Of a DNA stretch of 47,676 nucleotides, positions 1 through 47,676 are shown one piece after another. The notes beneath the pieces were generated by a model. That model was given only the letters and a program-made list of their open reading frames with translations, was not told where the DNA came from and did no database searches. A program made the position numbers and the translations under genes. Where the stretch lies: contig CAYUYV010000015.1 of assembly GCA_964449455.1 (NCBI GenBank), positions 3,344-51,019 of the forward strand, written 5' to 3'. Source of the stretch: an uncultured Alphaproteobacteria bacterium. Lineage in GTDB: Bacteria > Pseudomonadota > Alphaproteobacteria > JAJFIK01. Within the stretch, counting starts at the first letter, position 1. The number at the start of each line of letters is the position of its first letter.

Positions 1-75
1 GGCCAGACCATTGAGTTTATCCCGGGGCTGATCAAAAAAATATCCTAATTGCGTTGATGGCCGGTCTTGAGCCGT

Positions 76-516
76 TCAGGTCTCGTCGTAAGGTAGTCCT
101 TGTCCCAACATCTTCCTGGCCCGGTCCCGGTGGGCTGGGGTGATTGCATCGGCGACAAGTTTGAGGGCTGTCGCAAGAACCGCCGCATCATCGGAAAAGC
201 CGAGGCCCGGGATGATGTCGGGCAGGAAATCGATGGGCAGGACAAAATAAGCAAGAGCCGCGAGAAGGATCGCTTTTACCCGCCAGGAGGTTTCCGGGTC
301 GAAGGCGCACAGATAGGCCGCCACCAGATCCTCCGCGAAAGGAATGCGGCCCAGGAGGCGGCGCAGCTTGGTCCAAAAACCATCGCGCACAATCTTCTCA
401 TGGCGTTCTACTGTGGCGGGAAGGTTCACCCGTGGGTCCGTCAGGTCCCCCAGGCGCGGTTTTTCGGACCAGCGCCCCTCGCCATTTCCGTCGCCATTTC
501 CTTCTGATGGGCCCAT
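76..516 (-). CDS. DUF1232 (YkvA-like) small membrane protein
   Basis: 146-aa ORF. The segment AYFVLPIDFLPDIIPGLGFSDDAAV fits the DUF1232 signature (P-x-D-x-IPD...G-x-x-DD) and is flanked by hydrophobic helices. Confidence 0.7.
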   Translation of the reverse strand: MGPSEGNGDGNGEGRWSEKPRLGDLTDPRVNLPATVERHEKIVRDGFWTKLRRLLGRIPFAEDLVAAYLCAFDPETSWRVKAILLAALAYFVLPIDFLPDIIPGLGFSDDAAVLATALKLVADAITPAHRDRARKMLGQGLPYDET

Positions 517-604
517 GATAAATCTCTGAATTCAGGCCCACACCGCCACACTGGTCGGGTCGCTGGGCGCAAGAACATCGGCATATCTGAGGAAAGGACA
601 CGCC

Positions 605-1390
605 ATGGATCTCAATAACACCGTCACCGCTGTCATCACGGGCGGCGCCTCCGGCCTTGGTGAGGCCACGGCCCGCGAACTTGCCGGACAGGGCGTGCGG
701 GTCGCCATTTTCGACCTCAATGAAGAAAGAGGCGAGGCCGTTGCCAAGGAATTGGGCGGTGTGTTCTGCAAGGTCAATGTGGCCGAAGAAGAGTCCGTGG
801 TTGCCGGCTTCGAAAAAGCTCGCGCCGCTTTGGGTCAGGAGCGGATCCTGATCAACTGCGCCGGCATCGGCATCGCGGTGAAGACGGCTTCCCGGGACAA
901 AAAGTCCGGCGAGATCAAGCCTCACCCGCTCGACCAGTTCAATTTCGTGATCCAAGTGAACCTGCTCGGCACCTTCCGCTGCATTGCCCACGCAACCGCC
1001 GGCATGCTGAGCCTTGATCCGGTGACGGCGGACGGGGAGCGCGGTGTCGTGGTGAACACCGCGTCCGTGGCGGCCCAGGACGGTCAGATCGGCCAGGCGG
1101 CATATTCCGCATCCAAGGGCGGCATTGTGGGCATGACCCTGCCCATCGCCCGGGATTTGAGCCGCGAGGGCGTTCGCGTGAACACCATTCTGCCGGGGCT
1201 TTTCAACACGCCGCTGCTTCAGGGCGCGCCTGATCACGTGAAACAGGCCCTTGGCGCTCAGGTGCCGTTCCCAGCCCGTCTTGGCGAGCCCACCGAATAC
1301 GCCAAGCTCGCCCGCCACATCTGCGAGAACGGCATGCTGAACGGCGAATCCATCCGCCTTGACGGCGCCATCCGGATGGCGCCGCGCTGA
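605..1390 (+). CDS. Short-chain dehydrogenase/reductase, 3-hydroxyacyl-CoA dehydrogenase type II-like
   Basis: 261 aa. TGGASGLG Rossmann motif, NCAG, catalytic YSASK (Y-x3-K) and a PG motif. Overall resemblance to HSD17B10/FadB2-type SDRs. Confidence 0.85.
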   Translation: MDLNNTVTAVITGGASGLGEATARELAGQGVRVAIFDLNEERGEAVAKELGGVFCKVNVAEEESVVAGFEKARAALGQERILINCAGIGIAVKTASRDKKSGEIKPHPLDQFNFVIQVNLLGTFRCIAHATAGMLSLDPVTADGERGVVVNTASVAAQDGQIGQAAYSASKGGIVGMTLPIARDLSREGVRVNTILPGLFNTPLLQGAPDHVKQALGAQVPFPARLGEPTEYAKLARHICENGMLNGESIRLDGAIRMAPR

Positions 1391-1405
1391 GGCCGGCGGG
1401 GCCGC

Positions 1406-1693
1406 TTAGGCCATGGCATCCATGGCCTTGGCCATTTTGACGTCGAGTTCACTCAGGCCGCCCGCATCATGGGTCGACAGGGTGACCTCGACGGTCTTGT
1501 AGACATTAAACCATTCGGGATGGTGGTCCATCTGTTCGGCCACCATCGCAACCCGCGTCATGAAGCCGAAAGCTTCGTTGAAGTTCTTGAAGGTGTACGT
1601 CTTCTTGATGGCATCGCGGCCCTCCACCAGGGCCCAGCCATCAAGGTTTGGGAGCAGGTCAGCGCGCTCGGCGTCGGTCAGTTTCGCAGCCAT
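1406..1693 (-). CDS. phhB: 4a-hydroxytetrahydrobiopterin (pterin-4a-carbinolamine) dehydratase
   Basis: 95 aa. The length and the conserved [12 protein letters not shown]...EQMDHHPEW...V core are typical of the PCD/DCoH family. Confidence 0.85.
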
Positions 1694-1841
1694 TGACGGA
1701 TCCTTTTCATCGTTAACTCACCCCTGCCCGAGATAGAGCCTTTGCCGAATGGCGCCAAGGGTGCTATGCGGCGCCGCGGTTGGGGTCATTGCGTGACAAG
1801 TGCCGGTGGCATTTCAGGCCAGGGGTTATGAGGAGTACGTC

Positions 1842-2261
1842 ATGGGTATGCGCGTATGGCGCGAATGGCTGGCGCCGGATCTAAGCGACATGGAAGAAAT
1901 GGCCGAGGAAATGTTCCTGACGCTGCCGAAAGCGTTCCGGGACAAATGCACCAATCTGGTGATCCAGGTCGAGGACTTTCCCTCCGAAGAGACCATGGAG
2001 GAGATGGAGCTGGAGAGCCCCTATGATCTCATGGGGCTCTATCAGGGCGTCGATCTCTCCGAGAAAAGCGTATCGGACAGTGGCGAAGCGCCGGACATGG
2101 TGGTTTTGTTCCGCCGCCCCATCCTTGATATGTGGGCGGAAGGGGAGGAGACCCTTGGAGGTCTCGTCACCCATGTGCTGATCCACGAGATCGGGCACCA
2201 TTTCGGCCTGTCGGACGAGGAAATGGAGGCCATTGAGGACGAAGCCGCCGACGCGGCGTGA
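1842..2261 (+). CDS. Small acidic zinc metallopeptidase-family protein (zinicin-like)
   Basis: HEIGHHFG (HExxH) motif near the C-terminus. GAGGAG Shine-Dalgarno 6 nt upstream of ATG 1842. The ORF track starts at an upstream in-frame GTG at 1800. Confidence 0.7.
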   Translation: MGMRVWREWLAPDLSDMEEMAEEMFLTLPKAFRDKCTNLVIQVEDFPSEETMEEMELESPYDLMGLYQGVDLSEKSVSDSGEAPDMVVLFRRPILDMWAEGEETLGGLVTHVLIHEIGHHFGLSDEEMEAIEDEAADAA

Positions 2262-2320
2262 GCGCAACAGGCCGGTTAAGTCGGGTGCGGATTATTCACC
2301 CTCGTAGGATGAGCCTAAGC

Positions 2321-4270
2321 CTAAGCCGCGCCGCCCATGGTGTCGTGCTGCGCCCCGTCATGGACGTCCTCCATCCCGACAAAACCGCCGGCCTGGATGC
2401 TCCACAGATGGGCATAGGCGCCGCCGCGGGCCACGAGGGCCTCGTGGTTGCCTTCCTCAATGATTTCTCCGTGTTCGAGCAGGATGATCCGGTCGAGGCC
2501 CGTGATGGTGGACAGGCGGTGGGCGATCGCGATCACCGTGCGCCCCTGCATCAGGTTGAACAGGGCCTGCTGGATCATTTGCTCGGCTTCGGAGTCGAGG
2601 GCTGAGGTGGCCTCATCAAGCACCAGAATGCGGGCGTCCTTCATGAAGGCCCGGGCGATGGCCACCCGCTGACGCTCCCCGCCGGAGAGCTTGATGCCCT
2701 GCTCACCCACCATGGTGTCATAGGAGGTGCGCCGCCGGCTGATGAATTCATCCGCATGGGACAGGCGGGCGGCATGCTCGACCGTGTCCCTATCCGCGGC
2801 AGGCTCGGCGTAGCGAATATTGTCCCGGATGGAGCGGTGGAAGATGCCGGGCACCTGGGGCACTTCGGCTACGGCCTCGTTGACGGAGTCCCAGGTGACA
2901 TCGCGAATGTCCTGACCGTCGATCAAGATGCGCCCGCTCTGGGGCTCGAATTGCCGGCGCAACAATTTGACCAGGGTGCTTTTGCCGGCACCCGAGCGGC
3001 CCACGAGACCCACCTTCTCCCCCGGCGCGATGTCAAGGTTCAGATTGCGGAACACCGGCGTGCCATCCTTGTGGGCAAAAGCCACATTCTCGAAACGGAT
3101 TGCCCCCTGGGTGACACGCAACGGTCTTGCTCCCGGTTTTTCCTTAATCTCATGGGGTTCGCTGATGACCTCCAGGGATTCTGCCAGATTGCCGTAATAT
3201 TCGAAGAAATCGAGAATCTGGAAGGAGATCTGGCGCAGTGCCCTGCTGATCAGGGTGACCAGCACGAAGACCATGGTGAAGGCGCCGATCGTCATGTTGC
3301 CGGCCATGACCTGGGCGATGGACAGGCCGATAAGGCTGATATTCAGCACCCACATGGCAATGCTCTGGGTGCCGCGCATGATAGTCAGGTACCAGCGGAA
3401 GGTCATGGAACCCACCATCTCCCGCATCCAGTAATGGCTCACATAGCTGCGCTCATGGGCCGAGCGCGCAAAGGCCCGCACCACGTCGTTGTTGCCAATG
3501 GAATCGACGATCTTGCCGGACAGGGAGGATTTTCGATTGGCAAGGTCCTTTGAGAGCACGCTGCAATGGCGTGCAAGAAAAGCGGCGAGAAACAGATAGA
3601 CCACGGTCCATACCGCCAGCACGATAGCGAGGATCGGCGCCTCAAGAGTCAGGAGCACGAGGCTCACCGAGAGCAGCACAACAACTTGCGTCAGCTCCCG
3701 GACAATGAGCCAGGTCAAGGCGTTGATGGCTTGGGCCGCGCTGTGGACCTTCTGGGCCAGGCGGCCGGCGAAATTGTCTTGGAAATAGCGCGGGGCATGG
3801 CCGAGCAGATAGCGGAACAGATATTTCTGGCTCATGGCCCGCATGCGAGGGGAGAGATAAATATCCATCCAGTCATAGGTGCGGAAGAAAACATCTGTCG
3901 CCAACCATAAACCGCCCAGCAGCAGGAACCACAACAGGATGGTCTGGTCATGGCTCCCGCCTGTTCCATCGGCAAGCGCACCAAGGCTGTCCACAAGGCC
4001 ATTCAGGGCAAAGGGCGTGAAGCTTTCCGCCGTAATGGCCAGGATGACCGCGGCATAAAGCAGGGCAATGCGGTGCGTGAAATGGCTCCGGATGATGAAC
4101 AGGGCGAAGCCCACAGGTGTGTCCGGCAGGTCATCCGCGGGCCGAAGATCCGTGAAATGTTCCGACATGGTGGAGGGGTCATGCTCCCGCGGCGGATCAG
4201 CCGGAATGAAGCGCTCATAAAAGCGCAGCCAGCGGGGCGGCTCGACGGGGGTGAAGAGCGTGCGCAGCAT
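2321..4270 (-). CDS. Fused ABC transporter permease/ATP-binding protein (MsbA-like exporter)
   Basis: N-terminal 6-TM region followed by Walker A GRSGAGKST, signature LSGGERQR and Walker B ILVLDEATS. Start trimmed to ATG 4270 (MLRTLF...), which has GGGAGA 5 nt upstream. Confidence 0.9.
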   Translation of the reverse strand: MLRTLFTPVEPPRWLRFYERFIPADPPREHDPSTMSEHFTDLRPADDLPDTPVGFALFIIRSHFTHRIALLYAAVILAITAESFTPFALNGLVDSLGALADGTGGSHDQTILLWFLLLGGLWLATDVFFRTYDWMDIYLSPRMRAMSQKYLFRYLLGHAPRYFQDNFAGRLAQKVHSAAQAINALTWLIVRELTQVVVLLSVSLVLLTLEAPILAIVLAVWTVVYLFLAAFLARHCSVLSKDLANRKSSLSGKIVDSIGNNDVVRAFARSAHERSYVSHYWMREMVGSMTFRWYLTIMRGTQSIAMWVLNISLIGLSIAQVMAGNMTIGAFTMVFVLVTLISRALRQISFQILDFFEYYGNLAESLEVISEPHEIKEKPGARPLRVTQGAIRFENVAFAHKDGTPVFRNLNLDIAPGEKVGLVGRSGAGKSTLVKLLRRQFEPQSGRILIDGQDIRDVTWDSVNEAVAEVPQVPGIFHRSIRDNIRYAEPAADRDTVEHAARLSHADEFISRRRTSYDTMVGEQGIKLSGGERQRVAIARAFMKDARILVLDEATSALDSEAEQMIQQALFNLMQGRTVIAIAHRLSTITGLDRIILLEHGEIIEEGNHEALVARGGAYAHLWSIQAGGFVGMEDVHDGAQHDTMGGAA

Positions 4271-4402
4271 GGGGTTCTCCCGAATTTGGCGAAGGCCGCG
4301 CAGGGAACACGAAACAGCCGTTTCGTTCAACCTTTTTTTACTTTTGCGTTGTTTTGCCGTCTCCCGGGAAAAGACTTGAAGCGCTTTGACTTTTGCAGAT
4401 CT

Positions 4403-5512
4403 TTACAGGGCGTCGGTCTGGAACAGACGGATGCGCAGGTCGCCATGGGGCACGGGAGAGCCAGGCGCGCGGAAGGGCAGGGCGGTTGCCTTGGCAAGGG
4501 CGTTGTCGCTGGTGACGAGGCCGACCCGCCAGCCGACAAAGCGCTCCCGCAGGATCCGGCCCAGAGCCGCATAAAGGGCCTTGAGGGCATTCGCATCGCC
4601 CAGGCGCGCGCCATAGGGGGGATTGACCATGACAAGGCCGGGCGGGCCGTCAGGACGCTGTAGATCGCTCACCGTGTGCTGATGGAACGCGGTCACACTC
4701 GCCAATCCGGCCCGTGCGGCATTATCCCGCGCCATAGCGACGGCGCCTTCGTCCCGATCGGACCCGATGAAGCGGAAGGCCGGGGGATCTTTCGGCGATA
4801 GGTCCTGCATCCTGGCCCATTGGGCGGCATCGAATGTGGCTAGCTGCTCGAATGCGAAGCTGCGCGCCCGGCCGGGGTGAAGGCCAAGGGCGATCTCGGC
4901 GGCTTCCAGGATGAAGGTGCCGGAGCCGCACATGGGATCAATCACAGGCTCGGTGCCCCGATAGCCGCAGGCCCGCAGGAACAGCGCCGCCAGGGTCTCG
5001 CGCAAGGGCGCCGGGCCGACGGCCTGCTTGAAGCCGCGCTTGTGCAAAAGCTCGCCCGATGTGTCCAGGCTGATCGTGCACTGATTGTTCTGAATGCGGA
5101 TGAGGAGTTTTACGGGTGCATTTACGTCAATGGCGGCGCCGGCGCCGGCGGTGATCGCCTTTCCCACCCGCTCGGCCGCTGCGCCCGAATGGTAGATCTT
5201 TGAACCCCTGCAGCTCGCCTCCACCCGCACTGGCACATCGGGCCCGAGGACTGCGTCCCAGGCCATCCGCCGGGCCCGCTTATCAAGCTGCGCCAGATGC
5301 AACGCCGGAAATGTTCCCATGCGGACAAGCACGCGGCTCGTCCCCCGCAACACCAGATTGGCCCGCCAGACCTCCGGCCAGCCGCCTCTGACGGTCACAC
5401 CGCCTGCGACCGGCTGAGGATCGGTGAAGCCCGCTTCAACGGCCTCGTCTCGCAATACGGGTTCAAGGCCTGGAGGGGCTGTGAGGAAAATGTCGAGATC
5501 CTGAGACGTCAT
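4403..5512 (-). CDS. THUMP-domain class I SAM-dependent RNA methyltransferase (RlmL/UPF0020-like)
   Basis: PMCGSGTF SAM-binding motif and VNPPYG catalytic motif. N-terminal THUMP-like region. Start trimmed to ATG 5512 (MTSQDLDIF...); the 63 upstream ORF codons look non-coding. Confidence 0.8.
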   Translation of the reverse strand: MTSQDLDIFLTAPPGLEPVLRDEAVEAGFTDPQPVAGGVTVRGGWPEVWRANLVLRGTSRVLVRMGTFPALHLAQLDKRARRMAWDAVLGPDVPVRVEASCRGSKIYHSGAAAERVGKAITAGAGAAIDVNAPVKLLIRIQNNQCTISLDTSGELLHKRGFKQAVGPAPLRETLAALFLRACGYRGTEPVIDPMCGSGTFILEAAEIALGLHPGRARSFAFEQLATFDAAQWARMQDLSPKDPPAFRFIGSDRDEGAVAMARDNAARAGLASVTAFHQHTVSDLQRPDGPPGLVMVNPPYGARLGDANALKALYAALGRILRERFVGWRVGLVTSDNALAKATALPFRAPGSPVPHGDLRIRLFQTDAL

Positions 5513-5734
5513 ACCGGGAAGGACTGCCTGATGCTTGGCCTGCGAGACGTGTGCGGATTGAGGGGATGCGCAAGGCCGTTGTCGCATGGGCTTCAGGACG
5601 AGCCTTCGCCCATCACCACACGACGCGTCGATTTGCGGGCTGAGTAACGTCCCAAGACCCATCCCGTGGCTGATGAGTATGGTTTCATCAGCCATAGGCA
5701 TGTCGGCTTGGCCATGCCTTGCCTGTTCGGGACC

Positions 5735-7162
5735 TTACTCCGCCAGCGCCTGCAAAATCCGGGTCCAGGAGCGGATGCCCTTGTGGAAGCTCTTCAGCTC
5801 GTATTTCTCGTTCGGGCTGTGAATGCGGTCGTCCTCCAGGGCGAAACCGACCATAAGGCTGTCGAGGTCAAGCTTTCGTTTGAAAGAGCCGACAATGGGA
5901 ATGGAGCCGCCGCAGCCAATGGCTACCGGCGCCTTTTTGTACTCCTCGCCAAGGGCCTTCAGGGTCCGGCGCAGGGGGGCGCTGTCCGTGGGCAGGGTGA
6001 GGGCCGGATTGGCACCGAATGCCGTGAATGCGGCCGAGCAGTCCGGAGGCAGACGGTCCTGGACGAAGGCGCGGAACGCCTCGCGGATCTTGAGCGGATC
6101 CTGCTGGTCCACCAGCCGGAAGGAGACTTTTGCGGAAGCCTTGGCGGGGATCACGGTCTTACTGCCCTCGGCCGTGTAGCCGCCCCAAATGCCATTCACG
6201 TCACAGGACGGGCGGGCCCAGGTCATCTCCAGGGCGCTGTGGCCGGTCTCGCCGGCTGACACGCTCAGGCCAATGTCGCTCAGCATGTCCGCATCACTGC
6301 GGCCCAAACCATCCCATTGCGCTTTCAGGTCGGCCGGCAACGCCTCCACACCGTCATAGAAGCCCGGGATCTGGATGCGTCCATCCGCCCCGTGAAGATC
6401 GCCGATAATGCGCGAGAGCACGTGGATCGGATTGCGCGCCGCGCCCCCGAACAAGCCCGAATGGAGGTCCCGGGACGGACCGGTCACGGTCACTTCGTCC
6501 ACCACCATACCCCGCAGCCTTGTCGTGACGGCCGGGGTCTCCAGGTCCCACATTGCCGTGTCACACACAAGCGCCACATCCGCCCCAAGATCCGCCTTGG
6601 CCTCCTCCAGAAAAGGCTCAAGGCTGGGGCTGCCTGTTTCCTCCTCGCCTTCAAGCAGGATTGTGACATCGACAGGCAGGCTGCCGGTGGCTTCAATCCA
6701 GGCACGGCAGGCCTCGATAAAGGTCATGAGCTGACCCTTATCGTCCGAAGCGCCGCGTCCGACGATCTGCTGGCCATGGGGACCCGCGGCAAGGCGCGGT
6801 TCAAAGGCCGGTGTTTCCCAAAGCTCGATCGGATCCGCAGGCTGAACATCATAGTGGCCATAGAACAGGACCCGGGGCCGCGTGCCCGTTCCCTGGCCCG
6901 TCCAGCGCGCCAGCACCATAGGATGGCCGCGGGTCGGCCGGACCTCGGCGGAAAAACCAAGATCGCCCAGCATTGTGGCCAGCCAGTCCGCCGCCTCCCG
7001 CACTTTCGGGGCAAAGGCGGGATCCGTGGAGACACTCTCGATACGCATCAATTGGAAGAGACGGTCGAGGCTGGCCTCAAGGCCCGCATCGGCAGCGTCG
7101 AGCACGCTCGGCAGTGCACCGGTGGCGCCAGAGTTAACGGGATCTGCGGCATGGTGGGACAT
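5735..7162 (-). CDS. M20 family metallopeptidase / dipeptidase (ArgE/DapE/ACY1/CPG2 family)
   Basis: YGHYDVQP, GRGASDDKG and LLEGEEETGS metal-binding motifs. Start trimmed to ATG 7162 (MSHHAADP...). Confidence 0.85.
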   Translation of the reverse strand: MSHHAADPVNSGATGALPSVLDAADAGLEASLDRLFQLMRIESVSTDPAFAPKVREAADWLATMLGDLGFSAEVRPTRGHPMVLARWTGQGTGTRPRVLFYGHYDVQPADPIELWETPAFEPRLAAGPHGQQIVGRGASDDKGQLMTFIEACRAWIEATGSLPVDVTILLEGEEETGSPSLEPFLEEAKADLGADVALVCDTAMWDLETPAVTTRLRGMVVDEVTVTGPSRDLHSGLFGGAARNPIHVLSRIIGDLHGADGRIQIPGFYDGVEALPADLKAQWDGLGRSDADMLSDIGLSVSAGETGHSALEMTWARPSCDVNGIWGGYTAEGSKTVIPAKASAKVSFRLVDQQDPLKIREAFRAFVQDRLPPDCSAAFTAFGANPALTLPTDSAPLRRTLKALGEEYKKAPVAIGCGGSIPIVGSFKRKLDLDSLMVGFALEDDRIHSPNEKYELKSFHKGIRSWTRILQALAE

Positions 7163-7220
7163 GGGGTGCTCCTTGTGCAGAAAATCAAAAATCACGGACA
7201 GTGAAATAGGGGGGCGGGTG

Positions 7221-7829
7221 TCAGCTTGCCGCCGCGGTTGAGTTGCCTGTCCAACTGCAATCCAGCTTGCGCAACAGACCGTCATGGAGGTCATAGACGA
7301 GACCGTGAACTTCCACATCCTGCCCCCGGTTCCAGGCATCCTGCAGGATCGGGGTCTCGGCCACCTGGCGGACCTGGGTCTCCACATTGAGTTCGCAAAG
7401 GCGATTAAGCCGGGCCTCGCCTTGCAGGCGGCGCAGATCAGCCACATGACGATCCATTACGTCGCGGATCGGCCGAAGCCAGTAAGGCAGCATGCCATCA
7501 CGGATATCGTTCAGGGCGGCCTGGACACCGCCACAGCCATAATGGCCACAGACCAGGATCTGACTGACCTTCAGCACATCCACCGCATATTGAAGCACCG
7601 TCAAACAATTGAGGTCGGTCGGATGCACGACATTGGCAACATTGCGGTGGACGAAGATGGCGCCTGGCTCAAGGCCGACGATCACATTGGCCGGCACCCG
7701 GCTGTCCGAGCAGCCGATCCACAGATACCGGGGGGTCTGAACCTCAACGAGCCGGTCGAAATAGTTGGGATCCTGGTCCACCCGCTCTTTTGCCCAGCGG
7801 CGATTGTTCTCAAGGAGTGTGTTGACCAT
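7221..7829 (-). CDS. can: Beta-class carbonic anhydrase
   Basis: 202 aa. CSDSRVP and GHYGCGG zinc-ligand motifs. The N-terminus is collinear with enterobacterial Can. Confidence 0.9.
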   Translation of the reverse strand: MVNTLLENNRRWAKERVDQDPNYFDRLVEVQTPRYLWIGCSDSRVPANVIVGLEPGAIFVHRNVANVVHPTDLNCLTVLQYAVDVLKVSQILVCGHYGCGGVQAALNDIRDGMLPYWLRPIRDVMDRHVADLRRLQGEARLNRLCELNVETQVRQVAETPILQDAWNRGQDVEVHGLVYDLHDGLLRKLDCSWTGNSTAAAS

Positions 7830-7852
7830 GCCTCTTGTCCGTCGGGCCTTTC

Positions 7853-7924
7853 TGTCTGTCTCAAGCCACCTGTCTGTCTCAAGCCACTTGTCTGTCTCAA
7901 GCCACTTGTCTGTCTCAAGCCACC
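7853..7924. repeat. 4 x 18-bp perfect-phase tandem repeat TGTCTGTCTCAAGCCAC(C/T)
   Basis: Copies at 7853-7870, 7871-7888, 7889-7906 and 7907-7924. They differ only at position 18 (C,T,T,C). The array lies 24-95 bp upstream of the can start codon, in the can/acylase divergent region. Confidence 0.95.
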
Positions 7925-8062
7925 GGGCTCCAGGGCCCGATCCATCCTGCCGCTATAGGACGGCCATATCATCCGGTCAATCTGGTGGCTTAAATGGGGG
8001 AATGACCCTATGACCTTTGCGGACTGGGACAGCCAGCTTTGGGTCATGCAGGAGGGATCGTC

Positions 8063-10219
8063 ATGGGTCGTGTTTTGTCGGGTGTGTTGGTCGTGGTGCT
8101 CGCCCTTTTGGCTGCGGCTGGGCTCTATCTGTGGTCGCCCCTCCCGGCCCATCCCGATCCAGCGCCCTATCGCGAGGCCGCCAAGGCCTATGACGTGGAA
8201 ATCATCCGGGATGAATGGGGTATTCCCCATGTGTTCGGCAAGCGGGATCGGGACACGGTGTTCGGTCTTGCCTATGCCCATGCGGAAGACGATTTCGAGA
8301 CCATTCAGGAGTCCGTGGCGGCGTCCAGAGGGGCTCTGGCCCGCTATCGGGGCGTCGATGCGGCCGCAACGGATTACCTGGTGGCGTTGCTCGATGTCCG
8401 GCAGACGGCACGCAAAGGTCTCCGCCAAGGCCTGAGCCCGGAGGCGAGGGCGGTTGCCAAGGCCTATGCCGATGGCCTCAATCTTTATGCAGCGGACCAT
8501 CTGGACGAGACCTGGCGCGGTCTTTTGCCCTTCACCGATGAGGATCTGATCGCCGGCTTCGTGCTGCGCACGCCGCTTTTCTATGGCCTTGATGGGGTTC
8601 TCGTCTCGCTGTTCACAGGGCAAGGCCCGAGAGAGCTGGCCCTGGCCCCGGGCGAGACCGGTTCCAGTCTGACGGTGCAGCCGCCGGATATGGCGGGCGA
8701 AGGCTCGAACGCCTTTGCCCTGTCTTCAAGCCGCTCCACCGACGCAAAGACCCATCTCATCGTGAATTCCCACCAGCCGCTCAAAGGTCCCGTGGCCTGG
8801 TATGAGACCCACCTCGTCAGCGAGGAGGGGCTCGACATTTATGGCGGGGTCTTTCCGGGTACCCCCATGATCCTCCATGGCTTTAACCGGCATCTGGGCT
8901 GGGCGGCCACGGTGAACCGGCCTGATCTTGTGGATGTCTATGCCCTGGTGACCGATCCGGAGCGGGACAATCAGTACAAGCTCGATGGAGCCTGGCTTGA
9001 CTATGAGGTGAGGGATGCGGCCATCGAGATCCGCCTGTTCGGGCCTTTTGCCTTCACCACGAAACGCCCCGTCAAGCGCAGCCGGCACGGCCCGGTCATT
9101 GAAACCGACAACGGTGCGTTCGCCGTGCGCTATGCGGGAATTGGCGAAGGGCGCCAGCTCGATCAATATATGGCCATCAACAAGGCAACGAGCCGGGATG
9201 ACTGGCTAGCGGCCATGGGCCGCCAGACTCTGCCGAGCATCAATTATATCTATGCCGACAAGACCGGCGGAGTTGGCTATTTGCACAATGGTCAGTTTCC
9301 GGATCGGCTTGAGGGATGGGACTGGACCAAGGACCTCCCGGGCGACCGGTCCGAACTCATCTGGGAGGGCTACCTGCCCTTTGACCGGGTACCCAAGCTC
9401 TTCGATCCGGTCTCCGGCTTTGTCTATAACGCCAACAACACGCCGTTTTCGGCGACGGATGGCCCGGACAATCTGAGACCGGAGGATTTTTCACCGACCA
9501 TGGGCCTGCGCCAGCTCCAGACCAATCGCAGCTTGAGGATCCAGGAACTGGTCACCGCAGAGACGGTGCTCGACGGCGCCGCCCTGAGTGCCGTCAAATA
9601 TGACAAGGGCTATGCGAAAGCCTCCACTGCGGCACGGACGGTCGCGGCCATCCTCGCTGAGGACTGGTCGGCCGATCCAGACCTTGCAGCAGCGGCCGAG
9701 CATCTGGCCGGTTGGGATCTCCAGACCCCCATGGACAGCACTCACGCGGCCCTTGGCGTGCTCTCAACCATTTATGCGGTCACCGAACCGCTTACGGGGC
9801 GGCCTGCCCCAGAACCGGGCGATGCCTTCCGGGATGCCGTGGCGCTGTTGAAAAACACCCATGGCCGGATTGATCCGTCTTGGGGCGAGGTCAATCGCAT
9901 CGTGCGCGGATCGGTTGATCTGCCCCTTTCCGGTGGGCCGGACATCCTGAGGGCGGCCTATCCGGCCCGGGTCCGGGAGGAAGGCGAGCTCCATATCGCG
10001 GCAGGCGATACGCTGGTCATCTTTGTTGAATGGGACGCGGATGGCGCGGTTTCGGCCGCGGCCATCCACCCTTATGGTAGCGCGACCCTGGATGCCGACT
10101 CGCCCCATTTTGCCGACCAGACACCCCTGTTCGCGGCCGAGGAGACCCGGCCCGTGAAGCTCGACCTTGCCGACATATTGGACGGCCATACGGCCCGCTA
10201 CCGTCCCGGGGCGCGCTGA
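8063..10219 (+). CDS. Penicillin acylase family (S45 Ntn-hydrolase), possibly an acyl-homoserine-lactone/aculeacin-type acylase
   Basis: 718 aa. N-terminal hydrophobic signal/anchor. GSNAFAL, the typical beta-chain N-terminal Ser nucleophile context, about 220 aa in. AGGAGGG SD upstream of ATG 8063. Confidence 0.85.
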   Translation: MGRVLSGVLVVVLALLAAAGLYLWSPLPAHPDPAPYREAAKAYDVEIIRDEWGIPHVFGKRDRDTVFGLAYAHAEDDFETIQESVAASRGALARYRGVDAAATDYLVALLDVRQTARKGLRQGLSPEARAVAKAYADGLNLYAADHLDETWRGLLPFTDEDLIAGFVLRTPLFYGLDGVLVSLFTGQGPRELALAPGETGSSLTVQPPDMAGEGSNAFALSSSRSTDAKTHLIVNSHQPLKGPVAWYETHLVSEEGLDIYGGVFPGTPMILHGFNRHLGWAATVNRPDLVDVYALVTDPERDNQYKLDGAWLDYEVRDAAIEIRLFGPFAFTTKRPVKRSRHGPVIETDNGAFAVRYAGIGEGRQLDQYMAINKATSRDDWLAAMGRQTLPSINYIYADKTGGVGYLHNGQFPDRLEGWDWTKDLPGDRSELIWEGYLPFDRVPKLFDPVSGFVYNANNTPFSATDGPDNLRPEDFSPTMGLRQLQTNRSLRIQELVTAETVLDGAALSAVKYDKGYAKASTAARTVAAILAEDWSADPDLAAAAEHLAGWDLQTPMDSTHAALGVLSTIYAVTEPLTGRPAPEPGDAFRDAVALLKNTHGRIDPSWGEVNRIVRGSVDLPLSGGPDILRAAYPARVREEGELHIAAGDTLVIFVEWDADGAVSAAAIHPYGSATLDADSPHFADQTPLFAAEETRPVKLDLADILDGHTARYRPGAR

Positions 10220-10241
10220 AAAGGGGGGCGCGCTGAAAAAG
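10208..10241. repeat. 2 x 17-bp tandem duplication spanning the acylase stop codon
   Basis: GGGGCGCGCTGAAAAGG (10208-10224) is followed by GGGGCGCGCTGAAAAAG (10225-10241) and then a G run. The first copy contains the TGA at 10217-10219. Confidence 0.9.
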
Positions 10242-10364
10242 GGGGGGCGAGCCGGGCCTCCCCTTGCTTGATTTGCCGCGGTATTCCTGCAAAGACACGG
10301 TTTGAGCATGAGGAGGCACCCCGCCTGGGGCGCCTGCGTTCCACCCATGAGCAGCGGGGACACG

Positions 10365-11303
10365 ATGCCAAAGGTTTCAATCGGACTGCCCGTCTACAAC
10401 GGGTCGAATTATGTGGGATCGGCCCTTGAGGCGATCCTTGCCCAGACGTTCACGGATTTTGAAGTCGTGATCTGCGATAATGCGTCTACGGATAACACGC
10501 AGGAGATCTGCGAAGAATTCGCCGCTCGCGATCCCCGTATCCGCTACATCCGGAACCCGGAAAATCTGGGTGCGTCGCCGAATTTCAACAAAACGTTTCA
10601 TGAATCCACCGGCGAGTTTTTCGCCTGGCACGCCCATGACGATTATTATGAGCCGACCTGGCTGGAGCGCTGTGTTGGGGCCCTCGACGCTGATCCGGGC
10701 GTCGTGCTCGCCTATACGCGCCTGAAGATGCTCGACATGGAAGGCAACCCGCTCATCTATGACGCAACCAAGAATGAATATGAGGACCGGGAAGGCAACC
10801 GCTTCATGGGCGAGGATGGCGCGCGGATTGCCGAGCAGAAGCGGGCTGACCTGCGCTTCAAGAATGTGCTGCTCGATGTCTGCTGGTGCCTTCAGGTATT
10901 CGGACTGTTCCGGCGGACTTTCCTGGAAAAATCGGCACTCCAGCGCAGCTATTATGGCGCGGACAAGGTTCTGCTCGCGGAATCGGCGATTGTGGGCAAA
11001 TGGAAGCAGATCCAGGAGGATCTCTTCAACAAGCGCGTGCACCCGAAAATGAGCTTTTTCCAAAGCCGTGTGCAGAAGAATAAATGGATTGACAGCAAGT
11101 CCCCTGTGAAATCCATCGCCCAGGTCGAAATGGTCAAAAACTACATTGCGGCTATTCGCGCGTCCTCCATGTCGCCTTATCAAAAGGTACATTCGGTGCT
11201 GACGGTGGCGAGCATGCCGTTCAAGCGTAAGAACTTCTGGCAGAAGATCTTCATTCCCGGACCCCAGAACTATCTGGGCATTGATTTCAGCCGGGCCCGT
11301 TGA
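10365..11303 (+). CDS. Family 2 glycosyltransferase
   Basis: SIGLPVYNGSNYV...VICDNASTDNT N-terminal GT-A signature and an HDD acidic motif. Start trimmed to ATG 10365 (MPKVSIG...). Confidence 0.85.
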   Translation: MPKVSIGLPVYNGSNYVGSALEAILAQTFTDFEVVICDNASTDNTQEICEEFAARDPRIRYIRNPENLGASPNFNKTFHESTGEFFAWHAHDDYYEPTWLERCVGALDADPGVVLAYTRLKMLDMEGNPLIYDATKNEYEDREGNRFMGEDGARIAEQKRADLRFKNVLLDVCWCLQVFGLFRRTFLEKSALQRSYYGADKVLLAESAIVGKWKQIQEDLFNKRVHPKMSFFQSRVQKNKWIDSKSPVKSIAQVEMVKNYIAAIRASSMSPYQKVHSVLTVASMPFKRKNFWQKIFIPGPQNYLGIDFSRAR

Positions 11304-11355
11304 CGGCGATGCCTCTGCGCCCGCCGGATGGCGGGCCGCAAGAGGGAGCCTCACC

Positions 11356-11727
11356 ATGAACCACATCCAGGACATCATCGCGCTCGCAAAGCAGGGCACG
11401 GATTTCCGCCGGGAGCTCATGACCAACCGGTTCAGCCAGGTCGTGATCATGAGCGTCGAGCCCGGTGAAGACATCGGCATGGAAGTCCACGATCTCGACC
11501 AGATCCTCGTATTCGTGGAAGGCACAGGCCAAGCGGTGATCGAGGGCGAGAAGGCCCCCGTGAGCGAAGGCAGCCTTTTTGTCGTGCCTGCGGGCGCAGA
11601 GCACAATTTCATCAATACGGGAACGGTTCCGCTCAAGCTTTTCACGGTCTATGCGCCGGCGGAGCATCCTAAAGGCACTGTCCACCGCACCAAAGCGGAA
11701 GCCGACGCAGCCGAACACCATCACTGA
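11356..11727 (+). CDS. Cupin domain protein
   Basis: 123 aa. G-x5-H-x-H-like ...GMEVHDLDQILVFVEG... and VPAGAEHNFINTG cupin motifs. AGAGGGAG SD 7 nt upstream of ATG 11356. Confidence 0.75.
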   Translation: MNHIQDIIALAKQGTDFRRELMTNRFSQVVIMSVEPGEDIGMEVHDLDQILVFVEGTGQAVIEGEKAPVSEGSLFVVPAGAEHNFINTGTVPLKLFTVYAPAEHPKGTVHRTKAEADAAEHHH

Positions 11728-11758
11728 TGTGGCGCGTCCACACAGACCATTTTCCTCA

Positions 11759-11790
11759 CTGTGCCGCTGTGCCGCTGTGCCGCTGTGCCG
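11759..11790. repeat. 4 x 8-bp perfect tandem repeat CTGTGCCG
   Basis: Read directly: ctgtgccg repeated four times, in the convergent gap between the cupin gene and tyrS. Confidence 0.95.
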
Positions 11791-11900
11791 CGCGTGGTGA
11801 CGATGCTGTCTTGAGCCACCTGTTCTGAGCGCGGGCCCGCGGCTTGCTGCGTTGCGCGCTCAGATGCCGGTGGAGGGGCAAGGCCCATCCACCGGCCCGT

Positions 11901-11934
11901 GATCACAACAGGGGTTTGATCACAACAGGGGTTT
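11901..11934. repeat. 2 x 17-bp perfect tandem duplication spanning the tyrS stop codon
   Basis: gatcacaacaggggttt occurs at 11901-11917 and 11918-11934, followed by gatca. The gene-proximal copy encodes ...KPLL-TGA of tyrS. Confidence 0.95.
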
Positions 11935-13176
11935 GATCAGGACGTGTTTCTTCTTACCGGCGGAGAGCTTGATCACGCCATCCCCGGTCACGTCGGTAAG
12001 GCCGATCAATTTGGTGTCGTCCTCGATGGCGGCGTCATTGACCTTGGCGCCGCTGCCTTTGATCAGGCGGCGGGCCTCGCTTCCTGAACCGCTGAGGCCG
12101 GCCCGATGGAAGAGGGCATAGGCCTGGATCCCCTCACTGAGTTCTGCAGTCGGAACCTCAATGGTGGGCAGGTCGGCGGAAAGGCCGCTGCCCGCGAATG
12201 TCTCGGCCGCGGTCCGTGCCGCCTTGTCGGCCTCGTCCTGGCCGTGCAGCATGGTGGTGGCCGCAGTCGCCAGGATTTTCTTGGCCTCGTTGATTTCGGC
12301 GCCTTGCGCGGCCTCAAGCTCGGCGATATCCGAGAGCGGAATCTCCGTAAACAGACGCAAGAACCGGCCCACATCCGCATCCGCCGTATTGCGCCAGAAC
12401 TGCCAGTAGTCGTAAGGCGAAAGCATGTCCGCATCGAGCCAGACGGCCCCCGCGGCGGTCTTGCCCATTTTCTTACCATCCGACGTGGTCACAAGCGGGG
12501 TCGTGACACCGAAAAGCTGGGCCCCTTCGATCCGGCGGCCCAGTTCAATGCCATTAACGATATTGCCCCATTGGTCTGAGCCGCCGAATTGGATGCGACA
12601 GGCCTCCCGGCGGAACAGCTCCAGAAAGTCATAGGCCTGGAACAGCATATAGTTGAATTCAAGGAAGGTCAGGGGCTGTTCCCGGTCGAGACGCAGCCTC
12701 ACGCTGTCAAAGGTCAGCATGCGGTTGACTGTGAAATGGGGCCCGTAATCGCGCAGGAAGCCGATGTAATTGAGTTCCTTGAGCCAGTCGTAATTGTCCA
12801 GCATGGCCGCATCGGTGGGCCCATCACCAAAGGTCAGGAACTTGTCGAAGACCTTCCGGATGCCGGCCGTATTGGCGGCAATCGAGGCCTCATCGAGCAG
12901 GGGCCGCGATTCATCCTTGCCCGACGGATCCCCGATCCGCGTCGTTCCGCCCCCCATCAGGACGATGGGGCGGTGGCCACAGCGCTGCATCCAGCGCAGG
13001 ATCATGATCTGAACAAGGCTGCCCACATGGAGGCTGCGCCCTGTCAGATCAAAGCCGATATAGCCTGAGATGGGGCCTTCCTTTAACGCGTCGGCCATAC
13101 CCTCTTCATCGGTGAGGTCCTGGATGAAGCCGCGGGTCTTGAGGACGTGCAGCAGGTCCGAGGCTGAGGCGCTCAT
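11920..13176 (-). CDS. tyrS: Tyrosine--tRNA ligase
   Basis: 418 aa. HIGH-type motif (SLHVGSL), KMSKS-type motif KMGKT followed by AVWLD...[11 protein letters not shown], and a C-terminal S4-like domain. Confidence 0.95.
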
Positions 13177-13319
13177 GACGGGTCTCCGGAATTAGGGCAC
13201 ACTGCGAAGCTACGCGCAGGATCAAAGCGCATGGACGCGCAAAAATACACTTGTGATTGAGGCTGACCAGGGCCGGGCGGTATTCACTCCGGACACTGCC
13301 AACGGATCAGGAGACTGCC

Positions 13320-14477
13320 ATGATTAAGGTGCTCACGGGAACTGCGGATCTCGGCCGGGGCACCGGGCCCGTGCGCGCCCTGGGGCTCATGAGTGGCACC
13401 TCCATGGATGGCATCGACCTCGCGGTCATCACGACCGATGGCCTGACGGTTAATGAATTCGGCCCCGTGGATAGTGCGCCTTACCCGGCCGGGGCACGCC
13501 AGCTTGTGCGCGATGCTGTCGAGGCCGGGGCTCGCATCCCCAAAGGCAAGCGGCCCGATGAAGCCACCCTGGCCATCTGGGACGCCGCCGCGGCCGCTGT
13601 GACCCGGACCCATGAGGAGGCCATCAAGGCTTTTGCCAGTGAGCATCACCCGGTCCTTGATGATGTGAGTGTCATTGGCTTCCATGGCCAGACGGTCCTT
13701 CACAGGCCCGAGGAGGGCTGGACGGTGCAGCTTGGCGATGGTCGGGCCCTGTCCCAGGCCTTAGGCCGCACGGTGGTCGGCGACTTCCGGCGGGCGGATC
13801 TTGCTGCTGGCGGCCAGGGGGCCCCTTTCGCGCCATTGTTCCACAGGGCGCTTGCGGTCAAAGCGGGGCTGCCGGAGCCCATGGTGATCGTCAATATCGG
13901 CGGCGTCTCGAATATCACCTGGGTGGGCACGGATGGCCGGATTTGTGCCTTTGACACCGGGCCTGGGAATGCGCCCATCGACGATTGGGTGCGTCTCCAG
14001 ACCGGCGCGGATATGGACGAGGGCGGCCAGCTCGCCCGAGCCGGCCATGTGAACGAAGCGGTGCTTGCGCGGATGCTGGACCGGGCCTGGTTTGACCGTC
14101 CGCCGCCCAAATCCCTCGACCGGCTCGATTTCACCCATGACGCGGTTGCCGATCTCAATCCGGAGGATGGGGCGGCAACCTTGACCGCCTTCACGGCAGA
14201 GGCGATCCGTCGGGGGGCAGATCATCTGCCTGCGGTGCCTTTGCTGTGGGTGATTTGTGGTGGTGGGCGGAAAAACGCTGCCGTTATGGCCGCCCTTGAG
14301 GCGCGGCTCCCCGGCCGTGTGGTGGCGGCCGAGGCGATGGGCTGGCGCGGCGACGATATCGAGGCCCAGGCTTTTGCCTATCTGGCCGTGCGCGCCGTTC
14401 GCGGTTTGCCCTTGAGCCTGCCGGAGACGACCGGCGTGCCGGCCCCGTGCCCGGGCGGTGAGGTGTTCGTGCCCTGA
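13320..14477 (+). CDS. anmK: Anhydro-N-acetylmuramic acid kinase
   Basis: GLMSGTSMDGIDLAV N-terminal motif and overall AnmK length. Start trimmed to ATG 13320, which has CAGGAGAC upstream. Confidence 0.9.
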   Translation: MIKVLTGTADLGRGTGPVRALGLMSGTSMDGIDLAVITTDGLTVNEFGPVDSAPYPAGARQLVRDAVEAGARIPKGKRPDEATLAIWDAAAAAVTRTHEEAIKAFASEHHPVLDDVSVIGFHGQTVLHRPEEGWTVQLGDGRALSQALGRTVVGDFRRADLAAGGQGAPFAPLFHRALAVKAGLPEPMVIVNIGGVSNITWVGTDGRICAFDTGPGNAPIDDWVRLQTGADMDEGGQLARAGHVNEAVLARMLDRAWFDRPPPKSLDRLDFTHDAVADLNPEDGAATLTAFTAEAIRRGADHLPAVPLLWVICGGGRKNAAVMAALEARLPGRVVAAEAMGWRGDDIEAQAFAYLAVRAVRGLPLSLPETTGVPAPCPGGEVFVP

Positions 14478-14510
14478 CGAAGGGCTGGCCCGGCGCCCGG
14501 TTGAGCGGGC

Positions 14511-15179
14511 TTATTCCGGGGCTGGCGCAGCGGCAGCCATTTCCGCCAATCGGCGATCCACATAATTTTCGACATTCCCGATCAGCATCTCGAGGTTTTT
14601 CTCGAAGAAATGGTTCGCCTCCGGAACGGTCTGGTGCTCGATGGTGATGCCCTTTTGCGCCTTCAGCCGTTCGGCCAGCTTTTCCACATCGGCCGGCGGG
14701 ACGACCTGATCATCCGTGCCATTGATGATGAGACCGGAGGCGGGGCAGGGAGCAAGGAAGCTGAAATCGAACATGTTGGCCGGCGGCGCGACGGAGATGA
14801 AACCCGTGATCTCTGGCCGGCGCATGAGCAGCTGCATCGCGATCCACGCACCAAAGGAAAAGCCGGCGATCCAGCACTGGCGGGCATTCTGGTTATAGGT
14901 CTGAAGCCAGTCGAGGGCCGCTGCCGCGTCGGACAGTTCTCCGATGCCGCTGTCGAATTCGCCCTGGCTGCGCCCGACGCCCCGGAAATTGAAGCGCATC
15001 ACGGAAAAGTTTCGCCGGTGGAAGGCATAGAACAGGTCATAGACCACGCGATTGTTCATGCTGCCGCCATAGAGCGGATGGGGATGCAGGATGAGCGCAA
15101 TGGCGCCCTGCGGGGTTTCGGAGTGCTGATAACGCGCCTCGAGCCGCCCGCTGGGGCCGGCAATCATGAGTTCTGGCAT
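14511..15179 (-). CDS. Alpha/beta-fold hydrolase
   Basis: 222 aa. GFSFGA nucleophile elbow (G-x-S-x-G) and FNFRGVGRSQG. Start trimmed to ATG 15179 (MPELMIAG...). Confidence 0.8.
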   Translation of the reverse strand: MPELMIAGPSGRLEARYQHSETPQGAIALILHPHPLYGGSMNNRVVYDLFYAFHRRNFSVMRFNFRGVGRSQGEFDSGIGELSDAAAALDWLQTYNQNARQCWIAGFSFGAWIAMQLLMRRPEITGFISVAPPANMFDFSFLAPCPASGLIINGTDDQVVPPADVEKLAERLKAQKGITIEHQTVPEANHFFEKNLEMLIGNVENYVDRRLAEMAAAAPAPE

Positions 15180-15231
15180 CGTGTAATCCTGTGGGTTTTG
15201 CGCGGCTGGCTGACCCCCACGCGGAAAATGC

Positions 15232-15248
15232 CCTATTCGATTGATAGG
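15232..15248. promoter_or_regulatory. 17-bp palindrome CCTAT-N7-ATAGG, possible operator
   Basis: Read directly, in the 326-bp divergent region between the hydrolase and the Rrf2/suf operon. The CC-N13-GG spacing resembles IscR type-2 sites, but the inner bases do not match well. Confidence 0.2.
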
Positions 15249-15505
15249 ACTTTCCAATGTGGGTGTTTCTGGGTCGGCATTCCGCTAGCCTGATATAGGC
15301 GATAAAACTTGACCTCCTGGATCGGATAATTAGCTTTCCTTTCGTGAGGCACCGGATCCAGTGGTACGCGCGATGGCGTCTTACCACGAACACAACGGTG
15401 CAGGGCAAGCTGGACGCCAGGGCTGAATGCCGTCGCGAGGGTGATTGTGGTGGCAGCCGGCCCAGTCCGTTTCCAGCCGGGGTCTAAGGATAAGGATCTT
15501 GGTCG

Positions 15506-15955
15506 GTGAAACTGAGCACACGCGGTCGATACGCCGTCATGGCGATGGCAGATCTGGCACGGACCGGCAGCGACCGGCCCATTGCCCTGGCGGATATCGC
15601 TGAGCGGCAGGGGATCTCCCTGTCCTATCTGGAACAGCTTTTCGCCAAGCTGCGACGGCATGGATTGGTTGTGAGCGTGCGCGGGCCCGGTGGGGGTTAC
15701 CGTCTGGCCTATAGCGCAGAGGAAACGCGGGTGTCGGATATCATTCTGGCCGTTGATGAGCCCATTAAGGCCACGCGATGTGATCCGGCGACGGCGACAG
15801 GCTGTACAGGAACCGGTGTGCGCTGCCTCACCCATGATTTGTGGGAGGAGCTCACCCGCCAGATCCATATTTTCCTCAGCTCCGTGTCCCTGGGTGATGT
15901 GGTTAATCGCAAGGTTCTTGGGCGCAGCGGCGATACGGGCCTCGCGGCCGAATAA
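15506..15955 (+). CDS. Rrf2 family transcriptional regulator (IscR/SufR-like, Fe-S cluster ligating)
   Basis: MKLSTRGRYAVMAM... wHTH N-terminus. Three-Cys patch RCDPATATGCTGTGVRC. GTG start. First gene of the suf operon. Confidence 0.85.
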   Translation: MKLSTRGRYAVMAMADLARTGSDRPIALADIAERQGISLSYLEQLFAKLRRHGLVVSVRGPGGGYRLAYSAEETRVSDIILAVDEPIKATRCDPATATGCTGTGVRCLTHDLWEELTRQIHIFLSSVSLGDVVNRKVLGRSGDTGLAAE

Positions 15956-15976
15956 GGGTGGTGGAGTCAGGACGGC

Positions 15977-17173
15977 ATGGCCGCTGAGCACATCTATCTG
16001 GATTACAACGCCACGGCGCCGGTCCGTCCCGAGGTCGTTGCGGCCATGAGGGAGGCGCTGGAGCTCGGAGGCAATCCATCTTCTGTGCACAGCACGGGGC
16101 GTCGGGCCCGAGGGCTCGTGGAACGGTCCAGGGCACACATCGCGGGTTTTCTCGGCGCGGTGCCCGAGGCCTTGGTGTTCACGAGCGGCGGCACGGAAGC
16201 CAATGGGCTTGCGCTGACAGGGCCAGTTCGGTCCGGCCGAGCTGATGCACTGATCATTGGGGCCACGGAACATGATGCCGTTCGGGCTCCGGCGCGCCGT
16301 CTCGGCGTGCCAATGTTTGAACTCCGGGTCTCGGGTGATGGTGTTCCGGATCTGGCCCATCTCGATGACCTGCTCAAGACATGCATCGATCGGGGACTGA
16401 CGCCCCTTGTGTCCGTGATGCACGCCAATAATGAGACGGGTGTCCTGTCTCCAATCCGACAGATCGTCGATATGGTGAAAGACACGACGAAGGGTCTGGT
16501 GCATACGGATGCTGTGCAGACCATTGGTCGGGTTCATGTTGATGTTGCTGCCCTTGGGGTGGATCTGCTCAGCCTTTCAGGTCATAAGCTGGGTGGGCCT
16601 CCGGGCATTGGTGTTTTGTTCGTGGCCGAAGGATTGGCCCTAGACCCTTTGATCGAGGGCGGTGGCCAGGAGCTCGGCCGGCGCTCTGGCACGGAAAATG
16701 TGCCAGCGATTGCCGGGCTTGCCGCTGCCATTGAGGCGCTGGACCGTGACGACCATCCGTTTGCGGAGTGGCGTGATCGGTTCGAGGCCCACCTGATGGA
16801 CGCTGTTCCGGATGCGGTGGTTTTTGGCGCCGGGGCGCCGCGCCTGGACAATACCACGTGCTTTGGCGTGCCGGAGCTGATCGGTGAGACCCAGGTCATG
16901 GCCCTCGATCTGGCCGGCTTTGAGGTGAGTTCCGGGGCCGCCTGTTCCAGTGGCAAAGTGGCGCGCAGCGCCGTCCTTGCCGCCATGGGTCAGCCGGACA
17001 CCATCTCAAACAGCGCCATCCGGCTCTCCCTTGGTTGGGCGAGCCGGGAGACGGATCTGGAACGCTGTCTTGCGGCGTGGACGGATCACTACAGACGCTG
17101 GCAGTCCCGCCGCATCTCGGGCGCCGCGAACCGCGATCAAGAGGCGCATGCGCCGCTTCATGCAAATACATAA
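15977..17173 (+). CDS. Cysteine desulfurase, NifS/IscS-like (class V aminotransferase, group I)
   Basis: [15 protein letters not shown]-lysine motif and the SSGAACSSG catalytic Cys loop. Confidence 0.9.
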
Positions 17174-17184
17174 GGAGGATGTCC

Positions 17185-18639
17185 ATGGCTCCCGTCCAGG
17201 ACACGGTCGATGAAGTCAAAAAGCTCGGCGAGCGCTACAAATATGGATTTACCACTGAGATCGATACGGAACGCGCGCCCAAAGGGCTGAACGCGGACGT
17301 CATCCGTTTCATCTCGGCCAAGAAGAACGAGCCGGAATGGCTTCTTGAATGGCGCATGAAGGCGTTTGAACGCTGGCAGTCTATGGCGGAACCGAACTGG
17401 GCCAAGCTCGGCTATCCGCCGATCGACTATCAGGACGCCTATTACTATTCCGCGCCGAAGGCGAAGACCGACGGGCCCAAAAGCCTTGACGAAGTGGACC
17501 CGGAACTGTTGCGCACCTATGAGAAGCTGGGTATTCCGCTGGCTGAGCAGGAGCGCCTCGCTGGTGTGGCTGTGGATGCCGTCTTCGACAGCGTGTCCGT
17601 GGCCACGACCTTCAAGGCAAAGCTCGCTGAGGCTGGCGTGATCTTCTGTTCCATTTCAGAGGCGGTGCAGACCCATCCGGAGTTGGTGCGCAAATATCTC
17701 GGCTCGGTCGTGCCTATCACGGACAATTACTTCGCCACCCTCAACAGTGCCGTCTTCACCGACGGGTCTTTCGTCTATATTCCGCCGGGCGTGCGCTGTC
17801 CCATGGAACTGTCCACCTATTTCCGGATCAATGATGCGGAAACGGGACAGTTCGAGCGCACCCTGATCATTGCCGACAAGGGCTCTTATGTGAGCTATCT
17901 TGAAGGGTGCACGGCGCCCATGCGCGATGAGAACCAGCTCCACGCAGCCGTGGTCGAACTTGTGACCTTGGATGACGCGGAAATCAAATACTCCACGGTC
18001 CAGAACTGGTATCCGGGCGACGAGGACGGCAAGGGCGGCATCTATAATTTCGTGACCAAGCGGGGCGCCTGCCGCGGCCATAACTCGAAAATCTCCTGGA
18101 CCCAGGTCGAGACGGGGTCCGCGATCACCTGGAAATATCCAAGCTGCGTGCTCCAGGGCGATAATTCGGTGGGCGAGTTCTATTCCATCGCCATCACCAA
18201 CAATATGCAGCAGGCGGATACGGGCACCAAGATGATCCATCTGGGCCGGAACACCCGCTCCCGGATCATCTCCAAGGGGATTTCCGCAGGCCGGGCCCAG
18301 AACACCTATCGCGGATTGGTCAGTGTCCATCCCAAGGCCTCGAATGCGCGGAACTTCACCCAGTGTGACTCGCTGCTGATCGGTGACCGCTGCGGCGCGC
18401 ATACCGTGCCTTATATCGAAAGCCGCAATCCGGGTGCCCAGATCGAGCACGAGGCCACGACCTCGAAGATCAGCGATGACCAGCTTTTCTATTGCCTTCA
18501 ACGGGGCATTGGTGAGGAAGAGGCGCTGGCGCTCATCGTCAATGGTTTTGCGCGGGAAGTGCTCCAGCAGCTCCCGATGGAATTCGCCGTCGAGGCCCAA
18601 AAGCTCGTCGGCATCTCGCTTGAAGGCAGCGTGGGCTGA
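17185..18639 (+). CDS. sufB: Fe-S cluster assembly scaffold SufB
   Basis: 484 aa with strongly recognisable SufB sequence (YKYGF, ...TVQNWYPGD...[11 protein letters not shown]...). AAGGAGGA SD upstream of ATG 17185. Confidence 0.95.
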
Positions 18640-18705
18640 CGCCTCATTGGCTGGCCTCTGGCCATTGCTCCGCTCAAGGACAGTTCTAAGGAAAGTGATC
18701 CGGTT

Positions 18706-19455
18706 ATGCTCGAAATTCGTGACCTTCATGCCTCCGTGGAAGACAAGGAAATTCTGCGCGGGGTGAACCTGACGATCGGGGACGGCGAAATCCACGCCAT
18801 CATGGGCCCCAACGGGTCGGGCAAAAGCACCTTGTCCTATGTCCTTGCCGGCCGCGACGGGTATGAGATCACGAAGGGCACGGTGACCTATAAGGGCCAG
18901 GACCTGTTTGAGATGGAGCCGGATGAACGGGCTGCGGCAGGCGTGTTTCTCGCCTTCCAATATCCGCTGGAGATTCCGGGTGTTGCGACCATGACCTTCC
19001 TGCGCACGGCCCTCAACGCCCAGCGCAAGTCCCGGGGTGAGGACGAACTCTCTGCCGTGGATTTCCTCAAGCTCGCTCGGGAAAAGGCGAAAAGCCTGAA
19101 AATCGATGATGCGATGCTGAAGCGGCCCCTTAATGTGGGCTTTTCCGGCGGCGAAAAGAAGCGCAACGAAATTCTTCAGATGGCCCTCCTGGAGCCGTCC
19201 TTCGCCATTCTGGACGAGACGGATTCCGGCCTCGACATTGATGCGCTCAAGCTCGTCTCCGAAGGCGTGAACAGCCTGCGCAGCCCCTCGCGTTCCATGC
19301 TGATCATCACCCATTATCAGCGGCTGCTCACCTATATCGTTCCCGATCACGTGCATGTCCTGGCAAATGGCCGGATCGTGCGCTCCGGCGGCAAGGAATT
19401 GGCCGAGGAACTGGAGACGGTCGGTTACGAGAACCTCATCGCCAGCGCGGCGTAA
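18706..19455 (+). CDS. sufC: Fe-S cluster assembly ATPase SufC
   Basis: MLEIRDLH..., Walker A GPNGSGKST, FSGGEKKRNEI and ILDETDSGLD. Confidence 0.95.
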   Translation: MLEIRDLHASVEDKEILRGVNLTIGDGEIHAIMGPNGSGKSTLSYVLAGRDGYEITKGTVTYKGQDLFEMEPDERAAAGVFLAFQYPLEIPGVATMTFLRTALNAQRKSRGEDELSAVDFLKLAREKAKSLKIDDAMLKRPLNVGFSGGEKKRNEILQMALLEPSFAILDETDSGLDIDALKLVSEGVNSLRSPSRSMLIITHYQRLLTYIVPDHVHVLANGRIVRSGGKELAEELETVGYENLIASAA

Positions 19456-19500
19456 GGCCCTCGCCAGCCCAGTCGTCCCTATAAGGATCAGGAGCGCGCC

Positions 19501-20898
19501 ATGTCGCTGCCCGTTACGCTCGGCCCCGTCGAGACCCGTTTCATCGCGGATTATGATGCCGCCAAGCACAGCCTTCCCGGCGCGTCTCTCCCCTGGCTTG
19601 TCGAGCTTCGGGAAAAGGGCATCTCCGCCCTGAAGTCCCGGGGCCTGCCCCATCGGCGGGTCGAGGAGTGGAAATACACGGATCTCAAAGCCAAGCTGCC
19701 GGACGCACTGTCGGCTGGCACCGCGCCCTCCGATTGGACGGGCGCCTCATGCGCGAGTGAAGATCCGTTTGCTGATTTCGATGCCATTCGCCTCGTCTTC
19801 GTGGACGGATCGTTCCACCCCGAAGCATCCCATCTGGGCGATTTGCCGGCAGGCGTGACCGTGCTCCCCTTGGCCCAGGCCATGGGTGACGCGCTGCCTT
19901 GGCTCGAGGGGCCCCTTGGCGGCGTGGTCGGACCGGCCCAGCACGCGGTGCATGGTCTCAATCTGGCCCTGGCGCGCGATGGTGCCGCCGTGCAGATCGC
20001 GGACGGGATTGTCCTTGAGCGGCCTATCCACCTTGTTTTCATCGCCTCCGATAAGGCTGTCGGCACGGCCTGCCATCTGCGCAATCTCGTGGTCCTTGAA
20101 AAGGGTGCCAAGGCGCGGATCCTCGAAAGCCATCTGGGCGCGCAGACTGGATCCCGTCTGACGACGGAAGGCACGGATATTCGCGTCGGCGAAGGGGCTG
20201 AGCTTCTCCATGTGAAAGTGCAGGCGGACCAGGGGGAAGGCGTGCATGTGGGCGGCACCTTTGTCGCCGTCGAAACCAGCGCTCGTTATGAAGGCTTCGC
20301 CGTGACCACGGGCGGCGTGGTGACCCGAAACGAAGCTCATATCCGTTTCGATGGGCCCCATGCTTTTGCCCGCGCTTCCGGCGCCTCCCTGCTTGTCGAT
20401 CGTCAGCACTGTGACAACACTACGGTTATCGATCACGCTTTGCCCGATTGCGAAAGCCACGAGACCTTCAAGAATGTTCTCGCAGACCGGGCCCGCGGCG
20501 TGTTCCAGGGCAAGATCATCGTGCGCCAGGACGCGCAGCGGACCGATGGCTATCAGCTCAGCCAGGCCTTGCTCTTGAATGAAGGTGCCGAGGCCGACAC
20601 CAAGCCCGAGCTTGAAATTTTCGCCGACGACGTCAAATGCAGCCATGGAGCCACCGTTGGTGAGCTCGATGCGGAGTCGATCTTCTATTTGCGCGCCCGG
20701 GGCATTCCGGAGGCCGAAGCCAAGGCCCTGCTCATTCGCGCCTTTGTTGGCGAGGTCCTGGAGGAAATCCCCGATGAGGCCGTGCGGGACGCTCTCGGCG
20801 CCCATGTGGATCGCTGGCTGGTGACCAATAGAGCCGCTGTCGAAGGGGCCCGCACCGGTTTGTTCGAGGACGGACTGGGAGAAACCAATGCAGCCTGA
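19501..20898 (+). CDS. sufD: Fe-S cluster assembly protein SufD
   Basis: Position after sufC. C-terminal SufB/D-fold motifs (PELEIFADDVKCSHGATVGELD...FYLRARGI). Confidence 0.9.
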   Translation: MSLPVTLGPVETRFIADYDAAKHSLPGASLPWLVELREKGISALKSRGLPHRRVEEWKYTDLKAKLPDALSAGTAPSDWTGASCASEDPFADFDAIRLVFVDGSFHPEASHLGDLPAGVTVLPLAQAMGDALPWLEGPLGGVVGPAQHAVHGLNLALARDGAAVQIADGIVLERPIHLVFIASDKAVGTACHLRNLVVLEKGAKARILESHLGAQTGSRLTTEGTDIRVGEGAELLHVKVQADQGEGVHVGGTFVAVETSARYEGFAVTTGGVVTRNEAHIRFDGPHAFARASGASLLVDRQHCDNTTVIDHALPDCESHETFKNVLADRARGVFQGKIIVRQDAQRTDGYQLSQALLLNEGAEADTKPELEIFADDVKCSHGATVGELDAESIFYLRARGIPEAEAKALLIRAFVGEVLEEIPDEAVRDALGAHVDRWLVTNRAAVEGARTGLFEDGLGETNAA

Positions 20899-22144
20899 AG
20901 CCAAGGCGGATCCCATCATGAACACACCTTATGATGTGGAAAAGGTGCGTGCGGAGTTTCCGATCCTCAGCCGCACGGTCCACGACAAGCCGCTTGTCTA
21001 TCTAGACAATGCCGCCTCGGCCCAAAAGCCCCAGGTCGTGATCGACGCCATGCGCCGGTCGGTGGAGGAGGAGTATTCTAACGTCCATCGCGGGCTCCAT
21101 TTCCTCAGCAATGTGGCGACGGAACGCTATGAGGCGGCACGCGGTGCGGTGGCCCGGTTCCTCAATGCGGCTGATGATCGGGAGATCATCTTTACTCTGA
21201 ACGCGACCGATGCCATCAATCTGGTGGCTTCAAGCTATGGTCATGACCATATCGGCGAGGGGGATGAAATCATCCTCTCCCAGATGGAGCACCATTCCAA
21301 TATTGTGCCCTGGCATTTCTTCCGGGAACGGCACGGTGCGATCATCAAATGGGCGCCGGTTGATGAGGATGGCGGCTTTCAGTTTGACGAGTTCGTGAAG
21401 CTGATCACTCCGCGGACGAAGATGATCGCCCTCACGCATATGTCCAATGTTTTGGGGACGGTGGTTCCCATTGCCGAAGTGGTCAAGGTGGCCCACGAGC
21501 ATGGCATTCCGGTGCTTGTGGATGGCAGCCAGGGCGCCGTGCATCTGACTGTCGATGTTCAGGCTTTGGGCTGCGACTTCTATGTCTGCACGGGGCACAA
21601 GCTTTACGGACCGTCGGGCCTTGGTGTGCTCTATGGTAAAATGGATCGTCTTGCGGCCATGCGGCCCTATCGCGGCGGTGGCGAGATGATCCGTGAGGTG
21701 CATTTTGACGGCGTGACCTATGGCGAACCGCCGACCAAATTCGAGGCCGGCACGCCCCAGATCACCGAAGCCGCCGCGCTGCACGCCGCCTTGGACTATA
21801 TGACGGATCTGGGCCGGGACGCGATTGCCGCCCATGAACACGCTCTGATGGTCTATGCCATGGAGCAGCTTGAAGCCATGAAGGGTGTGCGCCTCTTGGG
21901 CCGCCAGCCCGACAAGGGCTCGATTTGCACCTTCGTGGTCGAAGGCGCCCATGCCCATGACATCAGCACCATTATCGACCGGTCCGGCGTAGCCGTGCGC
22001 GCTGGCCACCACTGCTGTCAGCCCCTAATGGAGCGCTATGGGGTGAACGCCTCCGTGCGCGCTTCCTTTGGGCTGTACAACACCCATGACGAGGTGGACG
22101 CCTTTATCAAGGCTTTGGAAAAGGCGAAGGATATGTTGTCGTAA
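20888..22144 (+). CDS. sufS: Cysteine desulfurase SufS (group II)
   Basis: FPIL...VYLDNAASAQKP, TGHKLYGPSGLG PLP-Lys and RAGHHCCQP catalytic Cys. GGGAGA SD. Overlaps the sufD end by 11 nt. Confidence 0.9.
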   Translation: MQPEAKADPIMNTPYDVEKVRAEFPILSRTVHDKPLVYLDNAASAQKPQVVIDAMRRSVEEEYSNVHRGLHFLSNVATERYEAARGAVARFLNAADDREIIFTLNATDAINLVASSYGHDHIGEGDEIILSQMEHHSNIVPWHFFRERHGAIIKWAPVDEDGGFQFDEFVKLITPRTKMIALTHMSNVLGTVVPIAEVVKVAHEHGIPVLVDGSQGAVHLTVDVQALGCDFYVCTGHKLYGPSGLGVLYGKMDRLAAMRPYRGGGEMIREVHFDGVTYGEPPTKFEAGTPQITEAAALHAALDYMTDLGRDAIAAHEHALMVYAMEQLEAMKGVRLLGRQPDKGSICTFVVEGAHAHDISTIIDRSGVAVRAGHHCCQPLMERYGVNASVRASFGLYNTHDEVDAFIKALEKAKDMLS

Positions 22145-22170
22145 AGGCATGGCTTGAGGAGCGGACTGCC

Positions 22171-22497
22171 ATGGCGCTTGCACAGGAAACGCTGGACCAG
22201 TTGACCGTCCAGCTCATCGATCAATTGAAGACCGTCTACGATCCGGAAATCCCGGTCGACATTTACGAATTGGGTCTCATCTATAAAATCGATGTGTCCG
22301 ATGATATGGACATTGAGATCGACATGACCCTCACCGCGCCGGGCTGCCCCGTGGCCGGCGAGATGCCGGGCTGGGTTCAGGAGGCGGTCGAACAGGTCGA
22401 CGGAGTGAAGAAGGTGAAGATCAATCTGACCTTCGATCCGCCCTGGGACCCGTCGCGCATGTCGGAAGAGGCGCGGCTCGCCCTCAATATGTTTTGA
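22171..22497 (+). CDS. sufT: SUF system DUF59 protein (SufT-like)
   Basis: 108 aa. VYDPEIPVDIYELGLIY...TLTAPGCP DUF59 signature. Confidence 0.8.
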   Translation: MALAQETLDQLTVQLIDQLKTVYDPEIPVDIYELGLIYKIDVSDDMDIEIDMTLTAPGCPVAGEMPGWVQEAVEQVDGVKKVKINLTFDPPWDPSRMSEEARLALNMF

Positions 22498-22560
22498 CGC
22501 TGCGATCGGTCGTAAAGCCCCCTTTGGCATTGCGGGCCGTGCCGCGAAGGAAAGACACCC

Positions 22561-22968
22561 ATGAGCGCTGAAAAACCCCGCCGCCCCCGGCCTCAGGCCC
22601 TCACCGTCACCGAAGCGGCTGCCGCGCGGATCAGGGACATTATCGCCGGGTCCGACCAGGACATTCTGGGCCTGAAGATCGGCCTCAAGAATGCCGGCTG
22701 TGCGGGCATGTCCTATACCCTCGATTATGTGACCGAGCGAGCGCCCCTCGATGAGGTCGTGGAGGACAAGGGCGTCACGGTCTTCATCGACTCCAAAGCC
22801 GTGCTGTTCTTGATTGGGACGGTTATGGATTATCGGGTCGACAAGCTCTCCGCCCAATTCGTGTTCGAAAATCCAAACCAGGTGGATGCGTGCGGCTGCG
22901 GCGAAAGCGTGAATCTGCGCCCGGCGGATCTGGTTCCCGAGACGGCGTCCGAGCCTGCAGGCGCCTGA
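22561..22968 (+). CDS. sufA: A-type Fe-S cluster carrier (SufA/IscA/ErpA family)
   Basis: GCAGMSY...C-G-C-GES C-terminal Cys motif. Last canonical gene of the suf operon. Confidence 0.85.
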   Translation: MSAEKPRRPRPQALTVTEAAAARIRDIIAGSDQDILGLKIGLKNAGCAGMSYTLDYVTERAPLDEVVEDKGVTVFIDSKAVLFLIGTVMDYRVDKLSAQFVFENPNQVDACGCGESVNLRPADLVPETASEPAGA

Positions 22969-23636
22969 TGACGCCCTTGTTCGACCGCCTGAAGAATGCT
23001 GCCGCCGAAGAGTGGCAGGCATACACCCATCATGACTTTGTCGCGGGCCTCGGGGACGGCTCCCTGCCGGAAGCATCCTTCCGGCATTATCTGACCCAGG
23101 ACTATCTGTTCCTCATCCATTTCGCGCGCGCTTATGGTCTTGCCGTGTTTAAAGCGGACCGGCTTGAGGATATGCGCAGTGCGGCGGGCTCCCTCTCGGC
23201 AATCCTAGATGTGGAGATGAACCTCCATGTTCGCTTGTGCGAGGGCTGGGGCCTCAGCCTCGCAGATATGGAGGCGACCCCTGAAGCGGCCGCGACCATG
23301 GCCTATACCCGCTTCGTTCTGGAGCGCGGCCTCGCGGGCGACCTCTTGGATCTCGTGGTGGCGCTTTGCCCATGCGTCGTTGGATATGGGGAGATCGGCC
23401 GCAGACTGGCCGCTGATCCGTCTACAAAGCAGGAGGGCAATCCCTATTGGCCCTGGATCGAGGAATATTCCTGTCAAGCCTATGAAGAAGTGTCGGCCAA
23501 GGCGCGCGCCCAGCTTGACCGGCTGGCCGCGGAACGTTTGACCGAGGCCCGTTTCCCGGCCCTTACACGGACCTTTGCCCAGGCCACCCGGCTCGAAGCC
23601 GGCTTCTGGCAAATGGGCCTTGATCTCGCATCCTGA
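22968..23636 (+). CDS. tenA: TenA family protein (thiaminase II / aminopyrimidine aminohydrolase-like)
   Basis: HHDFV..L..G.L....F..YL.QDYLFL motif and ALCPCVVGYGEIG with the TenA_C-type active-site Cys. The ATG overlaps the sufA TGA (TGATG). Confidence 0.8.
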   Translation: MTPLFDRLKNAAAEEWQAYTHHDFVAGLGDGSLPEASFRHYLTQDYLFLIHFARAYGLAVFKADRLEDMRSAAGSLSAILDVEMNLHVRLCEGWGLSLADMEATPEAAATMAYTRFVLERGLAGDLLDLVVALCPCVVGYGEIGRRLAADPSTKQEGNPYWPWIEEYSCQAYEEVSAKARAQLDRLAAERLTEARFPALTRTFAQATRLEAGFWQMGLDLAS

Positions 23637-23650
23637 CCGGAGATCCGCCC

Positions 23651-24025
23651 GTGGCCGTCAGTCCTGAATATAAGGCCTTCGTTCAGGAGATCTTCGAACC
23701 CTTCGGGCCCGTGCGCATCCGGGCCATGTTCGGCGGCGCTGGTGTCTATGCGGATCTTGCCGACGGCCCTGTGATGTTCGCGCTTATTGCGTTCGAAACG
23801 CTTTACTTCAAGGTTGATGATGGCAACCGGCCAGCCTTTGAAGAGGCTGGCATGGAGCCCTTCACATATGAGGCCAAGGACGGCAAGGCCATGACCATGT
23901 CCTATTATCGCTGTCCGGATGATCTGCTTGAGGATCCCCAGGCCCTCAAAGGGTGGGCCATGGAGGCCCTCGACGCCGCCCTGCGGTCCGGCACACGCAA
24001 GAAGAAAACGAAGAAAAAAGTGTGA
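23651..24025 (+). CDS. TfoX N-terminal domain protein
   Basis: 124 aa. ...RAMFGGAGVYADL...FALIAFETLYFKVDD... is typical of TfoX_N. Lys-rich tail. GTG start. Confidence 0.75.
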   Translation: MAVSPEYKAFVQEIFEPFGPVRIRAMFGGAGVYADLADGPVMFALIAFETLYFKVDDGNRPAFEEAGMEPFTYEAKDGKAMTMSYYRCPDDLLEDPQALKGWAMEALDAALRSGTRKKKTKKKV

Positions 24026-24036
24026 ACCGGCCGAGC

Positions 24037-26349
24037 TTAGGCAACCTTGACCGGTCTGTGGGTGCGGATCATCCGCGCCAGGGAAACCGGATCGAGCGGC
24101 CTTGAAAAGGCGTAGCCTTGCAAGGCATCGCAACCAAGATCCGACAGGATCGCGGCATGGTCCATGGTCTCGACACCTTCTGCCAGCACACTGATTTTCA
24201 AGGCATGGCCAATGGTGATGATGGATTTCACGATCTGGCATTGATCCGGATCGGAGACGATTGGGGCAACAAGAGTCCGATCGATCTTGATCTGTTTCGG
24301 GCGAACACGCATCACACTGGTGATTGAGGCATGGCCAGTCCCGAAATCATCGATCTCGATGCCAAACCCCCGCCGCTTCATTTCATCTATATTGGCTGCC
24401 GTCGTCGGATCAATCCGGTCCAGGAACACCGTTTCGAGAAGTTCGAAGGTGATTGCATAGGCGTGCGCATTCAGCGCCGGCAGTCGGCACAGCAGATCAG
24501 GGTCACTGAGGCGGCGCGCCGACACATTCAGTGACACCTTCGGAATGATCAGACCCTGATCGACGAGGTGATCCAGGTCCTTAAGAGCGCGTTGCAGAAT
24601 GCCGTCATCAATTTCAGCCGTCAGCCCAAGATCATCCGCGACATCCAGGAACGCGGCCGGAGCGAGAACACCGCGGGTGGGATGGCGCCATCGCGCCAGG
24701 GCCTCGATTCCGATGAGTTCATGGGTGCCCGCGGCGAATTGGGGTTCGTAGACGGTGAAAAACTCACCCTTGCGCAATGCAGCTGCGAGATCCCCGGCAA
24801 TCTGTTGTTTGCCCTCCACCTCCGCGCGGAGGGTCGCGTCAAACGTCACGCAGCGGCTGCCTGATTCCTTGGCTTTGTAGAGTGCAAGGTCAGACCTTTG
24901 CAGAAGTTCATGGGGCGGACGGATCTCTAGCGCAGTTGTCGCGAGGCCGACACTGGCCCCGATCCGGCATTCCTTACCCTCATACTGCATGGGCGCTTTG
25001 AACGCTTCGATGAGCCGAACCAGCCGTTTACACAGTGCCGTCTCGTCTTGCATGTTCTCGAATACGATGACGAACTCGTCTCCCCCGATCCGTGCGGCAA
25101 ATTCCTCCACCTCAACAAAGTCTTTGAGGATGCCGGCGCAGCGCATAAGGACCTGGTCTCCCGCATCATGACCGAGCGTGTCATTGATCTCCTTGAACCG
25201 GTCAAGGTCAAGATGCGCAATCGCCAGGGTAAAAGGGGTAGGCTGACGACTATAGGACTCAAGCATGGTCGTCAGAAAGCGTCTGTTTGGGAGGCCCGTT
25301 AGGGCGTCATGTGTTGCTTCGTAGTGAACTGCCTTGCGAGCGGCTTCCGTTGCCAATCGGGCTGTCACGAGGGCCGTGACGTCGCTGTTTGTCCCCACCA
25401 TGCGTATCGGATTGCCTGCCGCGTCGCGCACGGCTTTGCCGCGCGAGCGCCACCAGCACCAATGACCGTGGGAATGGCGAATACGATAGGTCTCATCATA
25501 GTCCGCATTTTCGTCAAAATGGCGGTGAAGAGCCTCTTTGACACGGATACAGTCATCCGGATCGACCCGTTCTTCCCACCACTTCAAGAATTCCGCGTTG
25601 GTATTGGCATCCTCACCCAAAAGGACGAAATTCTGTCCTGAATAAAAGACCCGGTCCGTTGCCAGATCCCAGTCCCAGATTCCGTCCGATGACGCATTTA
25701 CCGCGCGGTCATAGCGATCTTCACTGAGGTTAAGTGCTTTTTTCGTTTCTTCCAGAATGCGATAGCTGCGACCGATGCCGCTGGCCAGGAACATCCCGAT
25801 CAGGGCAATCCCAACGCTTTTGGCCAGCAGCAGGATCATGACCGTGGTCACGACAAGATTGACGCTTCTGTCCACCAGAGGTTCGAAGGCAACGGATTTT
25901 TCCAAAAAGGCATCGGTCGCTGTTCTAAGACCGTTGCGAAGCTGATTTTCACTGAGAGCCCCTATCTCATATTGATCCAGCAGGGCAATCGTGTCATCGA
26001 CAAGAGTAATATCTTCTTTGCAAAGAATTAAAGCCTCACCGGTCCCGGCGAGTTGCATCGCCAAGGCCTCAATCGGCCCAATGATGTTGAGACAAACCTC
26101 GGGCTGGGCGCGGATGTTCAAGAGCGTTTCGCGCAATGCACCCATCGGAATGAGTGCACCATCTTCCAGATTCTCAATTCTCGTGCCCAATTCATGGGCA
26201 TATTGCACATGGTAAAAATTATGTTTGTGAAGTCTCGCGCCGTTCACGACTTGGTGGAAGCCGAAGATTGCGGCGATTCCGGACAAAATGAACAGACCAT
26301 TAATCCACGTGAGTCGTGACTTCACTCGCTCTTGTGGGATGGGCTGCAT
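24037..26349 (-). CDS. Membrane sensor PAS-GGDEF-EAL protein (c-di-GMP cyclase/phosphodiesterase)
   Basis: Two TM helices bracket a helical periplasmic domain of about 160 aa, followed by PAS. GGDEF is intact (RIGGDEF). EAL motifs are intact (EALARW, DDFGTG, KIDRTLV, EGVET, QGYAF). The start is uncertain: ATG 26349 is used here, while the ORF extends to 26487. Confidence 0.85.
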   Translation of the reverse strand: MQPIPQERVKSRLTWINGLFILSGIAAIFGFHQVVNGARLHKHNFYHVQYAHELGTRIENLEDGALIPMGALRETLLNIRAQPEVCLNIIGPIEALAMQLAGTGEALILCKEDITLVDDTIALLDQYEIGALSENQLRNGLRTATDAFLEKSVAFEPLVDRSVNLVVTTVMILLLAKSVGIALIGMFLASGIGRSYRILEETKKALNLSEDRYDRAVNASSDGIWDWDLATDRVFYSGQNFVLLGEDANTNAEFLKWWEERVDPDDCIRVKEALHRHFDENADYDETYRIRHSHGHWCWWRSRGKAVRDAAGNPIRMVGTNSDVTALVTARLATEAARKAVHYEATHDALTGLPNRRFLTTMLESYSRQPTPFTLAIAHLDLDRFKEINDTLGHDAGDQVLMRCAGILKDFVEVEEFAARIGGDEFVIVFENMQDETALCKRLVRLIEAFKAPMQYEGKECRIGASVGLATTALEIRPPHELLQRSDLALYKAKESGSRCVTFDATLRAEVEGKQQIAGDLAAALRKGEFFTVYEPQFAAGTHELIGIEALARWRHPTRGVLAPAAFLDVADDLGLTAEIDDGILQRALKDLDHLVDQGLIIPKVSLNVSARRLSDPDLLCRLPALNAHAYAITFELLETVFLDRIDPTTAANIDEMKRRGFGIEIDDFGTGHASITSVMRVRPKQIKIDRTLVAPIVSDPDQCQIVKSIITIGHALKISVLAEGVETMDHAAILSDLGCDALQGYAFSRPLDPVSLARMIRTHRPVKVA

Positions 26350-26511
26350 CGGTTGTTGGTCCAGCTCGGGGTGTAAATCCGCGTTGAAGGCCACAACAAT
26401 AACGAGTCGGCCATAATGATTGGTTGCCTCAAGCGCGCGGTGTTGCCGCACCTGCCGAGAGGCAAAGCTTGAAGCGTGAGCGCCCATACGTTTTGCGAAG
26501 GCGGAAGATGG

Positions 26512-26538
26512 GCACGGATCTGGACCGAAGATCCGTGC
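26512..26538 (-). terminator. Perfect 9-bp stem hairpin downstream of the TIGR03084-like gene
   Basis: GCACGGATC (26512-26520), a 9-nt loop, then GATCCGTGC (26530-26538), 13 bp after the stop at 26551. The U-tract is weak. Confidence 0.4.
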
Positions 26539-26550
26539 GTCTTGCTTCCT

Positions 26551-27351
26551 CTACGGTTTGCGGAACCGCGTTCCCGGCGCCGGGGGGTGTTCGGGCGGTC
26601 CGGCGAAGCATTGGGCCATGGCCATCCAGCGGGTGGCGGTTTCTCCGGTCACCGTGAGCGCGGTGTCGGCGATGTTGCGCACCTGGGTCACCACCTGGCA
26701 GAATTCGGTGGCGCTGCCTTCGACCTTATTGTCCGTCTGCGGCGTGTTCCACTCCCAGATTTCTCCGGACGGCGCGGTCAGGCGCACATAGGGGATGTCT
26801 GCCGGGATCTCCAGACCGCGGACCATGAAGGTCCAGCCAAAGGTGTTCAGGCCCAGATGAGCGATGTTCCGGATACGGTCCGCATCGACCCGCTCAACGC
26901 CCAGCGTGTCATAGACTTCCTGACCATGGGCCCAGGTCTCCATCAGTCGGGCGGTGATACTCGAGCGCACGCTCATATCGGGTCCGGCCCATTTAACACG
27001 GGCCTTGGGGTCCGCCTCGGCAAAGCGCGCCGCCATGGTGGGATAATAATCCGCCCAGGCATCGAACAGGGCCCGCCCCGAGAGGCCGCCCAACCACCCG
27101 GTCTCGAAGCTGCGCAGCGTGCCCCCGCCTTCCAGTTCCTTTGCCACATCGGCATAAAAGGACTGGAAGGCACCGCTGTCCGTTAGGGATGTATCGGCCG
27201 CCCAGTTCCACATATGAAGGTGGCCCACCACGTCATTGATGGTCCAACCCTTGAATTGAGTTGCCTGCTGAAAATCCGTATCGGAAAGCGGTTCAAGCAG
27301 CGCGTGCAGGGCGTCGCTTTCTTCTTTGAAGTCGATAGCCTGCTGCATCAT
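26551..27351 (-). CDS. DinB/MDMPI_N-fold putative metal-binding protein (TIGR03084-like)
   Basis: 266 aa. W.INDVVGHLHMW and RLMETWAHGQEV motifs recalled from the mycothiol-maleylpyruvate-isomerase N-terminal superfamily. The start overlaps the upstream stop (ATGA). Confidence 0.65.
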   Translation of the reverse strand: MMQQAIDFKEESDALHALLEPLSDTDFQQATQFKGWTINDVVGHLHMWNWAADTSLTDSGAFQSFYADVAKELEGGGTLRSFETGWLGGLSGRALFDAWADYYPTMAARFAEADPKARVKWAGPDMSVRSSITARLMETWAHGQEVYDTLGVERVDADRIRNIAHLGLNTFGWTFMVRGLEIPADIPYVRLTAPSGEIWEWNTPQTDNKVEGSATEFCQVVTQVRNIADTALTVTGETATRWMAMAQCFAGPPEHPPAPGTRFRKP

Positions 27352-28502
27352 TGCGTGTCCTCCACCTTGAGATAGCCGTGGAGCCGGTCATAGGCGGACA
27401 GGAAATCCTCCATGAACTCGACCATCACGGTCCGGACGGACTGCTGGCTGTTCATCAGGCCCACGCCCTGGCCGACCCAATAGGTGGCAAGCTCCTTCGC
27501 CCCGTCATGGCCGCCATCGGCGAGCTTGTCGATCTTGGAGAGGGCCGGCTCACTGATCATGGACTGGAGTGGCATGGGTAGGGGCTCGGGGCTGCCCTGG
27601 GCCTCCCAAGCATCCGTCCACGGAGAGCGGAGCTGGCGGGAGAATTTGCCCGTGCGGCTCTTGGAGCGCACCGTATCCGATGAACGCGCCGTGACCATTT
27701 TGTCCTTCACCGCAGGCAGGGTTTCGGCTTCGGCCGTTGTCAGCCACATGGACGCGGTCCAGGCGCCGGCAGCACCCATGGCCATGCAAGCGGCCATCTG
27801 CCGGCCCGTGGCGATGCCACCGGCGGCCAGAATGGGCGTGTCGCCATAGGGCTGAATGCCAATATGCACTTCCGGGATCAGCACCATGGTCGAAACGCTG
27901 CCGCAATGGCCGCCCCCTTCCGTACCCGACACAATCAGCACATCGACGCCGGCCTGGACCTGTTTGATGGCGTGCTCCTTGGCACCGACCAGGGCACCGG
28001 TCTTCACGCCCCGCTCACGGGCCATGTCCAGCATGATTTGGGGGGGCACACCGAGGGCATTCACGATGAATTTGATGGGATAGGAAAAGGCCACATCGAG
28101 CAGGCGCTTGGCCCCGCTCTCCTGGATGTTTTGGCCGATCCCACCGAATTGCTGGCGCACATCGTCAGTGAGGTCACTGGAGTCGATGCCATGGCTCTCC
28201 AGGATCTGGGAGGCGAATTTCTTGTGTTCTTCCGGGATCATGGCGATGATCTGCTCCGCCGACGGAGTAGACCCGGAAATGGCGGATTTGTTGGGGATCA
28301 GCAGGTCCACACCGTAAGGCCGGCCATCGATATTCTCATCGATCCATTTGAGTTCGGTATCAAGGGCTTCAGGGGAAATGCCGCCAGCGCCCAGGACGCC
28401 GAGCCCGCCGGCCTTGGAGACTTCCGTTACCACATTTCGGCAATGGCTGAAGGCGACGAGGGGAAAATCGATCCCGAACATGTCGCAGATGGGTGAGTGC
28501 AT
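27348..28502 (-). CDS. Nitronate monooxygenase family FMN oxidoreductase (NMO/2-nitropropane dioxygenase-like)
   Basis: 384 aa. TIM-barrel flavoenzyme motifs (GGLGVLGAG, SGTEGGGH, PILAAGGIATGRQ). GGAGA SD 6 nt upstream of the ATG. Confidence 0.85.
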   Translation of the reverse strand: MHSPICDMFGIDFPLVAFSHCRNVVTEVSKAGGLGVLGAGGISPEALDTELKWIDENIDGRPYGVDLLIPNKSAISGSTPSAEQIIAMIPEEHKKFASQILESHGIDSSDLTDDVRQQFGGIGQNIQESGAKRLLDVAFSYPIKFIVNALGVPPQIMLDMARERGVKTGALVGAKEHAIKQVQAGVDVLIVSGTEGGGHCGSVSTMVLIPEVHIGIQPYGDTPILAAGGIATGRQMAACMAMGAAGAWTASMWLTTAEAETLPAVKDKMVTARSSDTVRSKSRTGKFSRQLRSPWTDAWEAQGSPEPLPMPLQSMISEPALSKIDKLADGGHDGAKELATYWVGQGVGLMNSQQSVRTVMVEFMEDFLSAYDRLHGYLKVEDTQ

Positions 28503-28684
28503 GGCAATTCTCCCGTTGTTTGGTAGGATCGTTTATCTGTCAGTGTCGGTGCAAATCCTGGTGTCCTTTTGGGTCCGGTAAACGCGGGTCCAGTAAAGCC
28601 ATCGAGGGGCGCTTGATCCGTGTGCTGATGCGCCAGATAGCTTTGCGGCCCTGGCAAGGGCAGCGCGAGCATGGTGGACCCGCA

Positions 28685-30679
28685 TCACGATGCGGCGACC
28701 TCAATATCGAACAGCATGTCATGCGCGGCGACCTGGGCGCCGGTTTCGGCATGGACAAGGGTCACGGTGCCATCGGCTTCGGCCAGGATCTCATGCTGCA
28801 TCTTCATGGCTTCGAGGATCGCAAGGCGCTCACCCGTGGTCACCGACTGGCCGGCCCGGACGAAGATCTCGATAATCCGGCCATGCATGGGGGCCGTGAC
28901 CTGGCCACCGCCCGTGCTATCGTCCGCATCCCGACCGCTGGTGTTGGCGTTGCGGAACAGGAAGCTGGCGGCCCCCTCCTGGAGGTGAAGCTCTGAGCGT
29001 GATGCGGCCAGAAACACGACATTGCGGCGCCGTCCTTCGACGACGAGGCGTGCAAAGGGCGCTTCCAGGTGCTCCAGGGTGACCGCCAAACTCTGTCCGT
29101 GCCCGTCAACTCGATATGTGCCTTGGCCCTGGGGCGTGATGGTCACGTCCACAGCGCTGTCGCCCACTTGCGCCACATAGGGAAAGATGAGCGTGCCGGC
29201 ACTCACCCAATCCATCAGTTCCGGGGACCGGACAAGGCTCTTGCCGGCGGCGGCTTCCCGGCGCAATGCGTAGTCAATGACGCCAGCCATGGCGGCGTGG
29301 GACATGTCCGGAACCGGACCGGCGAGGTCTTGTGCGCCGAACTCTTCGGCAATGAAGGCCGTTGTGGCACCGCCTTGGGCAAAGGTCTCCCGTTCCAGGC
29401 AATCGACCAGAAATGCCCGATTGGTCCGCAGACCGATGAGACCCAAATCCTTCAGGGCGCTGGCGAGGCGCCGCCGGGCCACGTCCCGCGTAGGGCCATG
29501 GGCCATGACCTTGGCAATCATGGGATCGTAAAAGGGAGACACGGACTGGCCGGAAACGATTCCGGTGTCGATGCGCACGCCCTCTCCCTGCGGTGCTTGC
29601 CACAGGGTGATCGTTCCGGTAGCGGGCAGGAAATCCTGAGACGGATCTTCTGCATAGAGGCGGGCTTCGATGGCATGGCCATCAAGGCGGATGTCGTCCT
29701 GGGTCAGGCCCAGCGGTTTGCCCTCGGCAACCTGGATCTGAAGGGCGACGAGGTCGAGCCCAGTCACGAGTTCCGTGACTGGATGTTCCACCTGAAGCCG
29801 CGTATTCATTTCGAGGAAATAGAAGGCGCCATCCTGACCGAGAAGAAATTCGACCGTACCGGCTCCCTCATAGGCGATGGCTCGGGCAGCGGTCACGGCA
29901 GCCTCACCCATCCGGGCGCGCAGCTCCTTGGTGAGGACGGGGCAGGGTGCTTCCTCGATCACCTTTTGATAGCGTCTTTGTACGGAGCAGTCCCGTTCGC
30001 CCATATGGATTGCCGAGCCATGGGCATCGCCGAAGACTTGGATCTCAACATGGCGTGGCCGGATAATGGCCCGTTCCAGGATCAATTCACCGGAGCCGAA
30101 GGCATTCTCGGCCTCGGAGCGGGCGAGTGCCAGGGCATCGGACAGTCCTTCCATCCCATGGACAAGTCGCATGCCCCGCCCACCACCGCCGGCCGCCGCT
30201 TTGACCATCAAGGGAAAGCCGATGGATCGGGCCGCATCAATCAGGGTCGCGTCGCTTTGATCCTCGCCCTCATAGCCCGGCACACAAGGCACGCCCGCGC
30301 CAATCATGCGCCGTTTGGCATCCGCCTTGTTGCCCATGGCCGCGATGGCCTCTGGAGAGGGGCCGATAAAGGTCAGCCCAGCCTCGGCACAGGCCTTGGC
30401 GAAACCGGCATTCTCCGACAAAAAGCCATAGCCCGGATGAACGGCGTCCGCACCGAGCTGGCGCGCTGCGTCGATAATCCGCTCCGGGTCCAGATAGCTT
30501 TCGCCAGCGGGTGCTGGTCCGATCAGGGCGGCGTCATCGGCCAGGGCCACATGGGGCGCATCTGCATCGGCTTGCGAATAGACTGCAAGGGCCCGTCGGC
30601 CCAGAGCCTTCACGGTCCGTATGACCCGAACTGCGATTTCGCCGCGATTGGCGATCAGGATGGCGTTAAGCTCAGCCAT
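28685..30679 (-). CDS. Biotin carboxylase + biotin carboxyl carrier fusion (acyl-CoA carboxylase alpha subunit, MccA/AtuF/PccA-like)
   Basis: 664 aa. ILIANRGEIA, GGGGRGMR and ATP-grasp core motifs. C-terminal biotinyl domain with EAMKM. Confidence 0.9.
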   Translation of the reverse strand: MAELNAILIANRGEIAVRVIRTVKALGRRALAVYSQADADAPHVALADDAALIGPAPAGESYLDPERIIDAARQLGADAVHPGYGFLSENAGFAKACAEAGLTFIGPSPEAIAAMGNKADAKRRMIGAGVPCVPGYEGEDQSDATLIDAARSIGFPLMVKAAAGGGGRGMRLVHGMEGLSDALALARSEAENAFGSGELILERAIIRPRHVEIQVFGDAHGSAIHMGERDCSVQRRYQKVIEEAPCPVLTKELRARMGEAAVTAARAIAYEGAGTVEFLLGQDGAFYFLEMNTRLQVEHPVTELVTGLDLVALQIQVAEGKPLGLTQDDIRLDGHAIEARLYAEDPSQDFLPATGTITLWQAPQGEGVRIDTGIVSGQSVSPFYDPMIAKVMAHGPTRDVARRRLASALKDLGLIGLRTNRAFLVDCLERETFAQGGATTAFIAEEFGAQDLAGPVPDMSHAAMAGVIDYALRREAAAGKSLVRSPELMDWVSAGTLIFPYVAQVGDSAVDVTITPQGQGTYRVDGHGQSLAVTLEHLEAPFARLVVEGRRRNVVFLAASRSELHLQEGAASFLFRNANTSGRDADDSTGGGQVTAPMHGRIIEIFVRAGQSVTTGERLAILEAMKMQHEILAEADGTVTLVHAETGAQVAAHDMLFDIEVAAS

Positions 30680-30691
30680 TGGTCCGAAGCC

Positions 30692-32485
30692 CTAAAGTTG
30701 GCCGGCAAGATGTGCCGGAACGGGTATGGGATAATCGAGCAGAATCTGGGCGTAGCCTTTTCCTTGCGGGTCATTGCGCAGGCTGGCCATGCCGCCGCCG
30801 CCGAGCACATTGTGGATGAGGAGGTTCAGGGCCGGAGGGCCGGGCAGATAGAAGCGTTCAACACGGGTTGGCTCGAAATGAGCGAAGGCGCCGGCCACGA
30901 CTTCCTCCGTCAGGGCCGCCCAGATATAGGGCATATAGTCCGCATGCCGTGCAATAATACCGACATTGGCATGATTGCCTTTGTCTCCGCTGCGAGCCCA
31001 GGCAAGCCGGATGAGCGGCACTGTGGCGGGAGCGCCTGCGAAATCGGGCGGGTCCGGGAGGGCGGCGCGTTCGATTTCCGCAGCATCAAACGGCTTGCCG
31101 ACGCCTTTGGGAAGCGTGGTGGTCTCGCCGTCCATATCGAGATGAATGGCAACGGCCTCCTTCGGCACAAGGAAGGAAAACAGCCGGACCACGGGCGAGG
31201 GGCTGGGACGGCCGCCTTGGAATCCGGACAGGCCCGGCGGCGTGGCAAGGCCGAGGCCCGTGATCTCCCGCAGCAGAATGCCAACGCCCTTTTGGTCGTC
31301 ATGCTTGGCAGCGATCTTCACAGCCACTTCCCGGGCCCCGTCAATGCGCCGGCCAGAGCCATACTGACTTTCCGCACCGATCACTTCGACACTGATCTCC
31401 TCAAAGTCACCGATATTCATGGTGCGCAATGTGGCTCGGGCCCGCGCGATGGCCGCATCGGCAAAGGCTCGGGCCTTTTGGTCCGCGTCAATACCGTAAA
31501 AGGTCAACACGGTGCCGCCGCGGAATCCGTCAGCAAGGGTCGCTGAAACCTTATAACTGTCCGTAGCCGGCGTGCCCTTTGCGCCTTCAACAAGGACGCG
31601 GTCGGGCGCCGCCTGGGTAAGGCGGACAGCGGAGAAATCGCAGACCACGTCAGGGACCAAATAGGCCTGGGGATCACCAATTTCATAGAGCATCTGTTCG
31701 CCGACAGTGCCCACGGAGACAAGCCCGCCGGTTTCCTCCGGCTTGGTCAGGGCGAACCGCCCAGAGCCTTCAATCTCGGCAATGGGATAGCCAATGTCCT
31801 GGATCGTGTGCGCGACCTGTTGCCAGTCCGTGAAATTGCCGCCCGTGGCCTGGGGGCCGCATTCGAGCAGATGGCCCGCCAGGGTGCCGGCGGCGAGCCG
31901 GTCCCAATCATCCGCCTGCCAACCAAATTCATGGATGCAGGCGCCGAGGGTTACGGCGCTGTCAACACAGCGCCCTGTGATGACAATGTCCGCTCCCTGT
32001 TCAAGGGCTTGCGCGATGGGAAAGGCACCCAGATAGGCATTGATGCTGGCGACTCGTCCGGCATCGGGGAAGATCTCTCCAGAGAACATTTCAGGGATCT
32101 GGGCCTCGGCGAATCCTTGGGCCTCGCCCAGGAGGTCATCCCCGGTAATCACGGCGACCTTGAGGTCGAGGCCTGCGGCATGGACCAGGGCTCTGGCGGC
32201 CTCGCCACAGGCGACCGGATTGACCCCGCCGGCATTGGAGATCACCCGCACGCCCTGTCGCGCTATCTCAGTGAGATTATCCTTGAGCACCACACGGACA
32301 AAATCCGTGGCATAGCCCTGGGCGGGGTCCTTCGCCCGGGCGCGGGCCATGATCGACATGGTGATTTCGGCAAGATAGTCGAAGACGAGATAGTCAAGAT
32401 CGCCCTTGGCCAGGAGCTGGGGCGTCGCCATGGCGGACTCGCCCCAATAGCCGCTTGCACCGCCGATTCGAACGACTTTCTTCAT
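30692..32485 (-). CDS. AtuA family protein (DUF1446, acyclic terpene utilisation-like) with C-terminal DUF4387-like region
   Basis: MKKVVRIGGASGYWGES...DYLVFDYLAEITMSI is a typical DUF1446 N-terminus. Start trimmed to ATG 32485. Ends 12 bp before the carboxylase gene. Confidence 0.8.
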   Translation of the reverse strand: MKKVVRIGGASGYWGESAMATPQLLAKGDLDYLVFDYLAEITMSIMARARAKDPAQGYATDFVRVVLKDNLTEIARQGVRVISNAGGVNPVACGEAARALVHAAGLDLKVAVITGDDLLGEAQGFAEAQIPEMFSGEIFPDAGRVASINAYLGAFPIAQALEQGADIVITGRCVDSAVTLGACIHEFGWQADDWDRLAAGTLAGHLLECGPQATGGNFTDWQQVAHTIQDIGYPIAEIEGSGRFALTKPEETGGLVSVGTVGEQMLYEIGDPQAYLVPDVVCDFSAVRLTQAAPDRVLVEGAKGTPATDSYKVSATLADGFRGGTVLTFYGIDADQKARAFADAAIARARATLRTMNIGDFEEISVEVIGAESQYGSGRRIDGAREVAVKIAAKHDDQKGVGILLREITGLGLATPPGLSGFQGGRPSPSPVVRLFSFLVPKEAVAIHLDMDGETTTLPKGVGKPFDAAEIERAALPDPPDFAGAPATVPLIRLAWARSGDKGNHANVGIIARHADYMPYIWAALTEEVVAGAFAHFEPTRVERFYLPGPPALNLLIHNVLGGGGMASLRNDPQGKGYAQILLDYPIPVPAHLAGQL

Positions 32486-32501
32486 CGGACCCTCCCCATT
32501 G

Positions 32502-32523
32502 AAACCGAACGGGCATTCTGTTT
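32502..32523. promoter_or_regulatory. Imperfect palindrome AAACCGAA-N6-TTCTGTTT, candidate TetR operator
   Basis: 7 of 8 positions are symmetric. Lies 17 bp upstream of the AtuA-like start, in the AtuA/TetR divergent region. Confidence 0.3.
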
Positions 32524-32645
32524 TATAAAGGAAGGTCCTTGCGTCGGCAACCACCGGAAGGACAGGCGCTGGAACCGGGCCGTCGCAATTGGGGATGCTT
32601 CTAAAAGAGCCTGCGAGTTCGCGACCATGGGGGCGCACGTCATTG

Positions 32646-33296
32646 ATGGATGATGCGGGACAAAGTGAGGTCGAGGATCGCCGGGGGCGCAAGGCTGAGA
32701 TGGCCCGGCGCACCATCTGTGACGCCGTCATCACTTGCCTTGATCGCTATGGCTATGCGGAGACCACCATCAGCCGCGTCACCGAAACGGCCGGCGTTTC
32801 TCGGGGCGCCCTGACCCATCATTTTCCGACCAAGGAAGACCTGATGGTCGCCGCAACCGATCGCCTGCTCGGTCGCACCGCCCGCGCCCGTTTGCCCAGC
32901 GCAAGAGAGGGTCATCCGTCCCGTGAAGATGAGGGGGGTGATCTTGAGGCTGATTTTCTTTGGCTCTGGGATCGGCTGGCCAATACGAAGGAGGGGCGCG
33001 TCCTTCTGGAAATCTTGGTCGCGGCCCGGACCGACCGGGCCTTGAGGGCCAAGCTTGGGTCAAGGCTTGGCTATTGGAACGGCGCCATGAATGATCACTT
33101 CGCCGGGATCTATCACTTGGCCGAGGATGCGCCGCCGGAGATTGACTTTGCCGATCTGTGGACCCTGGCCCGTGTGTTCCTGCGTGGCCTGAGCACCCAG
33201 GGTCTGTTCGGCGCTGAGCCGGAGAGCCAACGCCGGCTGGTGCGCCTTTTCGCCCGCCTTATGGCCCCCCATTTGCGCCGGTCGCATAAATCATAG
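32646..33296 (+). CDS. TetR/AcrR family transcriptional regulator
   Basis: ...YAETTISRVTETAGVSRGALTHHFPTKEDL helix-turn-helix signature. Divergent from the AtuA-like gene. Start is either ATG 32646 or 32700. Confidence 0.85.
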   Translation: MDDAGQSEVEDRRGRKAEMARRTICDAVITCLDRYGYAETTISRVTETAGVSRGALTHHFPTKEDLMVAATDRLLGRTARARLPSAREGHPSREDEGGDLEADFLWLWDRLANTKEGRVLLEILVAARTDRALRAKLGSRLGYWNGAMNDHFAGIYHLAEDAPPEIDFADLWTLARVFLRGLSTQGLFGAEPESQRRLVRLFARLMAPHLRRSHKS

Positions 33297-33654
33297 GCAG
33301 CACCGCCGCTGCCAGTCAGCACGACATGCTTTGCCCCAAATAGCGCCGTCAATCATGGCGCCTTCAGTCGCCAAAAGCGGACCTTTATCGATTTGATCTA
33401 ATGCGCCCTGACCCGTATCAAAGCCCGTGATCGGTTAGCGCGGCTAAGGTTCCGACCGCATCGTGATGGGATCGTGATATTCAATGTCCCCCGAATGCCG
33501 CATTTCGACATCATCTGACAGCCAGAAGCGGGCCAGACTTGCCGCGGTGCAAGGCGAAGGGATATGACGGATTGGGCAGATGGTCAGGCAAGAGGGGCGA
33601 TGGCCTGTGCCCGATACCCAGCGCTTGCACTCCATGGCGGATCGGTGTCCCAGG

Positions 33655-33701
33655 CGATCTGGGGCGCTCTGCGACCGGGAGCGCTCTACGATCTGGGGCG
33701 C
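33655..33701. repeat. 13-bp direct repeat CGATCTGGGGCGC x2 (period 34 bp)
   Basis: Copies at 33655-33667 and 33689-33701, in the roughly 520-bp non-coding gap upstream of the MMPL gene. A second repeat, ATCGTGAT x2 with period 11, lies at 33460-33478. Confidence 0.9.
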
Positions 33702-33814
33702 ACCGCGATTGGCCGCGTCTCGGGGCCCGGGGCACTTTAAAATCGCTTTTGTAGTCACTCTCGCGTAAGTCGGGCCGGTTTGGATTGCGCAACCGGTATT
33801 TGGGGAGAAACGGC

Positions 33815-36172
33815 GTGGGCTCAATCGGTTTTGGCCTGGAATATCTCGGCCTCGTCGCGGTGGCGCGGCCGCGCATCACGCTTGTGCTGATCCTGGTGGT
33901 TCTCACGGTTGCGGTGATCGGCGCTGCCAAGACCCGTTTTGCGGACGATATGGCCACCATCTTCCAGTCCGCCGATGCGGCCTATCAAACCTATGACCAG
34001 TTCAAGGGCCAGTTCGTGGACGGCTCTGACTCCGCCATCCTGGTCGTGGATGGCGATTTTACCCGCGCGGACCACTGGGCGGCGCTGCAGGCCCTGGCCC
34101 AATCGGTCGAATCCCTGCCATCGGTTGCCGATGTGGTCTCGATCCTTTCGCTGCGCCGCCTGGAGTCCTCCGCGGGCGATCCGGCACCGGATAATTTTGA
34201 AGATGATCTGTTCGAGGATCCCGAGTTTGAAGCCGCGTCTGTGAAGCCGGCTGCCTTTGAAGAGGGCGCCGATGCCGGCCAGAACGGCATCGAAGGCGCC
34301 ATGGAACTGGGGGCTGCAGCGCTTGCGGTTCATCCGCTGAACGAAGGGGGACGGCTGCTCACTCCGGATTTTAAAAGTGCGACCATGATCCTTGCCCTGC
34401 CGGAGGACGGGGACCGGCTGGAGAATGCCCAGGCCCTTGCAGCGGATCTGGGCCCGCTTCTGGTTCAACTGCCGGACGGCATGACGGCGATGCTGAGTGG
34501 CTTGCCCATTGTCCGTGCCGAGATCGTGCGTCACCTCGTGGAAGAGCATCCGTTTATTCTGGGGGCGGGCCTCGGCATAGGGTTTCTCCTGGGCGTGGTG
34601 CTGCTGGGCATTCTTGTCGATGCCGTCATCGTTGCGGTGATGCCTATTCTCAGTATCGTGATGGTTTATGGCGGCTTTGGCTGGCTCGGCATTCCCATGA
34701 CGGTCATGCTGAACGACCTGCCCCTTTTGGTCCTGGCCCTGGCCTTCGCGGCGAATATGCATCTTGTCTATGCGGCCCGAAGGGACCTTTTCGCCGCTGA
34801 TTACGACTTCAAGGCTATTGCCAAGACCATCCGGTTCATCGGGCCGGCTTGCAGCCTCGCCAGCCTGACAACGATCGTTGCCTTTTTGTCCCTCGCGTTT
34901 TCCGGATCCAGAGCCATTGTCGAATTCGGCCTGATCGGCGCGGCGTCCGTGTTTGGTGTGCTCATCTCGGCCATGGTGTTTTTCCCGGTGACCGTGTGGG
35001 TCGCGCTCCATCTGGGCTGGCGGCCCCGGCCGGCATTGCAGGGTAAGGGACGTGTCGCCCAAGCCATTGAGGCCGCCGCTGTGGATGCCACCCGCCTTTT
35101 CTATGCCTATCGCTGGCCGATCGTGGTCTTTGTGGTGGTCGCGACGATTGGGGCCGGTATCGCTTATAGCCGCGTTACTCCGAGCTATACCTATCTTGAG
35201 GAAGTTCCGTCTGGATCTGAGACTTACAAGCTTATCGAGCGCCTGGAAGGGCAGCTGGGCGGGGCGCACACGCTTCACCTGCCGCTGCCCATTCCCATCA
35301 CTCCGGACGAATTTGACCTGGCGCCGCTTCTGAAGCTGCGCGACGTCCACAAAACCCTTGAAACCGAGCTTGGCCGGCCCGTCTATTCCGCCTGGACCAT
35401 CATATCCTGGCTGACAGATACCGGCCGCACTGTTTCGGCGCCCCGAATGGAAGCGGTTTTCGAGCAGGCGCCCAGCGGATTGCGGGGCCTGTTGTTGTCG
35501 AAGGACGGCAACACCCTGGCGCTCATGGTGCGGGTCTCGGAAACGGACGAAACGGATCTTGACAGCCTCGCCGCCCAAATCGAGACCGTGGCCGGTGAGG
35601 TGCTGGGCGCGGATCTGACAGGCCAGGCCACGGGCATCGTGGTGCTGGCCTCACGGGTCAGCGATGAGATTCTCTACAGGCTTGGCATATCCCTCGTGAT
35701 TGCGGCCATGGCAACGTCGCTGCTTGTCGGGTTTGGCTTCCGGTCGTTTGAGGTGGCACTGTTGACCCTGGTGCCGAATATTCTGCCTGTGCTAGCGGTG
35801 GGTGCGCTTCTTTACCTGCTCGATTGGCCGTTGCAAATCGCAAGCGCGCTCGCCATGACGATTGCCTTGGGCATCGCGGTTGATGACACTGTGCACATGA
35901 TGAATGGCTTTTGGGCCCAACGCTGTGCGGGGCGATCGCCGCGGGCCTGTATTGCCCGGACGATGCGGGAAGTTGGGCCAGTGCTGGTCTTGACCAGCTT
36001 CGTCCTGATGCTGGGCCTGTCGCCGGCCCTTTTGAGCTGGTCCCCCGGGATCGCCACTTTCGCCCTGTTCGCAATCGCCACGATCGGTATTGCTCTGGTC
36101 ACCTGTCTTGTGGCCCTGCCCGCCATCCTGGCCCTGCGGTTCCATCGGGGAACATCCGCGTGGCTCGACTGA
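33815..36172 (+). CDS. MMPL/RND-superfamily (HpnN-like) lipid exporter
   Basis: About 785 aa with two blocks of about 6 TM helices, each preceded by a large soluble loop. GGAGA SD 6 nt upstream of GTG 33815. The ORF track begins at TTG 33785. Confidence 0.8.
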   Translation: MGSIGFGLEYLGLVAVARPRITLVLILVVLTVAVIGAAKTRFADDMATIFQSADAAYQTYDQFKGQFVDGSDSAILVVDGDFTRADHWAALQALAQSVESLPSVADVVSILSLRRLESSAGDPAPDNFEDDLFEDPEFEAASVKPAAFEEGADAGQNGIEGAMELGAAALAVHPLNEGGRLLTPDFKSATMILALPEDGDRLENAQALAADLGPLLVQLPDGMTAMLSGLPIVRAEIVRHLVEEHPFILGAGLGIGFLLGVVLLGILVDAVIVAVMPILSIVMVYGGFGWLGIPMTVMLNDLPLLVLALAFAANMHLVYAARRDLFAADYDFKAIAKTIRFIGPACSLASLTTIVAFLSLAFSGSRAIVEFGLIGAASVFGVLISAMVFFPVTVWVALHLGWRPRPALQGKGRVAQAIEAAAVDATRLFYAYRWPIVVFVVVATIGAGIAYSRVTPSYTYLEEVPSGSETYKLIERLEGQLGGAHTLHLPLPIPITPDEFDLAPLLKLRDVHKTLETELGRPVYSAWTIISWLTDTGRTVSAPRMEAVFEQAPSGLRGLLLSKDGNTLALMVRVSETDETDLDSLAAQIETVAGEVLGADLTGQATGIVVLASRVSDEILYRLGISLVIAAMATSLLVGFGFRSFEVALLTLVPNILPVLAVGALLYLLDWPLQIASALAMTIALGIAVDDTVHMMNGFWAQRCAGRSPRACIARTMREVGPVLVLTSFVLMLGLSPALLSWSPGIATFALFAIATIGIALVTCLVALPAILALRFHRGTSAWLD

Positions 36173-36321
36173 CGGGCCACGCGCCTGGAATTCGGCGAGG
36201 CTCACCCGCTTAAGGAGTCTGAGCGTGGCCCCGCCTCATCTATGCTGTAGTGAATCTGCGCGACGCCGAGGGGCGGCGGGCTGCTCGTAAAGACCTTGTG
36301 AGACTGAGAGAACGGAAGTTT

Positions 36322-37518
36322 ATGGCCCAGAACATGACACTTGCATCGCCGGTTGCCCTGCGCACTGCCGATCGTGCCGACACCGCCGCCGACGCGGTCA
36401 ACGCAGCTCAGGCGATGCCTTCGGCCCAGCCCGCGGCCGATGTCCGCATCACCGGTCTCGGCACCGCCGTGCCGCCCCATGTGCTTGAGCAGGACGTCGT
36501 CGAAGTGATCGCCGGCCGGATCCTCGGCCCCCGCTTTCCGGATTTCCAGCGCCTCGCCCGCACCTTCACCTCCTCCGGTGTGAAGACCCGGTATTCCGTG
36601 TGCCCCCTGGAGTGGTTCCAGTCATCCCAGGACTGGCCCGAGCGGACGGCCCGTTATCTGGAAGGCGCAACAGCCCTGTTCGTGGAGTCCGCCAACAAGG
36701 CCCTGGCGGAAGCCGGACTTCAGGCCGCGGATGTGGACGCCGTGGTGACCGTGTCCTCAACGGGCATTGCCACCCCAACCCTGGAGGCGCGAGCCTTCGG
36801 CATCATGGGCTTTCGCCACGATATTCTCAGGGTTCCAGTGTTTGGGCTTGGCTGTGCAGGCGGGGTGAGCGGCCTTGCCATCGCCCAGCGTCTGGCGGCT
36901 GCGACGCCGGATTCCACGGTGCTCCTTGTCTGTGTGGAAACCTGCACATTGGCCTTCCGGGACGACCAGCTTCGCAAGGCTGACATCATCGCAACCGTGC
37001 TGTTCGGTGATGGAGCGGCGGCGGCTGTTCTGTCGAACCGCTCATCCCATCCGCAAGCGATGAATGGTGAGGGCTCCACCGCTCGGGGGCCACGCCTTGG
37101 TGCCGGTGTCCAGCATATCTGGACTGACAGTCTCAACATCATGGGCTGGGACGTGGACCCGACTGGCTTTGGCGTGATTTTCGATCGCTCCATTCCGCCC
37201 TTTGTGACGTCCGAATTCGCTGGGGCCGTGGACTTCTGCCTGGAGCGTATGGAGCTGACCCGGGACGACATCACCCGCTATGTCTGCCATCCGGGCGGCA
37301 TCAAGGTGCTTGAATCCATTGAGGAGACGATGGGTCTTGAAAGCGGATCCCTGGATCACGAGCGCGATGTCATTCGCGATTTCGGTAATATGTCCGCGCC
37401 CACCGTGTTGTTCGTGTTGGACCGCTTCCGGCAGACCGGTCCGACGGGGCGGGTGCTGCTGACGGGTCTTGGTCCAGGGTTCACCGCATCCATGATCCCC
37501 CTGTCATTTGACGTCTGA
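36322..37518 (+). CDS. Type III polyketide synthase (chalcone synthase superfamily)
   Basis: Catalytic triad contexts are visible: GLGCAGG (Cys), YVCHPGG (His) and FGNMSAPT (Asn). FGDGAAA loop. Start trimmed to ATG 36322. Confidence 0.9.
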   Translation: MAQNMTLASPVALRTADRADTAADAVNAAQAMPSAQPAADVRITGLGTAVPPHVLEQDVVEVIAGRILGPRFPDFQRLARTFTSSGVKTRYSVCPLEWFQSSQDWPERTARYLEGATALFVESANKALAEAGLQAADVDAVVTVSSTGIATPTLEARAFGIMGFRHDILRVPVFGLGCAGGVSGLAIAQRLAAATPDSTVLLVCVETCTLAFRDDQLRKADIIATVLFGDGAAAAVLSNRSSHPQAMNGEGSTARGPRLGAGVQHIWTDSLNIMGWDVDPTGFGVIFDRSIPPFVTSEFAGAVDFCLERMELTRDDITRYVCHPGGIKVLESIEETMGLESGSLDHERDVIRDFGNMSAPTVLFVLDRFRQTGPTGRVLLTGLGPGFTASMIPLSFDV

Positions 37519-37559
37519 CCATTTGGGGCGACATCTGATTATTTCTGGAGGGCAGCATC

Positions 37560-38081
37560 ATGCTGGAAAGCGTGTTTCAGGGGCCGGCTGGATGGGGGTT
37601 TGTCCTTTTGTCCGTCGTGACGGCCCAGCGGCTCGTTGAGCTGCGCATTGCTAAACACAACACCCAGCGTCTGCTTGACCGGGGTGCGCGGGAGATCGGC
37701 GCGGATCATTATCCGCTGATGGTGGGGTTCCATGCCACCTGGTTGATCCTGATGTGGATTTTCGGCTGGAACCAGGGCCTGGTGGCGTTCTGGGTGGGTG
37801 TCTACATCCTGCTCCAGGCTTTCCGCATCTGGATCCTGGCGAGTCTCGGGCCCCGCTGGACGACGCGGATCATTATCATTGATGAGCCCCTTGTGGCGCG
37901 TGGCCCCTATAAGTTCATCAGGCACCCCAATTACTGGCTGGTGGTTGCTGAGATTGCCACGGTACCGCTCGCCCTGGGTCTGACGTGGCTCGCAGTCGCC
38001 GTGTCCGTTCTCCATGCCGGCGTGCTCTTCATCCGCATCCGTGCCGAGAATGCCGGTCTGAAGCAGATTGCCCATTTGTGA
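37560..38081 (+). CDS. Isoprenylcysteine carboxyl methyltransferase (ICMT) family membrane methyltransferase
   Basis: 173 aa, multi-TM. RGPYKFIRHPNYW motif. GGAGGG SD 7 nt upstream. Confidence 0.85.
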   Translation: MLESVFQGPAGWGFVLLSVVTAQRLVELRIAKHNTQRLLDRGAREIGADHYPLMVGFHATWLILMWIFGWNQGLVAFWVGVYILLQAFRIWILASLGPRWTTRIIIIDEPLVARGPYKFIRHPNYWLVVAEIATVPLALGLTWLAVAVSVLHAGVLFIRIRAENAGLKQIAHL

Positions 38082-39008
38082 TCATTCGGCATCTTCCCTT
38101 GGCGCGGCCGGTGTTCCGCTCCGGGCCAAGGCAATCCCTCCAAGGATGAAGATGAGCGCTGGCAATGCCTCTAACCCCGGATTTTCTCCCAAGAGAAAAA
38201 TGCCAAGGCCCGCCGCCCAAAGCGGGATCAGATAATTAATCTGTGCGGTGAAGGTGGGCCCCGCGGTATCGATCAGGCGCAGCAGCGCCAAGGTGGCAAA
38301 TGCGCTGCAAAAGATGCCAAGGGTTACGGCGGCAGCCAGGGATGCACTGCTTGGGCGCAACGCTCCGGGATCTTCCAGGATGAAAGCCAGTGGCACGACA
38401 ATGAGGCATGCCGCGATGTGAATTGCGGTTGCCGCCGTGAGGGCCGTTATGGGGGGGCGGTGCCGGGTCAAGACCGCGTTAAGGGCATAAAAACAGGCGC
38501 CGGACAGGATGGCCAGTTGGGCCACAATGCCCGCGCTCTTACCAAGCCCCTCGGAGCCTTGGGCGAACAGGTCCGGTGCGAAAAGGATCACCAGCCCCGC
38601 AAAGCCCAGGACAAAGCCGCCAAGACGCCGGAGCGTGATTATCTCTCCAGGGACAAATAACGCGGCAAGACCCATGGTGGTCAGCGGCATAACCGCCATC
38701 AGGATACCGGCGAGGCTGGAGGGCACCGTTTGCTGGCCCCAACTGATCAGGATGAAGGGCGCCACATTGCCGGTGATTCCAAGAACGGTCAGCATGGCCC
38801 AGACCCGCAGCTGTCTTAGCTTTGGCAGGGCCTGTCCGAGCGCCAGGGAGGCGGCAAGCAGGACCGCTGTGGCCGTCACGATACGGACGGCGACGGTGGA
38901 TATGGGCGTGATGGTCTCGACGGCAATCGAGATCAGCATGAATGCGGAGCCGTAGAGTATGACCAGGATGGCAAGCAGGCTCCAGGGGCCCTGAAAAATC
39001 GCGCTCAC
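38082..39008 (-). CDS. DMT superfamily (EamA-like) transporter
   Basis: 308 aa, 10 predicted TM helices in two EamA-like halves. The GTG start overlaps the upstream TGA by 4 nt (GTGA). Confidence 0.85.
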   Translation of the reverse strand: MSAIFQGPWSLLAILVILYGSAFMLISIAVETITPISTVAVRIVTATAVLLAASLALGQALPKLRQLRVWAMLTVLGITGNVAPFILISWGQQTVPSSLAGILMAVMPLTTMGLAALFVPGEIITLRRLGGFVLGFAGLVILFAPDLFAQGSEGLGKSAGIVAQLAILSGACFYALNAVLTRHRPPITALTAATAIHIAACLIVVPLAFILEDPGALRPSSASLAAAVTLGIFCSAFATLALLRLIDTAGPTFTAQINYLIPLWAAGLGIFLLGENPGLEALPALIFILGGIALARSGTPAAPREDAE

Positions 39009-40153
39009 ATCAGCTCCTTCAGGGCGTCAAACAGCATATCGATATCATAGTCATCGTTATAGAGATGGGGCGTGATGCGCAGCGAGTCTGCCCGTGCACT
39101 GACATAGATGTTGCGTTGTTTCAGTTCGGCAAGCAGGCCTTCGGGCATACCGCTTGGAAAACGCACACCGATGAAATGGGGGGCTCGTTCGCCTTCAGGC
39201 GGTGTCGCGAGGCCGAGCGCGCGGGCATGGTCTGCGATATGGCGTGTGAGTTGTCCGAGGGTGGCGGCGATGCGCGGAATTTCCCATGCGGTGATCTGTT
39301 CGAGCGCCGCGCAGGCCATCGGCATTAAATGGAGCTGGGGCCGCGCACCCATGTCAAATCGGCGGGCGCCCAGGTCCCAGTCTTCCACATAGTCCGTAAG
39401 GCGCGCAAAATCCTCCGCATTCCGACGGCCAATCCAGGTCTGTTCCAAAGGAATCCCGTTCTGGTGTCGCGGCGCCACATAAAGAAAACCGAGACTGTAG
39501 GGCCCGAGCAGCCATTTGTAACAGGGGGAAACGATAAAATCCGCCCCCACCGTACGCACATCAATGGGCAGAGCGCCGAGGGATTGGGACAGATCCAGCA
39601 CAAGAGCCGCTCCGACCGCACGGCATCGGGCCGAAATGCCTTCAAGGTCAAACAATGCCCCATCGGTCCAGTGGCAATGGGGCAGGGCCACAACAGCGGT
39701 CGTCTCGTTGATTTCGGACCAAACAGCCTCGCTCCAGGTGGCCCATTGGGAGTCCGGTCGTGCCACGGTGATAATCCGTGCACCCTTGTTTTGCGCCAGT
39801 TGCCGCCAGGCAAAGACATTTGATGGGAACTGATCTTCAACGATGACAATGGACTGGCCTTGCTCGATCGCAACATTGGCCGCCGCCGTCGCGATGCCGT
39901 AGCTTGCGGATGGGACGATGGCGATGTCATCTGCCTTGGCGCCAATGAGCGGGGCGAAGAGGTCCCGAGCCCGGTCCGCGCCGGAGAAGAAATCTCGGGG
40001 CTCAATCTGCCAGGGGGTGGATTTCCTCCGTACACCCTCTTCGCCGGCTTGCGTGACTGTGCGCAAGGACGGGGACATATAGGCACAATTCAGATAGATG
40101 ATCTCCGGCGGCAGATCGAACAACGGGCGTTGGCAGGCAAGCGGGGCAGTCAT
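39005..40153 (-). CDS. Class V aminotransferase-fold PLP enzyme (cysteine desulfurase/isopenicillin-N-epimerase-like)
   Basis: 382 aa. IYLNCAYMSP N-terminus and SPCYKWLLGPY PLP-lysine context. Start trimmed to ATG 40153. The ORF track extends 128 codons further, through a tandem repeat. Confidence 0.85.
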   Translation of the reverse strand: MTAPLACQRPLFDLPPEIIYLNCAYMSPSLRTVTQAGEEGVRRKSTPWQIEPRDFFSGADRARDLFAPLIGAKADDIAIVPSASYGIATAAANVAIEQGQSIVIVEDQFPSNVFAWRQLAQNKGARIITVARPDSQWATWSEAVWSEINETTAVVALPHCHWTDGALFDLEGISARCRAVGAALVLDLSQSLGALPIDVRTVGADFIVSPCYKWLLGPYSLGFLYVAPRHQNGIPLEQTWIGRRNAEDFARLTDYVEDWDLGARRFDMGARPQLHLMPMACAALEQITAWEIPRIAATLGQLTRHIADHARALGLATPPEGERAPHFIGVRFPSGMPEGLLAELKQRNIYVSARADSLRITPHLYNDDYDIDMLFDALKELM

Positions 40154-40168
40154 CAGGCATATCCGATC

Positions 40169-40244
40169 AAAAAGACTGGGTCCGACCAAAAAGACTGGGT
40201 CTGGCCAAAAAGACTGGGTCTGGCCAAAAAGAGTGAGTCCGATC
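40169..40244. repeat. 4 x 19-bp tandem repeat AAAAAGACTGGGTCYGRCC
   Basis: Copies at 40169-40187, 40188-40206, 40207-40225 and 40226-40244. The two middle copies are identical and the outer ones diverge, with decayed partial copies flanking. Lies 16-91 bp upstream of the aminotransferase start. Confidence 0.95.
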
Positions 40245-40501
40245 AAAAGATCGGGGTGCCGCACGGCATGGCGGTCCGCAGAGGCAATGTGCACCGCTTC
40301 TTCACGCCGCTGACGGCCTTCGAATGCAGTTCCAGACCTCAAGAATAGGTCATGGACCCGGCCACGCAAACGGGTCCCGATTTGATGCGCTTTTGCCAAC
40401 AGGCCCATCAGGGTTAGCGGCTCCTTAAGGCGATCTCCCACACGCTGATGCAAATATTTCTGGTGGGTTTCGATGCGGCGCAGCTTGACGGCGCAGGGGG
40501 A

Positions 40502-40547
40502 CTGCACGTATATCATCCGTGGGCCACGCTCCCCCAACGGAGTGCAG
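40502..40547 (+). ncRNA. Nested hairpin in the serC 5' leader (candidate alphaproteobacterial serC leader motif)
   Basis: The outer stem pairs CTGCAC (40502-07) with GTGCAG (40542-47). The inner stem pairs TCCGTGGG (40516-23) with CCCaACGGA (40533-41). GGAAGG SD follows, then ATG 40570. Confidence 0.4.
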
Positions 40548-40569
40548 CTATTCTGGAAGGAATAGACTT

Positions 40570-41754
40570 ATGGAAAGTCAGACGACCCCGGCAAAGCCGG
40601 TAATGCGTCCTGCGCGGGCGCAGTTCTCCTCCGGTCCTTGCGCCAAGCGCCCCGGTTGGACCCCTCAAGACCTCGCCGACGCGGCACTCGGCCGCTCCCA
40701 CCGCTCAAAAATTGGTAAGGCGAAGCTCGCCGAGGCGATCACGCTCACCCGCGAAATACTCCAGGTTCCCGATGACTACCGGATTGGCATTGTGCCAGCG
40801 TCGGACACGGGGGCTGTGGAAATGGCCATGTGGTCCCTGCTCGGGGCACGCGGCGTTGATGTGGTTGCGTGGGAATCATTCGGAGCTGGATGGGTTACCG
40901 ATGCGGTCAAACAGCTGAAGCTTGACGACTGCCGCGTCATTGAAGCCGACTACGGACAAATCCCTGATCTTGCCGGCATCGACACGGATCGCGATGTGGT
41001 CTTCACCTGGAACGGCACGACGTCCGGTGTGCGCGTTCCGAATGCGCACTGGATCAAGGCGGATCGGGCGGGGTTGACCATTTGCGATGCCACCTCGGCG
41101 GCTTTCGCCCAGGATCTCGACTGGCCAAAGCTCGATGTGGTCACCTATTCCTGGCAGAAAGTGCTCGGCGGAGAGGCGGCCCACGGGGTGCTGATCCTCT
41201 CACCGCGGGCCGTGGAGCGCTTGGAGACCTACAAGCCCGACTGGCCGCTGCCGAAAATCTTCCGTCTGACCAAGGGCGGCAAGCTGATCGAAGGTATTTT
41301 CAAGGGTGAAACCATCAACACGCCTTCGCTTCTGTGTGTTGAGGATTATCTCGATGCCCTGCGCTGGTCGCAGAGCGTTGGCGGCCTTGCAGGATTGCGG
41401 GCGCGCGCCGATGGCAATCTCGCCGTCATGGAACAGTTTGTGGGGACCCGGGATTGGATTGATTTCCTGGCGGAGGATCCGGCGACCCGCTCCAATACCT
41501 CTGTCTGTCTCAAGATTGTCGATCCTGTATTCCTTGACCTTGATGCGGATGGCCGCAAGGCGCTCGTGAAGCGCCTCAGCGAGCTCCTGGAGGCCGAGGA
41601 GGTCGCGTTCGACATCGAAGGCTATCGCGATGCTCCGGCGGGCCTGCGCATCTGGTGCGGGGCAACGGTGGAGGCGTCTGATCTTGAGGCGCTTTTACCT
41701 TGGCTCGACTGGGCCTATGCCACGGCGCGTGAAGAACAGCGCGCCGCCGCCTGA
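40570..41754 (+). CDS. serC: Phosphoserine aminotransferase (long alphaproteobacterial/actinobacterial type)
   Basis: [17 protein letters not shown]-terminus and [14 protein letters not shown]-Lys context. Start trimmed to ATG 40570. Confidence 0.9.
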
Positions 41755-41825
41755 TCATCCGTTCTGATCCGAATTCTCTCATGCAGCGGTCGCCTGAAAA
41801 GGCGGCCTTCAGGGACCCTATCGCC

Positions 41826-43403
41826 ATGCCTAAAGTGCTTATTTCCGACAAGCTCAGCGAAGCCGCCGTGGAGATTTTTCGCAGCCGTGGACTTGAGGTG
41901 GACTTCAAACCTGGTCTGCCCAAGGAAGATTTGCTTCAGATCATCGGCCAGTATGATGGCCTTGCGGTGCGCTCCAATACCAAGGCAACGCCGGACGTGA
42001 TCGGCGAAGCCAAGAACCTGAAAGTGATCGGCCGGGCCGGCATCGGCGTTGACAATATCGACCTGCCCGCCGCCACGGCTGCCGGCATCGTGGTCATGAA
42101 CACACCTTTCGGCAATTCTGTCACGACGGCGGAACATGCCATTGCCATGATGCTCTCCCTGGCGCGCCAGATTCCGCAGGCGAATGAATCCACCCATGCC
42201 GGCAAATGGGAAAAGTCCCGCTTCATGGGCACTGAGCTGACCGGCAAGACTCTCGGCGTGCTCGGCTGCGGCAATATCGGCAGCATTGTCGCAAATCGCG
42301 CCCAGGGCCTCAAAATGCGGGTCATCGCCTATGATCCGTTCTTGTCGGAGGACCGGGCCCGGGAAATGGGTGTTGAAAAGGTCAATCTCGATACGCTTCT
42401 TCAGCGTGCGGATATCGTGACCATTCACGTTCCTTTGACCGATGAAACCCGCAATATCGTCAGTGCCGAGGCCATTGCGAAAATGCGCCCTGGCGCCCGC
42501 CTGGTAAACTGTGCGCGGGGTGGTCTTGTCGATGAGGATGCCCTCAAGGAAGCCCTTGACAGCGGCCATCTTGCAGGCGCGGCCCTCGACGTCTTCGCCG
42601 AAGAGCCAGCCAAAGAACACCCCCTGTTCGGCCACGAGAAACTGATCGCGACACCACATCTGGGCGCGTCCACCATGGAGGCTCAGGAAAAGGTGGCCCT
42701 TCAGGTGGCGGAGCAGATGTCGGATTATCTGCTGACCGGAGCCGTGACCAATGCGATCAATATGCCGTCGATTTCGGCCGAGGAAGCGCCGATCCTGAAG
42801 CCGTTTGTGACGTTGACCCAGCAGCTTGGCCTTTTTGTTGGTCAGCTCTGCGAGTCACCGATCCGGGGTGTGCAGATTGAGTATGAAGGCGATGTGGCGG
42901 CCATGAATGTCAAGGCGCTGACGGCCGCCGGTCTTGTCGGCGTGCTCCGCCCGCTCCTGTCCGACATCAATATGGTCTCGGCGCCGGTTATCGCGAAGGA
43001 GCGGGGGCTGAAACTGTCGGAGGTTCTGCGCGAGCAGCGCGGGGTCTATGAGACCTATGTCCGCATTCAGGTGGAAACGGAAACGGGCAACAACAGTGTG
43101 GCCGGAACGATTTTCTCCACGGGTCAGCACCGGGTGATTCAGGTTCAGGGCGTGGCTATCGAGGCGGGCCTCGGGCGCCACATGCTGCTCACGACGAATG
43201 AGGACAAGCCCGGTTTCATCGGCTCTCTGGGCGTTGCGTTGGGTGATGCCGGCGTCAATATTGGTGGCTTTAATCTTGGTCGCCAGGCGCCTGGAGGCGA
43301 TGCGCTGGCCCTGGTCGAGGTGGATCAGCCCGTCGGCACGGAGGTTCTGGATAGCCTTCGCAAGTTGCCGCTGGTACGCAGTGCACGTGCATTGACGTTT
43401 TGA
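41826..43403 (+). CDS. serA: D-3-phosphoglycerate dehydrogenase (long form with ASB and ACT domains)
   Basis: MPKVLISDKL..., GCGNIGS NAD motif and RGGLVDE. C-terminal ACT region. Directly follows serC. Confidence 0.95.
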   Translation: MPKVLISDKLSEAAVEIFRSRGLEVDFKPGLPKEDLLQIIGQYDGLAVRSNTKATPDVIGEAKNLKVIGRAGIGVDNIDLPAATAAGIVVMNTPFGNSVTTAEHAIAMMLSLARQIPQANESTHAGKWEKSRFMGTELTGKTLGVLGCGNIGSIVANRAQGLKMRVIAYDPFLSEDRAREMGVEKVNLDTLLQRADIVTIHVPLTDETRNIVSAEAIAKMRPGARLVNCARGGLVDEDALKEALDSGHLAGAALDVFAEEPAKEHPLFGHEKLIATPHLGASTMEAQEKVALQVAEQMSDYLLTGAVTNAINMPSISAEEAPILKPFVTLTQQLGLFVGQLCESPIRGVQIEYEGDVAAMNVKALTAAGLVGVLRPLLSDINMVSAPVIAKERGLKLSEVLREQRGVYETYVRIQVETETGNNSVAGTIFSTGQHRVIQVQGVAIEAGLGRHMLLTTNEDKPGFIGSLGVALGDAGVNIGGFNLGRQAPGGDALALVEVDQPVGTEVLDSLRKLPLVRSARALTF

Positions 43404-43436
43404 TCCCAGTCGGATCAAATTGCCTTTCGGGTTCGC

Positions 43437-43464
43437 AGGGGGCGGTTCGGTGGGGACCGCCCCT
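43437..43464 (+). terminator. GC-rich hairpin after serA
   Basis: AGGGGGCGGT, a 9-nt loop, then ACCGCCCCT, followed by a T-containing tail (cacgcgtttgttctcc). Lies 34 bp after the serA stop. Confidence 0.4.
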
Positions 43465-43523
43465 CACGCGTTTGTTCTCCGCCATGCCGGGGCCGGTGTG
43501 GGTTCCGGACAAAAGGATCGACC

Positions 43524-44816
43524 ATGTCCAATGTGGCCGTCGTGGGCGCCCAATGGGGCGATGAAGGCAAAGGCAAAATCGTTGACTGGCTCTCGGAACG
43601 GGCTGATGTGGTGGTCCGTTTCCAGGGCGGGCACAATGCCGGGCACACCCTTGTCATCGGTGACCAGACCTACAAGCTGAACCTTCTGCCCTCGGGGATC
43701 GTGCGCTCTGGCAAGCTCTCCGTTATCGGCAATGGAGTTGTGATCAACCCGTGGGCCTTTGCTGAGGAAGTGGAGCGCCTGCAGGTCATGGGTGTTGCGG
43801 TGGGCCCGGATAATCTGGTGCTTGCTGAGAATGCGGTTCTGATCCTGCCCGTCCACTGGGAAATGGATCAGCTGCGCGAATCCGGCAATACAACAGTTCG
43901 TATCGGGACGACCCAGCGGGGAATCGGCCCGGCTTATGAGGACAAGGTGGGCCGGCGGGCCTTGCGCGTCGTGGATCTTGCCGATGAGGCGACCATACGT
44001 GAGCGGGTGGAAGGCCTGCTTGTTTATCACAACGCCTTGCGCCGCGGCATGGGCCGGGATGAGGTGGATGCGGAGGGGTTGATCCAGTCCCTGCTTGAGG
44101 TCGCTCCGCGCATTCTGCCCTATACGGATTGTGTCTGGCGCCGCCTGGAGCTCTCCTCCCGGGTCGGGCGGCGGATCCTGTTTGAGGGCGCGCAAGGGAT
44201 CATGCTGGATGTGGATCACGGCACCTATCCCTTCGTCACATCCTCAAACACCGTGGCCGGTCAGGCGGCGACGGGCAGCGGGATGGGGCCGGGAAGCATT
44301 GATTATGTCCTGGGCATCACCAAGGCTTACACCACCCGGGTGGGGGAGGGGCCTTTTCCAACCGAATTGACCGATGAGACCGGACGGTTGCTGGGCGAGC
44401 GGGGCCATGAGTTCGGCACCGTGACGGGACGCTCGCGCCGCTGTGGCTGGTTTGATGCGGTTTTGGTGCGCCAGGCCATCCGCACCGGTGGTATCGACGG
44501 CATCGCCCTGACCAAGCTTGACGTGCTTGATGGCTTTGAGACCATCAAGGTGTGTACGAAGTATCGCCTCGACGGGGAGATCATCGACTTCTTCCCGTCC
44601 GGACAAGCGGCGCAGGCCAAGGTCGAACCGGTCTATCAGACCCTGGAAGGATGGCAGGAAACAACGCGCGGGGCCCGCTCCTGGGCCGATCTGCCGGCCC
44701 AGGCGGTCAAATATGTGCGCTTCGTCGAAGAGCTGATCGAATGCCCCGTGTCTCTCCTGTCCACATCGCCGGAGCGGGAGGACACGATCCTGGTGCGCGA
44801 TCCGTTTGGACGGTGA
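43524..44816 (+). CDS. purA: Adenylosuccinate synthetase
   Basis: [17 protein letters not shown]-loop, GGHNAGHT and TKLDVLDG motifs. 430 aa. Confidence 0.95.
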
Positions 44817-45359
44817 TTATTGGGGCCCGCCGTCCTCGCTTTCGACATAGGTCTTGAGATTGGCAAGCCCAGCCTCATAGTCCGCGCCGATCCAGGTGTC
44901 GAACATCAGGCCGAAATAGCGGGCGAGCGGGTTCATGCCGAGATCGGTGTCGAAACCCCAGGTGATCTGTGTGCCGCCATCAACGGGGACCAGTTTGAAA
45001 AAGCCCGTTGCGGTGCCGTCGCCGCCGAAATCAAGATCCGTTTCGATGTACTCATTGGGGCGGGACTCGGTGATCTCCTGGCTGCCTGCGCCCACATCCG
45101 GGGCGTCGCTCTGCCAGGCCATGCGCGCACCGACGCCCGAGGCCGGACCGCTATAGGTATACTCGGTCTCCGGATCGCGAGCATGCCATGGCGACCAGGT
45201 GTTGAACGTCTCGTAACCATTAAGCGTGGCGAAAACGTCGGCGGGCGCCGCCTTAACCACGATGGACCGTTCCACATGGACGGTCTGGGGCAGCAGATAG
45301 GCCCCACCAGTGACGAGAAGGACGATTGCCAGAAGTCCGAGGGCAAGCTTTTTAAACAT
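44817..45359 (-). CDS. SRPBCC (polyketide cyclase/dehydrase-like) family protein with N-terminal membrane anchor/signal
   Basis: 180 aa. MFKKLALGLLAIVLLVTGGAYLL hydrophobic N-terminus, followed by a START/Bet v1-like pattern (HVERSIVVKAAPADVFATL...W.PW). Confidence 0.7.
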   Translation of the reverse strand: MFKKLALGLLAIVLLVTGGAYLLPQTVHVERSIVVKAAPADVFATLNGYETFNTWSPWHARDPETEYTYSGPASGVGARMAWQSDAPDVGAGSQEITESRPNEYIETDLDFGGDGTATGFFKLVPVDGGTQITWGFDTDLGMNPLARYFGLMFDTWIGADYEAGLANLKTYVESEDGGPQ

Positions 45360-45714
45360 CGGAAGAATCCTCTTCTTTTACGGCGCCGGGCAAGGCAAGT
45401 CGTTCGCCGCCCCCCCCCACGGTCCATCGCACGATAATTCAAGACAATTTGATGCACCACTGAAGAAAGACGGGCTGCCTGCCCCGGCTTTGCCTTGGCG
45501 CATGCTCGCGGGCCCGCCCGGACCGGGCGTGCGTTATCGGGTCAAAGGGCAGGCTTATGCTTGAACGAGGGCGGATGTCCTGCGTAAATCAGGTCGGCAA
45601 CTTAAGAGCGATATCCAATGGCTTTTGGTGCATGGGCATCTCACGTGCCATCGAGCCGCGAAGGGGGCTGACGCCGTGGCGCAAACGTCTTCATCGGAAG
45701 TTCGTGACTTGCTC

Positions 45715-46236
45715 ATGGGTCTGTTGCGCTCAGCGATCGACAAGATCCTGATCGGGGCGATTGCCTTGGTCGTGGGCCTCATCATTCAGGCAAGCTGGAA
45801 TGACCGCCAGGACGAGATGGAGCGCCGACGCGCCGTCCATGCCTATAAAATTGATGTAGGTACGGACAATATTCGCGCTTTCAAGTCACACATTACACAG
45901 ACGATTTCTCTAATGGCCAAGGCCCGTGTGGGGACGGACGAGGAGCGCAGCGCTTTGCTGGACACGGTGAGCGCGACCCTTGATGAGGCCAGGCTCAATC
46001 TGTCGCTCATTGAAGCCTTGCGCGATCCGAGCGAGGGTGCGGCGGAGGAAGACACCGCCCTGCCTGCCTATCGGGCGGCCTTGTCCCGTTTCGTGGCCGA
46101 CTTGCAAGCCCTTGATATAGAGGACTTATCCCAGCGCCGGGTCATGGACGGGAAGCTTGAAAACTTAAGGACAATCGGTGTCGGTGCCATGAAGGCGGCG
46201 CTTCGGGATATGGGCGAGACGGCCGCTAATCTGTGA
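45715..46236 (+). CDS. Hypothetical membrane-anchored all-helical protein
   Basis: The ORF is open from 45625 (TTG/GTG); the first ATG is at 45715. One TM helix (ILIGAIALVVGLIIQ) is followed by a charged helical region. No recognised domain. Local GC dips to about 42% in places. Confidence 0.45.
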   Translation: MGLLRSAIDKILIGAIALVVGLIIQASWNDRQDEMERRRAVHAYKIDVGTDNIRAFKSHITQTISLMAKARVGTDEERSALLDTVSATLDEARLNLSLIEALRDPSEGAAEEDTALPAYRAALSRFVADLQALDIEDLSQRRVMDGKLENLRTIGVGAMKAALRDMGETAANL

Positions 46237-46277
46237 GCGTGGCTGCAATGGGATCGAGCTTGGGAGGGATTATCAGT

Positions 46278-47528
46278 ATGCGCGGGATTGTTGCAACGGT
46301 CGTCCTGGCACTGTTTTTTGCCCTGATCCTTGCGTGTGCAAAGGCGTTCGCCGAAACAAGCTCGGACGGGTTTAGCGGCCGCTGGGCGGTCAGCAGCGGC
46401 TTTGGAATTTCGCCCGACCTGCAAAAGTCGGACTGGAACGGAGAAAAGCGCTTTCCGATTATCAGCTATATTCCCTTTTTTACCCTGTTCTACGATATCG
46501 ATGAGGTCACCCCCTATAGGAGCATGGGCGATTACAGCGAGGCGACGACCCATGACGGGGTTCCCGTCTTTGTGCTGAAAAATGGTGAAGACCACATCAT
46601 CTCCAGCGTGGCGATCAAGGACTCTCGGCTCCTGTCCCGGGGAACGGATGCCGAAGTCATCCTGTTTCGCGACCAGGATCGCTTCTGCCGGCGCAAGCGG
46701 GGCTGTGATGCAAAATTGGACCAGGGCTGGTGGTCCGTGGGGTTCGGGTCCCTTGCTGTCATTCAGCCGGTGGAGGGCAACCGGAACCTGAAAAAGGTCA
46801 TTTTCGATGTGGGTCAGGAAATGGTGACCTACGCAACCACGGAGGATCTCAAAGCGCGCGAGGCCTTGGGCAAGATCCTTTACGTGAGCCAGACCTATCC
46901 GCGTCTGACATTTGATCGCTATACGTCAAAGGTCTTCAACACCGGCTGCGGCACAGTAAAACGACGGTTCACGCCGCCCAACAGGGTGACCCGCTCCTCC
47001 GATTTTGATCTGTCCAAGGAACAGCGTATTCTGGACGCTTTTGCACTGCGCGACACGGACGATTCAGAGCGCGTCTTTGAGCTTTCGGCGGCCCTCGGGC
47101 GGGAGATGGATCTCGACACCTTGCGCGGCGAAAGCTGGGAGCTGCGTCTTTACGACTTCGAGCGGCCCTTCCCTCAATCGGGTGAAGCCAGGACCTTCGA
47201 TATCGCCGCCCTCGTCACATATGAGTGCCGGGAGAAGAAGCTGGGCGCCCATCAGAAAACACGGATCCTTGAGGTGCTGCTGAAGCATGACGGGCGCGAA
47301 ATCACCCTGACGCCCGGAGCGACGCCCGAGGATCTCCTGCGGCACACCCGTTTTGCCTATCTGTGGAGTGTCAATAATGCCGACCAGCATTTCGCCCTGC
47401 GGGAGCAACTTGTGCGGGACACATTCAATGGCGACGGCGCACTCACATCGATCTTCATGAGTGAATTTAACCGCAGTTGCCGCAGCGCCAGCCGCCAGTC
47501 CCCGGACTGTCAGGGACATGTCTACTGA
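46278..47528 (+). CDS. Hypothetical secreted protein
   Basis: GGGAGGG SD 9 nt upstream of ATG 46278. Signal peptide MRGIVATVVLALFFALILACAKAFA/E. About 390-aa mature part with 8 Cys, several of them close together in sequence. No recognised domain. Confidence 0.6.
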   Translation: MRGIVATVVLALFFALILACAKAFAETSSDGFSGRWAVSSGFGISPDLQKSDWNGEKRFPIISYIPFFTLFYDIDEVTPYRSMGDYSEATTHDGVPVFVLKNGEDHIISSVAIKDSRLLSRGTDAEVILFRDQDRFCRRKRGCDAKLDQGWWSVGFGSLAVIQPVEGNRNLKKVIFDVGQEMVTYATTEDLKAREALGKILYVSQTYPRLTFDRYTSKVFNTGCGTVKRRFTPPNRVTRSSDFDLSKEQRILDAFALRDTDDSERVFELSAALGREMDLDTLRGESWELRLYDFERPFPQSGEARTFDIAALVTYECREKKLGAHQKTRILEVLLKHDGREITLTPGATPEDLLRHTRFAYLWSVNNADQHFALREQLVRDTFNGDGALTSIFMSEFNRSCRSASRQSPDCQGHVY

Positions 47529-47555
47529 AGGTGATTGGTCTACTGAAGGTAATTG
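47520..47555. repeat. 2 x 18-bp tandem duplication spanning the stop codon of the secreted hypothetical gene
   Basis: GTCTACTGAAGGTGATTG (47520-47537) is followed by GTCTACTGAAGGTAATTG (47538-47555). The first copy holds ...V-Y-TGA (47526-47528). Confidence 0.9.
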
Positions 47556-47676
47556 GTTGGGGTCGCCAAGTGAAGAGAACTGGAGCGCGACGAGTGGCGT
47601 GTCTCTCCCCATGATCCGGCTTGCGCTAGTGTCGTGGATCAGAAGTCCGCATGAGAAGTCCCGGCACGTCCGTCTG

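Follow-up and report, generated by a model that had tools for sequence, protein, structure and literature searches.

What does a biotin carboxylase gene do next to an AtuA-family gene when the carboxyltransferase that should go with it is missing? This question is raised by an operon in the window, that is, the whole stretch of 47,676 nucleotides analysed here, which was drawn from one metagenome-type contig of ~51 kb. An earlier note on this DNA had offered two answers, namely that the carboxyltransferase beta subunit may be supplied in trans, or that AtuA and the biotin carboxylase may form a minimal enzyme in which AtuA handles the substrate or the carboxyl transfer. We have searched the literature and have found no experimental study on any member of this operon type. 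Here we set the locus against its relatives.

Gene layout of the locus

The features of the locus are collected in Table 1. The earlier note had described an AtuA gene ending shortly before a full gene for biotin carboxylase (BC) and BCCP with an EAMKM site, then a 182-bp gap followed by NMO-family and TIGR03084-like genes coupled through an ATGA overlap, and the coordinates, Pfam domains, and motif bear this out. The hairpin that it placed at the end of the unit, and the divergent TetR gene with a palindrome in the shared intergenic region, are present as well.

Table 1 Features of the AtuA-alpha subunit operon and its surroundings in the window.
Feature	Position	Strand	Basis
Stem-loop, 10-bp stem, 7-nt loop	26512..26538		dG, z-score vs shuffles
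TIGR03084-family metal-binding protein (MDMPI_N/DinB fold), 266 aa, last operon gene	26551..27351	-	TIGR03084, MDMPI_N
FMN flavoenzyme, NMO family, FabK-like, 384 aa	27348..28502	-	PF03060
BC-BCCP/NMO spacer, 182 bp	28503..28684	-	
Acyl-CoA carboxylase alpha subunit, AtuF-like (BC + BT + BCCP), 664 aa	28685..30679	-	Four Pfam domains
AtuA/BC junction, 12 bp, deletion scar	30680..30691	-	Comparison with L081, L082
AtuA-family protein (AtuA + C-terminal ferredoxin-like domain), 597 aa, first operon gene	30692..32485	-	PF07287, PF23544
Operator-like palindrome	32502..32523		Recurrence in related loci
TetR-family regulator, AtuR-like, divergent from AtuA	32646..33296	+	TetR_N; start codon uncertain

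The AtuA ORF spans 30692–32734 on the minus strand, and translation really begins at the ATG at 32485, which follows a GGGGAGGG ribosome-binding site; all AtuA homologues have 594–625 aa, in keeping with this start. The TetR ORF opens at 32589 on the plus strand, with the likely ATG at 32646. The spacer between the BC stop and the NMO start exceeds that of the sister loci (~42–55 bp in L081, L082, and L167) by ~130 bp, and blastn against the 160-odd fetched loci gave no copy of it outside the window. The hairpin lies between the operon end and the downstream GGDEF-EAL gene (dG -22.7 kcal/mol, z = -2.87 vs shuffles), and as a U-tract is lacking on the minus (operon) strand, its role as a terminator is only putative.

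The Pfam scan found no Carboxyl_trans, ECH, or acyl-CoA dehydrogenase domain among the 47 ORFs of the window, and a six-frame tblastn of the whole window with carboxyltransferase (CT), enoyl-CoA hydratase (ECH), and acyl-CoA dehydrogenase (ACAD) seeds reached a best E of only 0.1. The earlier observation that the window has no beta subunit, dehydrogenase, or hydratase thus holds.

Comparison with related loci

We have counted 100 related loci in which AtuA is complete and followed by 5 kb or more of sequence. A BC-BCCP gene lies no more than 6 kb downstream of AtuA in 67 of them, and for 66 of these 67 a GCC-type carboxyltransferase, usually together with an enoyl-CoA hydratase, is located between the two genes, the sole exception being L081. 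The neighbourhood singled out in the earlier note is thus widely conserved as far as AtuA/BC-BCCP synteny is concerned, but it nearly always includes the CT. According to Pfam, the genes in between encode a Carboxyl_trans protein (540 aa) and an ECH protein (270 aa), and the CT encoded by L082 resembles GCC beta more than MCC beta (575 bits for 5ikl_B, 447 for the latter).

The complete operon, AtuA-CT-(ECH)-BC/BCCP-(NMO)-TIGR03084, is found in marine and soil Alpha- and Gammaproteobacteria (e.g., L082, L169, L002, and L138). Its AtuA, alpha subunit, NMO, and TIGR03084 genes are orthologous to those of the window (54–85% identity; 54–83% for AtuA against the complete clusters) and stand in identical order, and the TetR gene and the operator are shared, whereas the CT and hydratase genes between AtuA and alpha are missing from the window. 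MMPL and TetR neighbours are common to the window, L082, and L167, and L082 also shares the type III PKS and ICMT genes of the window. ACAD genes flank many of the relatives.

Among the closest relatives, L082 and L169 (AtuA 76% and 73% identical to the window) carry the complete operon, the former with the order AtuA-(ATGA)-CT-ECH-19 bp-BC. L167 (AtuA 75% identical) lacks the CT only and keeps the ECH, while the window and L081 (AtuA 83% identical) lack both. L081 (GCA_050331455.1) is the sister MAG of the window, syntenic with it from serA to sufD at 77–83% DNA identity. The AtuA/BC junction is exactly 12 bp in both, a single colinear blastn alignment of 77% identity crosses it, and what has been removed there is the CT gene (~1.6 kb) and the hydratase gene (~0.8 kb). 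In the NJ analysis of 1887 columns, the group of the window, L081, and L167 has a bootstrap value of 99%, and the same group plus L082 has 100%.

Overall, the direct AtuA/BC junction is a lineage-specific deletion, common only to the window and L081. The sequences compared show that the CT was lost first (the L167 state) and the hydratase second (the window and L081), in one alphaproteobacterial lineage. A minimal AtuA + BC/BCCP module finds no support in this comparison, as the direct junction is limited to these two genomes and an intermediate is known.

Dispersal of the operon parts is common among the loci. AtuA occurs without any adjacent carboxylase in ~30 loci and as AtuA-TIGR03084 alone in 12, and a TIGR03084 orthologue is found downstream of AtuA in 52 of the 100. 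L083 shows a TetR gene beside CT-BC/BCCP-TIGR03084, with no AtuA.

The alpha subunit and selection on the retained genes

The alpha subunit has the Pfam domains Biotin_carb_N, CPSase_L_D2, Biotin_carb_C, and Biotin_lipoyl, and carries the motifs GGGGRGMR, ERDCSVQRR(Y)QK (ERDCSVQRRYQK), EMNTRLQVEH, and EAMKM (within LEAMKMQHEI). Over its full length it can be aligned with alpha subunits from the solved PCC and MCC holoenzymes (residues 5–656 to PCC alpha 6ybp_G). That is, an ATP-grasp BC, a BT domain, and the BCCP biotinyl-lysine motif are all in place, which makes it an alpha subunit of the PCC/MCC/GCC type. None of the 122–134 invariant columns is broken in it, and the ~190 columns with at least 95% conservation show one change, H237Y, in the RRHQK motif of BC.

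We have calculated dN/dS between the window and L081, for which dS is ~1. The values are 0.109 for AtuA, 0.149 for BC-BCCP, 0.083 for NMO, and 0.063 for TIGR03084, and those of the flanking genes range from 0.03 to 0.18. Within the alpha subunit, dN/dS is 0.10 for BC, 0.35 for BT, and 0.12 for BCCP. The BT domain contacts and holds the beta subunit. Its divergence relative to BC gives a ratio of 2.8 for the window vs L081, compared with 1.7–3.7 for the beta-containing control pairs. The constraint on the BT domain is thus like that in relatives with a beta gene, an indirect sign that the alpha subunit may still form a holoenzyme with a beta subunit.

The window, L081, and L167 keep every family-invariant column of AtuA (with 0 breaks in 173 conserved columns), BC-BCCP, and TIGR03084, and NMO has 1–2 changes in 149 columns, less than the control median of 3. 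The four retained genes are thus intact and of canonical sequence, and purifying selection acts on them.

Predicted functions of AtuA, the flavoenzyme, and the TIGR03084 protein

AtuA is matched by PF07287 at 3e-144 and by PF23544 at 8e-26. Foldseek with its AF2 model (pLDDT 81.8, pTM 0.83) gives one significant PDB fold match and no known CT. Over 497 aligned columns the model matches 9evf_A (E 3.9e-22; TM 0.67, on the target), an entry with the title 'Citramalate lyase - ADP - pyruvate complex'. A profile search also reaches 9erq_A, 'AtuA family protein | citramalate lyase subunit A'. Since the model matches the CmlA fold, it points to a C-C lyase but not to a carboxyltransferase; AtuA is thus a probable C-C lyase, a role that rests on a relative with 17% identity.

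This relative, CmlA, is subunit A of the citramalate lyase CmlAB (PDB 9ERQ, 9EVF), and like the window AtuA it belongs to the AtuA family by the depositors' naming. As the family includes CmlA, the premise of the earlier note that AtuA proteins have no established biochemistry is out of date. The type of reaction, in which acetate is released from a tertiary-alcohol acid, agrees with the role long assumed for AtuA. On the other hand, CmlA has 456 aa, whereas the window AtuA is longer and has a fused C-terminal ferredoxin-like domain, and CmlA acts on free citramalate, whereas the substrate of an atu-type AtuA would be a CoA ester. CmlA also comes from a glutamate/methylaspartate fermentation cluster (PMC4682846), a context unlike that of the window AtuA. 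The CmlAB lyase of Raoultella planticola has been used in bioRxiv 10.64898/2026.01.16.699985.

The NMO label given earlier is right at the level of the Pfam family (PF03060 at 4e-40), but the closest solved relatives of the protein are the FabK enoyl-ACP reductases (2e-31), while true nitronate monooxygenases reach only 1e-10 to 1e-16. We have rejected a true nitronate monooxygenase for this reason, and have also rejected FabK itself, since the FabK equivalog model gives 133 bits, below its cut-off of 453. The protein is a candidate enoyl-thioester reductase. The last gene product scores 312.4 bits with TIGR03084 against an NCBIfam trusted cut-off of 247.95, covering profile positions 2–253 of 253, and is matched by MDMPI_N at 1.8e-25; our search for a solved relative of it found none.

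The TetR gene and the predicted operator

The TetR protein is matched by TetR_N at 1.6e-12. The end of the 22-bp palindrome, AAACCGAACG-GG-CATTCTGTTT, is 16 bp from the AtuA start codon, on its upstream side. No second site of this kind occurs in the window, where chance alone would give 0. Divergent TetR orthologues with 38–60% identity adjoin AtuA in seven loci (L017, L019, L036, L051, L053, L058, and L082), and TetR-family genes are also called beside AtuA in L167 and L169, while both the TetR gene and the operator are gone from L081. For eight of nine other TetR-bearing loci inspected, the consensus AAAC(A/C)GAACG-N0-2-CGTTC(T/G)GTTT is present upstream of the operon (L082, L053, L019, L036, L058, L051, L083, and L085; the exception is L017). 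With a divergent TetR gene and an inverted-repeat predicted operator, the arrangement is AtuR-like.

Likeness to known systems

The actinobacterial alpha subunit AccA3 serves the separately encoded beta subunits AccD4, AccD5, and AccD6. Like AccA3, the window alpha gene has no adjacent beta gene, but unlike it, the window's family normally has one.

The nearest described system is atuR-atuABCDEFGH of Pseudomonas, which serves acyclic terpene utilisation with the geranyl-CoA carboxylase AtuC/AtuF. Both begin with an AtuA-family gene, both have a TetR-family regulator transcribed away from it and an inverted repeat (in the window, a predicted operator) in the common intergenic region, both encode an AtuF-like BC-BT-BCCP alpha subunit, and the CT deleted from the window lineage was GCC-beta-like. 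The window lacks AtuC (beta), AtuE (hydratase), AtuD (dehydrogenase), AtuB/AtuG (SDR), and AtuH (ligase), whereas the FabK-like flavoenzyme and the TIGR03084 protein are not described for atu. A passage of PMC4847356 cites the binding of AtuR to its operator in the Pseudomonas atu cluster.

Discussion

Based on the above analyses, we consider it fairly probable that the window carries a trimmed atu/GCC-type operon, from which the CT and hydratase genes have been deleted, while the four remaining genes are functional and the beta subunit and hydratase act in trans. The ancestor would have had a TetR gene beside AtuA, a GCC-type CT beta, an enoyl-CoA hydratase, the BC/BT/BCCP alpha, the (FabK-like NMO), and TIGR03084, in this order. 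The complete operon would take off the beta-methyl block during the degradation of methyl-branched or isoprenoid acyl-CoA. In such a scheme, the alpha/beta carboxylase would carboxylate the methyl branch of a 3-methyl-2-enoyl-CoA, the hydratase would then add water, AtuA would split off acetate, and the FabK-like flavoenzyme would reduce a C=C bond, with an accessory role for TIGR03084. The lineage of the window has lost the beta gene and then the hydratase gene, which brought AtuA to 12 bp from the alpha subunit, and the four remaining genes may still work. The alpha subunit would pair with a beta subunit whose gene lies at another place in the genome, the hydratase step would likewise be provided in trans, and the divergent TetR would act as a repressor by way of the 22-bp palindrome, in the manner of AtuR in Pseudomonas.

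As the four other genes have been kept intact, the missing beta subunit and hydratase are probably encoded elsewhere in the genome. Neither was found in the window, which is part of a single ~51-kb contig, and the CTs nearest to it in the protein database belong to other assemblies. Besides this and the 17% identity behind the lyase role of AtuA, two points speak against the explanation. A complete redundant set elsewhere leaves the selection on AtuA and alpha here unaccounted for, and loss of the CT followed by loss of the ECH resembles progressive pathway decay too.

Such decay is the first alternative. The carboxylation would be dead, with the alpha subunit an uneroded relic, and AtuA, NMO, and TIGR03084 would serve a carboxylase-independent process. 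The order of loss fits relaxed selection on a broken pathway, AtuA-TIGR03084 and AtuA-NMO-TIGR03084 occur without an adjacent carboxylase in many genomes, the loss of the TetR gene and operator from L081 is in line with it, and so is the H237Y change in the window BC. We nevertheless regard decay as unlikely, since a neutral relic would not last to a dS of ~1 with the low dN/dS seen for BC-BCCP. In addition, BC-BCCP has no frameshifts, stops, or broken invariant residues in three genomes, and it evolves at the same rate, relative to the genes next to it, as it does in beta-containing loci.

A second alternative is that AtuA and BC-BCCP form a non-canonical carboxylase or decarboxylase, in which AtuA binds the substrate and exchanges the carboxyl group with carboxybiotin, with no crotonase-fold CT. 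Pyruvate carboxylase and urea carboxylase, whose CT folds are unrelated, provide precedents for such an enzyme, and a lyase that stabilises an acetate-type carbanion might in principle have carboxyl-transfer chemistry. The close spacing of the two genes under purifying selection in two genomes at dS ~1, and the retention of the CT-less state in L167 as well, also agree with it. However, a dedicated GCC-type CT accompanies the two genes in 66 of 67 loci, which means that AtuA was not ancestrally the transferase, and ~30 loci have AtuA without an adjacent BC-BCCP. At conserved positions, AtuA, BC, BT, and BCCP have no change particular to the CT-less lineage, hence no sign of a new function, and the BT domain is still constrained as in the beta-containing relatives. 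As the fold of AtuA, moreover, matches a lyase and no known CT, the suggestion of AtuA as a carboxyl transferase is weakened, and we take this enzyme to be very improbable.

The last alternative, that the CT and ECH are really present and were collapsed out of the contig in assembly or binning, has a negligible chance of being right, for although the contig is of metagenome type, the independent assembly L081, with its serA–sufD synteny and 77–83% DNA identity, has the identical 12-bp junction, and L167, a third assembly, lacks the CT at the same place.

If the non-canonical enzyme were true, AtuA and BC-BCCP would together make up a biotin-dependent carboxylase or decarboxylase of a new class, whose transferase site would have the AtuA fold. 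In a weaker version, AtuA, the FabK-like reductase, and the TIGR03084 protein may form a carboxylase-independent module, with TIGR03084 as the constant partner. Under the explanation that we favour, the trimmed atu/GCC-type operon, the window operon is a shortened form of a common operon for the breakdown of methyl-branched (terpene-like) fatty acids.

The operon and its missing carboxyltransferase

On the minus strand of the window, Pfam and NCBIfam models show four closely packed genes between 26551 and 32485. These genes, together with the other features of the window considered here, are collected in the table below.

Features of the window discussed in this part
Feature	Position	Strand	Remarks
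Beta-class carbonic anhydrase gene	7221-7829	-	~19 kb from biotin carboxylase
PAS-GGDEF-EAL gene	24037-26487	-	directly 3' of the operon, same strand
TIGR03084 gene	26551-27351	-	312 bits (cut-off 248)
NMO-family flavoenzyme gene	27348-28502	-	
BC-BCCP/NMO spacer	28503-28684		182 bp
Biotin carboxylase + BCCP gene (alpha)	28685-30679	-	product 664 aa
AtuA family gene	30692-32485	-	PF07287 at 3e-144, AtuA_ferredoxin domain
Palindrome	32502-32523		putative operator
TetR gene	32646-33296	+	divergent from AtuA
MMPL-PKS-ICMT block	33785-38081	+	after TetR
serC leader RNA RF00517	40517-40570	+	48.9 bits (gathering score 35)
394-aa gene	40570-41754		directly 3' of the serC leader; no Pfam match
serA-type phosphoglycerate dehydrogenase gene	41781-43403		after the 394-aa gene

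The start of AtuA was taken as the ATG at 32485, preceded by GGGGAGGG, because the resulting 597 aa fits the range of its homologues; the end of the long mechanical ORF (32734) was rejected as a start, since the homologues are all 594–625 aa long. The coordinates and spacings of an earlier note on this DNA, namely 12 bp between AtuA and BC-BCCP, 182 bp between BC-BCCP and NMO, and an ATGA overlap joining NMO and TIGR03084, have all been reproduced. The hairpin that it placed after the last gene is present as well, with a stem of 10 bp instead of 9 bp (z = -2.9). A role as an intrinsic terminator is not supported, as the operon strand has no U-tract there. The BC-BCCP/NMO spacer is longer than in the related loci L081 (a sister MAG, GCA_050331455.1), L082, and L167 (GCA_964474635.1), where it measures ~42–55 bp. 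The extra ~130 bp, which has no match among the 160-odd loci fetched, may represent an internal promoter or an insertion. The PAS-GGDEF-EAL gene sits at the same place in L081, whereas L082 and L167 do not have it there.

The observation that the carboxylase lacks a carboxyltransferase beta subunit (CT), an enoyl-CoA hydratase (ECH), and an acyl-CoA dehydrogenase in cis is borne out. A Pfam scan detects none of the three in the 47 window ORFs, six-frame tblastn with seeds of all three finds no trace in the whole window, and a search for CT or ECH remnants at E values up to 10 returns only noise. In a set of 5.8 billion proteins, the closest NCBI-sourced matches to the L082 CT come from the assemblies GCA_964561475.1, GCA_029261835.1, GCA_044233465.1, and GCA_964612085.1, none of which is a sister MAG. 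As for the carbonic anhydrase gene, no linkage to the operon is seen in relatives, and it is therefore probably unrelated.

The ancestral operon in relatives

A genome scan with the AtuA alignment returned 80 loci and a metagenome scan 80 more, and the window proteins, together with seeds from relatives, were mapped onto all 160. The counts below cover the 100 loci in which AtuA is complete and followed by no less than 5 kb of sequence. In 67 of them a BC-BCCP gene lies no more than 6 kb from AtuA. The distance between the two is 1.65 or 2.45 kb in nearly all loci, and Pfam identifies the genes in between as a Carboxyl_trans protein of 540 aa and an enoyl-CoA hydratase of 270 aa. A CT stands between AtuA and BC-BCCP in 66 of these 67 loci, L081 being the sole exception, and this synteny speaks against the minimal AtuA + BC/BCCP module proposed in the earlier note. 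The CT is of the geranyl-CoA carboxylase (GCC) type (575 bits to 5ikl_B vs 447 bits to MCC beta). From the CT type and the gene order in relatives, it follows that the ancestral unit is an atu-like operon, i.e., AtuA-CT-(ECH)-alpha-(NMO)-TIGR03084 with a TetR gene beside AtuA. Acyl-CoA dehydrogenases and an acyl-CoA ligase often flank operons of this type.

TIGR03084 follows AtuA in 52 of the 100 loci (L013, L049, L059, L066, L095–L104, L117, and others), and in 12 of the 100 the two stand alone, without a carboxylase. This family of unknown function thus appears to be tied to AtuA. The NMO gene, encoding a FabK-like reductase, accompanies AtuA in 14 loci, and the layout of L049 is AtuA-NMO-TIGR03084.

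Stepwise loss of the carboxyltransferase and hydratase genes

A protein search has found only four relatives with an AtuA identity of at least 73%. L082 (76% identical to the window AtuA) and L169 (73%) carry the complete operon. L167 (75%) represents an intermediate state lacking CT only, AtuA-ECH-alpha-NMO-TIGR03084 (4579-11235), while L081 (83%) shows AtuA-12 bp-alpha-NMO-TIGR03084. In a neighbour-joining tree of four concatenated proteins (1887 columns), the window, L081, and L167 group with 99% bootstrap support, and with 100% when L082 is added. Since L167 falls into this group, CT disappeared before the hydratase, and the simplest history is a single loss of CT, after which the common ancestor of the window and L081 lost the hydratase as well. 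A metagenome scan with the window AtuA returned no further member of the CT-less lineage, with no match above 69% identity.

The deletion is clean: the AtuA stop codon is kept, and the 12-bp spacer looks like the last part of the L082 ECH-alpha spacer, ribosome-binding site included. An assembly artefact was rejected, because a single blastn alignment between the window and L081, at 77% identity, runs continuously through the AtuA/alpha junction. From serA through sufD, L081 and the window have the same gene order. An MMPL transporter adjoins the operon in the nearest relatives, as does the TetR gene except in L081, and the type III PKS and ICMT genes are also common to L081 and L082. Judging from the gene content of the flanks (suf operon, tyrS/anmK, and serA with a serC leader), the window looks alphaproteobacterial, and its closest relative is a MAG annotated as Alphaproteobacteria.

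Overall, these comparisons show that the window operon arose from a common atu/GCC-type operon by stepwise, lineage-specific deletions, and is not a conserved minimal AtuA/biotin-carboxylase enzyme.

Constraint on the surviving genes

The divergence between the window and L081 is wholly post-deletion, with dS ~1. Over this span, dN/dS is 0.109 for AtuA, 0.149 for alpha, 0.083 for NMO, and 0.063 for TIGR03084, and ten flanking genes give 0.03–0.18. Among the alpha domains, dN/dS is 0.10 for BC, 0.12 for BCCP, and 0.35 for BT. The looser BT domain is normal for the family, as the BT/BC ratio of amino-acid divergence, 2.8, lies within the 1.7–3.7 seen in beta-containing pairs at similar distance. 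Orthologues linked to a CT define columns that are invariant or conserved to at least 95%, and the proteins of the three CT-less loci were checked against these. None of the invariant columns of alpha, AtuA, and TIGR03084 is broken. The sole deviation at highly conserved BC-BCCP columns is H237Y in the window (codon at 29969-29971), which reads RRYQK, whereas RRHQK stands in at least 95% of orthologues, L081 and L167 among them. Every catalytic and biotinylation motif of alpha is present, and over its whole length the protein can be aligned with PCC and MCC alpha subunits of known structure. Considering these intact motifs, the full-length alignment, the conserved columns, and the low dN/dS, alpha is a normal alpha subunit under selection; nor does AtuA, as judged from its sequence, give any sign of a new function.

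Since dN/dS, the BT/BC ratio, and the conserved columns are all normal, simple decay and an obvious functional change in the CT-less lineage have both been rejected. We infer instead that alpha probably works with a beta subunit encoded elsewhere in the genome, and the hydratase step would likewise be supplied in trans. Such a split pathway is plausible, because operon parts are commonly dispersed in this family, as in the loci that hold only AtuA and TIGR03084. L083 (GCA_964561475.1, 7040-12532) is a complementary trimmed variant, in which a TetR gene with the same operator is followed by CT-BC/BCCP-TIGR03084, and AtuA, hydratase, and NMO are all absent. Its CT shares 78% identity with the L082 CT, and a locus of this kind could be the trans source of the beta subunit. 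On the other hand, the order of loss, CT and then ECH, would also fit a decaying pathway in which the carboxylation route is dead and alpha is a relic, but a dead alpha is hard to reconcile with the dN/dS values, which make this reading unlikely.

Possible roles of AtuA, NMO, and TIGR03084

Against the PDB, the AF2 model of AtuA (pLDDT 81.8, pTM 0.83) gives a single significant match, 9evf_A (E 3.9e-22), titled 'Citramalate lyase - ADP - pyruvate complex'; the other matches are noise. The AtuA subfamily profile also matches 9erq_A, which its depositors name 'AtuA family protein' and 'citramalate lyase, subunit A (cmlA)', and a sequence search of the PDB with the C-terminal domain gave no match. 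CmlAB of Raoultella planticola has been used as a CoA-independent lyase yielding pyruvate and acetate, with the Berg laboratory credited as the source of the genes (bioRxiv 10.64898/2026.01.16.699985). An unexplained DUF1446 gene occurs in the enterobacterial methylaspartate cluster described by the same laboratory (PMC4682846). From the model, AtuA is best read as a candidate for the C-C lyase step after carboxylation and hydration. The alternative raised in the earlier note, that AtuA itself is the carboxyl transferase acting with BC-BCCP, is very improbable, as its model matches the lyase alone and no result of the analysis specifically favours it.

The NMO flavoenzyme does belong to the family first assigned, but FabK enoyl reductases are closer to it than nitronate monooxygenases are. 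A similar downstream position, 3' of TIGR03084, is taken in other loci by an OYE/FadH-type reductase, and a role in C=C reduction may reasonably be proposed for the NMO protein. For TIGR03084, a solved relative was looked for and none was found. The literature search returned nothing linking AtuA/DUF1446 to a biotin enzyme and nothing describing TIGR03084.

Putative regulation and the neighbouring MMPL-PKS-ICMT block

The palindrome ends 16 bp upstream of the AtuA start codon and occurs once in the window, against a chance expectation of none. The palindrome and the divergent TetR gene noticed earlier are thus real, although two half-sites of 10 bp that stand 2 bp apart, AAACCGAACG and CATTCTGTTT, describe the site better than the N6-spaced form. 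The same consensus, AAAC(A/C)GAACG-N0-2-CGTTC(T/G)GTTT, occurs 5' of the operon in L082, L053, L019, L036, L058, L051, L083, and L085, and the L053 copy is a perfect palindrome. The known AtuR/atuA system has the same arrangement of regulator and upstream palindrome (PMC4847356). These sites define a conserved putative TetR operator for the operon family. In L081 the TetR gene has been lost (only a 42-aa ORF is called at 9483-10000), and no operator copy is evident upstream of AtuA. Because both are gone, the trimmed operon may be expressed constitutively there.

The block after TetR encodes an MMPL/RND-type transporter (sterol-sensing-like), a type III polyketide synthase, and an ICMT-family methyltransferase. 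It keeps its position in L081 (5109-9482) and L082 (4798-8892), and L167 (823-3357) has MMPL alone there, the contig ending with an uncharacterised 229-aa gene. By its gene content, the block looks like a unit for phenolic-lipid (alkylresorcinol-type) synthesis and export, and TetR could act on it in addition to the AtuA operon.

Implications

An orphan alpha subunit and AtuA have been kept under purifying selection across dS ~1, after the lineage had lost first its beta gene in cis and later the hydratase gene. The natural deletion series, from the complete operon through loss of CT to loss of both CT and ECH, shows that the pathway has separable parts. Moreover, AtuA is now tied to a solved lyase fold, which offers a lead for an uncharacterised family, and the association of TIGR03084, a family of unknown function, and of the FabK-like reductase with AtuA provides further leads.

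Follow-up and report, generated by a model that had tools for sequence, protein, structure and literature searches.

The window, i.e., the whole stretch of DNA that was analyzed (47,676 nucleotides), originates from an uncultured alphaproteobacterium, for which the contigs are exclusively metagenome-assembled. Within the window, 3 genes encoding an RND-superfamily transporter (RND), a type III polyketide synthase (PKS), and an ICMT-family methyltransferase follow each other directly (Table 1). The first-pass annotation had described this trio as a same-strand arrangement with gaps of 149 and 41 bp (the latter spanning 37519-37559), and the open reading frames and their translations agree exactly. 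Furthermore, its assignments to the MMPL-type, type III PKS, and ICMT families hold for all 3 proteins, with Pfam matches above the gathering scores. The RND gene starts with GTG at 33815, preceded by a Shine-Dalgarno sequence (GGAGA) 8 nt upstream, and the PKS gene starts with ATG at 36322, with GGAAG upstream. Long antisense open reading frames (33821-35578 and 37539-38075) are shadows of the trio that lack independent support.

Table 1. Features of the RND-PKS-ICMT cassette, with coordinates referring to the window.
Feature	Coordinates	Strand	Length
Non-coding region 5' of the RND gene, presumed cassette promoter region	33297..33814	.	518 bp
RND-superfamily transporter, lipid-transporter type (HAE3/MMPL/sterol-sensing-domain-like)	33815..36172	+	785 aa
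RND-PKS intergenic spacer	36173..36321	+	149 bp
Type III polyketide synthase with disordered N-terminal tail of ~40 aa	36322..37518	+	398 aa
ICMT-family integral-membrane methyltransferase	37560..38081	+	173 aa

The second protein is a type III polyketide synthase of the chalcone/stilbene synthase superfamily. Over its 398 aa, Pfam detects the chalcone/stilbene synthase domains and no further domain (Chal_sti_synt_N, 77.8 bits; Chal_sti_synt_C, 49.6 bits; cut-offs 27), and the thiolase-like fold of its AF2 model, with a core pLDDT mostly >85, superposes on solved type III PKSs in Foldseek. The Cys, His, and Asn contexts that had been pointed out before (GLGCAGG, CHPGG, and GNMSAP) are found in the translation, as is the RHPNYW motif of the methyltransferase, and the 3 PKS contexts are invariant in an alignment with 22 homologues. 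Among solved structures, Mtb Pks11 comes first (phmmer, 180.7 bits; Foldseek TM 0.90-0.91 at 31% identity), and the triad aligns with its catalytic residues; CylI is next (Foldseek TM 0.84). Both Pks11, which forms alkylpyrones from long-chain acyl-CoA, and the alkylresorcinol-forming CylI take long-chain acyl substrates, and homologues of the PKS have been automatically named "alkylresorcinol/alkylpyrone synthase" by JGI. The choice between pyrone and resorcinol is unpredictable from sequence, and the Trp rule derived from ArsB failed for DquA (PMC9827899). No starter-supplying gene, i.e., an acyl-CoA ligase or ACP, was found in the cassette. An assignment as 3,5-dihydroxyphenylacetyl-CoA synthase (DpgA) was rejected, with a score of 165 bits against the NF042429 cut-off of 425.

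The PKS carries an N-terminal extension, previously described as Ala/Pro-rich and about 45 aa long. While the extension is present and rich in Ala (14 of 41 residues), it comprises only 3 Pro and about 40 aa up to VRITGLG. It is predicted to be disordered (pLDDT 37-50) and is missing from most homologues, which have lengths of 350-367 aa. The Shine-Dalgarno sequence and ATG of the tail are kept in the 2 nearest relatives, whereas the tail sequence itself is unconserved. Judged by these comparisons, the tail is a lineage quirk outside the system.

The third gene product matches the ICMT family (PF04140, 78.8 bits; cut-off 24) and, with a lower score, PEMT (30.2 bits). Residues 74-97 and 126-162 form hydrophobic segments, and RHPNYW represents the RHPxY motif in the hydrophobic C-terminal half. 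A true prenylcysteine methyltransferase was considered as well, but the corresponding NCBIfam equivalog (protein-S-isoprenylcysteine methyltransferase) yielded 20.6 against a cut-off of 160, and the protein is therefore not such an enzyme. In 80 out of 80 related alphaproteobacterial loci, the ICMT gene lies immediately 3' of the PKS gene on the same strand. By family and gene order, the PKS-ICMT pair corresponds to the known module of the BpsA/BpsB, SrsA/SrsB, and DquA/DquB type: the pairs BpsA/BpsB and DquA/DquB produce O-methylated alkylpyrones or alkylresorcinols (PMC9827899), and the srs operon and Pks10 of M. smegmatis provide further precedent for pairs of PKS and methyltransferase (PMC5916927).

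The transporter encoded upstream of this pair exceeds the Pfam gathering scores for MMPL (36.4 bits, gathering score 20.5), Patched (38.2 bits), and Sterol-sensing (41.4 bits), of which the Patched and sterol-sensing (SSD) models are its strongest matches. Among the named NCBIfam subfamilies, the best match was HAE3 (TIGR00921, residues 189-784), but its 143.5 bits remain below the cut-off of 351.9, so that HAE3 membership was rejected. The same applies to HpnN (TIGR03480, 46.4 bits against 751.85; no hpn or shc genes are present in the window) and MmpL/HAE2 (TIGR00833, 46.2 bits against 874.7). The former label "MMPL/HpnN-like" is therefore retained as a statement of resemblance, which profile and fold bear out, and not of membership, given scores below the curated cut-offs of all 3 subfamilies. 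A search of PDB with the RND family profile retrieved MmpL4/5 (~120 bits), HpnN (105 bits), and MmpL3 (88 bits) ahead of AcrB-type proteins (~50 bits). The AF2 model (pLDDT 87.8, pTM 0.87) matched many RND structures with a Foldseek probability of 1.00, and its TM scores followed the same order (0.70-0.76 for MmpL4/5, 0.62-0.65 for HpnN, and 0.51-0.59 for AcrB). Thus, by profile and predicted fold, the protein resembles the lipid transporters MmpL4/5, MmpL3, HpnN, and NPC1 and not AcrB-type drug pumps.

The model places 12 transmembrane (TM) helices in a two-fold repeat, in which TM1-2 and TM7-8 are each separated by a large periplasmic domain, a layout with which hydropathy agrees. In TM10, the VDDTVH motif is conserved, comprising Asp (usually Asp-Asp), Thr, and His. 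In TM4, however, the clade to which the RND of the window belongs has throughout lost the Asp typical of the wider family (AFAANMH instead of GFSDSMH), while the His is retained, and normal proton coupling is consequently not assured. Since most relatives that are unlinked or encoded downstream of an ICMT gene keep the acidic residue, and since the top Pfam matches are SSD models, the protein might be a degenerate, non-transporting lipid sensor or scaffold comparable to eukaryotic SSD proteins, which would regulate or organize the PKS and ICMT at the membrane. We regard this as highly improbable, as conservation extends to the TM10 Asp/Thr/His and the TM4 His, all 12 TM helices and both periplasmic domains are modeled with high confidence, and purifying selection is evident at the sequence level within the clade, the members of which share 41-76% identity over their full length.

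The genomic distribution of this clade connects it closely to the PKS. Members of the RND subfamily (at least 41% identity) are encoded directly upstream of PKS(-ICMT) in all 12 distinct loci and were found nowhere else, whereas RND relatives with at most 31% identity have no PKS alongside. A lack of conserved adjacency in relatives had been named beforehand as an outcome that would speak against a common unit; instead, the adjacency is kept in 12/12 loci, which span at least 5 unrelated flanking contexts. These contexts are also relevant for the possibility that the RND is an AmeD-like terpene efflux pump belonging to the neighboring atu-like (acyclic terpene utilization) cluster with its TetR, and that its adjacency to the PKS is accidental. 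Genes for AtuA and a biotin carboxylase are indeed the immediate upstream neighbors in the window and in the relatives L081 and L082, together with a TetR gene in the window and L082; moreover, AmeD is an HAE3 RND encoded within a monoterpene-metabolism island (PMC6394551). However, the atu-like genes are located on the opposite strand, TetR occurs only in the window and L082, the AmeABC partners of AmeD-type cassettes are absent here, and L083, L085, L087, L092, L001, and L076 carry the trio but neither atu genes nor TetR. Membership of the RND in the atu cluster is thus contradicted by synteny, rendering this explanation exceedingly improbable.

In the nearest 80 PKS-ICMT loci, counted at species level, the RND was found upstream in 2, a related RND downstream in 14, and an MFS transporter in 13, while 51 have no adjacent transporter; since 16 of these loci have short flanks, the transporter frequency represents a lower bound. 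The pair therefore works without an adjacent transporter in many species. In the 14 species of the neighboring RND clade, the transporter gene follows ICMT directly, abutting or overlapping its stop codon, and is always succeeded by a gene for a small signal-peptide protein; in the 13 further species, the MFS transporter occupies the position of the downstream RND. The occurrence of RND or MFS at PKS-ICMT in different clades points to repeated selection for a transporter. Hence, the exporter is accessory to PKS-ICMT and not a general feature, yet it is not accidental. The first-pass annotation had noted that an exporter is not part of the described bps/srs/ars loci; the described BpsA/BpsB and DquA/DquB loci include no transporter, and the Srs-type operons no RND gene. 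In the searched literature, no MmpL/HpnN-type RND has been described as attached to a type III PKS and ICMT module. As the trio stays together across relatives, the well-known phenolic-lipid module of two genes has probably acquired an exporter of its own in this bacterium.

In the 518 bp upstream of the RND gene, no conserved open reading frame was found (minus-strand ORFs lack homologues except for the shadow of the RND N-terminus), Rfam returned nothing at E<=1, and no nucleotide conservation was detected, even in comparison to the nearest relative L081. A hairpin at 33296-33313, directly after the TetR stop codon, suggests that the upstream gene ends there. The 149-bp RND-PKS spacer contains no terminator-like site, matches no Rfam family, and folds with a stability not above that of shuffled sequences (z = 0.91). 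Only its end, with the Shine-Dalgarno sequence and ATG, is kept in L081 and L082, and the spacers of other relatives measure 70-112 bp. That neither a terminator nor a structured element was seen there speaks for the linkage of RND and PKS. An internal promoter could be located within this spacer.

Taken together, we propose, with a probability of roughly 0.6, that the 3 genes work together as a unit by which a membrane lipid is synthesized and then transferred out of the inner membrane. The analysis itself shows that the genes are present, belong to the named families, resemble known folds, and stay linked across relatives. Based on its family and nearest structures, the PKS would condense malonyl-CoA units onto a long-chain fatty acyl thioester and cyclize the chain into an alkylpyrone and/or alkylresorcinol. 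The head group would then be O-methylated with SAM by the membrane-embedded ICMT-family enzyme, as the BpsB/SrsB precedent and the strict pairing suggest. Finally, the RND, which strict synteny and fold suggest to be a 12-TM, presumably proton-driven transporter of the lipid-handling MmpL/HpnN/NPC1 type, would act without adjacent genes for an adaptor or outer-membrane channel. It would take the methylated phenolic lipid out of the inner membrane, release it at the periplasmic side, and probably convey it further to the outer membrane. The logic is analogous for HpnN (PMC6394551) and BstA (PMC10942540), each of which has its gene next to those that synthesize the lipid being trafficked.

Instead of trafficking a structural envelope lipid, the RND may pump a secreted bioactive polyketide, such as a signal or antibiotic, into the medium, for efflux or self-protection. 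The MFS proteins found at the same position in other clades are typical small-molecule exporters, and the RND and MFS genes of cyanobacterial type III PKS clusters were taken by the authors as evidence of an extracellular role (PMC8086630). Nevertheless, we consider this unlikely, because the cassette contains no membrane-fusion or outer-membrane-factor genes and thus no obvious route across the outer membrane, in fold and profile the RND comes closest to lipid transporters whose cargo is delivered to the periplasm or outer membrane, and the membrane-embedded ICMT implies a membrane-resident substrate.

The product could also be a polyketide quinone acting in respiration as an alternative electron carrier, like those of M. 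smegmatis and Streptomyces, with a secondary role of the RND. Orthologues of Pks11, the nearest structure, have been implicated in polyketide quinone formation (PMC5916927), and in the relative L092/L093 the trio is directly preceded, in the same orientation, by a gene for a FAD_binding_3 monooxygenase, which recalls SrsC. However, tblastn with this L092 protein found no counterpart in the window, nor in the remaining loci with an upstream RND, and a quinone working in the inner membrane would need no dedicated exporter, while the RND subfamily is strictly PKS-linked. A quinone product is therefore improbable, and the proposed lipid synthesis and transport unit remains our preferred reading.

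With respect to biosynthesis, the cassette is closest in arrangement to BpsA/BpsB and DquA/DquB, which likewise have the gene for an ICMT-family membrane methyltransferase after that for the PKS, in the same orientation, with an identical catalytic triad, and the known products are long-chain alkylpyrones or alkylresorcinols (PMC9827899). In contrast, the described loci lack a transporter, the host here is an alphaproteobacterium, and the comparison covers gene order and family. SrsABC of Streptomyces griseus and the M. smegmatis Pks10 operon similarly combine a type III PKS and an O-methyltransferase whose substrate is a long-chain phenolic lipid, yielding alkylresorcinol methyl ethers and polyketide quinones, and Mtb Pks11 is related to these systems (PMC5916927). 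However, these operons include an SrsC-type hydroxylase/oxidoreductase and no RND, whereas the window has no hydroxylase and, among the relatives, only L092 has one. Cyanobacterial type III PKS clusters do contain RND and MFS genes, which were read bioinformatically as evidence of export (PMC8086630), but those clusters are hybrid type I/III or cytochrome-b5-associated rather than minimal PKS-ICMT modules.

With respect to transport, the hopanoid transporter HpnN, an HAE3 RND, is likewise a stand-alone RND of ~800 aa encoded beside membrane-lipid biosynthesis genes (PMC6394551), without genes for an adaptor or outer-membrane channel, and it is matched by both model and profile (TM 0.62-0.65; 105 bits). 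Differences include the identity of only ~15%, the lack of hopanoid genes nearby, and the absence of the TM4 Asp from the RND of the window. In the bacterial sterol transport system BstA/BstB/BstC of Methylococcus, an MMPL-family RND is also co-located with lipid biosynthesis genes (PMC10942540). While the lipid class differs and the window has no gene for a periplasmic partner, the combination of RND and small signal-peptide protein at the 14 downstream-RND loci resembles in its logic the Bst RND with its periplasmic carriers (PMC10942540). The best profile and structure matches are provided by mycobacterial MmpL transporters (MmpL4/5, ~120 bits and TM 0.70-0.76), which, like MmpL3, export envelope lipids, polyketide-derived ones among them. 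Although the RND of the window lacks the C-terminal domain, the MmpS partners, and the AcpM context of these proteins and its host is diderm, both would share the principle that an RND is devoted to a lipid of PKS origin.

The cassette of RND transporter, type III polyketide synthase (PKS) and ICMT-family methyltransferase genes is listed in the table together with other features of the window. The spacers of 149 and 41 bp reported in the first-pass annotation are exact in the ORF coordinates, and the motifs that it named for the PKS (GLGCAGG, CHPGG, GNMSAP) and the ICMT (RHPNYW) were all found in the translations. Every family match of the three genes exceeds its Pfam gathering score. The GC content of the cassette (0.60-0.66) is the same as that of the flanking DNA, so that base composition gives no signal of horizontal transfer, and long ORFs antisense to the cassette are shadows typical of GC-rich sequence, without support.

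Features of the window, with positions and strand
Feature	Position	Strand	Remarks
Nitronate-monooxygenase-like gene	27348-28502	-	Atu-like catabolic cluster (27348-33296)
Biotin carboxylase with biotinyl domain	28685-30679	-	Atu-like cluster
AtuA	30692-32734	-	Atu-like cluster; listed ORF 680 aa
TetR gene	32589-33296	+	Divergent to the atu-like genes
RND-superfamily protein, 785 aa	33815-36172	+	GTG start, GGAGA Shine-Dalgarno upstream; Pfam MMPL/Sterol-sensing/Patched-SSD
Type III polyketide synthase, 398 aa	36322-37518	+	ATG start, GGAAG upstream; Pfam Chal_sti_synt_N and C
ICMT-family methyltransferase, 173 aa	37560-38081	+	Pfam ICMT
serC leader RNA (Rfam RF00517), alphaproteobacterial	40517-40570	+	48.9 bits (gathering score, 35); located at the head of serC-serA

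Within the 149-bp spacer between the RND and PKS genes, neither a terminator-like site nor an Rfam match was found, the predicted RNA fold does not exceed shuffled sequence in stability (z = 0.91), and conservation among close relatives is limited to the end carrying the Shine-Dalgarno sequence and ATG; in other relatives, this spacer measures 70-112 bp. Co-transcription of RND and PKS is plausible, and an internal promoter in the spacer is also possible. The 518 bp 5' of the RND gene are non-coding and unconserved, and neither of these two stretches yielded a terminator, riboswitch or structured RNA. A hidden MmpS-like small gene 5' of the RND gene was likewise rejected, as ORFs on the minus strand of this stretch either lack conservation or mirror the RND coding sequence.

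The core of the cassette is the PKS-ICMT pair. A PKS profile scan with one genome per species returned 548 relatives, and the best 80 of these 548, which were retained, are all alphaproteobacterial (Devosia, roseobacters, other Rhodobacterales, Rhizobiaceae, Bradyrhizobium, Microvirga, Caulobacteraceae and Kiloniellales). In all 80 loci, an ICMT gene on the same strand directly follows the PKS gene. This is the gene pair known from BpsA/BpsB of Bacillus and DquA/DquB of Sporomusaceae, in which the PKS products are long-chain alkylpyrones or alkylresorcinols, which are O-methylated by BpsB (PMC9827899); the srs operon and the Pks10 operon of M. smegmatis share this pairing (PMC5916927). The solved structure closest to the window PKS is M. 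tuberculosis Pks11 (phmmer, 180.7 bits, next match 124; Foldseek TM 0.90-0.91 at 31% identity), followed by the alkylresorcinol-forming enzyme CylI; both enzymes act on long acyl chains. With Pks11 clearly best by sequence and structure, and DpgA far under the cut-off, we rejected DpgA, THN synthase and other non-lipid PKSs as counterparts. The PKS-ICMT module is of an already known kind. The corresponding roseobacter and Devosia locus has been listed in genome mining only as an unknown 'T3PKS' cluster (PMC10584327). Our comparison of gene order shows this widespread cluster to be a conserved, putatively lipid-forming PKS-ICMT module and no orphan secondary-metabolite gene.

The window PKS shows two peculiarities. 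The first-pass annotation had described an Ala/Pro-rich N-terminal extension of about 45 aa. Since the start at 36322 and its Shine-Dalgarno sequence are conserved in the two loci with the closest PKSs (L081 and L082), a tail before the conserved core is real in three genomes, and it is indeed Ala-rich (14/41), but it contains only three Pro and its length is closer to 40 aa. The tail is unconserved in sequence, predicted to be disordered (pLDDT 37-50) and largely absent from other RND-linked PKSs of 361-368 aa (e.g., P0004 and P0007). We therefore discarded a role as a targeting or docking element and regard the tail as a lineage quirk outside the system. The second peculiarity is a Gly/Ser-rich internal insertion, SNRSSHPQAMNGEGSTARGPRLG (residues ~238-262 of 398, window ~37033-37107), which is common only to L081 and is modeled with reduced confidence as a surface loop between conserved blocks.

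The neighborhood of the core pair is more variable with respect to transporters. Among the 80 loci, an RND gene lies upstream of the PKS in 2 (L001 and L076, with 49% and 41% identity to the window RND) and directly 3' of the ICMT in 14, where the two genes overlap or adjoin at the ICMT stop and the protein is 25-31% identical to the window RND. In 13 further loci, the position 3' of the ICMT is taken by an MFS transporter, and in 51 no adjacent transporter was found; short flanks in 16 of these 51 make the number of transporters a minimum estimate. The closest PKS relatives (L081, 89% identity; L082, 77%; L083/L084, 69%) all show the order RND-PKS-ICMT, with L083 carrying the trio amid entirely different neighbors. 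In the reverse direction, RND proteins 44-46% identical to that of the window (P0128, P0131 and, on a Tara Oceans scaffold, P0133) are all encoded in the trio. A metagenome scan with the RND subfamily profile returned only 6 loci and few new cases, which are consistent with this picture: it added L094, L096 and L097, each with the RND followed by the PKS. By contrast, RND relatives of at most 31% identity (P0136, P0143, P0162, L095 and L098) have no PKS nearby. Altogether, the adjacency proposed in the first-pass annotation is conserved, with the window's RND subfamily being PKS-linked in 12 of 12 distinct loci across at least 5 unrelated flanking contexts.

A neighbor-joining tree placed the upstream and downstream RNDs in two adjacent monophyletic clades, apart from a large clade without PKS linkage. 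The PKS tree resolves loci with an upstream RND as one clade plus L076, and those with a downstream RND as patchily distributed among marine lineages. The RND gene is accessory to the PKS-ICMT core, yet tightly and specifically linked to it.

The 14 downstream-RND loci (L013, L014, L019, L025-L027, L035, L040-L042, L065, L066, L070 and L075) all encode, overlapping the RND stop, a ~165-aa protein that starts with a signal peptide (L014:11766-12284), whose weak DUF1579 match (24.3 bits) is just under the cut-off. This protein could be a periplasmic lipid-carrier partner of the downstream RND; the window has no equivalent of it. The MFS_1 gene, on the same strand after the ICMT, is found in 13 species (L052, L055, L063, L067-L069, L071, L073, L074 and L077-L080), including a Bradyrhizobium metagenome-assembled genome and a Rhizobium sp. 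Cultured carriers are available for both arrangements: the downstream RND is present in Roseobacter sp. N2S (L035) and Yoonia sp. 208BN28-4 (L042), the MFS transporter in the isolate Bradyrhizobium sp. STM 3809 (L071) and in Mycoplana dimorpha DSM 7138 (L074). A further cultured candidate for the MFS arrangement is Bradyrhizobium sp. STM 3843 (L046), whose contig ends within the ICMT gene.

The remainder of the window represents ordinary chromosome, with suf genes, an aminoacyl-tRNA synthetase, anmK, serC/serA and purA. Its PurA shares 97% identity with the counterpart in the metagenome-assembled genome from which L081 comes, and ~74% with PurA of Parvibaculum and Pyruvatibacter. Together with the serC leader RNA, these identities mark the host as an uncultured alphaproteobacterium. 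The atu-like genes beside the cassette raise the alternative that the RND belongs with them or with the TetR gene, in the manner of AmeD-like terpene efflux, which is contradicted by synteny, since six other contexts contain the trio but neither atu nor TetR genes. The TetR gene itself was found only in the window and L082 and was therefore rejected as a cassette regulator; as it faces the atu-like cluster, it is probably an AtuR-like regulator of these divergent genes. Gene calls of AtuA in relatives are shorter (597-618 aa), and the listed ORF also runs into that of TetR, which means that at least one of the two starts has been set too far 5'. 3' of the ICMT, a convergent pair on the minus strand (38082-40537) encodes an EamA-family transporter (308 aa) and a class-V aminotransferase-like protein, and is conserved with L081 and in none of the other relatives; the latter ORF (510 aa) is probably over-extended, because the gene is called at 382 aa in L081 and residue 186 is the first one covered by the Pfam match. 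Similarly, the GTG start of the serC ORF (40519) overlaps the leader RNA, and the ORF matches its NCBIfam model only from residue 23-30 onward, which places the true start probably ~20-30 codons downstream. Two long ORFs without Pfam matches (15233-16537 and 17656-19653, both -) overlap plus-strand ORFs (15977-17173, 17035-18639 and 18706-19455) just 5' of sufD/sufS and probably represent shadows antisense to the suf operon rather than real genes. A Pfam search of ORFs 398-1318 (-), 10377-11645 (-) and 46233-47528 (+) likewise gave no match.

Single-sequence searches of the PDB with the RND and ICMT proteins returned weak AcrB-type transmembrane matches at most, so that recognizing remote relatives of the RND required a family profile (35 members) and a predicted structure. 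The profile matched MmpL4/5 (~120 bits), HpnN (105) and MmpL3 (88) ahead of NPC1-type proteins (~70) and AcrB/MexB-type pumps (~50). The AlphaFold model (pLDDT 87.8, pTM 0.87) superimposed on MmpL4/5 with TM scores of 0.70-0.76, on MmpL3 with 0.68-0.75, on NPC1/NPC1L1 with 0.65-0.69, on HpnN with 0.62-0.65 and on AcrB with 0.51-0.59. Together, these scores place the RND in the lipid-handling wing of the superfamily. As it falls under the curated cut-offs of the HAE3, HpnN and MmpL models, it is described here as HAE3/MMPL-like and assigned to none of the three. No membrane-fusion or outer-membrane-factor gene lies beside the RND gene, a feature shared with HpnN, which functions without such partners (PMC6394551). 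The first periplasmic domain contains an acidic insert, PDNFEDDLFEDPEFEAASVKPAAFEEGADAGQNG (residues 127-163, window 34193-34303), which is unstructured in the model (pLDDT < 50).

The TM4 Asp of the wider family (GFSDSMH) is substituted throughout the upstream clade (window, AFAANMH; otherwise A[ST]S[ML]H; residues ~312-318) and kept in most downstream-clade RNDs. The TM10 motif VDDTVH, usually with a double Asp, is kept in the upstream clade (residues 688-694). The upstream clade may operate a one-sided proton relay. The loss of the TM4 Asp would also suit an alternative role of the RND as a non-transporting sensor or scaffold.

The best-supported reading of our analysis is a three-step pathway, in which the PKS would build a long-chain alkylpyrone or alkylresorcinol, the membrane-bound ICMT would O-methylate it, and the RND would take the methylated lipid out of the inner membrane toward the periplasm and outer membrane. 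That three transporter solutions (upstream RND, downstream RND with the signal-peptide protein, and MFS) are fixed beside one core suggests that movement of the product matters. Alternatively, the RND could efflux a secreted bioactive compound, or the pathway could supply polyketide quinones for respiration. The one feature that speaks for the quinone role is a 389-aa FAD_binding_3 monooxygenase directly 5' of the trio and on the same strand in one relative (L092:4549-5718 = L093:2513-3679), which is reminiscent of SrsC-type hydroxylases, the enzymes that convert alkylresorcinols to quinones; this gene is missing from the window and the other loci.

Extending the three-step reading, we propose, with a probability of roughly 0.4, an alphaproteobacterial HAE3/MMPL-like RND sublineage that would solely traffic methylated phenolic lipids of type III PKSs from the inner to the outer membrane. 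It would comprise two gene orders, 5' of the PKS or 3' of the ICMT with a periplasmic partner, and a window clade with a one-sided relay (TM4 Asp lost, TM10 Asp-Asp). In the literature searched, no paper describes a dedicated MmpL/HpnN-like RND sublineage joined to a type III PKS-ICMT module, the closest account concerning cyanobacterial type III PKS clusters that are unrelated and contain RND and MFS genes (PMC8086630).

Phenolic lipids made by type III PKSs alter envelope properties, as in Azotobacter cyst coats, Streptomyces beta-lactam tolerance and the respiration of mycobacterial biofilms. To our knowledge, the described bps, srs, ars and dqu loci contain no transporter. The RND subfamily restricted to PKS-ICMT loci provides a concrete and testable candidate for the exit of phenolic lipids from the inner membrane of diderms. 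The case is strengthened by other clades, in which a different RND or an MFS gene fills this slot, and the cultured strains with sister arrangements permit a direct test of the transporter role. The proposed logic is like that of HpnN and BstA, the RND transporters of hopanoids and sterols, each of which is encoded beside the biosynthesis genes of its own lipid; if the proposal is true, phenolic lipids would be the third bacterial lipid class with an RND route of its own, after hopanoids (HpnN) and sterols (BstA).
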